Shown piece after piece: positions 1-64,000 of a stretch of 64,000 nt of DNA. The position numbers were made by a program, and so were the translations under genes. Where the stretch lies: the IMG/VR virus record IMGVR_UViG_3300045988_126562. The stretch is one strand, 5' to 3'. The notes beneath the pieces are model-generated. The model did no database searches. It was not told the origin of the DNA and worked only from the letters and a program-made list of their open reading frames with translations. Each line of letters opens with the position of its first letter. Position 1 is the first letter of the stretch. The DNA is from a virus.

Positions 1-561
1 TCAGTTGTTCCAGGTCAATCTATCGAGATTATAGTAGGAAAAGGAGGAGAAGGGTTATATCATGGGTATCCAGACACAGGAGGATATTCTCAATTTATGA
101 ACTCTAATTATAGAGCTAATGGAGGAAACCCTTCAGGCAATGGACTACTTAATGGAGAAAATTCAACTGGAGGTCCTTATACTGGTGGGAATGGTGGTAG
201 TGGAGGATCTGTAGATCAATTAGGAGATGAATTTTATGCTGGATCAGATGGATCTGATGCACCTGGAATAACGGATGACAATGGAGTATATCATCAACCT
301 GGAACAAAATATGGAGGAGGAAAAGGTCAAGGATATACAACTAGAGATTTCGGTGAACCAACAGGTAAAAGAAATGCTGGTGGCGGAGGAGCTGATAGAA
401 ATAGAGATAATGGAAATGGAGGCGAATCTGATTATGATGAAGGATGTGGTACTGGTCGAGGTACTAGAAAAAGTGGAGGATATGGCGGAGGAGGTTGCGG
501 CTCCTATGGAACTGGAGGAGATGGAACAGTGCTAATTAGATATTATGCTTATAAAGAATAA
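1..561 (+). CDS. Glycine-rich tail-fibre-like protein, 5' end truncated by window edge
   Basis: Frame 1 is open from base 1 (SVVPGQSIEIIVGKGGEG...) through the ORF-track Met at 97 to TAA 559-561. Very Gly-rich (GGNGGSGG, GGYGGGGCGSYGTGGDG) and ends GTVLIRYYAYKE, like glycine-rich phage fibre domains. Confidence 0.5.
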   Translation, partial: SVVPGQSIEIIVGKGGEGLYHGYPDTGGYSQFMNSNYRANGGNPSGNGLLNGENSTGGPYTGGNGGSGGSVDQLGDEFYAGSDGSDAPGITDDNGVYHQPGTKYGGGKGQGYTTRDFGEPTGKRNAGGGGADRNRDNGNGGESDYDEGCGTGRGTRKSGGYGGGGCGSYGTGGDGTVLIRYYAYKE

Positions 562-586
562 ATTAACCACAATGATGATAAATAGA

Positions 587-595
587 GGGGGGGGG
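587..595. repeat. G9 homopolymer tract in the intergenic region between two fibre-module genes
   Basis: Read directly: aatagaGGGGGGGGGcatc. It is the only long G/C run I noticed in this AT-rich window. It lies inside a mini-ORF (ATG 572) just upstream of the ATG at 627. Confidence 0.9.
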
Positions 596-626
596 CATCA
601 ATAAGACTCCCAACAAAAAATATTTT

Positions 627-1289
627 ATGTTAAGAAGATGTTTAGGAAGTAAAAAATTAGAATATACTCTTAATACAAATCAGGGTACACCTGATGTTTA
701 TGTAAATGGAGTATATAAAGGTACTGTAAGTAATGGAGTTTGTAAGTGGAAAGATTCCGAATATAAAACTGATGTAACAATTACCCTTCAAAATTGTACA
801 GCAGGCAATACTTATCAATCTAGTCAAAATGCAGATGCATGGATCTCTGTAGATGGAGGAACTCCATATTATGATACACAATTTAAGAAAATAACATATA
901 CTGAAGAAGGATCACATACTGTACAAGCATTATGGGGAACAGCTTACTATAATAATGTACAAAGTATAAATAGTACTGGAACTTTAAAAGCAGGAAATAC
1001 TTCTTTAACTATGAATTATAATGTATCATCCTCTTATTTAAGATTTGAACAAAGAAGCGACTCCTTACCAGTTACTTGGGAATATAGCGGAGAAGATCAA
1101 TCTTCCAATCATTGGAATGAAAAACTATGCACATTTAGTTCTTCTGGAGATACTTTATATTTTACCATAGATAATAACACTGGAGAAACTTGGGCTTCGG
1201 GATCATATGAAGCATGCGCTGTACCCAATGAAACAGGCTTACATACTGCCTATGTAGATGTAATCTTAAAAAATATAAGAAATTACTAA
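627..1289 (+). CDS. Hypothetical beta-rich protein of the tail-fibre module (possible Ig/BACON-like carbohydrate-binding fold)
   Basis: 220-aa ORF, Ser/Thr/Asn/Tyr-rich with alternating beta-strand-like pattern, located between fibre genes. No catalytic motif recognised. Confidence 0.4.
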   Translation: MLRRCLGSKKLEYTLNTNQGTPDVYVNGVYKGTVSNGVCKWKDSEYKTDVTITLQNCTAGNTYQSSQNADAWISVDGGTPYYDTQFKKITYTEEGSHTVQALWGTAYYNNVQSINSTGTLKAGNTSLTMNYNVSSSYLRFEQRSDSLPVTWEYSGEDQSSNHWNEKLCTFSSSGDTLYFTIDNNTGETWASGSYEACAVPNETGLHTAYVDVILKNIRNY

Positions 1290-1529
1290 TGAGGTAAAAG
1301 TATCCATAATTTTCAAACTACAACTATCAATAAAAAATTTTTTAAAAAAAGTTAATAATTTTCTTGCAGGTATAAAATTTTTGTCGTACCTTTAAATGAG
1401 AAAGTAGTGATACTTTATTCATTTCTGTAATGTGCAATTTTCACGACAAAATTAGAGAAATTTATTTTTACGCGTAAGATTTATTATCTCTTTAGATTTT
1501 TTGATAAATTTTAATTTTTATTTATTATC

Positions 1530-2357
1530 ATGGCAGAATTTTTAACAATGGAAGAAGCCGAAGATAAATTCGGTAAGAAAGGTACGGCTAGAGCAGGTTT
1601 AACACTGGGTATCATTGGTACAGCTCTTGCAGCTCTTGGTAACAACAATGGATGTGGTTGTGGAGGCAATGGCATTCTTGGTGGACTATTTGGAGGAAAC
1701 AACAACGGTTGTGCTATGCAAGCAGCTGAACAAGCTAAAACATTAGCTATGGCTCAGGGACAAATGGCTGATAACTTATCTTGGGCTAACAGAGTTCAGT
1801 CTTTACAAGATGATGTAGATTTATATACTTATATAAATGCTACTAATCAGAAACTTGGAAATGAAGTACAGGTTTTAACTAATCAAATCTGGAATGACAG
1901 AGTACAAGATTTAAAAGACAAGAGCGGAATGTATGTTGATCTTCTAACTAGAGACAATGCACAGAATCTTAGATTATGTGATGAACTTTATAAGAGGAGA
2001 GAACAAGATGTTCAAGAAAAAACAGACATTTTTGAAAGATTGAGTACTAGAATCAATGAACTTGAAAAGAGAGAAGCCGCTACTAGTGCTGCTATTCCTC
2101 TGATGTTTGAACTTACTCAGGTTAAGGCTAACAAGTACACTGACGACTGCTGCTGCAAGGCTGAAAAACAGAATCTTATTTCTGATGCTTATCTACAAAG
2201 GCAAATAGATCATAAGATAGACGGAGAATTAAAATATGCTTATAGTAATTTATGCGCTCCTGTTCCAAGTATCTCTCCTTTGTATTGCACACCTTTCACT
2301 TCAGTTGGTAGTGGAACTACTTGGACTGGTTGCTGCGGGTCTAACCAAAACTTATAA
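1530..2357 (+). CDS. Membrane-anchored coiled-coil protein with Cys clusters
   Basis: 275-aa ORF with an N-terminal hydrophobic segment (AGLTLGIIGTALAALG) followed by a Gly/Cys stretch (GCGCGGNGILGGLFGGNNNGC). It has a long heptad-like middle region and Cys clusters DDCCCK and TGCCGS. It is preceded by the longest non-coding gap in the window. Confidence 0.5.
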   Translation: MAEFLTMEEAEDKFGKKGTARAGLTLGIIGTALAALGNNNGCGCGGNGILGGLFGGNNNGCAMQAAEQAKTLAMAQGQMADNLSWANRVQSLQDDVDLYTYINATNQKLGNEVQVLTNQIWNDRVQDLKDKSGMYVDLLTRDNAQNLRLCDELYKRREQDVQEKTDIFERLSTRINELEKREAATSAAIPLMFELTQVKANKYTDDCCCKAEKQNLISDAYLQRQIDHKIDGELKYAYSNLCAPVPSISPLYCTPFTSVGSGTTWTGCCGSNQNL

Positions 2358-2365
2358 TAATAAAC

Positions 2366-2821
2366 ATGGCTTGTAACTGTTGCAATAACAGGAGACGCTC
2401 AACGCCTGGTTATACCCTTGTAGAAAATAGTACAGCTCAAACATGGGCTGCTACTGGAGGATTATTACAGCCTGGATTTGTTTTAGAACATTCCAGTGCT
2501 GATAATATCTCCATTTCTGGAAGCTCGTTATCTGTTGAAAATACTGGAACTTACTACATAGATGTTAAAGTAACTGGTACTCCAGCTACAGCATCTGCAA
2601 CAGTAATTCCAACTATTAATATAAACGGGATTCCTGTAGCCAGCGATCCTAGAACTGGAGGAGCCACTCCTATAGTAGAGGAATTTGGAGTAAGAACCAT
2701 AGAGTTCTTAAAGAAAGGAGATATAATTACTATTTCTAACACTGGAGCTTCTGCATTAACAATAACAGGAGTTACTTCTCCAGGATATAATGTTAGTATA
2801 GTTATAGAAAGATTTAATTGA
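2366..2821 (+). CDS. Hypothetical beta-sandwich protein (possible C1q/TNF-like receptor-binding domain)
   Basis: 151-aa ORF starting MACNCCNN. The remainder shows a beta-strand pattern (TGTYYIDVKVTGT ... KGDIITISNTG ... YNVSIVIERF) reminiscent of jelly-roll head domains. The fold call is only inference. Confidence 0.35.
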   Translation: MACNCCNNRRRSTPGYTLVENSTAQTWAATGGLLQPGFVLEHSSADNISISGSSLSVENTGTYYIDVKVTGTPATASATVIPTININGIPVASDPRTGGATPIVEEFGVRTIEFLKKGDIITISNTGASALTITGVTSPGYNVSIVIERFN

Positions 2822-2836
2822 TAAAGCTAAAGAGTA

Positions 2837-3268
2837 ATGTTTGAAAACCCTTTCGGAACTAATCTTCAAGATTTACAACAGAACTATTATCAACAGTTAG
2901 CTGCAATGCAGCAGATGCAACAAAAACAAGGTAGTAGTTCTATCTTAGAAGAAATAAATAAGGTTGTTTCCGGTATGAGTTCTGACGAACAAGCAATGAT
3001 GTCAGAATCTCCAGAATATATCATGGCAAAACAAACTTATGAAGCAGGATTTATGGGATTCTTAGGTCAAAAATTCTCTCAAGAATATGTGAATACTCAA
3101 GAGGGGAAAACTGCTGCAAATAATCTTCTTAACTCAATTAAGAGGATTAAGGATAAAGTAAGTGAGGATTTAAAAGCCAAACAAAAGAAAGTTGATGAGC
3201 TAATTCACTTACTTGAAAATGACCCAGAACTAAAGAAGAGATATGAAGAATTATCAATTGGCAAATAG
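2837..3268 (+). CDS. Hypothetical Gln-rich coiled-coil protein
   Basis: 143-aa ORF, compact spacing with neighbours, no recognisable motif. Confidence 0.4.
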   Translation: MFENPFGTNLQDLQQNYYQQLAAMQQMQQKQGSSSILEEINKVVSGMSSDEQAMMSESPEYIMAKQTYEAGFMGFLGQKFSQEYVNTQEGKTAANNLLNSIKRIKDKVSEDLKAKQKKVDELIHLLENDPELKKRYEELSIGK

Positions 3269-3273
3269 TTATT

Positions 3274-3594
3274 ATGGTAAGTGACAAAGAATTATTAATC
3301 CAAGTAGTTGAAAAATATATTAAAGGTATAGCTTCCAACTTCTTTGGTTTTTCCACACTTCCAGCTCAAACGGTTGTAACCTATGTAGTTCGGAATTGGG
3401 TGGACAAACACAATGGAATGATAGATTTATTCGTAGACAAAGATGGAAATATTAATGCACCCTTAATAGCAGATGCACTTAAATCTGAACTAAAAGCAAG
3501 AGGAGGATTTACTATTGGTAGGGTGAAGTTTAGTGATTCAGATGTAGACGAGTTATTGACAGCGTTCAATCAAGCGAAACAAAAGAATAGGTAA
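3274..3594 (+). CDS. Hypothetical protein
   Basis: 106-aa ORF, last gene before a strong intrinsic terminator. Confidence 0.4.
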   Translation: MVSDKELLIQVVEKYIKGIASNFFGFSTLPAQTVVTYVVRNWVDKHNGMIDLFVDKDGNINAPLIADALKSELKARGGFTIGRVKFSDSDVDELLTAFNQAKQKNR

Positions 3595-3600
3595 ATAAGA

Positions 3601-3641
3601 AATACCACTGGCATGTTTGTGTCAGTGGTATTGTCGTTTTT
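3601..3641 (+). terminator. Rho-independent terminator
   Basis: Perfect 10-bp stem AATACCACTG (3601-3610) / CAGTGGTATT (3623-3632), 12-nt loop, then GTCGTTTTT. Confidence 0.8.
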
Positions 3642-3706
3642 ATAGGTGTCTTTAACTTAAATTAACTTAATAGATTATTAGTTCTTTACATAAAATCTAT
3701 ATATTT

Positions 3707-4090
3707 ATGGAATTACTATTAAAAAGGATTTTTAAAGGACCTCAATATACTATAGGCAAACTTTATATAAATGGTAAATACTTCTGTGATACCCTAGAGG
3801 ATGTTGTTAGAGAAACTAAGATACCTAATGAAACCGCTATACCGCCTGGTACGTATAAAGTAATAGTTAATATGTCTCCTAGATTTAAAAGACTTTTACC
3901 CAGACTTTTAAATGTTCCAGGATTTGATGGAATCCTTATACACAGAGGAAATACCCCATCTGATACATCTGGATGTATATTAGTTGGAGAAAATAAAGTA
4001 AAAGGGAAAGTAATAAACTCTACTCCATATGAAAAAAAGCTAGTAGAGATTTTAAAAGATGAAAATGATATATCTATAACCATAGAGTGA
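3707..4090 (+). CDS. DUF5675-like protein with a YkuD-like His...S-G-C motif
   Basis: 127 aa. The pattern MELLLKR..YTIGKLYINGKYFCDTLED...TAIPPGTYKV...PGFDGILIHRGNTPSDTSGCILVG matches my recollection of the DUF5675 family common in Bacteroidota and their phages. Confidence 0.55.
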   Translation: MELLLKRIFKGPQYTIGKLYINGKYFCDTLEDVVRETKIPNETAIPPGTYKVIVNMSPRFKRLLPRLLNVPGFDGILIHRGNTPSDTSGCILVGENKVKGKVINSTPYEKKLVEILKDENDISITIE

Positions 4091-4091
4091 T

Positions 4092-7000
4092 ATGAGCAAG
4101 GAGTTAGCTAGGTCAGCTAGGGCACTGGGGAGGGACATGAATTTTTTTGGATCTAAAGAAAAAGATTTCGTGATCCAAACCAAAGGGAGAGTTAAAATTA
4201 ATTTTGGAGACAAGTTTATAGAACTATTCAATGGTAGTAAGTTTACAGTCGGCAATAGTGACGCCATAAAAACTACTAACGGAGAACCTTCTTCAACTGA
4301 TTCTGATGGATTCTATTTTGATGAGAATACTGGAACTTTGTATTTAAAAATAGGAGATAAAGTATACGAAATATTTTCTAATGCTAAATTGAAAGATGGC
4401 TTTATTTCTTACAAAGAAGAACAGTCATTGAACGGCAATGAACAAGTTTTAGCCAAAGAAAATATAGGTTCCATATTTAATACGCCAGAGGAAGCAAAAA
4501 GTAGTGGTGGATCTGGGGTAGTATATATAAAGAATGAAAACAAGGCATATATACTGCAAAATGGAATTTTATATCCTATAACAAATAATACTGAAATAAA
4601 TATAGGAGGGGATTCAGAAGGCGATGATAGTTATTATTTCGATAAAACTGTTACTATAGATATAGACGATGAAGGTATAGCTCTAATAATAGAAGGTCTA
4701 AGAAAATATATTAGAGTAGGCACGGAAGACAACCATACAGATATATATCAAACTGAAGAGGGGGGAATAATAAATTCTGATAAGTCTTTAACCATTCAAA
4801 TAGGTGGAAAAAATATAATAAATATAACTAATGGTAAAGTAGACTTTAATTCCATCATAAAAGCTTTGAAAGGCATTATTACCGACGAAATATATTCTTC
4901 TAATTATCAAAAAGGAGATCCTAGTATAGGAGAAGGTTCAGGATGGGGTATATGGATAGATAAAGAAACAGGAGAATCTTATTTACAAGTAGATAATATA
5001 TTAACTAAATCTAATAACCCTCCTGTATTTTTAAGATATCAACAAGCATTGGATATATTAAAGTCTGGAGATATAGTTCCATCAAAAATATATGTTATAA
5101 TAGATTATCAGAATGAGTGGGAAATAACCCCTGTAGAAGAAATATATGGAGAAAAATATCCAAAGGAGGGATTTGACCCAGAGAATGATTCAGAAAACCC
5201 AGATGCCTATGAAGAAGATGCTGTTAATCCAGATCCCTTATTTGGCATAGATAGGAATGTTAGACCGTTAATTTTAGAAGGAAAATCCTCCAAATCGTTC
5301 CATGATACTGTACAATACTACTATAAAGAAGATTCAGATAGTATATTAGATATGAGATATGATATTAAAGAAGATAATTACTCCATAATAGAGAAAGAAT
5401 TTGATGATGAAAATTTTGATATATCTGATACTTTCCTAGAATTTCCTAATAAGGGAAGAATATATTATGCAAGAGATTCCTGGAATAATGAAGCCCCATG
5501 TGACTTTAAACACTTTACCAACGCAGATGGTAAATATGTTTTTACTTCTCCAGATGGTAAAGATTTATCCTCTATGAATACTGTAGACTCTATAGTTTGC
5601 TCAAATAATAAAATATTAGATGTAACTATTAGAATATCTGACAGTATAAATCCTATGATAATTACAGGTAAAAGGATAAATAGTAATACTGTCGGGGGAT
5701 CGTTTGAAAATGTTTCAATAGGAGACAAAGACTCCATTATAGAATACAATTACTTCAATGGAGAAATAAAAAACTGTAATTTTACTGGAACATTTACTAA
5801 TAACTCTATAGGTTGTTTAATGGATTCCTGTGAATTTAAAAAGGATGTTATCAATAATGAATTTAATAAAGATATAAAAAAATGTACCTTTAATGAAGAA
5901 GTTAAAGATAATGTATTTGATATGTCTATGGAGGAATGTATATTTGGAAAAATCTATAGTAATCAGCTTACAGGCTCAATGAAAAAATGTGAAACTTATA
6001 ATAAAGAAAATCCTGCTGAATTTAGAGAGAATCAAATGATGGGAGATTTTTCCGAATGTAAGTGGTTAGGGAATGTTTACAGTAATGATATGAAAGTAGA
6101 CACAGTAAATAAATGTATTTTTAAGAAAGATATGTTCGGCAATCAAATAGCATCTAGTCTGTGGGAAGAAAATACATTTGAGGATACTCTAAAATTTAAT
6201 GTATTTCAAGCTGATGTAGTTAAATTTCTGGTAGAGGGATTACTCAATAATAACCAATTTATAGGCAGAATCAATGACGTTTCATTCTTTAAAGATTTAT
6301 CAAACAAAGATTATGGTATAAATAATAATATAATAAATGGAACATTTGATACCTGTAAAATTTATGTAGATTTTAGTCACAATACTATAACAGGCCCTAT
6401 ATACCTTCTAACAGCTAATGTAGGAGAAACATATATAGAAAGTACATGTCAATTTAACTATAACGATATAAAAGCTGCTTCTATACACACTATAACTACA
6501 AATGGAGACTTTAGAAGAAATAATATAAAAGCTCAATATTTTGGATTATGCACTTTTAATAATGTATTTGAATGCAATAACTTATCATATTATAATATGA
6601 GAAGTGCAACATATAATAAGATGGTAGGATGTAGTGGCAGCGGAGACACTTTTATAGGAACATTTGCTTCGGAATTTATAAATTGTGAATTCGGAAACAT
6701 ATCAAATTGTACTTTTAGAGAATCTCCAATTAAATTTGCTAAATTTAGAAACAATTTCTCTGGGCAAAATTTTGATTCTAATACTAATATACAGGATCTA
6801 GAAAAACTATATAATGATAAGCATCAGGTTGATGTATTTTTTCATAATAATAAAATAGTAGTTTCTTGTCAGGCTTGTAATGAACCATTGAAAGGAGAAA
6901 TTAAAATGTTTAATGGTTTAGCTTCTGATATACCAGAAGGATGGCATATATGTGATGGTACAGAAGGAACTCCTGATCTAACTGATAAATTTATTAAAGC

Positions 7001-7367
7001 ATCCACTACAGCAGGTCAAACAGGAGGAGCAGAGGGAGGAGAAGTAACTTTGGAAAGTGGTAATATTCCATCGCACGAACATAGTATTACATTTGATCCT
7101 TCTGGATTATCTACTAAGAAATTTATGACTGCTGATAAATATATGGAATTTGTGGTAGATGAAGGAGGAGATCATCACTACTGTATGTGGACTGGAGAAA
7201 GAGAAGGAGACAATGAACCAGGATATGAATATATAGGTATTAGAGATACCTTCACTACAGCATTTAATAGCGCCAAAGTAGGAGCTAGTTCTTCTGGTGG
7301 AGGTAGTACTACTCCTATTAATATAGAACCTCCTTATTATACTCTAATATTTATTATGAAATTGTAA
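4092..7367 (+). CDS. Tail fibre protein with beta-helix-like repeat region and C-terminal phage tail-collar domain
   Basis: 1091 aa. The C-terminal GEIKMFNGLASDIPEGWHICDGTEGTPDLTDKFIKA plus ending EPPYYTLIFIMKL is the classic tail-collar fibre signature. The central part carries about 13 degenerate C-x-F repeats. Confidence 0.75.
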   Translation: MSKELARSARALGRDMNFFGSKEKDFVIQTKGRVKINFGDKFIELFNGSKFTVGNSDAIKTTNGEPSSTDSDGFYFDENTGTLYLKIGDKVYEIFSNAKLKDGFISYKEEQSLNGNEQVLAKENIGSIFNTPEEAKSSGGSGVVYIKNENKAYILQNGILYPITNNTEINIGGDSEGDDSYYFDKTVTIDIDDEGIALIIEGLRKYIRVGTEDNHTDIYQTEEGGIINSDKSLTIQIGGKNIINITNGKVDFNSIIKALKGIITDEIYSSNYQKGDPSIGEGSGWGIWIDKETGESYLQVDNILTKSNNPPVFLRYQQALDILKSGDIVPSKIYVIIDYQNEWEITPVEEIYGEKYPKEGFDPENDSENPDAYEEDAVNPDPLFGIDRNVRPLILEGKSSKSFHDTVQYYYKEDSDSILDMRYDIKEDNYSIIEKEFDDENFDISDTFLEFPNKGRIYYARDSWNNEAPCDFKHFTNADGKYVFTSPDGKDLSSMNTVDSIVCSNNKILDVTIRISDSINPMIITGKRINSNTVGGSFENVSIGDKDSIIEYNYFNGEIKNCNFTGTFTNNSIGCLMDSCEFKKDVINNEFNKDIKKCTFNEEVKDNVFDMSMEECIFGKIYSNQLTGSMKKCETYNKENPAEFRENQMMGDFSECKWLGNVYSNDMKVDTVNKCIFKKDMFGNQIASSLWEENTFEDTLKFNVFQADVVKFLVEGLLNNNQFIGRINDVSFFKDLSNKDYGINNNIINGTFDTCKIYVDFSHNTITGPIYLLTANVGETYIESTCQFNYNDIKAASIHTITTNGDFRRNNIKAQYFGLCTFNNVFECNNLSYYNMRSATYNKMVGCSGSGDTFIGTFASEFINCEFGNISNCTFRESPIKFAKFRNNFSGQNFDSNTNIQDLEKLYNDKHQVDVFFHNNKIVVSCQACNEPLKGEIKMFNGLASDIPEGWHICDGTEGTPDLTDKFIKASTTAGQTGGAEGGEVTLESGNIPSHEHSITFDPSGLSTKKFMTADKYMEFVVDEGGDHHYCMWTGEREGDNEPGYEYIGIRDTFTTAFNSAKVGASSSGGGSTTPINIEPPYYTLIFIMKL

Positions 7368-7440
7368 AAACGTATTCAAGGTAAAATTATTTAATTAAAT
7401 GCCTTATATGCTATCATTTACAAAAATATATAATAAGGAT

Positions 7441-7471
7441 TTTGATAAGCTATTAAATATGATTAACTTTG
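7441..7471 (+). promoter_or_regulatory. Bacteroides-type sigma-A promoter (-33 TTTG / -7 TAnnTTTG)
   Basis: TTTG at 7441-7444, a 19-nt spacer, then TAACTTTG at 7464-7471. The scaffold ATG lies at 7496. Confidence 0.7.
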
Positions 7472-7495
7472 CAAATAACTTTAAAAGGGAATAAT

Positions 7496-8626
7496 ATGAC
7501 TGATGATTTAAACAATTTAGACTTTGACGACGAATTAGAAGGTGGAGAAAGTGGAGGAGGTAACGTTAGTAACCAAGAACCAGATTTCGACCCAGATAAT
7601 TACGTTAAACCATATATTGGTGTCAATGGAGAACCTGAGCCTGATATTAAGCAACGAAATGATGAGCCAGGAGATGAAGACAAAGATGATGACCTTGTAA
7701 CTGCTTTATTAAAATCTAAAGGCATTAAGGATATTACTGCAATTAAAATGGAAGCAGAAGATGGTTCAATAGAAGAAAAAGATTTTAACTCTTTATCTAG
7801 AGAAGAGCAATTATCTATTTTAATGTCTTCTGAAAGTCCAGCTGACGCCTCACCTCAGCTATATGATGATGAAATTGATTTTTTAAATGAGGTTAGAGAT
7901 AACAATATATCAGTAAATGACTACATAAACTGGATTAGGCAACAAGCTGTAGAAGATTATATTAATTCTATTAGTTCTGAAAATAGTGACATTGACTCTT
8001 TATCTGATGAGGATCTATTCCTTCTAGACTTAAAAGATACATCTCCTGACCTAACTGACGAAGAATGCATAGCTGCTTTAGAGCATGAGAAAGAAAATCA
8101 AGTATTGTGGGAGAAGAGAATGCAAGGATTAAGAAACTCCTACAAAGCTAAAGAAACAGCTCGAAGAGAAGAAGAGGAATTTCTTAGACAAGAGGAAGAA
8201 CAAAGGCAAGCAGTTGAGTTCCAAAATGCTATTCAAGAAGCAGTAGGTAGGGTAGATTCCATTGGAGAATTTGATTTAGACGATGAGGATAAAGAAGAAA
8301 TCGCTGAATTTATTCTTGGAGTAGATAAGACTGGAACACGTTATTTTGCACGTGCTTTAAATGATCCAGAAACACTAACTAGAATGGCGTGGTTCGCACT
8401 TAATGGAGAAGATGCTTTAGAAACTTTGTCTAAGTACTATAAAGAGCAGATAGATGCATACTCCAGAGCTAATTACAAAAAAGGCTTTGAGGATGGGCAA
8501 AAAGGTAAACAGCCTGATAAACCAGCTGTTACTACAAAAACTACAGTACGTAAACCAGAATCTAAAACAACACCTCAGGGAGACTACAAACCTATATCAA
8601 CTCCCTATTACATTGATTTAGATTAA
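7496..8626 (+). CDS. Putative capsid scaffolding protein
   Basis: The ORF track starts at a TTG (7469); the first ATG is 7496 (MTDDLNNLDF). The protein is highly acidic with a charged coiled-coil segment (RREEEEFLRQEEEQRQAVEF) and lies immediately upstream of the capsid gene. Confidence 0.6.
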   Translation: MTDDLNNLDFDDELEGGESGGGNVSNQEPDFDPDNYVKPYIGVNGEPEPDIKQRNDEPGDEDKDDDLVTALLKSKGIKDITAIKMEAEDGSIEEKDFNSLSREEQLSILMSSESPADASPQLYDDEIDFLNEVRDNNISVNDYINWIRQQAVEDYINSISSENSDIDSLSDEDLFLLDLKDTSPDLTDEECIAALEHEKENQVLWEKRMQGLRNSYKAKETARREEEEFLRQEEEQRQAVEFQNAIQEAVGRVDSIGEFDLDDEDKEEIAEFILGVDKTGTRYFARALNDPETLTRMAWFALNGEDALETLSKYYKEQIDAYSRANYKKGFEDGQKGKQPDKPAVTTKTTVRKPESKTTPQGDYKPISTPYYIDLD

Positions 8627-8644
8627 ATTTAAACTATAATAAAT

Positions 8645-10063
8645 ATGATAGTAGCAAATTTCGTTACAAAAAGACCGACAATGTCGGAAACTCACACCTA
8701 TGAAGATTTTTATAAATTCTTAGGTACACGCCCAACAAGATTGGGAGTTATGTCTCGTATGTACCCAGAACTTACAGCAACATTCCTTACTGAATCTCTT
8801 AGAAATATCTTTTACATGGATAATAAGAGACAGCAATATAGGAGTATTGACTCCTTATATTTCGATTGGGATGTTGAAACTAACTACATTAAGAGAGTAG
8901 AGTTCGCAGCAGTTCCTACTGAAACTGGAGAAAATGGATCTGAAATCATTATGTATTTCAAAGAGAGGTACTACGAAAAATATGATATTTTCAAGATTGA
9001 TAAAACTAGGCAGCAATGTTTTGTTGTTGAACGCCCAGTAAGAAAGGCAGATGATATGTGGGAATATGTTGTTAGATTAATTGACAATGATTATTCTTCT
9101 TTACTTGATGTATCTGGATGTCAAATTGGAGACACTACTAGATTCCAATCTAATGCTATGCCAGAAATGCACGAAGAAGGTTATATCAAGTATCAATCTA
9201 ATATTGAAAAACACAGAGGTTATATTACTACTCACCGTGTTGATGTATCATATTCTGCATTATTCGCAGCTATGGAAGATCAATTCATCAGTATTGCAGA
9301 AGGAAAAGACAATGGTTCTTTAAAGGAAACTCTGTACAAGATGAATAAGAAGGAAAAAGACTTATTAAATAGCTTCTTAGAAGTTAGAAATAACGGTCTT
9401 TTATTTAATAAAACAAATGTAGACAAAAATGGTAAGTCTACTATCGTCGATCCTGATACAGGACGTCCAATTTATATTGGAGATGGAGTTATTCCTCAGG
9501 TAGAAAGGTTCGCATCTAAGTACGCGTTCAATAAATTAACTATTCAGGTATTTATGGATGCTATGTCTGCAATGGCAGAAAAGGCTGAACAACCTACAGG
9601 AAATCATTTTGTATTTATTTGCAATGAAAGAATGTGGACTCTTGTTCAACATATCTTAGGTGAATATTTATCTAGGTTTAAGCCAGCTACAGCTTATATG
9701 TATAGTAAGGCAAAGAACGGATACTTAGACGTAGGAGCTACATTCCAAGCATATGAATTTGGAGGAAATACTATCTCATTTAAAGTAGATAGGACGTTCT
9801 CTAGAGAATATGGGATGGAAAAGGCTTATGCTCTGTTACTTGATTTAACAGCTGATAAGTCTACAGGTGAACCTGCAATGCAAATGTTCACTTTAAAGGG
9901 AGGTGACTTCGTTACTAATAAATTCCCAGGAGTTGGTGGTCTTGATGGTCTAAGCTCTGGTATTGTTTCTTCTGCTGTAGCAGCTAGTAAACTTATCAAC
10001 TGGGGATACTCAGGTATCGCTGTATTCTCTCCATACAGGGCATATATTATGGAAGAAATTTAA
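8645..10063 (+). CDS. Major capsid protein (HK97-fold, crAss-like type)
   Basis: 472 aa, directly after the scaffold-like gene, followed by a hairpin, behind a strong host-type promoter. Size and sequence character are consistent with crAss-like MCPs as I recall them. Confidence 0.7.
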   Translation: MIVANFVTKRPTMSETHTYEDFYKFLGTRPTRLGVMSRMYPELTATFLTESLRNIFYMDNKRQQYRSIDSLYFDWDVETNYIKRVEFAAVPTETGENGSEIIMYFKERYYEKYDIFKIDKTRQQCFVVERPVRKADDMWEYVVRLIDNDYSSLLDVSGCQIGDTTRFQSNAMPEMHEEGYIKYQSNIEKHRGYITTHRVDVSYSALFAAMEDQFISIAEGKDNGSLKETLYKMNKKEKDLLNSFLEVRNNGLLFNKTNVDKNGKSTIVDPDTGRPIYIGDGVIPQVERFASKYAFNKLTIQVFMDAMSAMAEKAEQPTGNHFVFICNERMWTLVQHILGEYLSRFKPATAYMYSKAKNGYLDVGATFQAYEFGGNTISFKVDRTFSREYGMEKAYALLLDLTADKSTGEPAMQMFTLKGGDFVTNKFPGVGGLDGLSSGIVSSAVAASKLINWGYSGIAVFSPYRAYIMEEI

Positions 10064-10104
10064 TAAAAGATAACTATAAAATAAAAACATTATATAATAG
10101 ATGA

Positions 10105-10128
10105 GTGGGAGTTGAAAGACACTCCCAC
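10105..10128 (+). terminator. Hairpin downstream of the capsid gene (weak terminator/attenuator)
   Basis: 8-bp stem GTGGGAGT (10105-10112) / ACTCCCAC (10121-10128), 8-nt loop, with only a weak T-run after it. Confidence 0.45.
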
Positions 10129-10167
10129 ACCATTTATATGTATATACAAAAACGATAATGAATTAAT

Positions 10168-10995
10168 ATGGATGATAATAAAATTATACTTAGAAGTGTA
10201 TTTGGTAAAGTAGGACAAGTTTATTCTATTCAACCATGTAAAGATGCAAATGGCAATTGGCCTGATTGTGTCAGACAAGTAGATTCTTTTGGTAATATGA
10301 TTGCTTCAGAATCTGATAGAAATGCTGGAAAACCTTTAATTAAGGTAACAGAGACTTTTAGGATTCAGGATGGCCATGAATTTAACCTTAACGATCCCTG
10401 GGATAAAGCTAGATGGGATGCTATTAAAAACTGTCCTTTAATTGCTCAATCTAGAGGACAAAGAGATGCTAAAGGTAATCTAGTTATTGATGGGGATGCT
10501 AAAAGATATGGAAGAGCTGAACTTTATATAGAAAGACCAGGTTTAGAAGTATCTAAAAAAGTTAGCAGAAGACAAAAGATACATGATGCTGAGACTTACA
10601 TCTTTAATGACCCAAGGGGGGCAGATGGAAGGATTAAGATTGCCAGAATACTTGGTAAGCACATGAGGAATGCTTCCGATGCTGATATTAAAGATTACTT
10701 ATTGGATATAGCTTCTAAGACTCCTGAAAAAATTATTAACTTATACACTGGTGATGATCTAGAGTTAAGAATGTTATTCATGGATGCTAGAGATAAGAAC
10801 ATCATTCGCAGTGTATCTGGCGTTTATGTATATGGCGAAGGAATTTCATTAGGAGGGACAGTTGACGTGGTTATAGCGTGGATGCGTGATCCTAGAAATA
10901 AAAGAACTTTAGACCTTATCAAAAACGATACATATGGTTTAGAGGTAACTAATCCTAATGCAAAGGACAAGCTAAAGATTATTGAAGAACTATAA
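10168..10995 (+). CDS. Capsid-module protein, function unknown
   Basis: 275-aa ORF between the MCP and a strong terminator at 12908. No motif recognised. Confidence 0.4.
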   Translation: MDDNKIILRSVFGKVGQVYSIQPCKDANGNWPDCVRQVDSFGNMIASESDRNAGKPLIKVTETFRIQDGHEFNLNDPWDKARWDAIKNCPLIAQSRGQRDAKGNLVIDGDAKRYGRAELYIERPGLEVSKKVSRRQKIHDAETYIFNDPRGADGRIKIARILGKHMRNASDADIKDYLLDIASKTPEKIINLYTGDDLELRMLFMDARDKNIIRSVSGVYVYGEGISLGGTVDVVIAWMRDPRNKRTLDLIKNDTYGLEVTNPNAKDKLKIIEEL

Positions 10996-11049
10996 TAAAA
11001 TCATACAGCTATTACACTTAAACAATTATATGAGGCGTTGTTAGTTGAG

Positions 11050-11964
11050 ATGAATAAAGTAGAAACTCCATCTTTATTACTTCCAGACTTTAACTATTTA
11101 GTAAATAAAGCAGTATTACAATATATTAATACTAGATATAATATATACGATGCTAATCAACAAATTACTGATGATTTGAGAGTGTTGAAGGCAACTGCTC
11201 TACTTCCAGTTAAGATGGCTGATTATGGGGAAGATAATTCTTCTGCTATTAAAGGTTTATATGGAGCTACTTATGAAGTTGATTTACCAGAAGACTATTT
11301 ACATATTTTAAATTGTGTATGTATTTTTCAAGTAAATGAACAAAAAGACTGTTGGGATAAAGGGGATTTGTGGAATTGTGGAGCACAAAGATTAACATCA
11401 GATATGTGGCCCCTAGTTATAAATAACTTCTACATGAGGCCCTCATACAGGAGACCTTATTATTTTATTCATAATGTAAATACTTCTGTTAACTTACCTA
11501 CTAATCCTTATCAACCTGGAACTTCTTTAGGTTCAGGGACTGATATGAGAAGTGGAACATATAGTGCAGAAGACAATTCTAACCTATCTAGAACTATAAA
11601 AATAGGAAATTCTTCTGAAAGTCTTGTAGAAAAGAATATAGGGCATAGGTTTGGAAACGCTTCTAAAGTTAGAATGGAAGTTCGTTATGGAAAAGACAAT
11701 TCAGTATTTCAATTAATAAATGTTCATATTGATTATTTGAAATCACCCCAACATTTAAGACTAACACAAACTCAGTTAGATTCCACAAGAGATACTTCAC
11801 AAATGATGGAATTTCCTGATTATGTATGTCAAGAGATAATTAATGGGTTGGTAAAATTAGTTATGGAAAACTCAAGTGATCCAAGACTTCAAACAAATAT
11901 ACCAGTTAATCAGACTATAGCCCCACCAGCTCAGCTACAGTCACAACAACCAAATAAAAAATAA
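11050..11964 (+). CDS. Capsid-module protein, function unknown
   Basis: The ORF track starts at TTG 11038; the first ATG is 11050 (MNKVETPS). Confidence 0.4.
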   Translation: MNKVETPSLLLPDFNYLVNKAVLQYINTRYNIYDANQQITDDLRVLKATALLPVKMADYGEDNSSAIKGLYGATYEVDLPEDYLHILNCVCIFQVNEQKDCWDKGDLWNCGAQRLTSDMWPLVINNFYMRPSYRRPYYFIHNVNTSVNLPTNPYQPGTSLGSGTDMRSGTYSAEDNSNLSRTIKIGNSSESLVEKNIGHRFGNASKVRMEVRYGKDNSVFQLINVHIDYLKSPQHLRLTQTQLDSTRDTSQMMEFPDYVCQEIINGLVKLVMENSSDPRLQTNIPVNQTIAPPAQLQSQQPNKK

Positions 11965-11970
11965 TAAACT

Positions 11971-12891
11971 ATGTTTCAATACACAGGCACATACGTACTT
12001 AACACTAATGTAGATTCTAGCGGTAAACCTAAATGGACTTCTCAGGCTGAAGATACTCTTCAAGATCCAGTTGTAAAAGGTAGCTTCAATGTAAAGAGAG
12101 TGAATAAGTTTATTAAGGATAATGTAGTTAGTATCTATAAAAGAGTAGGATATAATCCAACATTTGCTACTATTACATTCAAAATTAAGAATGATGGAGT
12201 AGGTTTGTATAGAATAGCTTTGTACATTGGATATTCTGGAAATAGAGTATCATTCTTCGCTAATGATATGGTATTTCAAGGCAAACCAATGTGGATTGAG
12301 TACGAAATCAAAGACAACAGCGAATTGGCATCTGATATTGCTAAAAGAATAGTAAAAAATGCTGCTCTATATAAACAAATTTGGGATAATAAAGTATTTG
12401 AAATTTCAGCTACTGAAGACACAGTTACAATCACAGCTTGTGATGAATACGAAAGATTCAAGAAAGCTGATATTGAAAAATTCTTAACTGATGATAATAC
12501 TTGCGCTTGCTCTGATGTATGCTCTTGTAGTTATCAAGTAATTAAGAGTGCCTTAGATGCTTCTAATCCAGAACATGATGGAGAAAATACTATTACACAA
12601 GGAAAAGAAGGATTTGGCACATATACTAATATTATTCATGATTTAAGATTACCTACTATGGAAGCTATACGTTTTGGTGGTATCAACCAAGAGGAACTTC
12701 CTATTCCTGGAGCTTTATACAATCAGTATACTCTTACTTATTGTAAGCGCAGAGGAATTATGGGATCTGATGCAGTTGGGCAGGTTGTAAAATCTGCAAC
12801 TACTCATGTATTCTATGTAAAAACTGATATTGCTGCTGAATTTGAAGCAGCATTAGCTAATGTAGGTACTATTGAAGAAATTAGAGGTTAA
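11971..12891 (+). CDS. Capsid-module protein (possible auxiliary/decoration protein)
   Basis: 306-aa ORF and last gene of the promoter-to-terminator unit 7441-12942, which also contains the scaffold and MCP genes. Confidence 0.35.
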   Translation: MFQYTGTYVLNTNVDSSGKPKWTSQAEDTLQDPVVKGSFNVKRVNKFIKDNVVSIYKRVGYNPTFATITFKIKNDGVGLYRIALYIGYSGNRVSFFANDMVFQGKPMWIEYEIKDNSELASDIAKRIVKNAALYKQIWDNKVFEISATEDTVTITACDEYERFKKADIEKFLTDDNTCACSDVCSCSYQVIKSALDASNPEHDGENTITQGKEGFGTYTNIIHDLRLPTMEAIRFGGINQEELPIPGALYNQYTLTYCKRRGIMGSDAVGQVVKSATTHVFYVKTDIAAEFEAALANVGTIEEIRG

Positions 12892-12907
12892 AAATCAATA
12901 ACTTATA

Positions 12908-12942
12908 AAAGGCGGAGGGCGAAGAAGCCTTTCGCCTTTTTT
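12908..12942 (+). terminator. Rho-independent terminator
   Basis: AAAGGCGGAGGGC (12908-12920) pairs with GCCTTTCGCCTTT (12927-12939): 13 bp including 2 G-U pairs, with loop GAAGAA. The stem is followed by further T residues. Confidence 0.8.
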
Positions 12943-12955
12943 ATTATATAAAAAT

Positions 12956-13633
12956 ATGGTATTTGAAAAACTTTCTTCTGCAATATTTAATGATATAATA
13001 TCAGGCTTAAGAGGATATGCTTCTAATATATCCATGTCTTTAGAGCAACTAGAAGATGATATTGTTGATGAGAGGTTGCAGATAATAAAGGAATATTTTA
13101 TTAAAGGACTGGTTCCAAGAAGGGATTTAATGCTATCTCTTAATTGTGTAGAGCTGGATTGTGAATCTATGGACAGGTGTAGGTGTGGCAAAATGAGTGA
13201 TTGTGATGAATTAGTGGCACACTTTGAAATACCCCAGATATTAGGTGATTTCGGATCAGAAGCTATAGATTATATAGGTTCCACAGATAGACAAGTTCCA
13301 TTTATAGTATATACTAGTCCTCAATTCTGGAGGTATAGGAAATATAGAAAAAGAGGTAAAAATAGACCTTATGTTTTTATAGACACTACTCCTAATAAAA
13401 ATAATATGTATGATTGTTTTGTCTTTAACGCACCACTTCTTAAACAAATTTCAGTAGTAGCTATATTTAAAGATCCAAGACAGTTAGAACATTATGGATG
13501 TTGCCCAATAGGAGATATAGACAATTTTACCTTTATAAATAATGAAATAAAAAGAAGATTAACAGAAAAGAAGATTCGTTATTACCGTCAGTTACAACCA
13601 GTTCCAACCATTAATGATCAAGTTAACAGATGA
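12956..13633 (+). CDS. Putative head-tail connector/adaptor-region protein
   Basis: 225-aa ORF placed between the capsid genes and the giant tail genes. Assignment is by position only. Confidence 0.3.
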   Translation: MVFEKLSSAIFNDIISGLRGYASNISMSLEQLEDDIVDERLQIIKEYFIKGLVPRRDLMLSLNCVELDCESMDRCRCGKMSDCDELVAHFEIPQILGDFGSEAIDYIGSTDRQVPFIVYTSPQFWRYRKYRKRGKNRPYVFIDTTPNKNNMYDCFVFNAPLLKQISVVAIFKDPRQLEHYGCCPIGDIDNFTFINNEIKRRLTEKKIRYYRQLQPVPTINDQVNR

Positions 13634-14319
13634 ATGATTTTAATTATATATATACTATGGCTAATTCTCTATATGGCTTAGAACTAGAACCCGAAGAATT
13701 TGAGGAATTAGGACTTGTAGCTTGGAATTTAATAGGGAATAAGACTGTAAGATTATACAAGTATTGTTCTAGAATATCTTGCGAGGACTTATCTATTAAA
13801 CTTCCCTGCAACTGTGATATAATAGAAGCAGTGACTTACAATCACGAAGATTGGAACTATAGCACTAATAAAACAGTCAATGGAGATTATAACTCTCAGT
13901 TTACTGAACAATATATAGAAGCTAGGAAGTTATATCCTAATCCATTATACGTAAGTGGTAAATATGCTAAATATGAAAGGGTAGGAGATATTCTATATTT
14001 TGATAGGGACTATGGACAAGTAACAATACTATATAAAGGAGTTATTTTAGATGAAGATGGACTACCCCAAGTAACAGAAAAGGAGGCATTAGCTATATCC
14101 ACGTATATAGCCTTTGCCAAAAAGCAAAAACAAGGGTGGATTACTAATAATCAAAATTTAATTCAAATGGCTCAATATTTGTATCAACAATGGCTTAAGT
14201 ATTGTGATTCCGCAAGAGTTCCTATAAGCATTAGCCAGAATGAGATGAATGAGATTCTTGAAGCTAAATCTAGATGGGATAGGAAGATATTTAATAAGGC
14301 ATATAAACCTGTTAAATAA
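13630..14319 (+). CDS. Putative head-tail connector/adaptor-region protein
   Basis: 229-aa ORF whose start overlaps the upstream stop (ATGA at 13630-13633). Assignment is by position only. Confidence 0.3.
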   Translation: MNDFNYIYTMANSLYGLELEPEEFEELGLVAWNLIGNKTVRLYKYCSRISCEDLSIKLPCNCDIIEAVTYNHEDWNYSTNKTVNGDYNSQFTEQYIEARKLYPNPLYVSGKYAKYERVGDILYFDRDYGQVTILYKGVILDEDGLPQVTEKEALAISTYIAFAKKQKQGWITNNQNLIQMAQYLYQQWLKYCDSARVPISISQNEMNEILEAKSRWDRKIFNKAYKPVK

Positions 14320-14320
14320 T

Positions 14321-14758
14321 ATGAACTTTGCAACTGGATATGCTTTTAATACAAAAGACTTATTTGCAAACTTCCCCATTAAGAAAATGAAAATAAGTGG
14401 GGAAGCTTGTAAGTCTTTACTTGGATATTTAGACAAACGTGCTCTAGCTATAAGAATATTTCTTTATGCAGTAAAAATTATACTGTTAGATATTATAAAC
14501 AATAATGTTACATTTAAATTACCTACCAGGAGAGAATGCTATTTAAATATAGTAGGAACTTTTGGAGAGGACTTTAAAAAAGCCAGAAGAAATGGTAAAT
14601 GGATTGATGTTGATTATTTAAAATCTGATTTTACTGGCTACCAAATGCAGTTTATGTATTTAGCTAACGAAAGAGAAATTAAAAAGAAAGTTTATCTAAG
14701 TAAATGGATGAGAGATAAAATTACAGAAAATACAAATAAAGGAATGCAATATTATTAA
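14321..14758 (+). CDS. Hypothetical basic protein
   Basis: The ORF-track start at 14249 overlaps the previous gene by 71 nt. The ATG at 14321 (MNFATGYAF) follows the upstream TAA (14317-14319) by 1 nt and is preferred. Confidence 0.4.
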   Translation: MNFATGYAFNTKDLFANFPIKKMKISGEACKSLLGYLDKRALAIRIFLYAVKIILLDIINNNVTFKLPTRRECYLNIVGTFGEDFKKARRNGKWIDVDYLKSDFTGYQMQFMYLANEREIKKKVYLSKWMRDKITENTNKGMQYY

Positions 14759-14766
14759 TTATTAAT

Positions 14767-15324
14767 ATGGTAAAGACTGTTAGTGATTATTATGATGTGG
14801 TTGCAGATAAGTTTCCTACCGTTCCTAAAAAAGATATAGAAAGAATTTTGAATTTCGGCTGGAAATCACTATATTTGCACAATGTTTATGGTGGAGATAC
14901 TTTATTGAAAGATGATGCTATAAATAAGTATTTATTCTATATAGGAGAGCTAACATTTGATTCTCTTAAACACTTCCATTACTATATTAAAAAAATGTCA
15001 GTTAAATTAAGAGTGTTATATAATAGAGCCAAAGACAAATGGGATGGATATTATTATTTTGGGTTAACTCAGAATCAATATAATAACTATTTATCCCAAA
15101 ACAATAAGCGGGGAAGGAAAAGAAAGAAATTTAAATTTGGATCTATTAAGTTATATAAAATTTTAGAAGAATGTAAGCTAAGAGAATATAATAAAGAATA
15201 CTTCTTTAGAGTTCCTTATATATTAGATGCAGGATTTACTATATTAGAAAATGATTATGAAACAAGTAAGGCGGAGTATTTACTATATAGAAAATGTGAA
15301 GGCTTTGCCTCATTAAACAAATAA
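14767..15324 (+). CDS. Hypothetical basic, Tyr-rich protein
   Basis: 185-aa ORF containing a KRGRKRKKFKF patch. Confidence 0.4.
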   Translation: MVKTVSDYYDVVADKFPTVPKKDIERILNFGWKSLYLHNVYGGDTLLKDDAINKYLFYIGELTFDSLKHFHYYIKKMSVKLRVLYNRAKDKWDGYYYFGLTQNQYNNYLSQNNKRGRKRKKFKFGSIKLYKILEECKLREYNKEYFFRVPYILDAGFTILENDYETSKAEYLLYRKCEGFASLNK

Positions 15325-15326
15325 AT

Positions 15327-18300
15327 ATGAGCAAACAAGAATCTACTAATACTTTTAGTGAAGGACTAGTAATGGACTTAAATCCACTAACTACTCCAAA
15401 TAATGTTCTAACTAATGCTTTAAATGCAACTTTAATTACTTATAATGGAAATGAATTTGTACTCCAAAACGATTTAGGTAATGGAAGGGTAGAGACAGCA
15501 AAGCTTCCTACTGGGTTTGTTCCTTTAGGAGTTAAAGAATATGGGGGAATAATATATGTAGCATCATATAACCCCATTACTAATGAGGGCCAACTTGGAA
15601 GTTTTCCTTCTCCAGAAAGAAATTTATCTCAGAATGAAATAAGTGATAAAAGAACTGTTGTAACAAAAGGACAATTTACTGATTCTTCTGGACAAATAGA
15701 TAAATATTATATAAGGTATGATTTAATGCCAGATAATATGACTTTAAATCCAGGAGATAAATTTGGAATATATATAGGAGGAAGTCCTTATAACATAATA
15801 AGTTATAAAGATGAAGATAGGCCGAGGCTGGTTACTTTTCATCCGGCCATATTAGATGATTTAGGAAATATAAGTTATATAGATGATGAATGTAAAGTAG
15901 AAGGAATATTATCTAGGGGAATTGTATTTGGAGAGGCTCCTTCAATAGGGGGGAATGTGGATGATCAAGAGGTATTTGATTCTTTACTTGTTTATAAAGG
16001 AAAAAAATCCGGAAAATTATTACTAATAGTAGAATTAGAAACTTTAGAGGATTTTGTAGTAAGTAGAGGTATAATTTCTTATAAAGACCCAACTAAATCT
16101 GGAAATCCTATAATATCTACCGGTTCATCAGATACAGGATATTCAGACGATAGAAAAGAAAATGAGGATACTAAAAACGTAGGGTTTGCTGTTAAATTCT
16201 ATTGCTCTGGATGGCCAAAAGTAGATAATGACTACATACATTTCAAAGGTGTAAAATTTATAGGTAATGGTGAAGAGTCAGAATTTGAAATAACTTCTCC
16301 TGATTTGCAATCTATGACATTTGCATTTGGAGGATTTAAAAAAGGAGAGCAAGATAATTTATTAAAATATAAAATAATACCATATACTGAATTAGGCCCC
16401 AATATATCTTTAGCTAGAACTGGAATAATAAATTTTAATCTATTGGGTACTGGTAATATAATATTAAACGAATGGAGATATTATGTTGAAGGTAATAAGT
16501 TAAGATTAAATTATGGGTTCGATGTTAATCTGTTGGAAGGAGAATCCGTGAAAGAAGTAACTATGGAGTTTTATGATGTATTCTACGGATTAAACTATTA
16601 TGAAAAAGGACATATTTTTAATTGTAAATCTACAATTAATGGGAATTTTAACGGAAGTTATACTGAATATTTTGATATGCCCTATGACTTAAAGTATACT
16701 GACAAATATGATGAGGAAGAATCAAATTTGGATTATATATATAATAATATATTAGGGGATAATTTTAAGCTAAAGAATAATCAACTATTAAGAAATAATT
16801 TTTATTTAGTAAGAATTACTCTTAAAACAGTTGGATTAATAAATAAAGAAAACAAAGAACAATCAACAGAAAAATATTTTTATAGATTTTTATATACAAA
16901 TGGAATATTTAATAAACAATATATAGAAGGAGAAATAACTAATTTTTCTACAATATTGGTAGATCCTTATAAGGTTAAATTAAAAACCTCTTTATCTGAA
17001 TCTACTGATTTTAGTAACAATACAGATTTTAAAGTAGAATATTATAATTCTCCTACTGCTAATGGATACACTACTGGTGTGCAAGCAGTAGCCCCAGATG
17101 ATGTTACTTCTTTAGAAGAGTATAAATCATCTCCTTTGAAAGCTAATTTATTCCAAGATTGGGGCACTAGTGGCACAAGTAAAATGACCATTACAGCTGA
17201 TGTAAAAAATATAGATTCTTCTAAACCTTTAGAAGATGATAATTACTACCAATTTGGTGAGTATGCTCCAGGATTTTTTAAGCTAAATGATGGAGCTTTA
17301 ACTATAGATAATTGTAAAGTAGTATACGATAACTCTAAATTTGAATTACAGACGTATGGAGGGTCAGCTAGTGATGAAGAGATAAAATATGTAGATATAA
17401 CTAAAGATACAGAAGGAGAAACTCCTAATAAAGAAGTCCCGTACAAGAATATCAAGGGAGAATTACCAGAAGAAGTCAGTTCTATACTGGGGAAAACCTC
17501 TTATAGTTCAGATGATGAAACAGTATTAAAGACTTTTGAAGAGTTAAAAGACAGACAATTTTTCGATATAAGTGGATCATTCAATCAGCAATCTGAAGAG
17601 GGAAAAGATTCAGTTGTTACCTTGCCAACTATAAGTGGCAGGTTAATAAGAAGAGCTGCATCAAATAGAGAATTTGAAAATAAAACTATGGAATGTGAAG
17701 AAGCTAGACCTTGTTTTTATAAACAAATGTCTCCAGAAGAACAAAATGTGATGATATTAGGAAATTCTAGAACATCAAATGGGGATTTATCTGAACAAGG
17801 TATGCAGATAGCCTATTCAGGAGACTGGGACGGTAATGACGATAATTCTTTTTACTTCAGTAATAGTGAAAATGAAAAGACGGGAGAAGGTAATGGAGAT
17901 ACATTACTTATACATAGAAGTGACTTAGGAGCTGATGGTCACAATCATATACCTCATGAGGAAGTTATGAGAGCATTTGCAGATAATATGAATAGTGTGC
18001 TATCTCATTCGGCTATATGGCCATTTACAGCTAAATTAGATTCCAACTTAAAAAAGACAGGTAGATATAAAGCATTTACTCCAGGAGTATACCGTACCTC
18101 TGGTCAAATAAATGGTTCCATATTTATGTCTGCTAATACTTATGATAGATGTAAGATATATAGATGGGGGGCTACATCAGCTTTATGGAGAACTAATATA
18201 AGCACAGAGGAATCTCCAGATTATGCTTTTATAAATCTTGGTGGAAGTAATTATAAAACCTTTATAAAATATATGCAGAAATTATTATCTAATATGTATA

Positions 18301-19301
18301 TAGTCCAACCTAAGGTTAATAGAACATTAATGGTAAGAGGATCAGAAAGATATGCTTATTCAAATCAATACTCTACTAAAGTAAACATAGGTATAAAAAT
18401 TGGAAGCAAAGATAAGGATGGGAATATAAACTTGGATATGATTTCTCTAAATCACTCCCCAGTTAAACTTTATCCTAAAGACGGAAAAGAAAGGTATTTT
18501 GATGTTAAAACAGTAGCAGAAGAGATAGAATCTTTAGGTTCTGGAGATAGCAAGTGGAAACTAGAGGAAGATAAATGGTATAAATCCATAGAAGATATAT
18601 CTGGAGAACCTAATGTACATCAATGTAGTTATATGAATATTCCTTATCCATTTATAAGAAAGGAATATGAGAATAATGATGATACTGAAAGAAAGACAGC
18701 AGGAGATAACCCAAAGCCAGGAGTAGAATATGACACTACTTTATTATTCGAATTAACACAAGAAAACTCTAGTGATTTGTATTTAGGATTTTCCTTAGAA
18801 TTAGGAGGATCAATGGATATAACAAATATAGTAGGTTCTTGGGATAAATTAGAGACAAGCATACAATATATATACATAGAAGATGGAGATACTTTCAAGA
18901 TGGGTAAATTTGTAGACTATTTAAACACTCCTTTAAATAAGTCGAGTATATATTATCTAACAGAGGATAATAAACTGATATCTGGAAGTAGTGATAAATT
19001 AAGTGATATAAAACTAAAAGATATAAAATATAAAAAAATGCTTAAAAATCTGTTTGTATTGAAAGAACAAAACGGATTTAAAATTCCAGTATTAAATAAA
19101 TCAGCTATAACTACCCAAGTTTATGCCTTCTTTGTTAGTACAAATAATAATGGTAAATCTAGATTGGAAAGGATAGACTGGTATCTTAAGGCTGGAGATA
19201 CTCAATGGCCTTATTACACTGATGCATACTTTGGGTTAGAAACAGCCAGTATGAGTGGAACTGGAGACTTTGTGAGCAGTAATACAAAAGTATCAGGATA
19301 A
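15327..19301 (+). CDS. Large tail structural protein (tail hub/tubular-type)
   Basis: 1324 aa. The N-terminus (TFSEGLVMDLNPLTTPNNVLTNALNATLITYNGNEFVLQNDLGN) resembles the N-termini of podovirus tail tubular/hub proteins. It lies after the connector-sized genes. Confidence 0.45.
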   Translation: MSKQESTNTFSEGLVMDLNPLTTPNNVLTNALNATLITYNGNEFVLQNDLGNGRVETAKLPTGFVPLGVKEYGGIIYVASYNPITNEGQLGSFPSPERNLSQNEISDKRTVVTKGQFTDSSGQIDKYYIRYDLMPDNMTLNPGDKFGIYIGGSPYNIISYKDEDRPRLVTFHPAILDDLGNISYIDDECKVEGILSRGIVFGEAPSIGGNVDDQEVFDSLLVYKGKKSGKLLLIVELETLEDFVVSRGIISYKDPTKSGNPIISTGSSDTGYSDDRKENEDTKNVGFAVKFYCSGWPKVDNDYIHFKGVKFIGNGEESEFEITSPDLQSMTFAFGGFKKGEQDNLLKYKIIPYTELGPNISLARTGIINFNLLGTGNIILNEWRYYVEGNKLRLNYGFDVNLLEGESVKEVTMEFYDVFYGLNYYEKGHIFNCKSTINGNFNGSYTEYFDMPYDLKYTDKYDEEESNLDYIYNNILGDNFKLKNNQLLRNNFYLVRITLKTVGLINKENKEQSTEKYFYRFLYTNGIFNKQYIEGEITNFSTILVDPYKVKLKTSLSESTDFSNNTDFKVEYYNSPTANGYTTGVQAVAPDDVTSLEEYKSSPLKANLFQDWGTSGTSKMTITADVKNIDSSKPLEDDNYYQFGEYAPGFFKLNDGALTIDNCKVVYDNSKFELQTYGGSASDEEIKYVDITKDTEGETPNKEVPYKNIKGELPEEVSSILGKTSYSSDDETVLKTFEELKDRQFFDISGSFNQQSEEGKDSVVTLPTISGRLIRRAASNREFENKTMECEEARPCFYKQMSPEEQNVMILGNSRTSNGDLSEQGMQIAYSGDWDGNDDNSFYFSNSENEKTGEGNGDTLLIHRSDLGADGHNHIPHEEVMRAFADNMNSVLSHSAIWPFTAKLDSNLKKTGRYKAFTPGVYRTSGQINGSIFMSANTYDRCKIYRWGATSALWRTNISTEESPDYAFINLGGSNYKTFIKYMQKLLSNMYIVQPKVNRTLMVRGSERYAYSNQYSTKVNIGIKIGSKDKDGNINLDMISLNHSPVKLYPKDGKERYFDVKTVAEEIESLGSGDSKWKLEEDKWYKSIEDISGEPNVHQCSYMNIPYPFIRKEYENNDDTERKTAGDNPKPGVEYDTTLLFELTQENSSDLYLGFSLELGGSMDITNIVGSWDKLETSIQYIYIEDGDTFKMGKFVDYLNTPLNKSSIYYLTEDNKLISGSSDKLSDIKLKDIKYKKMLKNLFVLKEQNGFKIPVLNKSAITTQVYAFFVSTNNNGKSRLERIDWYLKAGDTQWPYYTDAYFGLETASMSGTGDFVSSNTKVSG

Positions 19302-22300
19302 TGGAACATTTATCAGCTTTTCTAGTTAATTGTAGTAAAAAATCCATAAATACTAGTTCATCTGATTTTACTTACAATATAACTCCATTATACAAATTAT
19401 TTCAAAATGAGGGGAATTTAGCATGGGAGTATAATCCTCTTAGAAACTATAGGGTAAATTCTAATTTATATGAAACTAATTCCTTGAATGAATTAATTGA
19501 TAAAAATGGAGAGATAATAGGAGAATATTCAGGATATAAAATGACTAAATCTAGCATAAAGAATTTATTATACTATGGGGGCATATCATCTGCCCCTAAC
19601 AATGCTAGAATAGCTCAGGAACCTATGGAATTATCTGACTTTACTACAGATAAATTAAATTTTGATTTAAATCATCCAGTACAAATAGAATGTCAACCAT
19701 CCTATGATGGATCTGTTAATTTAATATTAAATGATGATAAAAATCCTCCTAGATTAATAAATACTAGATTCACTCCTATGGAAAATAATACATACAAGAT
19801 AATAAATAGAATAGGCAATAATGATACTAATATATATGATGATGAGCAATTTGAAATAGATACTTCACTATACAAGAGGATAAGTAGACTTCCTAAATTA
19901 TTATTTAAAGGAATAGAGGACGGAGGAGCTTGTAAAGTTGGAAATTACGTGTTTTATTTTAAATATGAGGATGCTGATGGAAATCAAACTGATTTTGTCA
20001 CAGAATCTGGAGTAGTAACTTGTCATATAGGAGGAGTCAATGACATATTTTCTATAAAAGGAGGAATAAAAGATGAAAATAGTAATAAGATGATTAAATT
20101 CACCTTAGAAAATGTAGATCCAGGATATAATTACGTAAGAGTATATTATACTAGAACTACCTCAGATATAGATGGAATTAGAGCGTCTAAAAACCATCTG
20201 ATTGATCAGAAGTATATTGTAAAAAATACCTCTTGTTCTATTACTGTTACTGGGTATGAGCCTACAATTGAAGTTAGTGATAACGATATAAATATTCAAT
20301 ATAATTTGATAGAGTCCGCTAAAACAGCAGCCCAGTGCCAAAATATGTTATTCATGGGTAACATAAATAAAGTAGATATTCCTTATGAAGAATTAACTGA
20401 CTTATCTCTTAGAGTTTATCCTATACCAGTAGCTGTAGATACAGTAGGAGGGCTTACTCCGTCTTATGATGATTCTACTAATCAATTTGAATATTACAAT
20501 GTAAATAATATATATAATAAGTTAGGATATTGGAACGATGAAATTTACAGATTAGGTATAGTATATATACTTCCAGATTATTCTTTATCACCAGTATTTA
20601 ATATAAGAGGTAGAGATGAATTGGAAGTAACCACAAACCCGAGTAACCAAGATGTAATAAATTCCTATACTTCTATACCAGCTTATAGAGAATTTGACCC
20701 TAACACTGGTAAACCAATTAGAATAAAAATAACAACAAATGAGGGAGATTATTCCATATTCAAAGAGTCTGGAGAGTTATCTAATTTCCCATTAGAAAAT
20801 TCAAAAGGTGTAATTAGAATAATAACTAAAAATACTTCTGCTTCTCAAATTAGAACTGTAGACGAAGTTACACAGGTAAAACCAATAGGGTTAAAAATAG
20901 CATTTGATTCTACAGCCCTGTCAGTTTTGAAAACTATGGTAAAAGGATTTTTTATAGTTAGGCAAAAGAGAATCCCTACTATACTAGCTCAGGCCTTTAC
21001 TGTAGGTTTAGACAAAAATGCTTATATACCTCTTTTATATGTAAATAATATAAATAAAGATAATAAACAACAGTGGGTAGCTGAACGATTTTTAGATGAT
21101 GAAAGAATAATATCTCATGATTTTAAAAAGAGACTATACAATTATCCAGATAAATATGAAGGCATAATGATGAAAGCTGCTATATGTCCAGAAGCAGAAT
21201 TAAATCAGTCTTATTTCAACCAATTATTTACTGGAGCTAAATATACTATAACTAGGCCAATATTTCAACCTAAAGATAGATATTTAGAGTGTGATCCATT
21301 AGACGTTAGACACAGTTATGTAGACTCATATATAGGAGAATTTCAAGACAGAGACTATGCTTATACTTCTTGTAAACTAACTATGGTACAAGATGATTGT
21401 GTAATGATTACAAGTGGTACTCAAAAATACACTGGAAGAGCTGGTAATGCAGAAGAGGCGTGGAGACTTAGGTATCTTATGAAAGATGATGTAGATACAG
21501 AAGCTATAAACTTGGTAAGAGGATCATTTGGAACGTATATAGGGATAGAAGGATATGATGAGGGATTTGGAAGAATAATAAACATACATATACCCGGATA
21601 TGATGTTACTAAAATGAAAGATTATTTTAATATTAGGTATAATGATAAATCCTCGTTTTATCCTATAACAGATCGTATAGACATACAATCCATAGGAAAT
21701 GATTCTGTAGGGTACTATTTAACAGCATATAGAGGAGATTGTTATATAGGAAATTATACCCATAGAATGAATAGAAATTTCCAAGATCCAGAGGCTCCAA
21801 ATAATGATGTAATTGTAAACGAAAATACCTGGTCTGATAATTATGATGTCTCCAGTAAAGAGAAAAATGAGAATATAAATAGAGGAGATATAAATGCTGT
21901 TAAATTAGGACATTGGATGACATTTAAACTTTGTTCTAACATAAATATTTCAATGAGAACTACAGATGATTCTCATTACGAAGAAAATGGACTAACTGGT
22001 TTATCCAGAGGGTTTTTCCCATTGTACAGTAGATCAGTAACTGGAGAATCAAAAATACCTGAATCTTCAGTAATGAATGCTGGAATTAATTCTACAACTG
22101 GAGCCAAAGTAAACTTTTTGATGCCTGATGTACCATATTTAAAAGATGTGTTCTCTACAAGAATAATGTATAGCGATATATTCATAAATGACTCTTATAG
22201 AAATGGATACAGAGTATATCAATTAAATCATTATAGAGATTATGCTACTATTTATGGAGGCCTTACTAAGCTACTTGAATTTAATGGATTTTTAATTGCA

Positions 22301-24103
22301 GTATTTGAACATGGTACGGCTGTTATACCGGTAAATGAACGTGCTTTAGCTGGAGAAGGTCAAGGTGGTGAAGTATTTATTAATACCTCTAATGTATTAC
22401 CAGAAAATCCAAAAATGTTGAGTAGTAATTATGGTAGTCAATGGGTAGATGGAATAGCAGTTACTCCCTATTATGTTTACGGTATTGATACAGTAGCTAA
22501 AAAAATATGGAGAACTAATGGCCAGGTTTTTGAAATAATATCTGATTTTAAGATACAACAGTTCCTTAATAGAAATATTACTTTAAAAGAAAGGGAAATG
22601 ACTCCTGTAATAGGAGTTAGAAATGTAAAGGTGCATTATAATGCTTTTAAGCAAGATTTGATGTTTACTTTTTATGATAATCTATATGGATTTGAAGAAA
22701 AAGCTTGGAATATTTGCTTTAACGAAGTATTAGGAAAATGGATAACATTTTATTCCTGGATTCCTTCCTATTCTTCTAACATAGATAACATATTTTTTAG
22801 TTTTGATAGAGACACATCAAAAATGTTTTCCAAATTGGGAGTTAGTTCTACTAATAATCCAGCAGCTAATGGAATAACATTAGAAGATCCACTTAACCAA
22901 TCAAAATGGACTTTAAGTTTATCCGATAGATACCTTCCTAATACTAAGAATATAAAATCTTATGTAACTTTCTCTATAGAAAAAGACCAAATGGGATTTT
23001 GGAGGTACTTCACTATTTCTGGCAATTCATTAAAATATAATGGAGGATTACCAGAGAATACAATAGTAGCTTACTTAAATATAAAAGCTGATGTAAGCTT
23101 CGATTATGACACTACAGACCAAAATATGGCCCAATATGTAAATGGATGGAAGGAAAATATGAATGCCAACAATGGGTATTACACTAATTCAGTAGCAGTA
23201 TTGGTTGGAAACTATGACAAGAACATTACATATTTTTGGAAACATGGTCAATCTGGAATAATAGATATAAAAGATAAGTTGAAACCATGTTTCTGGTATG
23301 GAAAACAACATCCATTTGAGTTTGAATTTGTAGTAGTAGATAATCCTGGAATACATAAAATATTCAATAACTTGTATATAATAGCTAATAAGGCTAAGCC
23401 AGAATCCTTTCATTATGAAATAGTTGGAGAAGTCTATGACTTTGCTAAAGATAAGAAAAATGCTTATTATAGACAAGAGGCTACTAAGGAACTATATCAG
23501 AATTTAGGATGTGACATTTTATATGATAGGGATTATAAAGAAACTCTTATATCTAAAAATGTAAAATCTACTATGTTCCCCTGGTATTATGAAAGAATAG
23601 ACACATTTGATCAAATATATGATAGTTATCAAATGGCTACGTCTAAATATAATAGGGATTATCAAAATATAACTGGATCTGAGATAGTTCACGAACCTTT
23701 ACTAGATGAATATAGAATAGCTGTTCATCAAAAAGCTAATGATATAGTAGAAGTAGGCAGATTAAGAGGGAATATGCAATATAAGGAAGATATTTGGAAT
23801 GTAGAAATCAGGCCTATGTACTTTGTGCAAAGAAACGAAACTTGGGAATCTGTGCCTCCTATAATTCTAAATAATTTACCTAAAATAACAGCCACAGAAA
23901 TAACTACTGATGATTTACCTACTAATTATGATATAACAGATATAGAAAATACTCCAGATGATGAATTAATATACACTGGTTGGACTGATAGAAAGGAGAC
24001 CAGAATCAGAGATAAATATTGTAAAATCAAAGTAAGGTATAGCGGAGAAGATTTAGCTATAATAACTGCTTTGAAAACTATATATACTGCAAGTTATGCA
24101 TAA
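19301..24103 (+). CDS. Very large distal tail protein (muzzle-like by position)
   Basis: 1600 aa with TAATG coupling to the previous gene. Size and position are analogous to the muzzle protein described for crAss001. No motif was verified. Confidence 0.35.
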   Translation: MEHLSAFLVNCSKKSINTSSSDFTYNITPLYKLFQNEGNLAWEYNPLRNYRVNSNLYETNSLNELIDKNGEIIGEYSGYKMTKSSIKNLLYYGGISSAPNNARIAQEPMELSDFTTDKLNFDLNHPVQIECQPSYDGSVNLILNDDKNPPRLINTRFTPMENNTYKIINRIGNNDTNIYDDEQFEIDTSLYKRISRLPKLLFKGIEDGGACKVGNYVFYFKYEDADGNQTDFVTESGVVTCHIGGVNDIFSIKGGIKDENSNKMIKFTLENVDPGYNYVRVYYTRTTSDIDGIRASKNHLIDQKYIVKNTSCSITVTGYEPTIEVSDNDINIQYNLIESAKTAAQCQNMLFMGNINKVDIPYEELTDLSLRVYPIPVAVDTVGGLTPSYDDSTNQFEYYNVNNIYNKLGYWNDEIYRLGIVYILPDYSLSPVFNIRGRDELEVTTNPSNQDVINSYTSIPAYREFDPNTGKPIRIKITTNEGDYSIFKESGELSNFPLENSKGVIRIITKNTSASQIRTVDEVTQVKPIGLKIAFDSTALSVLKTMVKGFFIVRQKRIPTILAQAFTVGLDKNAYIPLLYVNNINKDNKQQWVAERFLDDERIISHDFKKRLYNYPDKYEGIMMKAAICPEAELNQSYFNQLFTGAKYTITRPIFQPKDRYLECDPLDVRHSYVDSYIGEFQDRDYAYTSCKLTMVQDDCVMITSGTQKYTGRAGNAEEAWRLRYLMKDDVDTEAINLVRGSFGTYIGIEGYDEGFGRIINIHIPGYDVTKMKDYFNIRYNDKSSFYPITDRIDIQSIGNDSVGYYLTAYRGDCYIGNYTHRMNRNFQDPEAPNNDVIVNENTWSDNYDVSSKEKNENINRGDINAVKLGHWMTFKLCSNINISMRTTDDSHYEENGLTGLSRGFFPLYSRSVTGESKIPESSVMNAGINSTTGAKVNFLMPDVPYLKDVFSTRIMYSDIFINDSYRNGYRVYQLNHYRDYATIYGGLTKLLEFNGFLIAVFEHGTAVIPVNERALAGEGQGGEVFINTSNVLPENPKMLSSNYGSQWVDGIAVTPYYVYGIDTVAKKIWRTNGQVFEIISDFKIQQFLNRNITLKEREMTPVIGVRNVKVHYNAFKQDLMFTFYDNLYGFEEKAWNICFNEVLGKWITFYSWIPSYSSNIDNIFFSFDRDTSKMFSKLGVSSTNNPAANGITLEDPLNQSKWTLSLSDRYLPNTKNIKSYVTFSIEKDQMGFWRYFTISGNSLKYNGGLPENTIVAYLNIKADVSFDYDTTDQNMAQYVNGWKENMNANNGYYTNSVAVLVGNYDKNITYFWKHGQSGIIDIKDKLKPCFWYGKQHPFEFEFVVVDNPGIHKIFNNLYIIANKAKPESFHYEIVGEVYDFAKDKKNAYYRQEATKELYQNLGCDILYDRDYKETLISKNVKSTMFPWYYERIDTFDQIYDSYQMATSKYNRDYQNITGSEIVHEPLLDEYRIAVHQKANDIVEVGRLRGNMQYKEDIWNVEIRPMYFVQRNETWESVPPIILNNLPKITATEITTDDLPTNYDITDIENTPDDELIYTGWTDRKETRIRDKYCKIKVRYSGEDLAIITALKTIYTASYA

Positions 24104-25388
24104 TAAATATAAATCTAGAAAGAGACCTCCCTTAGTTAGAAAAGCTCAGGGAGGACTTTCTCTTCCTGCATATTATGGAGTCACTGGTGATATTACTTCA
24201 TTAAATAATGATTTACAACAGTATGCTAAAAGCGCAAATGTATTAAATTCGATAGCATCTTCAGATAAAGCTAAAGGATTGACTACATTTTTTGGTAAAG
24301 CTGGGGCTTTAGGTAAAGCTAACAACACTCTGTCTAAATCTGTGGGAGGAATACAAGGTATGCCCAGTATGGGAGGGTTAGCTACATCTGCACTTAGTGT
24401 GGCAGATAAATTTATTCCACAAGCAGAGGATAAAGGTAGTAAAATTACTAGTGGAGTATTTAATGGCCTTAGTCAAGTAGCAGGAATGATACCTGGTGTA
24501 GGAACAATAGCATCAGTTGCTTTAAAAGGATTGGGAACTTTATTTGGGGCAGGTGTGAAAAGTGTGAAAGGTAACGCTGCTGACGAAATGGTAGACACTT
24601 CTTCATCATATACAGGAGCTGATGCTTATGATTCAAAAAGATTTGGATTACTAGGACTAGGCTCAGCAAAAAAATATCAAAAGAAGGTAGATAAAAGGCA
24701 ATGGGAAAGAGATACAGCTCATGACATACTACAAGAAGGAAAAGACGACCTACTGGCTTCATCCAATGTGCAGCAACTGCAATTAGTTGACAACTTAAAT
24801 AAAAATGCTAGTGATTGGATGTACAATATAAGAGCTGGAGAGTTTGGAATGAAAATAAAAGAGGCAAAGAGGTTATCTAGATTAGCAAAGAAAAAAGTAT
24901 CAATATCTGGAGAGCCTAGAAAAATCGGAACCACTGAACTTCGGGAAGGGGGAAATATACCAAAGAATACCTCTATGAGTAGTGTAGAGTCTTCTACAGA
25001 GATTTCTCTTACTGGGGTGAAGCAACAATACCAGGAAGGTGAAAGTGGTCAGCAAGCTCCTGAAATATTCCAAAATGGAGGTCAAGTAAATATTATACCA
25101 GAAGGAGCATTACACGCTAGAAAACACAACCTAGTGGAGCTAAATCCTGAATTGGAAGGTATAACTAAAAAGGGTATCCCAGTAATAACTCAGGAAGAAG
25201 GAGGAATTGTACAGCATGCAGAAATAGAACGTTCTGAAATAATATTTGCTAAAGAAATAACTGATAAATTAGAGGAATTGAGAAATATAGGTACAGATGA
25301 AGCTGCTATAGAAGCAGGTAAATTACTGGCCGAACAGATAATAGAAAATACTATTGATAATACTGGAGAATTATTGCATGATAGTTAA
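24096..25388 (+). CDS. Putative internal/ejection (cargo) protein
   Basis: 430 aa with N-terminal RKAQGG motif (24141-24155), a Gly/Ala-rich hydrophobic stretch (about 24318-24591) and an internal FQNGG (25068-25082). Confidence 0.4.
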   Translation: MHNKYKSRKRPPLVRKAQGGLSLPAYYGVTGDITSLNNDLQQYAKSANVLNSIASSDKAKGLTTFFGKAGALGKANNTLSKSVGGIQGMPSMGGLATSALSVADKFIPQAEDKGSKITSGVFNGLSQVAGMIPGVGTIASVALKGLGTLFGAGVKSVKGNAADEMVDTSSSYTGADAYDSKRFGLLGLGSAKKYQKKVDKRQWERDTAHDILQEGKDDLLASSNVQQLQLVDNLNKNASDWMYNIRAGEFGMKIKEAKRLSRLAKKKVSISGEPRKIGTTELREGGNIPKNTSMSSVESSTEISLTGVKQQYQEGESGQQAPEIFQNGGQVNIIPEGALHARKHNLVELNPELEGITKKGIPVITQEEGGIVQHAEIERSEIIFAKEITDKLEELRNIGTDEAAIEAGKLLAEQIIENTIDNTGELLHDS

Positions 25389-25947
25389 AATAAATGATAA
25401 AGAGTATAGAGTTAAAATAGCTTATACTGATGAGGAAAAATCCAGAGGCTTGCAGGGAATAAATTCTTTACCAGAGGATGAAGGTATGTTATTTGTATAT
25501 GATGAACCTCAAACGGTTGGGTTTTGGATGGATGATACTAATATTCCATTAGATATAGTCTTTATAGACGATGATGAAGAAGTATTATCTGTATATTCTG
25601 GAGAGCCTAATGATAGAACTATAGCAGAGGAAGATAATGTAAAATATGTACTAGAAGTCAATCAAGGCTCTGGAATTAAAGAAGGAGACGAGATTGACAT
25701 AGAAGAAGAGGAGGATGATTCCGAAACCTCTAAAATGTTAGTGATTGGGCCAGATGGAGGAGTACAAATGGAATTAGAAGGAGGAGAAAGAATTGTTTCT
25801 AGAAGAGAGACTAAAATATTAGTAAAAAAGGCTAAAAAAGCATATAATTCTGAATTAGATTCTGATTACAAATCTTTAGGAAAATATATGTTTAAAGTGC
25901 TAAACAAACAGGATAAGCGTGAGCCTGAATATGTGGAACAAGAATGA
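25378..25947 (+). CDS. DUF192 (COG1430) domain protein with acidic C-terminal extension
   Basis: From ATG 25378: MIVKINDKEYRVKIAYTDEEKSRGLQG...EGMLFVYDEPQTVGFWMDDTNIPLDIVFID...VKYVLEVNQG. This matches the DUF192 signature (GLM..GMLF..FWM.nT..PLD..F). The start overlaps the previous stop. Confidence 0.75.
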   Translation: MIVKINDKEYRVKIAYTDEEKSRGLQGINSLPEDEGMLFVYDEPQTVGFWMDDTNIPLDIVFIDDDEEVLSVYSGEPNDRTIAEEDNVKYVLEVNQGSGIKEGDEIDIEEEEDDSETSKMLVIGPDGGVQMELEGGERIVSRRETKILVKKAKKAYNSELDSDYKSLGKYMFKVLNKQDKREPEYVEQE

Positions 25948-25955
25948 AAAAAAAT

Positions 25956-25990
25956 AAGGGAGAAGCCGCAATAATTGCAACTTCTCCCTT
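25956..25990. terminator. Bidirectional intrinsic terminator at the convergence of the two late gene blocks
   Basis: Perfect 10-bp stem AAGGGAGAAG (25956-25965) / CTTCTCCCTT (25981-25990). An A-run lies upstream and a T-run downstream, so it works on both strands. It sits between stop codons at 25947 (+) and 25997 (-). Confidence 0.85.
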
Positions 25991-25996
25991 TTATTT

Positions 25997-28900
25997 TTAT
26001 TCCTGTTCATCTAACGGAAACATATCATATATCATTGGTTTAAATGGTTTAAATGCTCCTACATTTGAAACAAAAGCTCTTGGCAAATTACTATCACCAG
26101 ATATAGCATCTTTAAGTGATGTAACAAATCTTGTGATAACTCCCCAAGCTACGAAATTTAACTCTAATTGGCCAGTAAATGTTTTCCAAATATTAAATTC
26201 AGAACTAGCATTTCTTAATACTAATTCTATATTCTTATCAATGGCTGTTTTATCACTTTCTTTTACATTACCAAATAACAGATACATAAGTATCGAGAAG
26301 AAAGCTAATCCTCCTACATCTCCCAAAAATAGATTAAGATTTCTTAATTTAGTGGGATCATTCCATGCTTTTAAGAAGTCTTCTCTGCTAGTTCCTCCTT
26401 TTATATAATTAACCACATTAATTAAACTTGCCAAACTCCAGAATATACCTTCCATCATGCCTCCCTGCCAGTCTTTAACAGGAAATCCTGTGTTTTCTGT
26501 AGTTTCTACTCTTTTCCCAGAATCATCATATTTCCAATATAACTTTTTTCCTGTTACAGAGTCCACTTTGTCAACCCATTTACCTGTTTTATATGTTCCA
26601 GGAGTTAAAAAGTATTGAGCACCTCTAGCGGTAATATATGATTGGAATTGCCCTAAAATAACTCCGATGCCTTTCCTAAACCACATGGATTTGTTTGTAC
26701 TGTCCATATATCCGAACATCATATTAGCTTCCTGAATCATTTTATTTGATTCTAGAACTGTATATGCTTTAGGAATATCCTTATCATCGTCCGTCATAGA
26801 CCTAGTTTCTCCAGTTTCCCAGTTAGTTACAACAGCTCCCTCATCTATCATTTGCCTCCATATTGTCAAATAAAGAGATCTCTGCTCTTGAAATGTTTCT
26901 AATTCAGATTTAGGAATTTCAGATTCTGGAGTATTTTGATACTTAGCATAAATACTAAATCTTTTATCTTCACGCCAATTATATTCTATATGATCCCCCA
27001 CTAGTTTATGTGCATCATAATTACCATCCTTTAGCATATAAGCAGTAAATACTGTCATTCTGTGTAAAAAGTCCGGAGACCTAGCGGTAAAGAATAGTAT
27101 ATTATTAACTCTTCCTACTTCTCCCTGATAGTAATTTAATCTTTCTACCATTTCCTGTTCGGATACGTTAGCTATACCATATTGAGCGTTTAAATGCTCT
27201 CCCATAGTAATTGTTTTTATCTGCCTAAATCCATCCTGCCATACCATTGAATATGCTTTACTAGCTTCTTTTATTCCAAATCTGGAGTCATCAAATCTAT
27301 TGGCGTTAGCATTATTAAATAAAGTCCACCATCCGACTAATCCTTCCTTAGCCATAGATAGAACATTTAATCCTAATACCATCTTACTAGCCACAGACTT
27401 TATGGAAGAAACTGTTCTCCATAAACCTTTTTCATCTTTATCAAATAAAGACATATCCAATACTGAAGATTTAATGAAGTTGACAATGAAGTCCAAAGTA
27501 GGTTTATTAAGTTCCAGCTGCCCATTACTTAATTGGGCATTCCAAGCATACGAACACAATGAAGAACTTACGTTAGCAATTACAGGGTCTAATATTTCCT
27601 TTCTGGTAACTACATAATTATATAAATCCTTAATTCTTTCTAGATTTATGTCAAATGACTCTAATCCCTCTTTTTCTATCATTCCTAATCTTTTGTCAGG
27701 ATCAGATGATAAAGAAAAGGAATTAAATATACCATCAAAAATTAACCCATTTTTTCCAAAGTCTGTTTCAGAAGAATCCAATCCTAAACTCATTCTAGGA
27801 TCTATAGTAGCATCTTCTAAACCTAATGTATCTTTGAGAGCCTCCTTAATGTTTTGTTTATTGTTTACTATTCTTGATAAAGCTCCAGCTCTTACTAATG
27901 GTAATTGAAAAATATCGTACCCTTGATCTTCTGCCTCTTCTAAAGTTAAATCATATTTAATTCTAGTTAAATCCCTAACATACCATTCTAGATATTCTTT
28001 TTCGTCTTTACTAAGAGTATCATCATATCTAAAATCTTTTAGCCTTAGATCTCTTGTATTAGATCTATCTATTAAATTTTTAAATATTATTTCTGAGTTA
28101 TTAACAAATCTGTTATTCCTAAATCCTGGGTTGCTATTTTTAAATTTATCGGTATGTCTTCTATCAACTACTTTATAAGCCATATACTTATTTCTAATTA
28201 TAGAGTTAGCTTCCATAACTCTATCGTATATAGCTTGAATTATAGGAATAGTATCCTGAGGTCTTAAATTAATAGAATTAAATAAAGTCTTGTTTTCTAT
28301 ACTCTCTCTTAATCCTTGACCTCCCAATATATTGCCAGATAATTTAGTTTCATTCCTAAAGTCTATAGAATATCCAGATAGTTTAGAAATAGCTAGATCT
28401 ACCTGTGATTTTAAGTAGCCTAATATAGAATTATCTTCTGTAGCATTAAACCTATATTTATAATAATGCTCATTTAAAGCATCCCTTAGCTTCTCTAGTC
28501 TTTTTAATTGCTCTGCCTTGTCATTTACCAATTCCGATAGTTTATCGTTTTTGAAATTATTTGGATTAATCGAATTGGCTCTGAAATAATTAGCAACAGA
28601 AGTTGAATTGACTATAGCCTCATATAAGGAAGCAACCCTAGCGTATAGTTCTCCAGCCCTAACTTTATTTGTTTCTATTCCAACTGAGTTAGCTAAAATA
28701 TTATAATTGTTTTCTAATTTTTCACGAATTACAGTATCATCAATTACGGACTTATTGCTTAACCCTAGGACTTTAAGTTCGCCTGTTTCATAATTGTCGG
28801 CTAGTTGATTAGCTAAATACAATAATTTAACTAGCTCAATATTACCCATATTTGCTACAAGTTTGTTAGATGAGGACATGTTGTCACTATATAAATGACC

Positions 28901-30478
28901 TAATATAGTATTTCCTTTTTCTAAATTTAAAGGTAAGTCTATATCTTCATACATTATAGATACAAAATCTACTGTTCTGTCTGCATCATTTTTAAACATT
29001 AAAACTCCTAGAGCATTTAAGTCCTCATTTTGAATAGCTTTCCAGTTAGGGTTAATTTTATATTTAGTTAGATTAATATTCAGCCACCTATTAAGTGAGT
29101 TGTCTGATACGAAAGATATTTCTTTATTTTCACTATCTTTTAAGTCATTAAATATTTGAGCTATTTTAGAAGTTTGATTTTTTCTATGTTCTCTTAATAC
29201 AGCCAGATAGTTCTTTAATTCTTTTTCTATTTCTTCCCTTGAATTTTTAGATACTTTACGTTCTCCTTTTATAATTCCTTTGATCATAGTAAACTGATAA
29301 CTATTTCCTACTTTAGTTACCATAGCATCATAGGCTTTTTGGAAACTTGCTTCGTCATACCCAGAATTAAAAACATCAAAACCAAACATCTTAGTTACAG
29401 TTTCTACTGTATTCTCAGCTAATTTAGAAGTTAGCGGCTGAGATTCTGTTTTAATATTCAACAGGCCAAATAATTTATACCTAGTAGAAATATTTGGAGT
29501 TAAGATTTTGGATGTCACATTAGAACTAGTAAAAGAATCTCCTGTTCTTCCAAGTTGGATAGGAATTAACTTCAAATTAAAGTTAGTAGGCTTTACTCCT
29601 ATATTCTCTAGCATTGTTTGATAAGTCATTAACTGTGCTAAAGCTGTAGCTTTCTTATCCGGATCCCAGGCATCATAATTAGTTCCAGATACTTTAAAGT
29701 CAATTATGTCTATAGTATTATCATCGTAAACTAATACCATATCCATTTTTCCTCTAATATTATAGGTAGAGTCTTTAAAATCAATACAGGGTTCAATAAA
29801 AGTATATTTTATTTTCTTATTAGCTGTTAATCCCTTTTTAATAGAATATAGTTGTTTAACCGTCTGTAATATAGCTTCATCTGATAATGAGTCAATATTA
29901 ATGTTTTCGCTTCCAAATTCAGCAATTTTTCTTCTTACTTCCTTAGGATACTTAGAATAATCCAAAAATGGATTCATAAATACATCATAGGCTATTTTGT
30001 GTAATCCTTTACCTACTTTCCTTATTTGGTCAAATCTAAGTTTTTCAGAATTTACCTTTTCTTCGATTATAGCTTTCCTTTCTTCTTCTGGCAGTTGCCT
30101 ATAATCGCTTTCTAGAGTTCTTCTATAAGCTCTCTCCCAGTTTTCTAAATTAAATTGTTCTGATTTGTCAGTCAATCCTTGAGTTTTTATAAATTCAAGA
30201 ACTCCTATTGAATTATCATCATAAACATCATCAAACTCATCACTGTCATATTTTGATATCTTAGTTCTTAGTTTTTTTAGATGCTCTTGATTTTTATTGT
30301 TTACTTTGTTGATTATAGCTATATTTTCAGCAGTTAAATCTTTACTAAATCTATAGTCTTCTGCTGTTTCTAGACTAAACTCATCTGGATTATTTCTTAT
30401 ATATGAATCTAATTCCTCTTCACTTGAAAATGAACGAGCTATTTCTTTATATGTTAGTTCATACGTACAGTCTTTCAT
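25997..30478 (-). CDS. Giant protein with N-terminal PD-(D/E)xK (RecB/Cas4-like) nuclease motifs and C-terminal hydrophobic segments
   Basis: 1493 aa containing IRGKMDMVLVYDDNTIDIIDFKVSG (DFK codons 29693-29701) followed by QLMTYQ. This matches the G.iD...iiD(Y/F)K(T/S)G and Q..Y motifs of RecB-family nucleases. Confidence 0.55.
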   Translation of the reverse strand: MKDCTYELTYKEIARSFSSEEELDSYIRNNPDEFSLETAEDYRFSKDLTAENIAIINKVNNKNQEHLKKLRTKISKYDSDEFDDVYDDNSIGVLEFIKTQGLTDKSEQFNLENWERAYRRTLESDYRQLPEEERKAIIEEKVNSEKLRFDQIRKVGKGLHKIAYDVFMNPFLDYSKYPKEVRRKIAEFGSENINIDSLSDEAILQTVKQLYSIKKGLTANKKIKYTFIEPCIDFKDSTYNIRGKMDMVLVYDDNTIDIIDFKVSGTNYDAWDPDKKATALAQLMTYQTMLENIGVKPTNFNLKLIPIQLGRTGDSFTSSNVTSKILTPNISTRYKLFGLLNIKTESQPLTSKLAENTVETVTKMFGFDVFNSGYDEASFQKAYDAMVTKVGNSYQFTMIKGIIKGERKVSKNSREEIEKELKNYLAVLREHRKNQTSKIAQIFNDLKDSENKEISFVSDNSLNRWLNINLTKYKINPNWKAIQNEDLNALGVLMFKNDADRTVDFVSIMYEDIDLPLNLEKGNTILGHLYSDNMSSSNKLVANMGNIELVKLLYLANQLADNYETGELKVLGLSNKSVIDDTVIREKLENNYNILANSVGIETNKVRAGELYARVASLYEAIVNSTSVANYFRANSINPNNFKNDKLSELVNDKAEQLKRLEKLRDALNEHYYKYRFNATEDNSILGYLKSQVDLAISKLSGYSIDFRNETKLSGNILGGQGLRESIENKTLFNSINLRPQDTIPIIQAIYDRVMEANSIIRNKYMAYKVVDRRHTDKFKNSNPGFRNNRFVNNSEIIFKNLIDRSNTRDLRLKDFRYDDTLSKDEKEYLEWYVRDLTRIKYDLTLEEAEDQGYDIFQLPLVRAGALSRIVNNKQNIKEALKDTLGLEDATIDPRMSLGLDSSETDFGKNGLIFDGIFNSFSLSSDPDKRLGMIEKEGLESFDINLERIKDLYNYVVTRKEILDPVIANVSSSLCSYAWNAQLSNGQLELNKPTLDFIVNFIKSSVLDMSLFDKDEKGLWRTVSSIKSVASKMVLGLNVLSMAKEGLVGWWTLFNNANANRFDDSRFGIKEASKAYSMVWQDGFRQIKTITMGEHLNAQYGIANVSEQEMVERLNYYQGEVGRVNNILFFTARSPDFLHRMTVFTAYMLKDGNYDAHKLVGDHIEYNWREDKRFSIYAKYQNTPESEIPKSELETFQEQRSLYLTIWRQMIDEGAVVTNWETGETRSMTDDDKDIPKAYTVLESNKMIQEANMMFGYMDSTNKSMWFRKGIGVILGQFQSYITARGAQYFLTPGTYKTGKWVDKVDSVTGKKLYWKYDDSGKRVETTENTGFPVKDWQGGMMEGIFWSLASLINVVNYIKGGTSREDFLKAWNDPTKLRNLNLFLGDVGGLAFFSILMYLLFGNVKESDKTAIDKNIELVLRNASSEFNIWKTFTGQLELNFVAWGVITRFVTSLKDAISGDSNLPRAFVSNVGAFKPFKPMIYDMFPLDEQE

Positions 30479-33411
30479 TATTTACAGTCTATTTTTAAAT
30501 TATTATTTTGAATTAGGTTAGATTTCACATTAGAAATTTTATTTTCAGTAATGGTTTTATCTAAATTTACTCCTATCGTTAAGTCTTTCAAAAGAGAACT
30601 ATTTCCATCTAGTAATAATGTTTTCATTAGAGTATTCATAAACTCAGAGTCGTCTCTAAATTTATCTGTAGAGTCGGTCCGGAATAGTTGAAAAGCTAAC
30701 TCTTTAATATTTAAATCAGATACTTTTAAGGCTCCATAATCTTGTACCCTTCCCATAAAATAGTCAGTTACTGCATGTACCAAAACTTCTTCAGCATAAT
30801 CATTTGGAGATAACTCTCTGTACCTTTCTTTTAGTTCTTCAAATTGAGTTAAATCAGGTATATTTTTGAGCATTTCAGAATACGCTGCTGGATTAGATAC
30901 TTTATATTGAGCTAATAATAAATGCATCAACTCATGTATAGGAGAATCTTCTGTACTTAAATCTGAGTTTAAGATTATCATTCCACTATGTATAAAAGCT
31001 TTGTTACTTGCCAAATTAGGTCCAAATAATGAGGTAATTTCATCAGAAGTAAACATATTCACTTTGATTCCTGATCTTTTCAAAGAATTAGCTAAAACTT
31101 CAAGCATATTTACGTTAGAATAATTAGGAGCATTTACCTCTACTCTGGAAATTGCCTCTGGAGTATAATGGGCGAATACATAAAATTTTTTATTCTGAAA
31201 GTTATTATAATTTCCAAATTCTTCATTTAGGAAATTTTCATAAGTATCATAAATAGTTTTTTCAAAGATTTCTCTTAGTTCTGGCTCGAAGAATTTCTTG
31301 TATTCTGTTACATTATGTCCAACAAACAAATCATCCTTTACTAATCCAGATAAAGTATTGTAATATACATTATCTCCAATGTATCTTAAGTCTGACATAT
31401 ACAGAGGAGAATGGTTAGAATAAGTACTATTAATCTGAGACTTAGGTATTTCTACATAGGTATTACCTTCGGATAGAATGAATCCATAATTGTTGTCAGT
31501 TATATTTACTAATACCCCGGTCTTTCTTTTATTATCATCAAATAAGAGAGAAAATACTACTCCTTTATTAAATCCTCCAGTATATACATTATACATGGAA
31601 GTATAGGGATTGAGTTTAGGTCTAAATTTAAAATCATAGATATGGTCTATAACCATTTTCATCTTATTCTGTGATACTGTATTAGTTATTGTGACAGTAT
31701 CCCCAGCTTGCATCTCTTTTAAATTGGCAAATAATCCGGGATTCTCACTATTAGTAAATTTTTGAAATTCTTCATTAGTAAAAGACTTATTTATTGTTGA
31801 TTTTGTAAAAGATAAATTTAATTCACTATCCAAGTAAGATAAAAATTCTCCTCTGTTTCTATTAATTGTATAATAATTTGGATAAATATAAGAAGATATT
31901 CCAGATTGATTTGCAGCTTTAACTGCTTGTATTGCAAAATCATCATACACTGTAGAATGTACTGACTCTACTAATACTCCATCAGTGTTTAATTTTTCTA
32001 TTAATTCAGACAATCCCTTTACAACTGATTTAGTAGGAATGGATTTCTGTTTTAGAACTACCCATTTTGGTTTTTTACCTTTCCCTGCATTCTTTCCTGT
32101 TTTTGTTGAAACTTCCGCTTTTATTTCCTTTATTTGTTCATCAGTTAATTCATACTTAGGATTTATTAATATTTTTAAAGGTTTGCCTGACTTTACTGTT
32201 GCAAATTTGGAGGTTGATTCATCTAATATTAGTTCTACATAAGTATCTTTAGATTTTAAAGTACTATTCATTACGTAGTTACTCTCATTTAAATAAATCA
32301 CTTTATCCTCTACTTGATAATCATCCTCCACTTCAATAGAACCTACTTTTGGAATATAAGATTCATCCATTGAAATCTCTGGAGTTTTATATAAATAATC
32401 AATTATATTATTTATTGTTTTATTAACACTAGGATCAAATAATTCATTTACTTCTATATCTTCGTTATTCAATAAATCATTTAATAGCTGTTCGTACTTT
32501 CCAGTTTTATTATCCTCGTAAAACTTTTTAAATTGAATTGGAACATTGTCTGGCAATTGAGAATCTGATACATCAGTAGCACTTTTGTAATTTCTTACCT
32601 TCTGCAATAATCCTATAATATTAGAATTAGTATATTTATGATTATTGAATACTGTTATATTATTTCCATATCCTATTATTGATTTTATTTTATCTCCTAC
32701 AACTGTGGTTCCAGTTATATTTATAGAATTTTCCGTTTTAGATTTTATTATTCCTCCTAACTCTCTTAGTAAATTTTTACTTAATTCACTATCGTCCGAT
32801 TGAGCTAGCAATAGCAACTTTTTGGCAGCTGTTAATTCTGATACTCCTTCCAAATGTTCTCTAAATGGATGATTTGAATCTAGAATCTGCTCTACATAAT
32901 TAGATAAGGTTCTATAAATAGGACTGTTTTTATTAGTAGATTCCTTACTTGCGTATTTAAACGCTAGAGTTTGGGATAAAGAAGATCCTGATTCCATAAT
33001 TGATGGATTTAATAGAATAAAATCCCTTTTAGTTCCTATATAGGCTTTACTTAATTTAGTAGAGTCACTAAATAAAAAAGAATTATCAGTATAATTAAGA
33101 AGATTGGTAATAGCAGAAACTGCGCTAAAGTCAGTAGACTGATTTATTCTAGATAATGTAGCAAGATTTAAACTAGTTGCATTACCTATAGCATAATCTC
33201 CAATATTGGTAGCTATTTGTTCTCCTTTAGCAATAATTTCATTTACATCTTGATCTACAGTATTTATAATATCGTCAATTTCCGATTGAAATCTTTTACT
33301 TCTAACTAAAGTCCCTAAAATACTATCTAGAGATGTGGACGAAATATCCACATCTCTAAAAGTATATTTTTTAGAACCTATTTGTATTTGTACACAACCT
33401 TTCTTACTCAT
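30478..33411 (-). CDS. Large protein with C-terminal HExxH zincin-like motif
   Basis: The ORF track starts at GTG 33414; the first ATG is 33411. HELMH is encoded at 30922-30936 (aa 827-831 of the ORF-track protein), with a Glu 16 residues downstream. Confidence 0.45.
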   Translation of the reverse strand: MSKKGCVQIQIGSKKYTFRDVDISSTSLDSILGTLVRSKRFQSEIDDIINTVDQDVNEIIAKGEQIATNIGDYAIGNATSLNLATLSRINQSTDFSAVSAITNLLNYTDNSFLFSDSTKLSKAYIGTKRDFILLNPSIMESGSSLSQTLAFKYASKESTNKNSPIYRTLSNYVEQILDSNHPFREHLEGVSELTAAKKLLLLAQSDDSELSKNLLRELGGIIKSKTENSINITGTTVVGDKIKSIIGYGNNITVFNNHKYTNSNIIGLLQKVRNYKSATDVSDSQLPDNVPIQFKKFYEDNKTGKYEQLLNDLLNNEDIEVNELFDPSVNKTINNIIDYLYKTPEISMDESYIPKVGSIEVEDDYQVEDKVIYLNESNYVMNSTLKSKDTYVELILDESTSKFATVKSGKPLKILINPKYELTDEQIKEIKAEVSTKTGKNAGKGKKPKWVVLKQKSIPTKSVVKGLSELIEKLNTDGVLVESVHSTVYDDFAIQAVKAANQSGISSYIYPNYYTINRNRGEFLSYLDSELNLSFTKSTINKSFTNEEFQKFTNSENPGLFANLKEMQAGDTVTITNTVSQNKMKMVIDHIYDFKFRPKLNPYTSMYNVYTGGFNKGVVFSLLFDDNKRKTGVLVNITDNNYGFILSEGNTYVEIPKSQINSTYSNHSPLYMSDLRYIGDNVYYNTLSGLVKDDLFVGHNVTEYKKFFEPELREIFEKTIYDTYENFLNEEFGNYNNFQNKKFYVFAHYTPEAISRVEVNAPNYSNVNMLEVLANSLKRSGIKVNMFTSDEITSLFGPNLASNKAFIHSGMIILNSDLSTEDSPIHELMHLLLAQYKVSNPAAYSEMLKNIPDLTQFEELKERYRELSPNDYAEEVLVHAVTDYFMGRVQDYGALKVSDLNIKELAFQLFRTDSTDKFRDDSEFMNTLMKTLLLDGNSSLLKDLTIGVNLDKTITENKISNVKSNLIQNNNLKIDCK

Positions 33412-36400
33412 CACAGGTTAATTTAATATCAAGTTTATTATCTGCAAACAAATTCATAAATTTAACATAGATATTATCTGCCTTAATTTTATATACTCTG
33501 GAAACTCCATCTCTAAAGAATAGAGAAGTAGGATTGTTTTCAATAAACAAATCCTGAACCTTCCCATCATGATAAATAACTTTTTTACCAGCTACATATT
33601 GAACATCAAATCCACTACCAGTTTCACCTGCAAATCTAATAAGTAGATCGTCTTCGTCAATATTAATATCCATATTAGGAAGATTAGCTTCAAACTCCGT
33701 AAACTTAGAAATAATTGAATTTTTTGGACTAGACTTAATAGCATCCTCAAAAATCCTGGTCATAGTATTTGGACCAAAACCATTGTTGCTGACAAGAAGA
33801 TTATATGCGAAGAATAAGTCCTCTATTCTTACATTGTTATAAGTATCATCCTTAATAGAATTAAATCCAGAAACATAATCGTTAAATAGATTTTCATTCA
33901 TCTCGCTGGATATGTTATTTAAGTCTATAGGGAGTTTGAGAAAATCCCTCACTCCAAAAGAAGTTTTAGTATAACCAAACATCAAATCAGATAAAAATCT
34001 GTTAGTGGGATATTTGTTTTGCAACTCAGGTATGATATAGTTCTCCATGATTCTTTTAAATGAAGCTCTTCCAAATACATCATTTAATTGAAGCACTTCT
34101 TCCTCTCTTTTACTTGTTGATCCATCAGCATTATAATAAGGAAGTACTTCGCCAACCATAGGAATCTCAAAACTCAAATTATCAAAAAATTCACTAATAG
34201 TTACATCATCCACAAATCTCTTAATAACCCTCATTGTATCGGGCTTAATAGTCTTAACTATGCCCCTGTGAACTAACAGATCAGCCATTTTAGAAAACGT
34301 TCTATACTTATAACTAAAAGTATTAAGAATATCCTCATTCAATGCTAACGCTTGATACATTTTACTAAAGTGAGGTGATGATGAAATAGCAGCAAGTACA
34401 TTAAATGTAGTTTTGCTTTTTTCATATAGATTAATTTGATGTTGTCTATATTCAGGATCTTTAATGAACTGAATTAAATCAAAATTCTTTCCAGTTTTAG
34501 ATTTAATGAAATCTTCTCTTCTCTTAATAAAATTATAAAAATCATTTCTAAGAGTTTTTAGTCCCTGATTTAATCCACACCATTGAGAGTATTCAGAAAT
34601 TTCATCTCCTCCTTCCACAAGGTTATTCAATAATTCAAGAGTATTATTTATATCACCTTTAATAGTAGCCAACTGATTTTTTCTGTTTATAGACTCTGTA
34701 AGGAATCTATTAACTAAGAAAGCAGTTTGCTTAAAATCCCTTCTATTAGCTACAAATCCTTCTTCTCCTAATTCATCTGCTATTTCTCTTAATTGCTCAA
34801 TCTCATCTTGAGAAAGAACTCTACTAGCAGCAACAGAGAAATCTGATTCATGTTCAGTTATTTTATCAATTAAAGTATACAGATAATCGGAACCAGAATC
34901 CTTTATAAACTTCTTAAATTCAGCAGCCTTAGTAGGTATTTGGGAGTCTATTTTGGTGTTTAATACGTTTATTACACTATTAACAAAATCCTTTCCAACA
35001 TAATCAGCAATATCAGCTCCTTCTTGGTAAAATTTTATAGCCCTGTTAATATTAGAATATTTACTTTCTTCGTTAAACAACGACCGTTGAGCTTTATTAT
35101 TAACCAAAGAGATAACACTAGATGTCATAAACTTTGTAATGGTAGTAAATGGTACTCCAGAACTAATCAAGTAAATATATACCTTAGCCAAATCTCCAGA
35201 AGCGTTGATTTTTTTCAATACTAGCTCTTTAGCATTATCGGTAGAAATATTCAACATAACTCCCAAAGTTTCATAAACCTCTTCTTGTAAGCCTCCTTTC
35301 TTAATTTTGTCTACCAATTCTGAGATAGCAGAACCATCTGCTGCACTCAGATTTAAATTAGGTAAAGTAGGAGTAAACTTAATTTCAAATGGTTTACCTT
35401 CGCTATCATATGCTGTATAACTAGATGAGCCTTTAAGCTTTAACTCATATTTTTCTACGTTTGCTGTATCAGATAACTTAAGTAATTCCACTAGTAAGTT
35501 TAGGTGCTCCATAGACTTATCAGATTGTCTAAAGTCTTCCTTTCTAGCTTCTAAAACTAATTTAGCTTCTTCTTCAGATAATCCACTATTTATCAACTCA
35601 GATAAAGATAGTTCTTCAAGTCTAGACAGAACTACATCCAATTCAGGCTCTACTCCTAAATTCACAGAAATAGTTGCCAGGAAATTATCCAATGCTTGTT
35701 TAGCCATAGGAACAACTTTAGATAGATTGTCTTGATAGAAAACAAGTAAAGATGAAAACGCCTTAATTCCATTTGCAAAAGCTCCAATTGAAGATTTACC
35801 TACAGCATTTTCCTTTTGGGCAACCATTTTAGCACCAGGATTCTCATTTGATGATACTTCCCCAAATCTACCTGCTGTTGATTTAGAGGCCGCTTCACGA
35901 GCAGGGTCAATAGTTAATGTAGCAGTTTCAGCTAAGAAGTTTCTAGGATCAGCTCCTACTTTAAACATATTATTAAATATCTTATTCTTTACTCCTTCGT
36001 TTTTATTATATTGGAATTTATTATGAGTATTGATAATATTTAACAAATAGTCACTAGCTCCAGAAACTATGTTAGTTTCTTTTATTTTTTCTAACATTTC
36101 AGCTAATCTGTCCAAAAATACTGAATATTGTTTACCTTCGTATAAAGATTCTAAATCATTATACTCAGACACATCAATTCCCGATTCATCTACAGTATAA
36201 GTTTTTCCATTTGGTAGTGGAAGCTCTTTAGACTTATTAAATAAATCAGTAGTTTCCCACATAAAATAAGGAGACCAATTAATATATACTCCGTTATCAC
36301 CTATACTAGAGTTCATAACATAGATCTTATCAATATCAAAGTCGGAACCCTCATATATCAACATTTCTATTGGAGTATATACGATATTAGTATCAGTGTC

Positions 36401-39400
36401 TATAAAAGAAGCTATCTTCATATTCATGAATGACTGCATAGACTGAGCAGGAATACGAGCAGCAATTACTTTTAAAGCTTCATTGAAAGATTGATTCATC
36501 ATAAAAGCTCTCTTAGTATCCTCAGCTTCAGGATTTATCTTTGAGATATATTCAAAAGCTTCTTGATATGATTTAATGGGAACTTTTATTTTGTTCAAAG
36601 ATCCATACAGTTTAAGAAGATTAGATAATCTCTTAAAATTTCTACTTAAAGTCTCTTCATCATTATATTCTTTATCAAAATTAGAGAAGTTAAAGTTGTT
36701 AGTATAGAAGCTTTCAGTATTCCATATATTCTTAATATCCTCATTGGAAAATCCCGTAACCATTTCTACAGTTTCTCCATCTGGAGTAGTAACATCATAG
36801 AAGGCCATATTTTTATTAACAGGGTATTTAATATCATCATTAATTCTCCTAATAAGGCCCTCATTTGCGGTTATTATTTGGTCCTGAATATTTTTTTCAG
36901 AAACAGTATATCCTGCGCTTCTAAGTTTCTTGATAATATTAGGATCATATGAGAAGTTTAACTTATAGTTATTTCCAACAAAATATAGATTATAAAACTT
37001 AGAATCAATTGGATTGCTCCTTCTTTCTCTTAACTTATTCTTAAAAAACTCCACATCAATATTACTAATAGTATCTCCAGGAGATAACAAGAATTTAGAA
37101 GCAAATGGTTTACCTACTGCCAATTCATTAGGAGTATATTCTGATGTAATAATATCAGCTTGAGCAGAGTCATTTCTATATTTAATTGGAACTGGATACT
37201 TACCAGATTGAATACTCTTCATATCCTCTTGGATGGCAACTTTAATATAGCTCTTTAATTTATCTATATTTCCCTCCTTTAAATAAGGAATCAAATCAAC
37301 AGTTCTAGATTCTCCCTTATCATTGATAGTTAGATACTTAGCCTTAATAAGTTCATTAACCTCTATAAATACCTGATCCAAGTATTGGGGCTGCTCTAAG
37401 TTAAATTCTTTTACATACTGTTTCAGCTTACTAGATAACAAGACAGAATCCAAATCATAGATATCAAATGTAGAATCCTCTACATTTACTTGATCTGGAT
37501 TAACAGTAACTACATAATTTTGTGCTCTTAGATTTCTACCTTTTGAGGCAAGTTTCTTTACAGTTTGACCTCTCATAGATTTTACTTCTTCCAAAGTGAT
37601 ACTAGGAGTATTACCAAACGTAGTTACTAACGTTCCTACTTGTACTGCTTGACCATTTAATTCAATCCAATCTCCGCACCTTATTTGGGATACTGGAACT
37701 TCTACATCTAGAGATGTTAACGTCTCCTTAATATTAGATGTTTCATTTTTTTCCGCTATCCTAGAAAAATCCTGCTCAGTAATAACATTACCATTATAGT
37801 CATACACAGAATATAAATCAAAACAAGGAGTCATAACTCCAGTAAATCCAGAGAACTTACGTTTAATTATATCTTTATTAAATCCGTTTCTGAAATTAGT
37901 TTCAAACATTCCTAATAGGTTATTATCATCAAAAGGAATGGGTTGAGTAATTATGTTACTTTTTGCTAGCTCTTCTTGGATTCTATCCAAATAAGCAGAT
38001 GCAATACTAATTCTATCTTCTGAATCATTAAATACTCTACACAGTGCTCTACCTAGAATGGTGTTAAGTTCTTGCCTTCCTACTTCTGTATTAATATCCC
38101 ATTTCCTATACAGATCGAGTCTATCTGAAATAGTTTGTCCAATATCAGACAAGATTTTGATAGCGATATCATGAGTATATGAACCTTGTTCCAAAGCAGA
38201 AATAACTTGAGTCATTTCGGATACTTGCTCATTTTCCACATCATGTTCCGCCGTTAATTGAATAATTAAGTATGCTGGATCAAACTCAGATGATAAAAGA
38301 GGACTATCAAAATATTCAAACAAATCATGTCCAGTGGCATCAACTACTTTAGTATCAGGAATTGATTCTAAATAAGTATTTAAAGCCTCATCTAAATTAT
38401 GTTTCCACTCTCTAGCATTAGCATCATCAGTTCCTCCCCTCTGCCTATTTCTTTCAATAAAATTTTCTTCTGACATAGTATAGATTTCATCAATTACTAT
38501 TTCATCAGAATTATTTATAGCGTCCAGTAAAGATAAATCGGAAAAGAATATAGGAACATTTAAATCAAGATTCTCTTCTAATAAACTAAGTAAAAACTCT
38601 TGATAAGCTGGGTCTCTTCTTTTCTTAAATTGTTGAGTAGTTTCTCCTTCTAGCTTATTTTTTGCAATATAATTCTTTATTTTGTCTCTATTATAATCGT
38701 CGAAACTAATAAGATTATATCCCATTTTAGAAGCAACAGTTTTTCCTAAAGTTGGGTGTCCAAAAATAACTCTACTATTAGGATTAATTCTTTCCTGAGT
38801 AGAATTAAAGTATAAGCTTGCAGGATTAGGATTTACTATACCGTTTTTAACTCCAGAAGCATTAGCTAAGTAATGGATATCAGAATATTTCATTGGTTGA
38901 TAGTAAGTTCTCCCTCCTTCTATTTTTAAGTGCTTCTCAGGGATAAGCTTATTACTATACTGAGGAACATCTCTAATATCCTTAATTTTAGATATTTCTG
39001 CTAATTTAGGATTACTTAGACGTCCAAATTTAACTAAATCATTATATTCTGCTATTTCATCACTATCTTCATAGATATTCACATCATTAGCAATTCTAGC
39101 TACTTGGTGTATAGAATCTTCACTAGGCTCTAGTTTACCATTAGATAGTGAACAAGAATATGCCCCACCAAATGCTTTCCAAATATCATAATTACTATTT
39201 AAGTGCAGAATTTTAGTTTCAGTCTCAGAACCGATAATATTTCCTCTACTGTCTACCTCTATTACTTGGGCTTTATAAATATTATCTACCTTTCCATTTA
39301 CTACATCAGTTGATACCTTTTCTAAACTAGTTAACTCAAAATACCTATTCAAATCTAATTCTGGATCTATATAATACACAGATTGAAAATAGGGAGATAT

Positions 39401-42400
39401 ATCTAAATTAGGTATAACCCAAGGTCTGTCAGACATATTTTTCAACATAGTAGCCTTATTAACCTTACTTGTTTCAGAGCTGCGGATACTAGAATTAGTA
39501 ATAGAGAATGTAGCACATTTAAATAAAGTAGAGGCCCCATATTTACTTAAACTAGAGTATCCTAAAGGCTTTTCATGAACAGAACTATGAGTCAACTCAG
39601 GAGAAGAATTTTGAAACCAAATAGAGAAAAACGGATTGGTATGAATAGCACCATCTTGTGTGGTAGCGTCTTCATTATTCCCTGTTAAACTCATATTTGG
39701 GGCTGTTAAATCATCTATAACAGATATATTGAGATATTGAGGAATACCGTCTTTCTTATTTTTTATCAAAGTATGTCCAGTACCACCATAAATAACCCCA
39801 CGCTTACTAAATGCTACAGTTCTATTAGCTTCTTCTATTTTAATGGATTTAGAGTCGATACCAGTAGCTTGTACTTTAGTAGGATGTAAAAATGGAAGTC
39901 CTACAGTCGCTAGATTATAATTATTGCTCACAATATTATCTAATCTTTGGAACTTGTACAGTTCGGGATTCAATACTACGGTTATACCTAAATCTTTTTC
40001 GGCACTATATAAGGGCATAGCTGCATTTTTGATTAACTTACCATTTTTATCAAATGCTAGATAACCTCTTAATTCCTTAGTAGATTTATTAACCCAAATG
40101 TCTTCGTAGGTAGAACCATTTTTAGTTAATTCCTTAACTACAGATTCTGACAGTCTGTCGGATAAATACTTTGTCTGGTCCTCGAACTTATTGTAACCAG
40201 AGGTAATAATTTTATTTTCTAAACCATTAGCTAAAACAGTACTTAGTCTAACACCTCCACTTCTTAAAGTCTCTGCATATAATGTTTCCTCAATTCTGTT
40301 TTTTTCGTTAAATATATCTCTATTATTAGAGGTATATCTTTTAAATTCAAAAGCTAATAAATTATTAAAGATGTACTTGCCAGCTTTTTTATTCCAAGTA
40401 AAATGAATTTCTGGTATAATTGATATATCTTCTCCCTTAGATTGAAGAAGTTTTATAGCTACATAAATATCATTCTTTGATAATTTATTTACTAGAGGTT
40501 CATATTCTTCCCATTTATTATAATTAGCTTCCGGATATTTTTTTGGATATAAAGAATGTAAAGCTCCAAAGAATTTTTTATAATCTTCAACTATGGTCTT
40601 TTTTAGATTAATCATTTGACTTCTCATAGATTCATAGTAGAGATTGTCCAACTCGTCAGTGCTTAATTCAGAAAAGGATTTATCGTTAATTATGGTTTCT
40701 CCATCAATATTAACATAAGTGAACTTCTCATCAGTCCTGATAGCTTTAGCTTGAATTTTGCCTTTATCAGCATAAACAGCAGGCTGAATAGACACAAACT
40801 TCTTTTTATTAGCAAAATATCCTGATACAATACCATCGTATATAAGTTCTGCATCACTCATATTTTTTATTTGCTGAGAATCTCCATCGTATCCAATAAA
40901 TTCTGTTTTAAAGGTATTTCTCATCATACCGTAGATCTTATTATTCATAAATAAGTTATGTCTAAGGGTATGATTGGGGTTTTCTACTACCTGTTTAAAT
41001 AAGTTTCTAAACAGATATTTATCACCTTCACTTAAGGAAGTTAATCCAAATTTCGGAAGAGAAGCACCTTCAGAGTTTTTTACATTACTTTGAGTGGAAT
41101 CCTTACTAATATAAGACTTAGCTCTAGCCAATACTTCAACTGCATCTAATGCTCCGTTGAATCCATCAACTCTAACTGCCCCTAAATCATTGCTAAACCA
41201 AGACCTAGTGTTGTCTGAAAATGTTCCATCTATTACTTTTCCAGAGGCTATATTATAGGTAATGTTACTACCCAATTTGTTTGACAGGAAAATGTTAGAG
41301 GCTAAATTTAGCAATTTAAATACACTAGATGGAGAAGACTCATTAGCTATAAGTAGTCCAGCATAAAAATCCTTATCAAATCTTTGTTTAAAAACATCAT
41401 TGAAAAATTCTACATACTCTGGATTAGAAAACTTAGCAATTACACTTTTTACATTAGAGGGAGTATTATTTTTGTTGAAATTTATAACATAATTGTCTTC
41501 TCCTATCTTAAAAGATAAAGATTGTATTTTACCATTAGTAGTGTTGAATACTACATTATATTTTTCAACAAGGCTTGAGTAATCATCTTTGATAGCATGA
41601 AGAATCAAATTTCTAGATACATCACTTTTTGTCTTAGTTAAATTGGTGCTAGACAATAAGGCTGTTTTATATGTTTCTTCCTCTTCGTCCCATATAGTTT
41701 GAGTATACTCCATAGAAGCATTTTTGTTAATATGATTAACAATCATAGAATATAAATTATTCTTTGTACTTCTAGTATTAGCTGTATTTTTAGAATATAA
41801 ACTAATATCTTTTGGACCAAATACATTATTATAAACGGTATAAAATGTATTTAACAAGATAGTATCATTTCCAGTAAAATAATTTCTAGGATTTTTATAA
41901 ATTTCATCCATAGTAGCCTTAAGAGCCTCTCCAGGATACTCTCTTAACATTTTACTATAATTAGGATTTTTATCTTTGATAATTCTAATAAGATTATTAA
42001 AATCCCTAAATAGAATAGAATTACCAGTTAGTACACCTTTAGCATTAATTTCTGGAAGTGATGAAATATATTGCTGAACCGATTTATTAGTATGAATACC
42101 AATGGAAGATGCTTCAAATGAATCATCCCATCTTTGTTTTACATGGAGCGATCCAGCTTTATATTTTGATCCTCTAGAAAATAGTTCTTTGCTGTTTACC
42201 TGAATAGGATCAATTACAATGATCCCATTAGCATATTTTTGAATAGCAGAATCAAAATTAGTAAGCAATAAATATTTATTAAACTCTCCACGAATACCTT
42301 TAGAAGGAAAATCATATTTGCCCTCATCCAAGTAAGAATAAAAATTCAGTCTAGCAGCATTAACTAAATCATTATAAGCAGCCTCATTAAATTTAATTCC

Positions 42401-42949
42401 ATCATAGATATTCTTGGGTTCAATATTTAGATATTCTGCTAATGATACAGCTAGATCATTTTGTAAATCTAATAGAGATGCATTTAAATTATACTCTGTA
42501 GCTACTTCATCTCCAGTAACAGGGTTAACTGCACTTGAATTTACAAGAACATTCTGTGCCCATTTGGAGAATGCTCCTCTATCTGTACTTTTAGAAAAGA
42601 TAGAATCCAATCCAGAAGATATTCTAGGAAACTCCTGGTATTCTCCAGAATTGTATTTTGTATTATCTAAAGAGGAACGAGAGGGTGTACTCTCGTTCCA
42701 ATATTTAGTTATTTTATCATCTAAATCGTTTGTATTAAGTTCGACCTCATCTTCCTCTGCCGATTCGATTATTGCCTCAGTTAGGATAGACAATACCTTG
42801 TCATTTATAGGAAGCTTTCCTTCGTTAGTTTGGGATTTAATAGTTTTTACTAACTCCTTTAATTCCAGATCATTGTATTCTTCAATTTCCAGATTAAGAA
42901 TAGCATCAATTACTAAATCGCTAGTTAAAATGTTACAACTTTTACTCAT
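33404..42949 (-). CDS. crAss-type virion RNA polymerase polyprotein (two-barrel RNAP, DFDID loop) with embedded P-loop kinase-like module
   Basis: 3181 aa. AARIPAQSMQSF...YEGSDFDIDKIYVMN (DFDID codons 36329-36343, aa 2203-2207) parallels the beta-prime NADFDGD loop. Walker A GHPTLGKT lies at 38738-38761 (aa 1397-1404). Confidence 0.8.
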   Translation of the reverse strand: MSKSCNILTSDLVIDAILNLEIEEYNDLELKELVKTIKSQTNEGKLPINDKVLSILTEAIIESAEEDEVELNTNDLDDKITKYWNESTPSRSSLDNTKYNSGEYQEFPRISSGLDSIFSKSTDRGAFSKWAQNVLVNSSAVNPVTGDEVATEYNLNASLLDLQNDLAVSLAEYLNIEPKNIYDGIKFNEAAYNDLVNAARLNFYSYLDEGKYDFPSKGIRGEFNKYLLLTNFDSAIQKYANGIIVIDPIQVNSKELFSRGSKYKAGSLHVKQRWDDSFEASSIGIHTNKSVQQYISSLPEINAKGVLTGNSILFRDFNNLIRIIKDKNPNYSKMLREYPGEALKATMDEIYKNPRNYFTGNDTILLNTFYTVYNNVFGPKDISLYSKNTANTRSTKNNLYSMIVNHINKNASMEYTQTIWDEEEETYKTALLSSTNLTKTKSDVSRNLILHAIKDDYSSLVEKYNVVFNTTNGKIQSLSFKIGEDNYVINFNKNNTPSNVKSVIAKFSNPEYVEFFNDVFKQRFDKDFYAGLLIANESSPSSVFKLLNLASNIFLSNKLGSNITYNIASGKVIDGTFSDNTRSWFSNDLGAVRVDGFNGALDAVEVLARAKSYISKDSTQSNVKNSEGASLPKFGLTSLSEGDKYLFRNLFKQVVENPNHTLRHNLFMNNKIYGMMRNTFKTEFIGYDGDSQQIKNMSDAELIYDGIVSGYFANKKKFVSIQPAVYADKGKIQAKAIRTDEKFTYVNIDGETIINDKSFSELSTDELDNLYYESMRSQMINLKKTIVEDYKKFFGALHSLYPKKYPEANYNKWEEYEPLVNKLSKNDIYVAIKLLQSKGEDISIIPEIHFTWNKKAGKYIFNNLLAFEFKRYTSNNRDIFNEKNRIEETLYAETLRSGGVRLSTVLANGLENKIITSGYNKFEDQTKYLSDRLSESVVKELTKNGSTYEDIWVNKSTKELRGYLAFDKNGKLIKNAAMPLYSAEKDLGITVVLNPELYKFQRLDNIVSNNYNLATVGLPFLHPTKVQATGIDSKSIKIEEANRTVAFSKRGVIYGGTGHTLIKNKKDGIPQYLNISVIDDLTAPNMSLTGNNEDATTQDGAIHTNPFFSIWFQNSSPELTHSSVHEKPLGYSSLSKYGASTLFKCATFSITNSSIRSSETSKVNKATMLKNMSDRPWVIPNLDISPYFQSVYYIDPELDLNRYFELTSLEKVSTDVVNGKVDNIYKAQVIEVDSRGNIIGSETETKILHLNSNYDIWKAFGGAYSCSLSNGKLEPSEDSIHQVARIANDVNIYEDSDEIAEYNDLVKFGRLSNPKLAEISKIKDIRDVPQYSNKLIPEKHLKIEGGRTYYQPMKYSDIHYLANASGVKNGIVNPNPASLYFNSTQERINPNSRVIFGHPTLGKTVASKMGYNLISFDDYNRDKIKNYIAKNKLEGETTQQFKKRRDPAYQEFLLSLLEENLDLNVPIFFSDLSLLDAINNSDEIVIDEIYTMSEENFIERNRQRGGTDDANAREWKHNLDEALNTYLESIPDTKVVDATGHDLFEYFDSPLLSSEFDPAYLIIQLTAEHDVENEQVSEMTQVISALEQGSYTHDIAIKILSDIGQTISDRLDLYRKWDINTEVGRQELNTILGRALCRVFNDSEDRISIASAYLDRIQEELAKSNIITQPIPFDDNNLLGMFETNFRNGFNKDIIKRKFSGFTGVMTPCFDLYSVYDYNGNVITEQDFSRIAEKNETSNIKETLTSLDVEVPVSQIRCGDWIELNGQAVQVGTLVTTFGNTPSITLEEVKSMRGQTVKKLASKGRNLRAQNYVVTVNPDQVNVEDSTFDIYDLDSVLLSSKLKQYVKEFNLEQPQYLDQVFIEVNELIKAKYLTINDKGESRTVDLIPYLKEGNIDKLKSYIKVAIQEDMKSIQSGKYPVPIKYRNDSAQADIITSEYTPNELAVGKPFASKFLLSPGDTISNIDVEFFKNKLRERRSNPIDSKFYNLYFVGNNYKLNFSYDPNIIKKLRSAGYTVSEKNIQDQIITANEGLIRRINDDIKYPVNKNMAFYDVTTPDGETVEMVTGFSNEDIKNIWNTESFYTNNFNFSNFDKEYNDEETLSRNFKRLSNLLKLYGSLNKIKVPIKSYQEAFEYISKINPEAEDTKRAFMMNQSFNEALKVIAARIPAQSMQSFMNMKIASFIDTDTNIVYTPIEMLIYEGSDFDIDKIYVMNSSIGDNGVYINWSPYFMWETTDLFNKSKELPLPNGKTYTVDESGIDVSEYNDLESLYEGKQYSVFLDRLAEMLEKIKETNIVSGASDYLLNIINTHNKFQYNKNEGVKNKIFNNMFKVGADPRNFLAETATLTIDPAREAASKSTAGRFGEVSSNENPGAKMVAQKENAVGKSSIGAFANGIKAFSSLLVFYQDNLSKVVPMAKQALDNFLATISVNLGVEPELDVVLSRLEELSLSELINSGLSEEEAKLVLEARKEDFRQSDKSMEHLNLLVELLKLSDTANVEKYELKLKGSSSYTAYDSEGKPFEIKFTPTLPNLNLSAADGSAISELVDKIKKGGLQEEVYETLGVMLNISTDNAKELVLKKINASGDLAKVYIYLISSGVPFTTITKFMTSSVISLVNNKAQRSLFNEESKYSNINRAIKFYQEGADIADYVGKDFVNSVINVLNTKIDSQIPTKAAEFKKFIKDSGSDYLYTLIDKITEHESDFSVAASRVLSQDEIEQLREIADELGEEGFVANRRDFKQTAFLVNRFLTESINRKNQLATIKGDINNTLELLNNLVEGGDEISEYSQWCGLNQGLKTLRNDFYNFIKRREDFIKSKTGKNFDLIQFIKDPEYRQHQINLYEKSKTTFNVLAAISSSPHFSKMYQALALNEDILNTFSYKYRTFSKMADLLVHRGIVKTIKPDTMRVIKRFVDDVTISEFFDNLSFEIPMVGEVLPYYNADGSTSKREEEVLQLNDVFGRASFKRIMENYIIPELQNKYPTNRFLSDLMFGYTKTSFGVRDFLKLPIDLNNISSEMNENLFNDYVSGFNSIKDDTYNNVRIEDLFFAYNLLVSNNGFGPNTMTRIFEDAIKSSPKNSIISKFTEFEANLPNMDINIDEDDLLIRFAGETGSGFDVQYVAGKKVIYHDGKVQDLFIENNPTSLFFRDGVSRVYKIKADNIYVKFMNLFADNKLDIKLTCDE

Positions 42950-42952
42950 ATA

Positions 42953-45900
42953 TTAACATTTAGATTTATTATCTTTATTAAACAAGTTTTCTATTGCTCT
43001 TTTTCCTTTTGGTCCAACTTTTTTATCTGTTATTTTCCTTATATATTCCGTTAATAGTTCTACTTTGTCATTTATATTAGGAGTACTATTAACTGTTAAT
43101 ATCAGATTACTTACATCTTCTGTAATAGTTGTCTTAAAGGACTTTTGTAAGAGCTTATCTAGATCACTAGTAGTTATATTTTTAGTAGAATCAGTAATAG
43201 GAACGGTTGCATTAGTTTCTGAAAGTATAGTCTTAGAAAGTCTAATGTTTCCAGTCTTATCTAAATTTATCTTTATTGCTATTCCTCCATTTTCTGATTT
43301 AATCATTATAGAATCATCTTGGTATACAAAATTCAAGTTATCATCTGCTAATGAATTTAAAATATCAGGATTGATGGAAGAATTTAATAGGAAATTCTTA
43401 TTTAAATCAGTTCTAATAGAAGATAACTGATTGTTTTTCCATTGCAAAGATACCAATTTAGGAGAACTATCCCAAACTAATTTCTTAATACGTTGATAAT
43501 TATTATTTATATATGTATTTAGATTCTCATTTAGAACATCATTTGTCCATGATTGTTCTATTTGGAATTTACTTGTAATCTCGTTAAATTGACTTATTAA
43601 TTCAGGATCTATATTAGCTTTTAATTCATCTAATTTTTTAGAGTATAGTTCTTGTATATCGGTGTTAAGCTCATTAGTATTTGAATTTACTTCTATAGAG
43701 CTATAAGGTATAAATGCCCTTCTCGGTAACACTTGGCGATACATATAAACTTTGTCCTTTGTAGCTGCTGCTTTAATATATCCTTCAATATATTTAGCTT
43801 CTACATCTCTTCCTTGTGTTAAGATCCCATTGTCAAATAGACCAGAGGCTTCTAAGGAAGTTCTAAATAAGTCTTGTTTTTCTCCTTCTAATTTACTAAA
43901 AAACTCTACTAACTTTAAGTCTTTAATAGTATAAAATAACAAATTAGAGGAAAATAAATCAGACACACTTTCAAGTGTCCTGCCAGAGAATGTATCAGAT
44001 ATTTTAGATAAGGATTCAAACATAGTTTGAGCCTTTTCTGATAATGCCTGCTCTCCAGTTATATTAGGGTTTGGACTAATTAAATTTGAGTCCTTGTATA
44101 AACTACTTTCAGGATTAGATAATTCCTTGAACAGAGTTATTAATTTTCTATCTTTAAATTTGTTAATAAATTTTATTTCTAGATCATTGAACTTAGGAAT
44201 GCTAATTTCATCTAGTAATTGATCTAGAGCAGGTATATCAGCTTTATTTATAGCTCTTTGATAATTAGTTAAAGATGCTTCACTGATAACCATTTCCTTA
44301 CTTTCAGCAGGAATCTTTTCTGCGAATAAAGCCAATATGGACCTAAGTAACCTATTATTTTCTTTAGTAGATTCTAATGGTTTCTTTATAATTTTTCTAT
44401 AAGTTCCTCCTATTTTATCAGCTTCTTTGTTAAATTCTTCTGCCTCTTTATTGTATTCTTCTATAGATTTGTTATACTCATTTAAAGCATTTTCATTCTC
44501 CAATAAATATTGAAGTTTATACATAGAAGCTATCAATCTAGGGGCTAAAGCAGTAGGAACAAATTTCCTTAGTTTAAAATAATCAGTTTTATGATTTTTA
44601 CTGCTTTCTAGCAAAGTATTTAATTGACTAAAGAAATCATTGTATGAATAAGGAATTATAGATACTTTTCTTTTTTGTATATCGAATATTTCTGAGCCAT
44701 AGGAATTTAACATCTCAGATTCAGTTATTCCTGGAGTATCAGAAACTAAAACATATGGAGTTCCTTTGAAAGAACCTTCGGATTCAAAATAAATATTAGA
44801 AATAGTTAGTTCTGGATTAAGAGACTGTAACTTTTCCAATGTCAATCCATACTCATTTGTTTCGGATGAAGATATTAATCCTCTTACTTGTATATTATCA
44901 AAATTTAAGTTTAAATATTTGGGGTTGGGATAGTCTCCATTTATTAATTTCTTAAATTCTGAGTTTCCTACATTACTATTTTCAGAAATATCAGCTACTG
45001 TGATATCATAAGTTTGCCCGTCTAATCCTGTTAATTGTAATACAATTCTAGAAAAGTTTTTGGAAGTTCTATTATAGTTTAAATTGTCCAACTGATAATC
45101 AGTATCAGCATTTAGTTTAGATATTTTAAGCTTTAACTGACCTTTTTCTAGTATGTCCATCATGCCTAAGAAGTTATTTCTATCCCCTGTTAGTAATTCA
45201 GTGAATTTACTAAATACATTGATGTAATTAGTACCTTCCTTTAATTGCCTTAAGAAATTTTCCTTGTCTTCTGCATAACTAAATCTCTTCATTATAGACC
45301 AAGCTTTATACTCTGGGGTAGAAATTATCTCATCTTTAGACATAGGAGAAGTTAATACAAGATTCAAGTCTTCCCTATTAGAATTTGGAATAAAGGTATT
45401 CTCTCCAGTTCTAGACAATCCTATATGCTTAGATGAGAAGTAAATAGCAAGATTTTCCTTTTTAAATTCTGGAGTATCGTCTTCTTTAGTTACTTCTTTT
45501 TCTCTTTCTACAAGGTTCTTTTCTATAGCTGTTATGTTCTTAGGTTTATCTAGTTCATTAGCCTCCATTTTTTCTAAATCAGAATTAATTGTTTCTGTAT
45601 TAGAATTGGTACTTCTTTTGTAAATAGAAGATATAACTTCCTTATAATTGTTAATATCAGATTGTTGTAATCCAGAATCACTAGAGTATCCCATCCTAAT
45701 ACTACCTGCTATTGGGACATTATTACCTTCCATTATAATTATAGAGCCATCAGAAGATCTAGTAATATGGGTATAAAAAGCCCTAAGAGTTCCTAAGAAA
45801 GAGTCATTAATTTGAGTGTCATTAGACCCTCTTACTTTATCATATTTAACATCTACTACTACGTATTTAAATTCTGAACCCTGAACGTCATCTGCTTGCT

Positions 45901-48900
45901 TAATATTAATTTTATCAGGAAACTCTTCGATTAATCTTTGGAATAAATCTAAAGTACTAGATTTAGACTTATTAGTTATAAGAGTTATTTTTTCCTTTTC
46001 TCCTAGACTAGATATTAAATTTCTAATCTCTGGTTCAGAAATTGAATTAACGGTCTTGTCTCCCTGTAACTTATTGTTGCCTTCATAGTACTTTAAGTAA
46101 GTTTCCTTACTTAATATTTGGTATCTATCTGATAGATTTACATTTATTTTAGCTAATCTACTGTTATTTATATCTTCTAGAGATGTTCTTAATATAGTGG
46201 ACAAAATAGATAAATTATCTTGTTTATGCCCATTAGCAGCTCTTACAGACATCATTAAGGAAGGGGCAGAATATACTATACCAGAAACATAGTTCGGAGA
46301 ACCATCCACTTTGAATCCTTCTTGTTTAGTATCTCCTAATCCAACTATTCTTAAATTAGGTATTTTGGTTAATAAATCCATTTCATAAGAACTAAAATGA
46401 GTATATTCGTCTATAAAAACATATACTGGTTCTTTATATTGATGGACTAATTCATTAATATTGGGAATAGGATTTAATATTAATCCATTTCCATATGTTC
46501 TATTTCCATATGATGCTGTAATTTTGTCATAAAATTCTTTACCCTTGTTAGTTAATACCTCATTGAACAAATCACTTTTAGAGTATCCTTTGGCTTCACC
46601 AAGTAAAGAAGATAATTTATCAGCCTGATCAGAATTTGGTGCTGCTGCTATTATTTTTGCATCCGGATTTTTCTCTTTTATCAGTTGTTTAATAAAATAA
46701 GCTACACTAGTAGTTTTTCCAGAGCCTGGATCTCCATTAATAATAGTTATATTTTTAAATAGAATATTGCCTAATTCTCTTTCATTTAATTCCGATTTTC
46801 TATCAATAAACTTATTGATTAGGTCTGGATTTTCCTCCATAGCCATAGCCATAGAAATACTAAGATATTGTCCAAAGAATGGAGCATAAACGTTATCTCC
46901 ATCTAGTACTTTTAAGAACCTTTTCTTTAGATCCTTTTGGTTAATAGAAAATATAGACATAAGAAAATTCCCAATGAACTCTGGAGACATATCGTCAATA
47001 GTGCTATTCCTATTTATTTTAGTCTCAAAATTCTTTAAATAATCTAATCCTACTTTTCCATTACCTTTAATAGAAGCTATAGAATCAATTAATTCATTCT
47101 TAGCCTCAGCAGAAAGATTATTAAATTTATTATAATAATACTCCTGCATTTCTGTAAATATAGAATCTATTCTAGCCAATGTATTTTCATCATCAGCATC
47201 TTTGAAATTGTTTTTAGATAAATTAGAGAAAAATTGCTCAGAATCAGTAAATTTAAAATCAAAGAAAGGATTTCCATTTACTTCTAGTACCCCTCCGAAT
47301 ATAGACTTATTTTCTTCTGTGTCTGATAAAGCATATATAATATTAGCCTCATTTCTAGCTAAAGAAATAGAACTTTCTTTTAATTTGCTAACAGTATTAT
47401 TTGAACTTAGGTCTAATAGATAAGAGATATCCCCGCTCAGTCTATTTAAATCTTTCATCCAAATGATAGCTGCATTTGAATCAACTATTGGTATTTCTGG
47501 AAGGTTGGATTTTTTTCTGGCATTGTTTACTATATCTATCATACTTCCAAATTCACTTTCATTGTCTCCTTCAGAGTATTTGAGAATAGATTTAGCCATA
47601 GAGATAACTCCTAATGCAGCCCTTAATTGGCCTTCCGTTATCCTATTTTTTATAGAATAGTCAGCAAGATTATTAAGAGATCCAAACACTTTTTCCTCTT
47701 CATTTATAATAGAAAATACGTTTTCTCCAGTTAGTTCTTTAGATAATGTTTCTAACATTTTCCTTAGAGGAGAATCGGATACTGTTTTTTCTTTTACTTG
47801 ATTTAGTGAAGAAGCTACTTCCTGTAATATTGATATATTAGGGTTCAACTCTAAGGAAGACATAAGTACCTCCTCTATAATTTTAGACATAGATCCACTT
47901 TTGGAATTATATCCTTGATAATCATTGTCTGGAAGTAACCCGCCTATTATTTTGGTAGAAGAATCTACAGACCCAGAGAATACATCATTTATGATGGATT
48001 TTAAGTCTAAATCAGATAATTGTACTCCAATTTCTTCTATAGGTTCTTCAGCGTTTTCATCCATCAAGTTATATGTTCCATCAGGATTTTTAGTTATATC
48101 TACTATGCCAGAACCATCATTAAATTGAGGAAATTTTTCTAGTATAGTGGGAGACTTAAATGAATCCAAAGTAAGAGTTTGTCCAGATTCTAATTCTAAT
48201 TTAATTCTTTCTAATATAGTTCCAGAATAATCATTAAAATTAAACTTATTGAAATAATCAAAAGTTCTCTTTAACTTGTCTACAACTTCTGAATCTATTG
48301 TAGAATTAGAAGCAATTATATTACTTAATAATTCAGAATATCTAAGTAAAGTAGATTCTGGAGCTGCCAATAAAGTGGTATCAACTCCTAAACTAACATT
48401 ACTAGTGAGTGCTCCTACTTTATTTAATTCATTTTCTGTCCAATTGATCAATTCATCTTGAATAAATAGATCAGCCGCAATTCTTTTTTGCTCTTCTGTT
48501 TCTAGCTCATTATTTTTATCAAGATTATTGGATTCAATAAAGGCATCTAAATTTGCATCTCTGGCTGATTCTAATGCAGATTTGAAGGATTCTATTTTTT
48601 CTTTTGGGAGATATGTTTTTATTAAATCCTCTTGTATTTTATCCAAAGAATCTTGATAAACTTTTCTATTTTGCAGATTTTCTGATTGTAAAGATATATT
48701 TTGAATATCGCTTAATACTTTGTCTCTAAAGAATTTAAAAGTATTAAATGCTGTATCTTCTTTATTAGCATCATTAGATATTTTAACTTTATACAAGTTA
48801 TTAAGTTCCTCTTGTTCTTCTGGAGACATAGTAGCATAATTCTTACCTCTACTCATAGCAAAGGTATATATATCTAAATCATTTTTAAATGCACCACTAA

Positions 48901-51334
48901 CTCCTCTATTAAGAAGAAATGCCATTTTTTCTACATAATCAGCTGCTCTTTCTCCGTTTATTAACCTTTCATATTCTGACTTAGCCTCATTGTAGGCATC
49001 CATATCTGTCTTACTTGGAGATTCCCCATCTTTAGTACTAGATATTTTGGCTTTGGCTTGGACTAGACTAGTTACTATGTTATTAAAATCAGTAGCTATA
49101 TTTTGTAATATACTATATGATTGATTAGCTAACTCTCTAGCTCTAAAATCACGACCTAATGCGGTATTTAGAATGTTATTTTTATCTACTTTACCTATTT
49201 CAGAATTTATAGCATTATCTATGGAATCTACTATAGATAACATAGTTTTCTTCATTATAGCATCTTGAGAGTCCTCGTAACTATTAGCTTTCTTAAAATA
49301 TGTAGTTCCATCTGGAGCAGTTTCTAATTGGGCAGATAAAGTTTTAGAACCGTAATCAGTATTCTCTATGATTTTCTTTATAGCAGATACTGGATTATTA
49401 GATACGATTTTTATTAAATTGCTTAAATCCTCTTTAGGTAATTCTGATACAGCACTGTTTCCACTAATTAATGATTCCCATTTTCTTATACCAGTAAAAA
49501 CAGCTGAACCCATAGCTCCACCTGCTGCTGACATTAAATACCTTTCTAAAGGATTAGTATTGAAGTAATTATATGTATCAGAACTCTCATGTAGTCCTAG
49601 TTTTTCTAAGGCCGAATTTATTGCAGAAGCTGATATTAAAGCAGCATCTTGTAAAAATTCTTCAGAAGTTTCTTCTATAGATTCTTTAAGCATATCTGCT
49701 TTTAGAGTACTTGGCCCTGTAATAATGTCTTTGAATTTTTTAGCAAATTCAGATCCATATTTTCTTATAGCATTATATGTAACTGATTTTGATTTTTCTT
49801 CAGCTACTTCAGATGCTAGTTTTCCTAAACCTTCAGACATTTCTCCAGCCAGCTTTTTTGTAACTGGTTTTACAGCTGCTCCTAACTCATCAAGACCTAA
49901 TCCTGAAAGAGCTATTTCTCCTAAACTAGTATTAAATAATTTGTTAAATCCATAGGCTGTTCCAAGTAAGCCAATAGCAGTAGTTGTTTCATCAAATCCA
50001 TTTTCTTTAAATGTATCATATACTCCCTGAGATTGAGTAACAACCATATACAATTTTGAGGCATCAGAAGCTCTCTTATTCAGCTGCATCATACTGTTGT
50101 AATTGTCTAATAATCTCTTCTCAGACAATAAACTGGTGGCAGATATATCTCCGTCAGCTAATGCTTTAGATATATTTTTTCCATATTTCTTTAAGTATGA
50201 GTCTCCATGCTCATTTATAAAATCCTTAAGTATTTTAGTATCGGATTTATTCCATTTCAAGAATTTGGGAATTTGAGCTATGGCTCTTTGTTGAAACAGC
50301 TGAGAAGCAACAGAAGATAGCATATTAGTTCCCTGTTCAAAATATCCATTTTCATCAGATGCAGAGCTGTCAAACCTTCTCATGAAAGCGCCATACATAT
50401 TAAATGCATTCCATAATCTGTTATTTGTATAGTTAGGATCAAGCATTTCGGTGCCAGCTTTACCAAATGTAGATAAAGCATCAGATAATAGTACTCCAGC
50501 CATTAAATAGCCGTAAGCTGTATTAACTCCTGGTATCAATAAAGGGGCCATTATAGCAGCTGTTTTGGCTATTTGTCCTCCTATACTTTTACTTACTCCG
50601 TCAGAATCAAATGGATCAAATTTATTCCAAAATGTTCCATCTACAGTTAAAGTATCCCATTGTTTTAGAAAGCTTTTTCCAGAAGCATCTCTGCCCCCTA
50701 GTGTTTCATAATAGAAATTGCCATCCTCGTCTATTTTATGTTCTCCTTTTTTATGTTCTACAGTTTGATTTGTAAATGGGTCTATATGTGTACCGTCTTC
50801 CTCCCAAACAGCTTCTACTAAAGGCTCCAATCCTAAAAAGTCAAATAGACCTCTTTTGTCATCATCGTTAGGGGTATATCCAAGAGATTTTCCAGTTCTC
50901 CAATCTCTTACTTCAGCATTTTGCATAGCTTCTCTCCTACTAAGAGATCCCTCGGTAGTTCTGAATATGCCAGAAAGTCCTTGTTTATATTGTGTAGGAT
51001 TAGCTACTTTTTTTAAATAAACCTCACCAGTAAGTCTATTCCTCTTTCTCATATCATCTAAATCATAGTCCTTTGCAAATGCTTGAAGTTCCTGATCCTG
51101 CATTACATAGTTACTGTACATTTTAGATACATTTTTATAAAACTTGTCAAAATTAGACTCATTAAATGTTCCATTGCTGTCAGTAAACATCTGCTTTATC
51201 TCTGGTATATCTTTATAATAATCCGCCTCTTTAAGAGTTAGGCTTGATTCTGTAATACCAGCTAAAGCCAAATCTTCATTGCTTTTTTCTGGATTGTGTA
51301 TAACTAAATCAAGCCAATCTATATTTTCATTCAT
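42953..51334 (-). CDS. Giant protein with central SF1 (RecD/AAA_30-type) helicase core
   Basis: 2793 aa. Walker A GDPGSGKTT (46709-46735, aa 1534-1542), Walker B VYVFIDEYTHF, LGDTKQ, DDVQGSEFKYVVVDV (45848-45892) and FYTHITRS. A hydrophobic segment lies near aa 262-300. Confidence 0.7.
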   Translation of the reverse strand: MNENIDWLDLVIHNPEKSNEDLALAGITESSLTLKEADYYKDIPEIKQMFTDSNGTFNESNFDKFYKNVSKMYSNYVMQDQELQAFAKDYDLDDMRKRNRLTGEVYLKKVANPTQYKQGLSGIFRTTEGSLSRREAMQNAEVRDWRTGKSLGYTPNDDDKRGLFDFLGLEPLVEAVWEEDGTHIDPFTNQTVEHKKGEHKIDEDGNFYYETLGGRDASGKSFLKQWDTLTVDGTFWNKFDPFDSDGVSKSIGGQIAKTAAIMAPLLIPGVNTAYGYLMAGVLLSDALSTFGKAGTEMLDPNYTNNRLWNAFNMYGAFMRRFDSSASDENGYFEQGTNMLSSVASQLFQQRAIAQIPKFLKWNKSDTKILKDFINEHGDSYLKKYGKNISKALADGDISATSLLSEKRLLDNYNSMMQLNKRASDASKLYMVVTQSQGVYDTFKENGFDETTTAIGLLGTAYGFNKLFNTSLGEIALSGLGLDELGAAVKPVTKKLAGEMSEGLGKLASEVAEEKSKSVTYNAIRKYGSEFAKKFKDIITGPSTLKADMLKESIEETSEEFLQDAALISASAINSALEKLGLHESSDTYNYFNTNPLERYLMSAAGGAMGSAVFTGIRKWESLISGNSAVSELPKEDLSNLIKIVSNNPVSAIKKIIENTDYGSKTLSAQLETAPDGTTYFKKANSYEDSQDAIMKKTMLSIVDSIDNAINSEIGKVDKNNILNTALGRDFRARELANQSYSILQNIATDFNNIVTSLVQAKAKISSTKDGESPSKTDMDAYNEAKSEYERLINGERAADYVEKMAFLLNRGVSGAFKNDLDIYTFAMSRGKNYATMSPEEQEELNNLYKVKISNDANKEDTAFNTFKFFRDKVLSDIQNISLQSENLQNRKVYQDSLDKIQEDLIKTYLPKEKIESFKSALESARDANLDAFIESNNLDKNNELETEEQKRIAADLFIQDELINWTENELNKVGALTSNVSLGVDTTLLAAPESTLLRYSELLSNIIASNSTIDSEVVDKLKRTFDYFNKFNFNDYSGTILERIKLELESGQTLTLDSFKSPTILEKFPQFNDGSGIVDITKNPDGTYNLMDENAEEPIEEIGVQLSDLDLKSIINDVFSGSVDSSTKIIGGLLPDNDYQGYNSKSGSMSKIIEEVLMSSLELNPNISILQEVASSLNQVKEKTVSDSPLRKMLETLSKELTGENVFSIINEEEKVFGSLNNLADYSIKNRITEGQLRAALGVISMAKSILKYSEGDNESEFGSMIDIVNNARKKSNLPEIPIVDSNAAIIWMKDLNRLSGDISYLLDLSSNNTVSKLKESSISLARNEANIIYALSDTEENKSIFGGVLEVNGNPFFDFKFTDSEQFFSNLSKNNFKDADDENTLARIDSIFTEMQEYYYNKFNNLSAEAKNELIDSIASIKGNGKVGLDYLKNFETKINRNSTIDDMSPEFIGNFLMSIFSINQKDLKKRFLKVLDGDNVYAPFFGQYLSISMAMAMEENPDLINKFIDRKSELNERELGNILFKNITIINGDPGSGKTTSVAYFIKQLIKEKNPDAKIIAAAPNSDQADKLSSLLGEAKGYSKSDLFNEVLTNKGKEFYDKITASYGNRTYGNGLILNPIPNINELVHQYKEPVYVFIDEYTHFSSYEMDLLTKIPNLRIVGLGDTKQEGFKVDGSPNYVSGIVYSAPSLMMSVRAANGHKQDNLSILSTILRTSLEDINNSRLAKINVNLSDRYQILSKETYLKYYEGNNKLQGDKTVNSISEPEIRNLISSLGEKEKITLITNKSKSSTLDLFQRLIEEFPDKINIKQADDVQGSEFKYVVVDVKYDKVRGSNDTQINDSFLGTLRAFYTHITRSSDGSIIIMEGNNVPIAGSIRMGYSSDSGLQQSDINNYKEVISSIYKRSTNSNTETINSDLEKMEANELDKPKNITAIEKNLVEREKEVTKEDDTPEFKKENLAIYFSSKHIGLSRTGENTFIPNSNREDLNLVLTSPMSKDEIISTPEYKAWSIMKRFSYAEDKENFLRQLKEGTNYINVFSKFTELLTGDRNNFLGMMDILEKGQLKLKISKLNADTDYQLDNLNYNRTSKNFSRIVLQLTGLDGQTYDITVADISENSNVGNSEFKKLINGDYPNPKYLNLNFDNIQVRGLISSSETNEYGLTLEKLQSLNPELTISNIYFESEGSFKGTPYVLVSDTPGITESEMLNSYGSEIFDIQKRKVSIIPYSYNDFFSQLNTLLESSKNHKTDYFKLRKFVPTALAPRLIASMYKLQYLLENENALNEYNKSIEEYNKEAEEFNKEADKIGGTYRKIIKKPLESTKENNRLLRSILALFAEKIPAESKEMVISEASLTNYQRAINKADIPALDQLLDEISIPKFNDLEIKFINKFKDRKLITLFKELSNPESSLYKDSNLISPNPNITGEQALSEKAQTMFESLSKISDTFSGRTLESVSDLFSSNLLFYTIKDLKLVEFFSKLEGEKQDLFRTSLEASGLFDNGILTQGRDVEAKYIEGYIKAAATKDKVYMYRQVLPRRAFIPYSSIEVNSNTNELNTDIQELYSKKLDELKANIDPELISQFNEITSKFQIEQSWTNDVLNENLNTYINNNYQRIKKLVWDSSPKLVSLQWKNNQLSSIRTDLNKNFLLNSSINPDILNSLADDNLNFVYQDDSIMIKSENGGIAIKINLDKTGNIRLSKTILSETNATVPITDSTKNITTSDLDKLLQKSFKTTITEDVSNLILTVNSTPNINDKVELLTEYIRKITDKKVGPKGKRAIENLFNKDNKSKC

Positions 51335-53208
51335 TAATAACCACTTAGTTTTATGTCATTCTTCCTTAAATCTAAGTCCATATTTAGTGCTGAGTTCATA
51401 CTCTTGGGAACATTAATTCCAGATAAATAAGACTGAGATGTTCTAATATCTGAAGCCTCTATAAAGAATGTTCCAGAATAAATATTATCTCCATGACCAA
51501 ACCATAGGAAAGTGTCGTTGTCTACTTCATTTTCTCCATCTTTACCTGAAATTAACTTGTTCATATAAGCATTTATTTGATCATAATTATTAGTTTCTTC
51601 AACATATGGATTATCTTCTCCAAATTTTATCTTAGAAGCTCCTCCATCTGCTGCTATAGCATTTACCATATAATATGGCCTTACCAAGCCATTTTGAACT
51701 AATAATCTAGGATTATCATATATTCCGTAATAATCTTCAGCTCCATGCCTTTTATATATTTCTCTCTGGTCTTTTTCTGGAACTACAGCTCTGCCACCAC
51801 TTCTCTTGATTTCTTTCTCAGCATCTTCTATACCTTTCAGTGCTTCTAAATCTGGTTTAGTAGAACCGTCAGGAAGTGTTTTAACTGGTAAATAAGCACC
51901 AACAACCTCTCCTCCCTGGAATCCTATTCTATCCAAATCCATAGGATCAACTTTTTTATTACCAAACCACATAGAATTTTTGTATCCAGTAGATAGAGTA
52001 CTATCCTCTATTACCTTATCCATTCTAGATTGACCTACAGTTTTTGTTCCATCATAAGTCTTTAAAGCCGGAAGAACTATAGCAGGAGTTTGGAAAGTAT
52101 ATGTACCTCCTGTGTTTATTTGGTAAAGTCTGGTGTTATCAGGAGAATTGAATCCATCCCATATTTCTCTATCTTGAGTTACATCTATAGTAGATTTTCC
52201 GTCTCCTTCTGATTTATCCTTGGATAAGGTAGACTCATAATCCACTTTAAAAGAATTTTTAGAGTCTATTTTAGACTTAATTAAACTAGTTAGAACTTGT
52301 CTAGATCCTTCATTAGGATCTAATCCATTTATTGCTGCTTTAGCCCTAATGTAATTTTTAGCGTTTTCTGGTAATGTAGAATATAAATAATCTAATGCAG
52401 CAGTAGCCTGTTCAACATTAGATTCCTCCTCTCTAGATATTTTATACACACCATCAGAAGTTATAGCAGCTCTTACTCTGGGATTGTCTATTAGCTGATT
52501 CATTCCATTCATTAATTTCTCCCCTCTAGAAGATACATATTCTGAGGAAGATGATATAGATTTACCTAAATCGGATATAACTAAGTTTATGTACTTTTGA
52601 ATATCTTCTTGCCCTATACCATTATTCAATACATTAAATATGTCACTATTAAAAGCTAAGTTGGGATTAATAGCTCTTAAATGAGCTAAATCTCCGTTAG
52701 TAACAGCTTTATATAGCCCTTGATTGGAATAATATTCATCAGGAGAAACCTGTGATAATTCACCAGTTTCCATATTTTGTACTACCATTCTACCAACATT
52801 AGAAATGGCTACATCAGATAATCCCCCATTTTCTGTTAATCTTTTTATATTAGAATCATATAATTCTTTGTTATATTTTATTTTGTTTATGTTACTTATA
52901 ATACCTAAATACTGACTACTAAGCAAAGACGGATCAATACTTCCACTCATTCTAAATGTAGGATCATTATATAATTGATTCATTGATTTAGTAAATGCTT
53001 CTACATCGCTCGGTAATCCTTGTTCCATTAGAAGTTTAACCATTTCTTTGGATAATAAACCATCATCATTTTGTCCAGATGATTTAGAAGATCCAGTGGT
53101 ATCTTCAGTTGATGGAGCTACTGGAGTTGTAGGTATAGGAGACCAACTTACAAAAGGAGGAGCAGCTCCTCCTTGTTGTAGTTTGGGTATATTAGTATGT
53201 ATTTTCAT
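51334..53208 (-). CDS. Putative virion cargo protein
   Basis: 624 aa. The N-terminus MKIHTNIPKLQQGGAAPP is paralogous to the N-terminus of the 108-aa protein. It is coupled to both neighbours (TAATG and ATGA overlaps). Confidence 0.4.
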   Translation of the reverse strand: MKIHTNIPKLQQGGAAPPFVSWSPIPTTPVAPSTEDTTGSSKSSGQNDDGLLSKEMVKLLMEQGLPSDVEAFTKSMNQLYNDPTFRMSGSIDPSLLSSQYLGIISNINKIKYNKELYDSNIKRLTENGGLSDVAISNVGRMVVQNMETGELSQVSPDEYYSNQGLYKAVTNGDLAHLRAINPNLAFNSDIFNVLNNGIGQEDIQKYINLVISDLGKSISSSSEYVSSRGEKLMNGMNQLIDNPRVRAAITSDGVYKISREEESNVEQATAALDYLYSTLPENAKNYIRAKAAINGLDPNEGSRQVLTSLIKSKIDSKNSFKVDYESTLSKDKSEGDGKSTIDVTQDREIWDGFNSPDNTRLYQINTGGTYTFQTPAIVLPALKTYDGTKTVGQSRMDKVIEDSTLSTGYKNSMWFGNKKVDPMDLDRIGFQGGEVVGAYLPVKTLPDGSTKPDLEALKGIEDAEKEIKRSGGRAVVPEKDQREIYKRHGAEDYYGIYDNPRLLVQNGLVRPYYMVNAIAADGGASKIKFGEDNPYVEETNNYDQINAYMNKLISGKDGENEVDNDTFLWFGHGDNIYSGTFFIEASDIRTSQSYLSGINVPKSMNSALNMDLDLRKNDIKLSGY

Positions 53209-56200
53209 AAAGTCATAGATTTTATTATAAGCTCCTTAGTAAGTCCAGACAGGGACATAATAAGTTTGTTATTTTCTTTTTGAGAGTCAGATATCATTTT
53301 ATGAAATAGTTTGCGATCATTGATAAGACTTTTATTAAAATCCTTAGTTCTCTCCAACATAGATTTTTCTTTATATGTTAGATGCCCTCCAGACTTATAT
53401 ACAAATAAAAAAGGACTATATTTGTATGTATTTCTCCTAGCCGTTATCATTCCAGTTCTGTATCTATCCATTGCTTTTGAAGCAGCAGTATTATATGCCT
53501 TCATAGCAGATACATATTCTGGAGAGGTTGCCCATCCAGTTTCATTATTTCCTTCCTTAGCTAAATATGCAGCTTTGCTGTTATTCAGAGCTGTTTGAGC
53601 TGATCTTAAAGCATTTTCATACTCTGTTCCTCTTGCATATTGACTTTCCTGATAATCTAACTCATTGTTTAGTTTCCTATTTTCTGCTATTTTCATCTCT
53701 TTATCCATCAACCACGGAGCTATAGCTTGCTGCCAATTGGCCGATCTGCGTTGGGCTTCTATATTAGCTTTAGCTTGCTTAATTCCTAACATTGAAGCTC
53801 TATTTCTATTAGAAACATCTACTCTAGCAGCAGCATTTTGTTCAGCAGCTTGTCTAGCTTCTGCTGTGGATTTGTCAATAGCTTGTTTGTCAGCAAAATA
53901 ACCTTTAGTTCTATATTCTCCTGCTCTATTATTAAAATCTAAAGCTTGTCCTAGAGCTAAATTAGCATCAGAAGTTATAGGTCTAGATCCCAATCTATTG
54001 GCTTCTGCTCCTAAATTTTCCATATAATTTCTGGTAACTAAATCACCCACTACTTGTCTTCTTATTTGTAAAGGGTCTAGTAGTAATGGAGATAAGGAGT
54101 TTTTTAATCCTCTAGCTATAGCATTATTAGTAGCTATTGTTCCTAATAATCTTCCAGTACCTATTACATCATCCCATCTTATAGATGCAGTATTTCTTTT
54201 CTTAGGGCCTATTAATCCGGGACTACCAGTATTTGGACTAATACCAGTTAATTCTTGAGTTATCTGGGCTGGGGTTGTTCCTTTTAACTCTGGTTCCTCT
54301 TCTTCTATTGTTCCTATGTAAGGATTTACACCCTTGTCAGGTGAGGAGGGATTAAGTTCCCTTAATTTATAATAATTATCAGCTTCATCCAAGTAAAAAT
54401 CAAGACCTATTCCTTTATAGTCATTTATCATTTTTTGAAGCTGAGATTCATTGTAGTCTCCCTTTCTTCCTAGAAGTCTTCTATCATCAGTTATTCCACT
54501 ATATAATCCATCTGCCACAAATGATTTAGTTGGATTATCACCTGAGTATGCTTTGTTAGATACATTATATCTTCCGCTTGTAAATGCATTATTTATACCT
54601 ATAGTATTTCCAAAACCTCCTCCAAAATTATTAAATACTTCTTGATAATTTCTTACAGAATCACTTTTATATGGATTAGATAAGAAATTTTTCCCTGCCA
54701 TACTATATAATCTAGCATGGTCTGACTGCATATTATTAATATCTTGGTAACTTATTTTTCCAAGCTTCAAAGCATCTATCAAACTTCTATGAGTAGGAGA
54801 ATAATAATTATCATACCAAGTAGTATTTGGATTAAATTGAACCCCAGACATTCCAGTGCCCTGTTGATATTTAAATATTGTTCCTCCTTCTTGTTTTTTA
54901 TTTACATATCCCTTATTATCATTTTTTCTTTTGGGAGTTGAGGTTTTCTTCTGCTTTTTAGGTAAATTGTTATTCTTTCTATGAGAGTTATTTCCAACAT
55001 TAAGAGATTTTAATAATTGATCTTGAAATTGGTAGTATGTGTTTTCTGTATTTTTCTTATTTGGAATATAAGATACCTCAGTAGAGGTAATTGGTTTCCA
55101 AGGATTACTGTATTTGTCGAAATCAAATGCATCTGCCGATCTCCACCAATCTTCATAGTTTTTCCTATTCAGTTCTCTGTTAGTTATGGTTCCAGTTTCA
55201 GGAAGAGCTAATTGAGGCGATTTAGATCTTTTAGCTGCTTCTCTATAGACTCTACCACTATATAAAGTAGGTTCTAAGGACCCTTCTCCTACTCTTTCAT
55301 AGGAAATCCTTTCTTTAGAAGGCATAGGAATTTTGGATTCTGATTTAGTCGAATTATTTTTTAATTTATATTCAGCATCCCTTCTTCTACTTGGAGCTGG
55401 AAGAGCTAATTGAGAAGTACTTCCTACTTGTCCCACAACTTTACCAGCCATTTGAATGCGGGCTAAATTATCTGCAATAGCATTTATATTATTTTGAGCT
55501 TCTTCAGATAGAGGAGCTTCTGATTTAACTTTACTTGGTTCTCCAGTGTCAGATTTTTGCTTAGCTCTTCTAGAAGCTATAGGATGTACTATTTTGTTAT
55601 AGGCATTTCTAACATTAGGACTTCCAGGTATACGTATATTTGGTAATTGAGCATTTCCTAACCATCTTTCTGCTGGACCAAAATTATGAACTAATTTTAA
55701 GTCTCCAGAATAAGTTATAGCTGGCTTATTAAAGTCATATAGATCAGTAGTCTTTATATCAGATTTACCTTTGCCCTTACCTCTCCAATTTGAGCTTTCT
55801 GTAAGGGTAATTCCTGTATCCTTTAATAATTCATTTTGTGTTTTTAAGTCAGGAGCCTCTGCTACTTTTTGAGCTAAATTTTTGTCTATAGATCTCCATC
55901 CCTGATCAGTTTTCATCCATACCTTATCTGTTGATTTTACAGATTGTATATTTGAATTAGCTTTGGAAGCTCTATGTACAGCTGCTGTACCTCCTGCTAC
56001 TAATTGTAAAGAATTTAAAATATTTCTCCAATCATTAACTGATAATGATTCCCCTTTACTTATTTTATTCCAAGAACTTAGATATTGATCAGAATTAGCT
56101 AATCCTTGAGCAGTAGCAATTAATCCTACCATTTTGGGAGCAAATTTGCCAACTGCCTTAATCATCTTGGGAACTTTAGCTGCTTTAGCAAATGGAATTA

Positions 56201-57758
56201 AAGATAGAGCATCTAGTCCATAACTGCCAAGATTATTGGATAGGGATTCTAAAAATGACATTCCCTCCATCATATCAGCAGTTTGATTTAAGGCGGTAGA
56301 TGTAGCTCCAATTCCAGCAGATGCTACTGAACCAACTCCAGACATACTAGCTATTAAGCTAGCTATATCTCCAGCTATGGCCCCCATTCTTACTTTGTCA
56401 GCTCTAGAGAACTCTGTATGAGTATCGCTAGAGTTTTCAAATCCAGTAGTAGCTTTACTAAGTTGCTTTTCTTCCCTAGCTCTTTGTTCTACGGCTTCTT
56501 GAGCTATTTTTCTGTTAGCACTTCTTATTTTTTCTGTGTTATCAACATACCATCCCTCTTGAGCTTTTATTATGTTACCTCCATTCTTATATTCCCAAGG
56601 TTTCTTCATCCCTAAAGACCTTTCTATATTATATATAAGTTTTTGCCTACCTTTTTCGAAAGTAGACATAGGAACCTTTTCTATAACGTTGGTATTCCTA
56701 TTAAACCTAAATATAGAACCTTCATTATCATTTGCTGATTCTGGTAAGTAGTAATAGTTATTTTCATAGAATCCCTGATCTTCTAGGTCTTTTATTTTTT
56801 CTTTAGAAAAGTATCCCCAGAACCTATTAGAAAATGAATTAGAATCGTTAGAATAGTTTTGACTATTCCAATTTGCCCAATTTACTGGATTTCTTCTAGA
56901 AAACTCATCTATACTGGAATATCCTTCTAAATTAAAATTGGGATTTATTAGTTTACTACTAAAGTAAAAGGAATCTCCAGATTCTCTATTAGCTTTAATA
57001 GCTTCTTCTACTCTTTCTTCCAAGCTTTCCTTTTCAGATTTAGGAGTAGTGCCATAATTTTTATCAAAATATTGCCTAAAATCTCCTAGTCTAGAACCCA
57101 GTATTAGATCATTAGAATTATCATTATCATTAAAAGCATTAAAAAAGTCAGAAAATCTTGACTCATAATCTTCTTTATTAGACCAATTACCAGATTTAAA
57201 TCTATCATACTCTGATTTTACTACTTTTAATACATTATCTCTAGCTTGATCATAATTCCACCTTGTGGGGTCAAAAGTAGAACTATTGAAGTAGTACTTG
57301 TTTATTATATCTGGAGAAAAAGAATATTCTTTAGGTTTTTCTTGCGTTTCTTTCTTTTCAACTGGTGCAGTATAAATTGAAACTCCCTTGAATATATTAT
57401 CCAGTATACCGTAAGCATTATTCTTGTAAAAATCTTCATCCTTTTTATATTTCCCAGTCCATTTAGTCTTATTTACTCCTGTACTAGCTAGACTAGGATC
57501 TCCAAATATCTGAAATCTACCAGAAGCATCTCTTCCTTTTATAGACCCGGATTTTATTCCAGACATTATTTTATATGTATAGTCCCTAATAATTTGTTTG
57601 TCTGAACTATCTAAATCCAGTGAATTTAATTCATCGTCTATTTGTTGTGCATAAGCTCTATTAAGATCATCAAAATTATAATCACCTATACCCTCATGAT
57701 GAAATAATATTGGTTTATTAATAGAATTTCCGTTAGCATACTTTCTTACTTGTGCCAT
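53205..57758 (-). CDS. Putative ejection/tape-measure-like internal protein
   Basis: 1517 aa with a Gly/Ala/Ser-rich hydrophobic block (MGAIAGDIASLIASMSGVGSVASAGIGATS..., about 56079-56396). It also has C-terminal coiled coils and internal KNGG/KAQEGW (56550-56588) and KKQEGG (54882-54899) motifs. Confidence 0.4.
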   Translation of the reverse strand: MAQVRKYANGNSINKPILFHHEGIGDYNFDDLNRAYAQQIDDELNSLDLDSSDKQIIRDYTYKIMSGIKSGSIKGRDASGRFQIFGDPSLASTGVNKTKWTGKYKKDEDFYKNNAYGILDNIFKGVSIYTAPVEKKETQEKPKEYSFSPDIINKYYFNSSTFDPTRWNYDQARDNVLKVVKSEYDRFKSGNWSNKEDYESRFSDFFNAFNDNDNSNDLILGSRLGDFRQYFDKNYGTTPKSEKESLEERVEEAIKANRESGDSFYFSSKLINPNFNLEGYSSIDEFSRRNPVNWANWNSQNYSNDSNSFSNRFWGYFSKEKIKDLEDQGFYENNYYYLPESANDNEGSIFRFNRNTNVIEKVPMSTFEKGRQKLIYNIERSLGMKKPWEYKNGGNIIKAQEGWYVDNTEKIRSANRKIAQEAVEQRAREEKQLSKATTGFENSSDTHTEFSRADKVRMGAIAGDIASLIASMSGVGSVASAGIGATSTALNQTADMMEGMSFLESLSNNLGSYGLDALSLIPFAKAAKVPKMIKAVGKFAPKMVGLIATAQGLANSDQYLSSWNKISKGESLSVNDWRNILNSLQLVAGGTAAVHRASKANSNIQSVKSTDKVWMKTDQGWRSIDKNLAQKVAEAPDLKTQNELLKDTGITLTESSNWRGKGKGKSDIKTTDLYDFNKPAITYSGDLKLVHNFGPAERWLGNAQLPNIRIPGSPNVRNAYNKIVHPIASRRAKQKSDTGEPSKVKSEAPLSEEAQNNINAIADNLARIQMAGKVVGQVGSTSQLALPAPSRRRDAEYKLKNNSTKSESKIPMPSKERISYERVGEGSLEPTLYSGRVYREAAKRSKSPQLALPETGTITNRELNRKNYEDWWRSADAFDFDKYSNPWKPITSTEVSYIPNKKNTENTYYQFQDQLLKSLNVGNNSHRKNNNLPKKQKKTSTPKRKNDNKGYVNKKQEGGTIFKYQQGTGMSGVQFNPNTTWYDNYYSPTHRSLIDALKLGKISYQDINNMQSDHARLYSMAGKNFLSNPYKSDSVRNYQEVFNNFGGGFGNTIGINNAFTSGRYNVSNKAYSGDNPTKSFVADGLYSGITDDRRLLGRKGDYNESQLQKMINDYKGIGLDFYLDEADNYYKLRELNPSSPDKGVNPYIGTIEEEEPELKGTTPAQITQELTGISPNTGSPGLIGPKKRNTASIRWDDVIGTGRLLGTIATNNAIARGLKNSLSPLLLDPLQIRRQVVGDLVTRNYMENLGAEANRLGSRPITSDANLALGQALDFNNRAGEYRTKGYFADKQAIDKSTAEARQAAEQNAAARVDVSNRNRASMLGIKQAKANIEAQRRSANWQQAIAPWLMDKEMKIAENRKLNNELDYQESQYARGTEYENALRSAQTALNNSKAAYLAKEGNNETGWATSPEYVSAMKAYNTAASKAMDRYRTGMITARRNTYKYSPFLFVYKSGGHLTYKEKSMLERTKDFNKSLINDRKLFHKMISDSQKENNKLIMSLSGLTKELIIKSMTL

Positions 57759-57769
57759 ATACTTGAAAT

Positions 57770-57804
57770 AAAAAAGGAGTATGTAACGAAATCACACACT
57801 CCTT
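57770..57804 (-). terminator. Hairpin plus U-run between the 108-aa gene and the 1517-aa gene (possible attenuator)
   Basis: On the minus strand: AAGGAGT (57804-57798), a 17-nt loop, ACTCCTT (57780-57774), then TTTTATTT. Confidence 0.4.
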
Positions 57805-57809
57805 ATAAA

Positions 57810-58136
57810 TTAAACTCTCCTGACTATCAATCCACCATTTTTGAATACTGGTTCCCCTTGAGGAGCTTCTTGAGGACCTCCTGCACCACCTGCCATTTGT
57901 TGGATTAATTGTAAAAATCCTTCACACACAGCTAATGCTAATTGACCATCTCCTGCTTGTAATGCTTGCTGTGCCATTTGAGCTAGCTGCATAATTGGAT
58001 CTCCTCCTGCATCTGGACCAGCTGCTGGAGCTGGAGCACCTGTAGGTTGTCCTGCTGGAGCAGCCATTCCTTGTTCTTGTGGAGTGGGAGCTGCCCCTCC
58101 TTCTTGAAATTTTGCTACTTTTGAATTAATTTTCAT
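57810..58136 (-). CDS. Small Ala/Gly/Pro/Gln-rich low-complexity protein, first gene of the giant operon
   Basis: The start is moved from 58202 to ATG 58136 (MKINSKVAKFQEGGAAP). The -7 promoter box abuts 58202, and the new N-terminus aligns with that of the 624-aa protein. The gene is locally GC-rich. Confidence 0.5.
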   Translation of the reverse strand: MKINSKVAKFQEGGAAPTPQEQGMAAPAGQPTGAPAPAAGPDAGGDPIMQLAQMAQQALQAGDGQLALAVCEGFLQLIQQMAGGAGGPQEAPQGEPVFKNGGLIVRRV

Positions 58137-58203
58137 TTTTACATGATTTAATATGTTAGTACTAACTATCGAATTATTCAATAGCTCGATCATTGTAATC
58201 ATG

Positions 58204-58234
58204 CAAAATTACGTAGAAATATTTCAAAAACAAA
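58204..58234 (-). promoter_or_regulatory. Bacteroides-type sigma-A promoter for the giant-ORF operon
   Basis: The minus strand reads TTTG (58234-58231), a 19-nt spacer, then TAATTTTG (58211-58204). This is an exact match to TTTG-N19-21-TAnnTTTG. Confidence 0.65.
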
Positions 58235-58278
58235 AAGAACAGTAGTAAACTAACGGTTAAGCCAATATAGCACTATAG

Positions 58279-58326
58279 AAAAAAAATAAGGGTGACACTT
58301 AGAAATTATATCCTAAATATCACCCT
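58279..58326 (-). terminator. Rho-independent terminator ending the accessory-gene block
   Basis: The minus strand reads AGGGTGA (58326-58320), a loop, TCACCCT (58295-58289), then TA plus T8 (58286-58279). It lies directly after the stop at 58337. Confidence 0.75.
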
Positions 58327-58336
58327 ATAAAGGTGA

Positions 58337-58945
58337 CTAAAACAATTTATCATATATTTCAATTACCTTTTTTATAAGTTCTTCCACAGAACCATTATTA
58401 TCAATTATAAAATCAAATTTATTATAGTCATCCAAATCTATCTCAGATTTGTGATTATCATTATTATGAGTATTTCTGTTTACTCTGATAAGGATACCTC
58501 CCTTATTTTTTATATGGTCAGCTTCATTCTGATACCTAACATCAGTAACGATCCAATTATCTTTTTTTGCCTGATAGTCAGTCATTAAGGCCTTAATCCA
58601 AATATCCTCTCCTAGAGAACTACGAAAAGACTCTCCTATTTTTTGTAGTACTTCTCTATTTGTGATGCCAGTAATAGGATCAATACTTTTTTTGAAACTT
58701 TCCCTTTCATAATCTTCTACGTAATGGGAGCACAAAATTGAAGTTATTTCTTTTAGCTTGCCAGCAAAAGACTTTAGTTCAAATCTGGCTGTTGTTGGAA
58801 TGAGTTCACTATCACGATACTGCTTTACATAATCTTCTAAAGAAATAAAATGTCTATTAGAGTTTCTATATATATCTATTAATATTAAAATATTTCCTAT
58901 AGTGTTCTTTCCACATTGCTTTTTGCCAGATATACCTACTATCAT
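58337..58945 (-). CDS. Deoxynucleoside monophosphate kinase-like P-loop protein
   Basis: 202 aa with an N-terminal GISGKKQCGKNT P-loop, REVLQKIGE..R and VTDVRYQNEADHIKNKGGILIRVNR, as in phage dNMP kinases. Confidence 0.65.
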   Translation of the reverse strand: MIVGISGKKQCGKNTIGNILILIDIYRNSNRHFISLEDYVKQYRDSELIPTTARFELKSFAGKLKEITSILCSHYVEDYERESFKKSIDPITGITNREVLQKIGESFRSSLGEDIWIKALMTDYQAKKDNWIVTDVRYQNEADHIKNKGGILIRVNRNTHNNDNHKSEIDLDDYNKFDFIIDNNGSVEELIKKVIEIYDKLF

Positions 58946-59370
58946 ACAATCAGAGTCTTAACAATTTCAGAAACCATCTTTCCATCTGCTGCTGGAAAAT
59001 TGGATTTTATATCTTTAATAACAGAACCCATTTCCTTTTTCTCTATGTGATGATAATTGTTATCCTCTAGCCAGTCTAAAATATCTTCTTTAGTTGGCTC
59101 TTCTGGAATTAATTCCTTTAGGTATATAAGTTCTATATTTTCTAAATCAGCTAAGTCCTTTCTTCCAGCGTCAGTGTATTGTTGAATAGAATCCTCTCTT
59201 TGCTTAATCATTCTCTTTAGCAAAGATATTTCTGCAATTTCATCATACGGTTTGGCATTTTTAGCAGTTTTAAATGCTTGAATTTCAGACTTTATAGCTC
59301 TATAAGTTTTAACTTTCCCCTGCTGTTTATCCTTCATTGCTTGAAGGATCATTAAATCAATGTTCATCAT
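58942..59370 (-). CDS. GatB/YqeY-domain protein
   Basis: 142 aa. AMKDKQQGKVKTYRAIKSEI..LLKRMIKQREDSIQQYTDAGRKDLADLENIELIYLKELIPE...MGSVIKDIK matches the YqeY domain pattern. Confidence 0.7.
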   Translation of the reverse strand: MMNIDLMILQAMKDKQQGKVKTYRAIKSEIQAFKTAKNAKPYDEIAEISLLKRMIKQREDSIQQYTDAGRKDLADLENIELIYLKELIPEEPTKEDILDWLEDNNYHHIEKKEMGSVIKDIKSNFPAADGKMVSEIVKTLIV

Positions 59371-59857
59371 ACCTGTTTAATATTTTAATTGCTTTATTAA
59401 CATTATCTTCAGTTAATCCCACTCTAAAATCAGTTTGGATAAAATTGTCTAATTGTGTAGGTAGCATATCACAGTCGTCATCCAATATACAATAAGATAA
59501 TACGTTTTTCTGGGCGTCTAAATAATTTTGTATTTCAAATCCCCTATATCTGGTTTGACTTATTCCTGTTATTCCAAAGATCTCATTGCTAATGCCCACC
59601 ATTTTAAATAATTCCTTTAAATCAGAATCAAATCTCCAACTAGAGGATACTATTAATTTACATCCCGTTTCTTTAAATATCTTATTAAGCCTTTTTATAG
59701 CTTCTGGATCAAAATTAGACAGTTTATATACCATCTGCCCTGATATACTTGGATTTTCCTCATGTATTTTGAGCATTCTATCATTTTGAGATATTTCTGT
59801 GTAGAATGCTTCACTATTCAGAACTCCATCCACATCTAAAAATAGATACTTATTCAC
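59357..59857 (-). CDS. HAD-superfamily phosphatase (HAD_SAK-like)
   Basis: 166 aa with motif I FLDVDGVLN, motif II VSSSWR and a late acidic motif CILDDD. Confidence 0.65.
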   Translation of the reverse strand: MNKYLFLDVDGVLNSEAFYTEISQNDRMLKIHEENPSISGQMVYKLSNFDPEAIKRLNKIFKETGCKLIVSSSWRFDSDLKELFKMVGISNEIFGITGISQTRYRGFEIQNYLDAQKNVLSYCILDDDCDMLPTQLDNFIQTDFRVGLTEDNVNKAIKILNRYDEH

Positions 59858-59863
59858 GTGATA

Positions 59864-60640
59864 TTAGTTGTTTTTTATTTCGTTGTAAGCTTGGTCTTCC
59901 AATTCTGGTGTGACGTCTTCAAGACGAATGCCTTTCATACAAGGACAGTTTTTCCATTGAATATCATAATCACAAGAAAGTAAAAGTAAATCAGTATTAT
60001 CAGCATTAACGGCCATAATCCAATTATCGGAAGCTGTCTCTACTTCAACACAGTCAATTGCCCTTGTGGGTTTAGGTATCCATCCATTATTAATCTCGTA
60101 GTACCATAAAAGACAAGTACTAAAATATCTTCCAGTAAGAACATTATCTTTATGCTCAAATAGTCCTCCACTCCAACAAACAGGGCTTTTATTTTCAGTC
60201 CATTCTTTAGTGGCAAAACTATACTTACCAGTAGCTCGCTTAGTGAAAGCTCCATTATAATGAATACTACCATCTGGCTCCTTGAAAACATCACTTTTAC
60301 GCTTGTTTTGACAAGTACCATCTGCACTTATTTGTTCCCATTCATCATCGGTAAATCTAAGGGGACTAATAATATCCCAATTGCAAAGCCTTTTAACAAG
60401 ATTAATCTCCCAGGGAGCTGACATTCCAGAGTTACCATGAGAACTAAATACAGCTATAGCTTCGAGAACTTGTTGGTACATCCAATCATTTGGACCACCT
60501 TCTCCTCCATATCCAGCTAGTTTAAGCTCTTTTATTGCGTGTTGACAAAGATTACTTTCTCTAATAATACGTTGAAGAACTTTTTTATTAATAAGTTCTT
60601 TCTTTTGCTGCTTCTTAATATATCGTTTACTATGTTTCAT
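59864..60640 (-). CDS. Hypothetical protein
   Basis: 258-aa ORF with a basic N-terminus and many Trp/Cys residues. No motif recognised. Confidence 0.4.
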   Translation of the reverse strand: MKHSKRYIKKQQKKELINKKVLQRIIRESNLCQHAIKELKLAGYGGEGGPNDWMYQQVLEAIAVFSSHGNSGMSAPWEINLVKRLCNWDIISPLRFTDDEWEQISADGTCQNKRKSDVFKEPDGSIHYNGAFTKRATGKYSFATKEWTENKSPVCWSGGLFEHKDNVLTGRYFSTCLLWYYEINNGWIPKPTRAIDCVEVETASDNWIMAVNADNTDLLLLSCDYDIQWKNCPCMKGIRLEDVTPELEDQAYNEIKNN

Positions 60641-60642
60641 AA

Positions 60643-61035
60643 TTAGATGTTATATCGTCTTTTTATATTCTGAGCTGTTCCACTGTTCCATCTGCAATCC
60701 TTTACGAATGCAATGTCGAAATCAGAATCTCTAGTCATGGCTGAGTCTCTTTCTTCGTCAGACTTAAATCCTCCACGGAAATCCACTAAATCTAATATAA
60801 CCCTTGTATTCGCCTCTGGAATATTTCTTGGCTTATTAAACATGTGGTAAATTGTTATATGGCATATATCCTTGTTGAATATATAGTCCATTGCAAACTT
60901 ATCTACCCCACAGCAGTCACCTATTACAAACTTAGCCTCATCATCCTCTCTTATAGCCTTGTCTATAATTGGAGTATAATATTTCTCAAAGTCCTCATAA
61001 GAAAGGTTTCTGTGCCCACTTATAAAATATATCAT
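60643..61035 (-). CDS. SLOG-superfamily (DUF2493/YpsA-like) protein
   Basis: 130 aa. YFISGHRN...AKFVIGDCCGVDKFAMDY...ERDSAMTRDSDFDIAFV...SGTAQNIKR follows the DUF2493 layout (G.R...hG...GaD..A...Rn..m...d..iaF...s.GT). Confidence 0.5.
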   Translation of the reverse strand: MIYFISGHRNLSYEDFEKYYTPIIDKAIREDDEAKFVIGDCCGVDKFAMDYIFNKDICHITIYHMFNKPRNIPEANTRVILDLVDFRGGFKSDEERDSAMTRDSDFDIAFVKDCRWNSGTAQNIKRRYNI

Positions 61036-61051
61036 TTTATTTTATGTTTAA

Positions 61052-61435
61052 TTATAATTGAAAATTTGAATTAAAAATAGATAAGGCTTCTGATAGACAG
61101 GCTATAAAAGTAGTCTTTTCCCTAAAATTCCAGGAATCTCTAGGAAACCAACTACCATCATCCTCTCCCAATATTATAGTATAATATGTTTTATAAAATT
61201 TATCATATATTATAACAATTCCTCCTTCATAAGCTACAAGACTATAAGCTCTTACAAACCTATCATCCTCATAATATCTAATGATAGAATTGCAACGCTC
61301 TGAAGCTCTTTTATAAGATTTACATTTCTTAGTTTCAAAAGCACTATAAATGATTATGTCTTCACCATTACGTTCTGGATTTAAAGCACTGGTATCTTTT
61401 ATTATTACATTTTCTACCTCTTCATTTAATTCCAT
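61052..61435 (-). CDS. Hypothetical protein
   Basis: 127-aa ORF whose start overlaps the end of the upstream gene by 10 nt. Confidence 0.4.
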   Translation of the reverse strand: MELNEEVENVIIKDTSALNPERNGEDIIIYSAFETKKCKSYKRASERCNSIIRYYEDDRFVRAYSLVAYEGGIVIIYDKFYKTYYTIILGEDDGSWFPRDSWNFREKTTFIACLSEALSIFNSNFQL

Positions 61436-61842
61436 TCTACTTTATACTTAGTATTATTTTCGTCATAGTAATAAATTTCAATTCCTTGAAATACTAAAAA
61501 TGAATATTCATTTCTGCTTGCTAGACAACTTTGTATTTCACTTCTTTCTTTAGAAATATAAAATTCACAATCTAACAAATCCATAAATACATTATATTCT
61601 ACTTCAGATAGTCCAATATATTCTCCTGGATATTCTTTTTCATAGTTATCAAAGCATATACCCCAATGGTCTTTAAGAGGTTTTAATTTATTTAATATAC
61701 TTACATACTTAACAACCTTTTCTATCTCGGATTCGTTACAGATGAAATCATATGTAGTATTTCCGTTAGCATCTCCTATCATATAATTAAATATTACATG
61801 ATAATAAGGAGTTTGATTCTTTATAGGGATTAATTTTATCAT
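61426..61842 (-). CDS. Hypothetical protein
   Basis: 138-aa ORF with ATGA coupling to the Sir2 gene. Confidence 0.4.
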   Translation of the reverse strand: MIKLIPIKNQTPYYHVIFNYMIGDANGNTTYDFICNESEIEKVVKYVSILNKLKPLKDHWGICFDNYEKEYPGEYIGLSEVEYNVFMDLLDCEFYISKERSEIQSCLASRNEYSFLVFQGIEIYYYDENNTKYKVEWN

Positions 61843-62513
61843 AATTTTTGGATTAATTGTTTCATTCCTTCTGTAGCAGTAGCTTTGATAACTTCAATAT
61901 CAAGATATTCAGGAGTGGGAGCAGGATTAGGGTCAATATAATAAATGGGAACTCCGTACTCTACATATTGTACTAGGCCAGCAGCCGGATATACGTTAAA
62001 ACTAGTTCCAATAACTACGCAAATGTCAGCATCTAATAATTCTTTAGAAGCAAGCTCAATATTGGGAACATCCTCTCCAAATAATACAATGTGAGGTCTT
62101 ACTTTATGTCCTCTAATTTCAGTTTCCGGTGTAATATCATCTAAGTACTCAAAATATAAATTATCATCGTCTATTGCCCTTACTTGGTTTAGATTACCAT
62201 GTAAGTGAATTATGTTAGTAGAGCCAGCTTGCTCATGCAAAGTATCTACATTCTGAGTTATAACTACCACATTATAATCCTTCTCTAACTCAGCTATGAT
62301 TTTATGGGCATCATTTGGCTTACATCCTGCATATTTCTTCCTAAGCTCGTTCATAAAGTTATATACTACATCAGGATGTTCCACTATAGCTCTATGAGTA
62401 GCTATATCTTCTACTTTATGATTTTCCCAAAGACCTGTTACTGCATCCCTAAATGTTGGGATTCCAGATTCTGCTGAAATACCCGCTCCTGTTAAAAATA
62501 CTATTTTCTTCAT
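61839..62513 (-). CDS. Sir2-family NAD-dependent deacylase/ADP-ribosyltransferase-like protein lacking zinc-ribbon cysteines
   Basis: 224 aa with GAGISAESGIPTFR, TQNVDTLH, the catalytic His in IHLHGN, RPHIVLFGE and VIGTSFNVYPAA. No CxxC pairs occur between the His and RPHIV. Confidence 0.8.
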   Translation of the reverse strand: MKKIVFLTGAGISAESGIPTFRDAVTGLWENHKVEDIATHRAIVEHPDVVYNFMNELRKKYAGCKPNDAHKIIAELEKDYNVVVITQNVDTLHEQAGSTNIIHLHGNLNQVRAIDDDNLYFEYLDDITPETEIRGHKVRPHIVLFGEDVPNIELASKELLDADICVVIGTSFNVYPAAGLVQYVEYGVPIYYIDPNPAPTPEYLDIEVIKATATEGMKQLIQKL

Positions 62514-62803
62514 ATTTTAATTGTTTTGACAAAGTCAGCACTGTTAGCTAATTCATATACTACTTGTTTAGATTCTGGCACATAAACAATATAATAATAA
62601 TCACAAAAGGAATTACAATCTTCTATTCCTATTATAATTCCTTGTAGTCCTTTATCTGTAGTACATTCCTTCCCTAAATAGTCAATACTCTTATCCCACT
62701 TTATAGATTTAAGAAATTCTTCTGCATCCTTACTAAAGTATTGACAATCCTCTACAGGACCTCTTCCATAAATATCCTTTTCTACAGTTCTCTTAATTAT
62801 CAT
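62510..62803 (-). CDS. Hypothetical protein
   Basis: 97-aa ORF with ATGA coupling on both sides. Confidence 0.4.
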   Translation of the reverse strand: MIIKRTVEKDIYGRGPVEDCQYFSKDAEEFLKSIKWDKSIDYLGKECTTDKGLQGIIIGIEDCNSFCDYYYIVYVPESKQVVYELANSADFVKTIKI

Positions 62804-62979
62804 TTTATTTTCAATTTTACCATTATTTCATCCCATAATAGCAAATAACTTTCCCAATAGTCGTTAAAGTCAAAGTAGTACCAACTCATTTGAATATACC
62901 ATATGAACAAATATATAAAAAATATTATTATCCATACAGGAATTAATAAGACTCTAATAAAAAGTTTTAAAGTTTTCAT
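62800..62979 (-). CDS. Small single-pass membrane protein (59 aa), absent from the ORF track
   Basis: Hand translation of the minus strand gives MKTLKLFIRVLLIPVWIIIFFIYLFIWYIQMSWYYFDFNDYWESYLLLWDEIMVKLKIK. Its ATG (62979-62977) overlaps the upstream TGA, and its TGA (62802-62800) overlaps the downstream ATG. It exactly fills an otherwise empty 172-nt gap. Confidence 0.6.
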   Translation of the reverse strand: MKTLKLFIRVLLIPVWIIIFFIYLFIWYIQMSWYYFDFNDYWESYLLLWDEIMVKLKIK

Positions 62980-63278
62980 TTCTCCAATTTGTGAACTAAT
63001 CCATATACATTTTTAGTCCATCCATTCATATGGCCTTTATTATTTCCTATGAGACAACCTTTTTTAGGGTTAATGGCATACACTTTATGAGTAAAGCAAC
63101 TTCCTTTTACTTTGCAAAATACTACGTCACCTACTTTGCACTGTTCCCATGTAATAGGAGTAAGCAAATGCTCCTCATTACTTTTGTATAATGGAAGCAT
63201 AGAATTTCCTGGCTCCTTAGTTATAAATGATTCACCGTTCAGAAGCCTAGTTATTTTGTTAAACGTATTGGGATTCAT
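62976..63278 (-). CDS. S24 (LexA/UmuD/signal-peptidase-like) serine peptidase domain protein without an HTH domain
   Basis: GNSMLP (the G-[DN]-S-M-x-P Ser motif), GDVVFCKV and THKV. Start chosen at ATG 63278, 1 nt after the Nudix stop. The ORF-track start at 63302 overlaps the Nudix gene by 23 nt. Confidence 0.5.
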   Translation of the reverse strand: MNPNTFNKITRLLNGESFITKEPGNSMLPLYKSNEEHLLTPITWEQCKVGDVVFCKVKGSCFTHKVYAINPKKGCLIGNNKGHMNGWTKNVYGLVHKLEK

Positions 63279-63279
63279 C

Positions 63280-63804
63280 TTATAACTTTCTAAACATTTC
63301 AAATATTAGCTTGTCATGCCCAAACGCCCAATCATATTTGTTAACATCAGCTAGGGGAATCCAAGCTAAGTCATCACATTCGTCCTTCTCAGAAAATACT
63401 TTAGATAGTTGAGGTTTAAAATGAAATCTAATTAGTCCAGCATAATAAAAAGTAATATTCTGAAGTACATCATCCTCAGGATTGCTATTAAATCCCTTGA
63501 AATCCAGATGTAAATCATAGTAAGAATCTCCTACTTGTAAACTAGTTTCCTCCAATAATTCTCTCGCTGCTGCTTCTTGTACGGTTTCGTTATAATCTAC
63601 ATATCCGCAAGGGCAACACCATTTTCCTATGTTATTAGGGCATCCTGGACCTCTTTTTACCGCCGCTACACACCACTCATCATTCATGTTAGAGAATACA
63701 AATATAGCTGTAGCACAGGAACGGCTATGCCAAACTGTCTTCCCTTTCATGTTTTCTCCATCTACTATAATATCCTCTGTTATTTTAATTGGAAAATTTT
63801 TCAT
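63280..63804 (-). CDS. Nudix hydrolase
   Basis: The Nudix box GYVDYNETVQEAAARELLEETSL fits G-x5-E-x7-R-E-U-x-E-E-x-(G/S)-U. 174 aa. Confidence 0.8.
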   Translation of the reverse strand: MKNFPIKITEDIIVDGENMKGKTVWHSRSCATAIFVFSNMNDEWCVAAVKRGPGCPNNIGKWCCPCGYVDYNETVQEAAARELLEETSLQVGDSYYDLHLDFKGFNSNPEDDVLQNITFYYAGLIRFHFKPQLSKVFSEKDECDDLAWIPLADVNKYDWAFGHDKLIFEMFRKL

Positions 63805-64000
63805 TTATATAGATTATTTTTTCTGATTATTAACTGTGCCTCTTCTGGAACATATGGAGAAATGATTTTATTCTCTTTTATCATATTTCTAATTTTAGTA
63901 GAACTTATATCTATAAATTTTAAATGGGTATCGCAAATACATTTATTGCCCAAGCTTCTAATGCTAGATAATTAGCGTTATCATATCCATATTGTGCTCC
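63801..64000 (-). pseudogene. NadD-like NMN/NaMN adenylyltransferase, C-terminal part, frame-interrupted and cut by the window edge
   Basis: One frame (63971-63801) ends ...FIDISSTKIRNMIKENKIISPYVPEEAQLIIRKNNLYK*. This aligns residue-for-residue in spacing with the NadD C-terminus (ISATxIR ... P-E ... I ... LY[RK]-end). The upstream part (64000-63920) is open in a different frame (GAQYGYDNANYLALEAWAINVFAIPI*). The stop overlaps the Nudix ATG (ATGA). Confidence 0.45.

Follow-up and report, generated by a model that had tools for sequence, protein, structure and literature searches.

We analysed a 64,000-nucleotide stretch of viral DNA (IMG/VR record IMGVR_UViG_3300045988_126562; hereafter the window), which ends in a block of genes (60643-64000) that we regard, with a probability of roughly 0.55, as the surviving part of a dispensable and decaying NAD+/ADP-ribose counter-defence island in a crAss-like gut phage. 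The NAD synthesis genes found in near-identical phages were destroyed here by a deletion, and a gene of the Tad3 family adjoins the genes that are left.

Gene content of the block

The block consists of nine closely packed ORFs, all on the minus strand; neighbouring ORFs overlap by ATGA at five junctions and by 10 nt at one, and elsewhere are separated by gaps of 1-16 nt, which bears out the positions, strand and ATGA coupling given in a preliminary description of this DNA. That description counted four NAD- or ADP-ribose-related genes. The Nudix, Sir2 and SLOG-fold genes stand, whereas the NadD-like piece is the remnant of a NadD/PncB deletion; therefore, the block holds three intact genes of these families and a scar, not four.

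The same block extends beyond the part considered in the preliminary description. The SLOG gene is followed after 2 nt by a gene for a 258-aa protein of the Tad3 family (59864-60640, minus strand), a family of type I Thoeris/TIR inhibitors. Its product scores 122.8 bits against PF25185 (cutoff 27) and matches the solved Tad3 structure 9b7d_B with E 5.9e-6; the gene has ~80% DNA identity to p-crAssphage genomes. According to PMC13402655 and PMC13243611, which cite Yirmiya et al. (Cell 2025), Tad3 binds the ThsB TIR protein. The counter-defence role suggested earlier thus gains support from a neighbour that had gone unseen. Downstream of the Tad3-family gene and transcribed in the same direction (58337..59857, minus strand) are genes for a HAD_SAK_2 phosphatase (59357-59857), YqeY (58942-59370) and a dNMP kinase (58337-58945), named after the Pfam families assigned to identical proteins of relatives; a terminator scan placed a terminator-like hairpin (58326-58289) past the dNMP kinase gene.

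The nadD/pncB deletion

The outermost part of the block is an internal piece of pncB (63920..64000, minus strand; residues ~218-235), recognised by translation, tblastn and DNA alignment to the pncB of contig L002. PncB residues 218-235 correspond to 64000-63947 at 100% identity in tblastn, and the 5' part of the gene falls past the window end. The piece crosses a junction, GGGCAA/TAAATG (63940..63951, minus strand; break at the slash), into eight codons foreign to pncB, which end in a TAA stop (63922-63920). DNA alignment, the split blastn match and tblastn agree on this junction and put the break between nucleotides 63946 and 63945; near-identical phages match at 99.8% DNA identity, and the match is split at the deletion. 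Compared to contig L010, 2,932 bp are missing (its positions 6928-9859), and the breakpoint has 2-3 nt of microhomology within an imperfect similarity of ~24 nt. On the other side lies the 3' remnant of nadD (63801..63945, minus strand; about residues 156-203, with the ISSTKIR motif and the stop), identified by translation, an NCBIfam match to the NadD C-terminus (E 1.4e-7) and tblastn, which aligned NadD 151-203 to 63962-63804. Thus pncB codon ~235 abuts nadD codon ~156 in a different frame, and the pncB 3' end, nadE, a P-loop kinase gene and most of nadD are lost. The last ~50 codons of nadD contain neither the Rossmann core nor the HxGH motif, and the remnant is predicted to be non-functional. 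A NadD-like ORF running off the window end was ruled out, since the reading frame meets stops at ~63960.

The identical 38-nt junction is present in L024, an independently assembled gut metagenome contig that is 100% identical over 301 nt and runs 72 nt further into pncB; therefore, the deletion is real. No other nadD or pncB copy was found by tblastn in the 64 kb. With nadD, nadE and pncB destroyed, the window genome does not encode NAD synthesis, and the proposal that this phage combines enzymes that make NAD with enzymes that use it does not hold for it.

The intact island in related phages

The same proposal holds for the near-identical relatives, and in a stronger form than was made. At least nine related contigs have an intact island with the order Metallophos - PncA (nicotinamidase) - 70 aa - PncB - DUF4177 - NadE - 135 aa - P-loop kinase - NadD - Nudix - S24-like - TM59 - orf97 - Sir2 - orf138 - orf127 - SLOG - Tad3-like; in the phages with 99.8% DNA identity, PncA-PncB-NadE-kinase-NadD lies upstream of the same Nudix gene. 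The contigs related to the window phage reach about 170-185 kb and were assigned to the crAss-like phages by capsid similarity. Their PncB and NadE score above the NCBIfam cutoffs, whereas NadD (203 aa at full length; NadD-type, not NadM-type) and PncA fall below the equivalog cutoffs. By sequence similarity, the relatives are predicted to encode the full deamidated route from nicotinamide to NAD (PncA-PncB-NadE-NadD). It was this set that appeared upstream, in place of the Nampt gene that the preliminary description had proposed to look for past the window end. In a diverged phage lineage, NadE-NadD-Nudix-NADAR-SLOG are kept together and the sirtuin is absent. Judged from the neighbourhoods in relatives, the downstream Tad3-family gene and the diverged lineage, the clustering of NAD/ADP-ribose genes is clearly non-random.

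Retained genes

The first intact gene encodes a Nudix hydrolase of 174 aa (63280-63804, minus strand; PF00293, 58.9 bits, Pfam cutoff 21.1) with the Nudix box G-x5-E-x7-REllEEtS; the exact protein was found in 85 collection blocks. Its best NCBIfam matches are bifunctional NMNAT/Nudix models (E 2e-7, far under the cutoff), and PDB 2qjt is among its best matches. The protein appears most akin to the Nudix half of NadM-Nudix enzymes and may act as an ADP-ribose pyrophosphatase.

The Nudix gene is followed by small ORFs, all on the minus strand. A small S24/S26-like protein with a GNSM serine motif (62976-63278 from the ATG taken by gene callers, 100 aa, or to 63302 from a TTG, 108 aa) had been called an S24 peptidase; similarity is seen, but the scores for both Pfam S24 (13.6, cutoff 23.3, E 0.054) and TIGR02228 (23.8, cutoff 51.85, E 3.4e-5) are under the cutoffs, and the family assignment is weak. 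TM59, a 59-aa hydrophobic protein (62800-62979) recognised by inspection, probably has a single transmembrane segment and matched no family in Pfam, PHROGs or NCBIfam; the same is true of orf127 (61052-61435), and orf97 (62510-62803) had no match in these collections or in PADLOC. For orf138 (61426-61842), the AF2 model (pLDDT 90.8) matched no solved structure in a Foldseek search of PDB (every probability <0.15), and the BFVD matches are uncharacterised proteins of large phages (E 1e-4); orf138 has 83 homologs.

The last gene (60643-61035, minus strand) encodes 130 aa with no direct Pfam match, YAcAr/DUF2493 included. Its AF2 model (pLDDT 89.6) supports a LOG/YspA-like Rossmannoid fold of the SLOG superfamily: the best Foldseek matches in PDB are LOG proteins, TM1055, a Moco carrier and TRPM MHR domains, with probabilities of 0.9-0.99, TMq of 0.54-0.65 and weak E-values (0.06-0.1). 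The family is large (939 clusters), has no Pfam model of its own, and shares the invariant polar residues H8, D40, D45, D93, R96, D97, S118-G-T120, N123 and R126-R127. Only one of 56 homologs matches PF10686, marginally; one, on a 1.9-kb contig, is fused to a Tad2-like domain, and some sit beside unrelated genes with no NAD genes nearby. Thus, Pfam profiles uphold the earlier Nudix and Sir2 calls, whereas in the DUF2493/SLOG-like call the fold stands by structure prediction and no family model matches directly.

Proposed function and alternatives

NAD reconstitution is an established phage counter-defence in the NARP1-3 systems (10.1101/2024.02.11.579819, PMC13464706), and viral SLOG and Nudix domains are predicted to counter ADP-ribose-derived signals (PMC9503650). 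We propose a similar scheme for the intact island, with enzymatic steps assigned from family membership. Host TIR/SIR2-type NADases would cleave NAD+ to nicotinamide and ADP-ribose; PncA would convert nicotinamide to nicotinate, PncB would form NaMN, NadD NaAD and NadE NAD+, while Nudix would split ADP-ribose into AMP and ribose-5-phosphate, supplying host PRPP synthesis. In parallel, two proteins would act on signalling, the Tad3-family protein by blocking the TIR signal synthase and the SLOG-fold one by binding or cleaving an ADP-ribose-derived signal. The SLOG fold, the fusion of one homolog to a Tad2-like domain and the NAD-related neighbours in the diverged lineage speak for this scheme. 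The sirtuin would be a NAD-consuming deacylase of Bacteroidota type that may adjust the acylation of host or phage proteins. In the deleted allele, where Nudix, Sir2, SLOG-fold and Tad3-like genes are retained, only the arm that handles signals and ADP-ribose would still be active.

The sirtuin counts against this counter-defence reading, as it resembles a host housekeeping gene with no obvious counter-defence role. The CobB-type protein of 224 aa (61839-62513, minus strand; PF02146, 142.5 bits, cutoff 24) matches E. coli CobB 1s5p with E 1e-39 and reaches 198 bits, under the cutoff, against NCBIfam deacylase models; it shares 50-55% identity with sirtuins encoded on Bacteroidota chromosomes, has intact NAD-binding and catalytic motifs and, like its Bacteroidota homologs, has no zinc-ribbon cysteines. 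The island could instead be a host-takeover or NAD-homeostasis module (auxiliary metabolism) centred on high-flux deacylation of host or phage proteins, in which PncA would remove inhibitory nicotinamide, Nudix would clear O-acyl-ADP-ribose and PncB-NadD-NadE would regenerate NAD+; in the window genome, the sirtuin would rely on host salvage. Such logic parallels the yeast Sir2-Pnc1-Npt1 salvage loop. It is consistent with the translational coupling of Sir2 and Nudix in one block, with exactly the deamidated salvage set in relatives, and with the 'independent synthesis and utilisation of NAD+' proposed for gut jumbo phages of Bacteroidota (PMC11662467). However, it leaves the adjacent Tad3-family TIR inhibitor and the SLOG-fold protein unexplained, the diverged lineage has NadE-NadD-Nudix-SLOG and NADAR with no sirtuin, and some alleles have lost most of Sir2 and retained Tad3. 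We therefore consider this explanation unlikely.

The variability of the island bears on whether its genes act together at all. Deletion or replacement has produced at least seven different alleles; besides the one in the window, at least six deletion alleles yield chimeric ORFs (P0018, P0435, P0460, P0461 and L018/L019 among them), and therefore the island is a dispensable accessory region. Genes come and go: orf127 is missing from L015, L023 and L004, orf138 is also absent from L015, and L012 has a different Sir2 of 248 aa. Nudix and orf138 are mosaic (75-80% identity between ~99-100% identical neighbours). In the simplest terms, the frequent loss of parts could mean that the genes are of little importance, and the region could be a hypervariable dump of separately acquired small genes with no joint function, its NAD theme resulting from piecemeal capture from Bacteroidota hosts; the SLOG homologs that adjoin unrelated genes fit this as well. 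Conversely, ~10 NAD/ADP-ribose-related genes lie side by side in a single orientation, their starts coupled, the four-step pathway is complete rather than scattered, and the linkage recurs in the diverged lineage with different members, which makes a lack of joint function quite improbable. For a counter-defence island, the many deletion alleles suggest that it is kept only where hosts have matching defences.

In an NAD-dependent RNA-repair module, a KptA-like sirtuin would remove 2'-phosphates from cleaved RNA, assisted by kinases and by Nudix, HAD and calcineurin-like phosphoesterases; such a role has been predicted for one clade of phage sirtuins. This reading would fit the Sir2, Nudix, HAD_SAK_2, two Metallophos and P-loop kinase genes that share one stretch in relatives and resemble neighbourhoods described in PMC9503650. 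It is very improbable, given that neither the Pfam search nor the relatives' gene sets revealed an RNA ligase, 2H or cREC gene, that the sirtuin resembles cellular CobB-type enzymes (45-55%) much more than the enterobacterial-phage sirtuins (~30%) behind that prediction, and that PncA, PncB, NadE and NadD are left unexplained.

Comparison with known systems

The preliminary description considered the module new for crAss-like phages. We found no description of such NAD clusters in crAss-like phages in the literature searched; the claim is nevertheless overstated, as NAD synthesis-plus-consumption clusters, including pncB-nadD-nadE, have been published for gut phages of Bacteroidota (PMC11662467), and so have viral SLOG/Nudix/sirtuin networks (PMC9503650). 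The window block is a degraded example of a phage module of a kind already described.

Like the gut jumbo phage clusters (Preiss-Handler pncB-nadD-nadE; PMC11662467), the intact relatives have pncB, nadD and nadE, with pncA, beside NAD consumers; both are gut phages that probably infect Bacteroidota, and for both a part in counter-defence has been proposed. The contigs studied here are, however, under 200 kb and crAss-like, the island adds Nudix, SLOG and Tad3-family genes, and the synthesis genes of the window are deleted. The NARP2/KVP40 system (NadV + NatV, i.e., Nampt and a bifunctional NMNAT-Nudix) shares with the relatives the salvage of nicotinamide to NAD+ and the coupling of an adenylyltransferase to a NadM-type Nudix, which in the relatives are two separate genes with coupled translation. 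These have no Nampt and use the deamidated PncA, PncB, NadD and NadE, with a NadD-type rather than a NadM-type enzyme, whose gene is reduced to 50 codons in the window. NARP1 (Adps + Namat) and NARP3 (PnuC + NadR) have the same proposed purpose, NAD+ restoration against NADase immunity, with different enzymes: none of Adps, Namat, PnuC and NadR was detected in the relatives' gene sets, just a weak AAA_28 kinase. The viral NAD+-ADPr network (Iyer, Burroughs, Anantharaman, Aravind 2022; PMC9503650) likewise has stand-alone SLOG and NadM-clade Nudix proteins, predicted there to act on ADP-ribose-derived signals; in contrast, the SLOG family here has no direct Pfam YAcAr/DUF2493 match, and the sirtuin is Bacteroidota CobB-like, not of the phage 'RNA-repair' clade. 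Finally, the Tad3-family protein passes the Pfam threshold for the type I Thoeris inhibitor Tad3 (Yirmiya et al. 2025; PDB 9b7d) and matches its solved sequence. It has a C-terminal half without assignment and differs from Tad3 in length (258 versus 194 aa), with the similarity confined to residues ~29-134.

Results

A deletion scar at the edge of the window

The NadD-like adenylyltransferase fragment of the preliminary description comprises only residues 151-203 of NadD and is joined to pncB by a deletion. Its reading frame is closed upstream by stops near 63960. The fragment contains ISSTKIR, which corresponds to the C-terminal ISSTxxR motif of NadD, and matches the C-terminal part of NCBIfam NF000840 (E 1.4e-7), while the Rossmann-fold domain and the N-terminal (H/T)xGH motif are absent from it; the relatives encode a full 203-aa NadD with GSFDPIHIGH. 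A second frame that is open at the edge of the window encodes GAQYGYDNANYLALEAWA. In L002, a related public contig, this peptide belongs to the middle part of a nicotinate phosphoribosyltransferase of 393 aa (PncB), and nadD is a separate 203-aa gene located 2.9 kb downstream of pncB. When aligned to L002 at the DNA level, the window tracks pncB to GGGCAA, and then nadD from TAAATG. A 99.8%-identical contig is matched by the window in two pieces, 64000-63937 (pncB) and 63960-55001 (nadD onward), with a missing stretch of 2,932 bp and a breakpoint microhomology of 2-3 nt. A search for second copies in the 64 kb recovered only PncB 218-235 and NadD 151-203, and no PncA, NadE or kinase. The suggestion that this phage carries both NAD-making and NAD-using enzymes fails for the window, which is devoid of PncA, NadE and functional PncB and NadD.

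Exact-junction scans of IMG/VR and JGI metagenomes did not find the junction. The junction does occur in L024, whose 4.4 kb come from another assembly, of a human gut metagenome, and which is recorded in two samples; L024 matches the window at 100% identity over 301 nt, and reaches 72 nt further into pncB. Because L024 was assembled independently and has the same junction, the deletion is a real allele; an assembly artefact is ruled out by this contig, and by an exact microhomology of only 2-3 nt. Recoding occurs in some crAss-like phages, and a programmed frameshift or stop-codon recoding that joins the two frames at 63920-64000 was also considered. It was rejected because the upstream frame belongs to pncB rather than nadD, the stops include TAA, and the relatives have two full genes 2.9 kb apart. 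Judging from these alignments, the NadD-like fragment is a deletion scar. This calls for caution in annotation: a motif-bearing fragment at a window edge can be such a scar, as here, and not a truncated view of a gene.

Intact relatives and alleles of the island

The exact Nudix protein of the window was found in 85 blocks of the public collection. At all eight places among the matches listed, the upstream gene order is Metallophos, isochorismatase-family PncA, a 70-aa ORF, NAPRTase, DUF4177, NAD synthase, a 135-aa ORF, an AAA_28-like kinase and NadD, and these genes are followed by the same Nudix-to-Tad3 block as in the window. PncB and NadE of the relatives score above the NCBIfam cutoffs (459.6 vs 379 and 135.9 vs 63.65, respectively), whereas NadD and PncA score below them (95 vs 112 and 75 vs 174), both with Pfam support. 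On paper, the intact relatives would have a complete deamidated route from nicotinamide to NAD+. Nampt genes had been proposed as something to look for beyond 64000; the relatives have PncA, PncB, NadE and NadD and no Nampt, and neither Nampt nor Adps, Namat, PnuC or NadR was among the Pfam and NCBIfam matches of the window or its relatives.

Other relatives carry the island in various reduced forms. The protein P0018 is a NadD(1-84)::SLOG(45-130) chimera, and P0435, P0460 and P0461 are Nudix::orf138, orf138::HAD and PncA::orf138 chimeras. The contigs L018 and L019 combine PncB(1-~141)::Nudix with Sir2(1-79)::SLOG(114-130) (7769-8620 and 9387-9677 in L018); orf138 and orf127 are lost in L015, orf138 is truncated in L023, and a different 248-aa Sir2 replaces four genes in L012. 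Most allele junctions lie at short shared peptides, the chimeric ORFs are in-frame, and the Tad3-like gene is kept in nearly all alleles. Taken together, the natural chimeric ORFs in public metagenomes amount to a series of deletions that spans the island. The island, to all appearances, is dispensable and decaying. The AAA_28-like P-loop kinase is split into two ORFs (63 and 113 aa) in L002 and L003 (L002 8883-9396), and is an intact 170-aa gene in L004 (8885-9397) and in L010-L016; the split is a further sign of decay.

A diverged relative, L029, has the order NadE-NadD-Nudix (244 aa)-NADAR-SLOG homolog (3043-7438), followed by HAD and YqeY; the NAD/ADPR linkage thus persists through gene turnover. 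In this contig, NADAR is found where Sir2 and its neighbors are in the window, and there is no Tad3-family gene.

Layout of the block and its small ORFs

The block is a run of minus-strand ORFs (59864-64000) with almost no intergenic space. ATGA overlaps join five pairs (nadD remnant/Nudix, S24-like/59-aa ORF, 59-aa ORF/orf97, orf97/Sir2 and Sir2/orf138), the overlap between orf138 (61426-61842) and orf127 (61052-61435) is 10 nt, and the remaining gaps are 1-16 nt. A terminator scan found no strong terminator-like hairpin within the block, the first good ones on the minus strand being at 58326-58289 and 57804-57774. Plus-strand ORFs in the block are short, overlap minus-strand genes and show no sign of being genes, and tRNA and Rfam scans of the whole 64-kb window found nothing. 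Between the region's two best terminator-like hairpins lies a 130-aa ORF (57810-58202) that has a long Ala/Pro/Gly/Gln-rich low-complexity middle section and is unchanged in each of the eight relatives L010-L017.

The S24 assignment of the small S24-like protein is weak (Pfam S24 13.6 vs cutoff 23.3; TIGR02228 23.8 vs 51.85), and for a Ser-Lys dyad, a GNSM motif and, as candidate Lys, THKV were recognized by eye only. Profile annotation, as proposed earlier for the ORFs of unknown function, gave no family match in Pfam, PHROGs, NCBIfam or PADLOC for orf97 (62510-62803), orf127 and the 59-aa hydrophobic ORF. For orf138, the AlphaFold2 model is confident (pLDDT 90.8); it has no fold match among the solved structures of the PDB, and all that it resembles in BFVD are phage proteins, of T5-like, SPO1-like and giant phages, that are themselves uncharacterised.

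The Nudix hydrolase and the sirtuin

Two of the family assignments made in the preliminary description were confirmed. The Nudix protein (63280-63804) scores 58.9 bits against PF00293 (gathering score 21.1), and its near-complete Nudix box, GYVDYNETVQEAAARELLEETSL, departs from GX5EX7REUXEEXGU only in the last G, which is S. Its top NCBIfam matches are the Nudix halves of bifunctional NMNAT/Nudix models (30.6 bits vs cutoffs of 350-450), and Francisella NadM-Nudix (PDB 2qjt) is among the best solved Nudix relatives (E 4e-5). Nudix homologs in other viral contigs (L005) are in unrelated contexts. Both Nudix (vs L002 10001-10528) and orf138 (vs L002 11966-12379) are only ~75-80% identical to L002, while S24-like, the 59-aa ORF, orf97, Sir2, orf127 and SLOG, located between and around them, are 97-100% identical; this mosaic pattern suggests allele swapping or diversifying selection on both genes.

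The Sir2 protein (61839-62513) scores 142.5 bits against PF02146 (gathering score 24), and its NAD-binding and catalytic motifs (GAGxS, TQNxD, HG) align to E. coli CobB (1s5p, E 1e-39). It is below the NCBIfam cutoffs (198 vs 243 bits for NF001753, and 180 vs 320 for NF040867), and the four-cysteine zinc ribbon is missing, there being no cysteines in residues 106-146. Its nearest cellular relatives are chromosomal Bacteroidota sirtuins (50-55% identity; Capnocytophaga, Bacteroidaceae and Bacteroidales MAGs), which likewise have no zinc-ribbon cysteines; enterobacterial-phage sirtuins are only ~30% identical. A defence-type SIR2 (ThsA, DSR, SIR2-HerA) was rejected, as PADLOC and NCBIfam Dsr1 matches are negligible and the protein is CobB-like. 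In L012, an otherwise near-identical phage, the 248-aa Sir2 (10527-11273) directly follows Nudix and replaces S24-like, the 59-aa ORF, orf97 and the 224-aa Sir2.

A SLOG-fold protein

The 130-aa protein (60643-61035) had been described as DUF2493/SLOG-like; this is supported at the level of the fold, and no Pfam model matches the protein directly. There is no useful match in Pfam (none at E<=1), NCBIfam, PADLOC or a phmmer search of the PDB, and the sole sequence match is PHROG 289, 'GTP-binding domain' (E 8e-5). The AlphaFold2 model (pLDDT 89.6, built on 35 homologs) has as its top PDB Foldseek matches LOG (1ydh/2a33/5wq3), TM1055 (1rcu), a Moco carrier (2iz7) and the TRPM2/TRPM8 N-terminal domains, with probabilities up to 0.99 and TM-scores of 0.54-0.65, but E-values of only 0.06-0.1. 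We take these proteins to be members of the SLOG superfamily in the classification of Burroughs and Aravind, and accept the modelled 130-aa protein as belonging to that superfamily at the fold level.

A profile search gathered 939 clusters of this SLOG-fold family. One of the 56 members scanned matches PF10686 (YAcAr, formerly DUF2493; E 0.0048), and another one, P0193, from a single contig of 1.9 kb, has a Tad2-like domain (53 bits) as its fusion partner. Many polar residues are invariant in the family, pointing to a defined pocket or an active site. The family has no Pfam model of its own, and fusions to Tad2-like, KTSC, DUF7352 and dCMP/MafB19 deaminase domains were observed. In another lineage, a SLOG homolog is located beside ThyX, with no NAD genes. 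From the Tad2-like fusion and the NAD/ADPR neighborhoods, we propose that the SLOG protein is a candidate for binding or cleaving a nucleotide or an ADPR-derived ligand; the family, large and uncharacterised, is a candidate source of anti-defence proteins that bind or degrade signals.

A Tad3-family neighbor and the identity of the phage

The next ORF (59864-60640) starts 2 nt downstream of the SLOG gene, outside the cluster as initially delimited. It matches PF25185 over residues 29-134 (122.8 bits vs cutoff 27) and a solved Tad3 chain, 9b7d_B (E 5.9e-6). According to PMC13402655 and PMC13243611, which cite Yirmiya et al. (Cell 2025), Tad3, an inhibitor of type I Thoeris, binds the ThsB TIR protein. 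The product of 59864-60640 is thus a Tad3-family protein and a putative Thoeris/TIR inhibitor.

The capsid-like protein (8645-10063) is 22-24% identical to crAss-like major head proteins, and shares 75% identity with a gut phage record of 117 kb that has no annotation. The lengths of related contigs cluster at 170-185 kb. The designation 'crAss-like' appears reasonable but distant, and a Bacteroidota host is probable from the crAss-likeness and from the relatives of the sirtuin. The plus-strand genes, among them the capsid-like ORF, end near 25.4 kb; from 26 kb to the window end, the genes are on the minus strand and include two ORFs of 3181 and 2793 aa. The strand switch (~25400-26000) coincides with a change of sign of the GC skew.

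Within the regions compared (59800-64000 and 1-25000), only the Tad3-family gene has DNA identity (~80%) to p-crAssphage (Carjivirus) genomes, where its counterpart bears just the label 'coil containing protein'; for the structural region of the window, no DNA-level similarity to these genomes was found. It follows from the ~80% match that p-crAssphage itself encodes a Tad3-family protein. The comparison of this gene with the ~23%-identical capsid suggests either an exchange of anti-defence genes between distant gut phages, or strong conservation.

Discussion

The intact island may well serve to restore NAD+ from what NADase-based defence leaves behind. PncA would act on nicotinamide, Nudix would convert ADP-ribose to ribose-5-phosphate for PRPP, and PncB, NadD and NadE would complete the pathway to NAD+; in parallel, the Tad3-family protein would block TIR signalling, and the SLOG protein would bind or cleave an ADPR-derived signal. 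The enzymatic steps are predicted from gene families. At roughly three chances in ten, we consider the intact island to be a fourth, deamidated NAD+ reconstitution route (PncA-PncB-NadD-NadE) that is fed by Nudix-derived ribose-5-phosphate and coupled to a Tad3-family TIR blocker and a Pfam-less SLOG-fold family of ~940 clusters that binds or cleaves ADPR-derived signals, the deletion alleles being a record of loss where hosts have no NADase immunity. In the window, only the Nudix, SLOG, Tad3 and Sir2 functions could remain.

The sirtuin fits this counter-defence mechanism least well, and it is better explained by the main rival, a sirtuin-centred module of NAD homeostasis, with PncA disposing of inhibitory nicotinamide and Nudix of O-acyl-ADP-ribose; however, that module leaves Tad3 and SLOG unexplained. 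A role of the block in RNA repair, or no joint function at all, are weaker explanations.

If reconstitution combined with TIR blocking is correct, the abundant crAss-like phages of gut Bacteroidota would possess a modular set of tools against immunity that depletes NAD or signals through TIR, and the natural deletion series (intact, synthesis arm deleted, Sir2/SLOG deleted, and others) could be used to test which genes matter. The early emphasis on a NAD/ADPR block was well placed, although the NAD-making arm is absent in the window; for experiments, the intact relatives and the deletion series offer a useful starting point.

NAD reconstitution has been shown experimentally for the pathways NARP1-3 in Bacillus and enterobacterial phage systems. 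The proposed mechanism fits the logic of NARP1-3 (10.1101/2024.02.11.579819; PMC13464706) and what was predicted for SLOG and Nudix domains of viruses in a study that already presented viral NAD+-ADPr domain networks (PMC9503650). Complete salvage or Preiss-Handler pathways, clustered pncB-nadD-nadE and many NAD-consuming enzymes have been published for gut jumbo phages of Bacteroidota, with a suggested role in counter-defence (PMC11662467). In our literature search, no paper connected clusters of this kind with crAss-like phages or gave the name 'NARP' to a deamidated route. Tad3 was likewise known before; the island is thus of a kind already described, and the window is a degraded allele. 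If the reconstitution reading is true, it would extend NAD reconstitution to the deamidated route and to the phage group that dominates the human gut.
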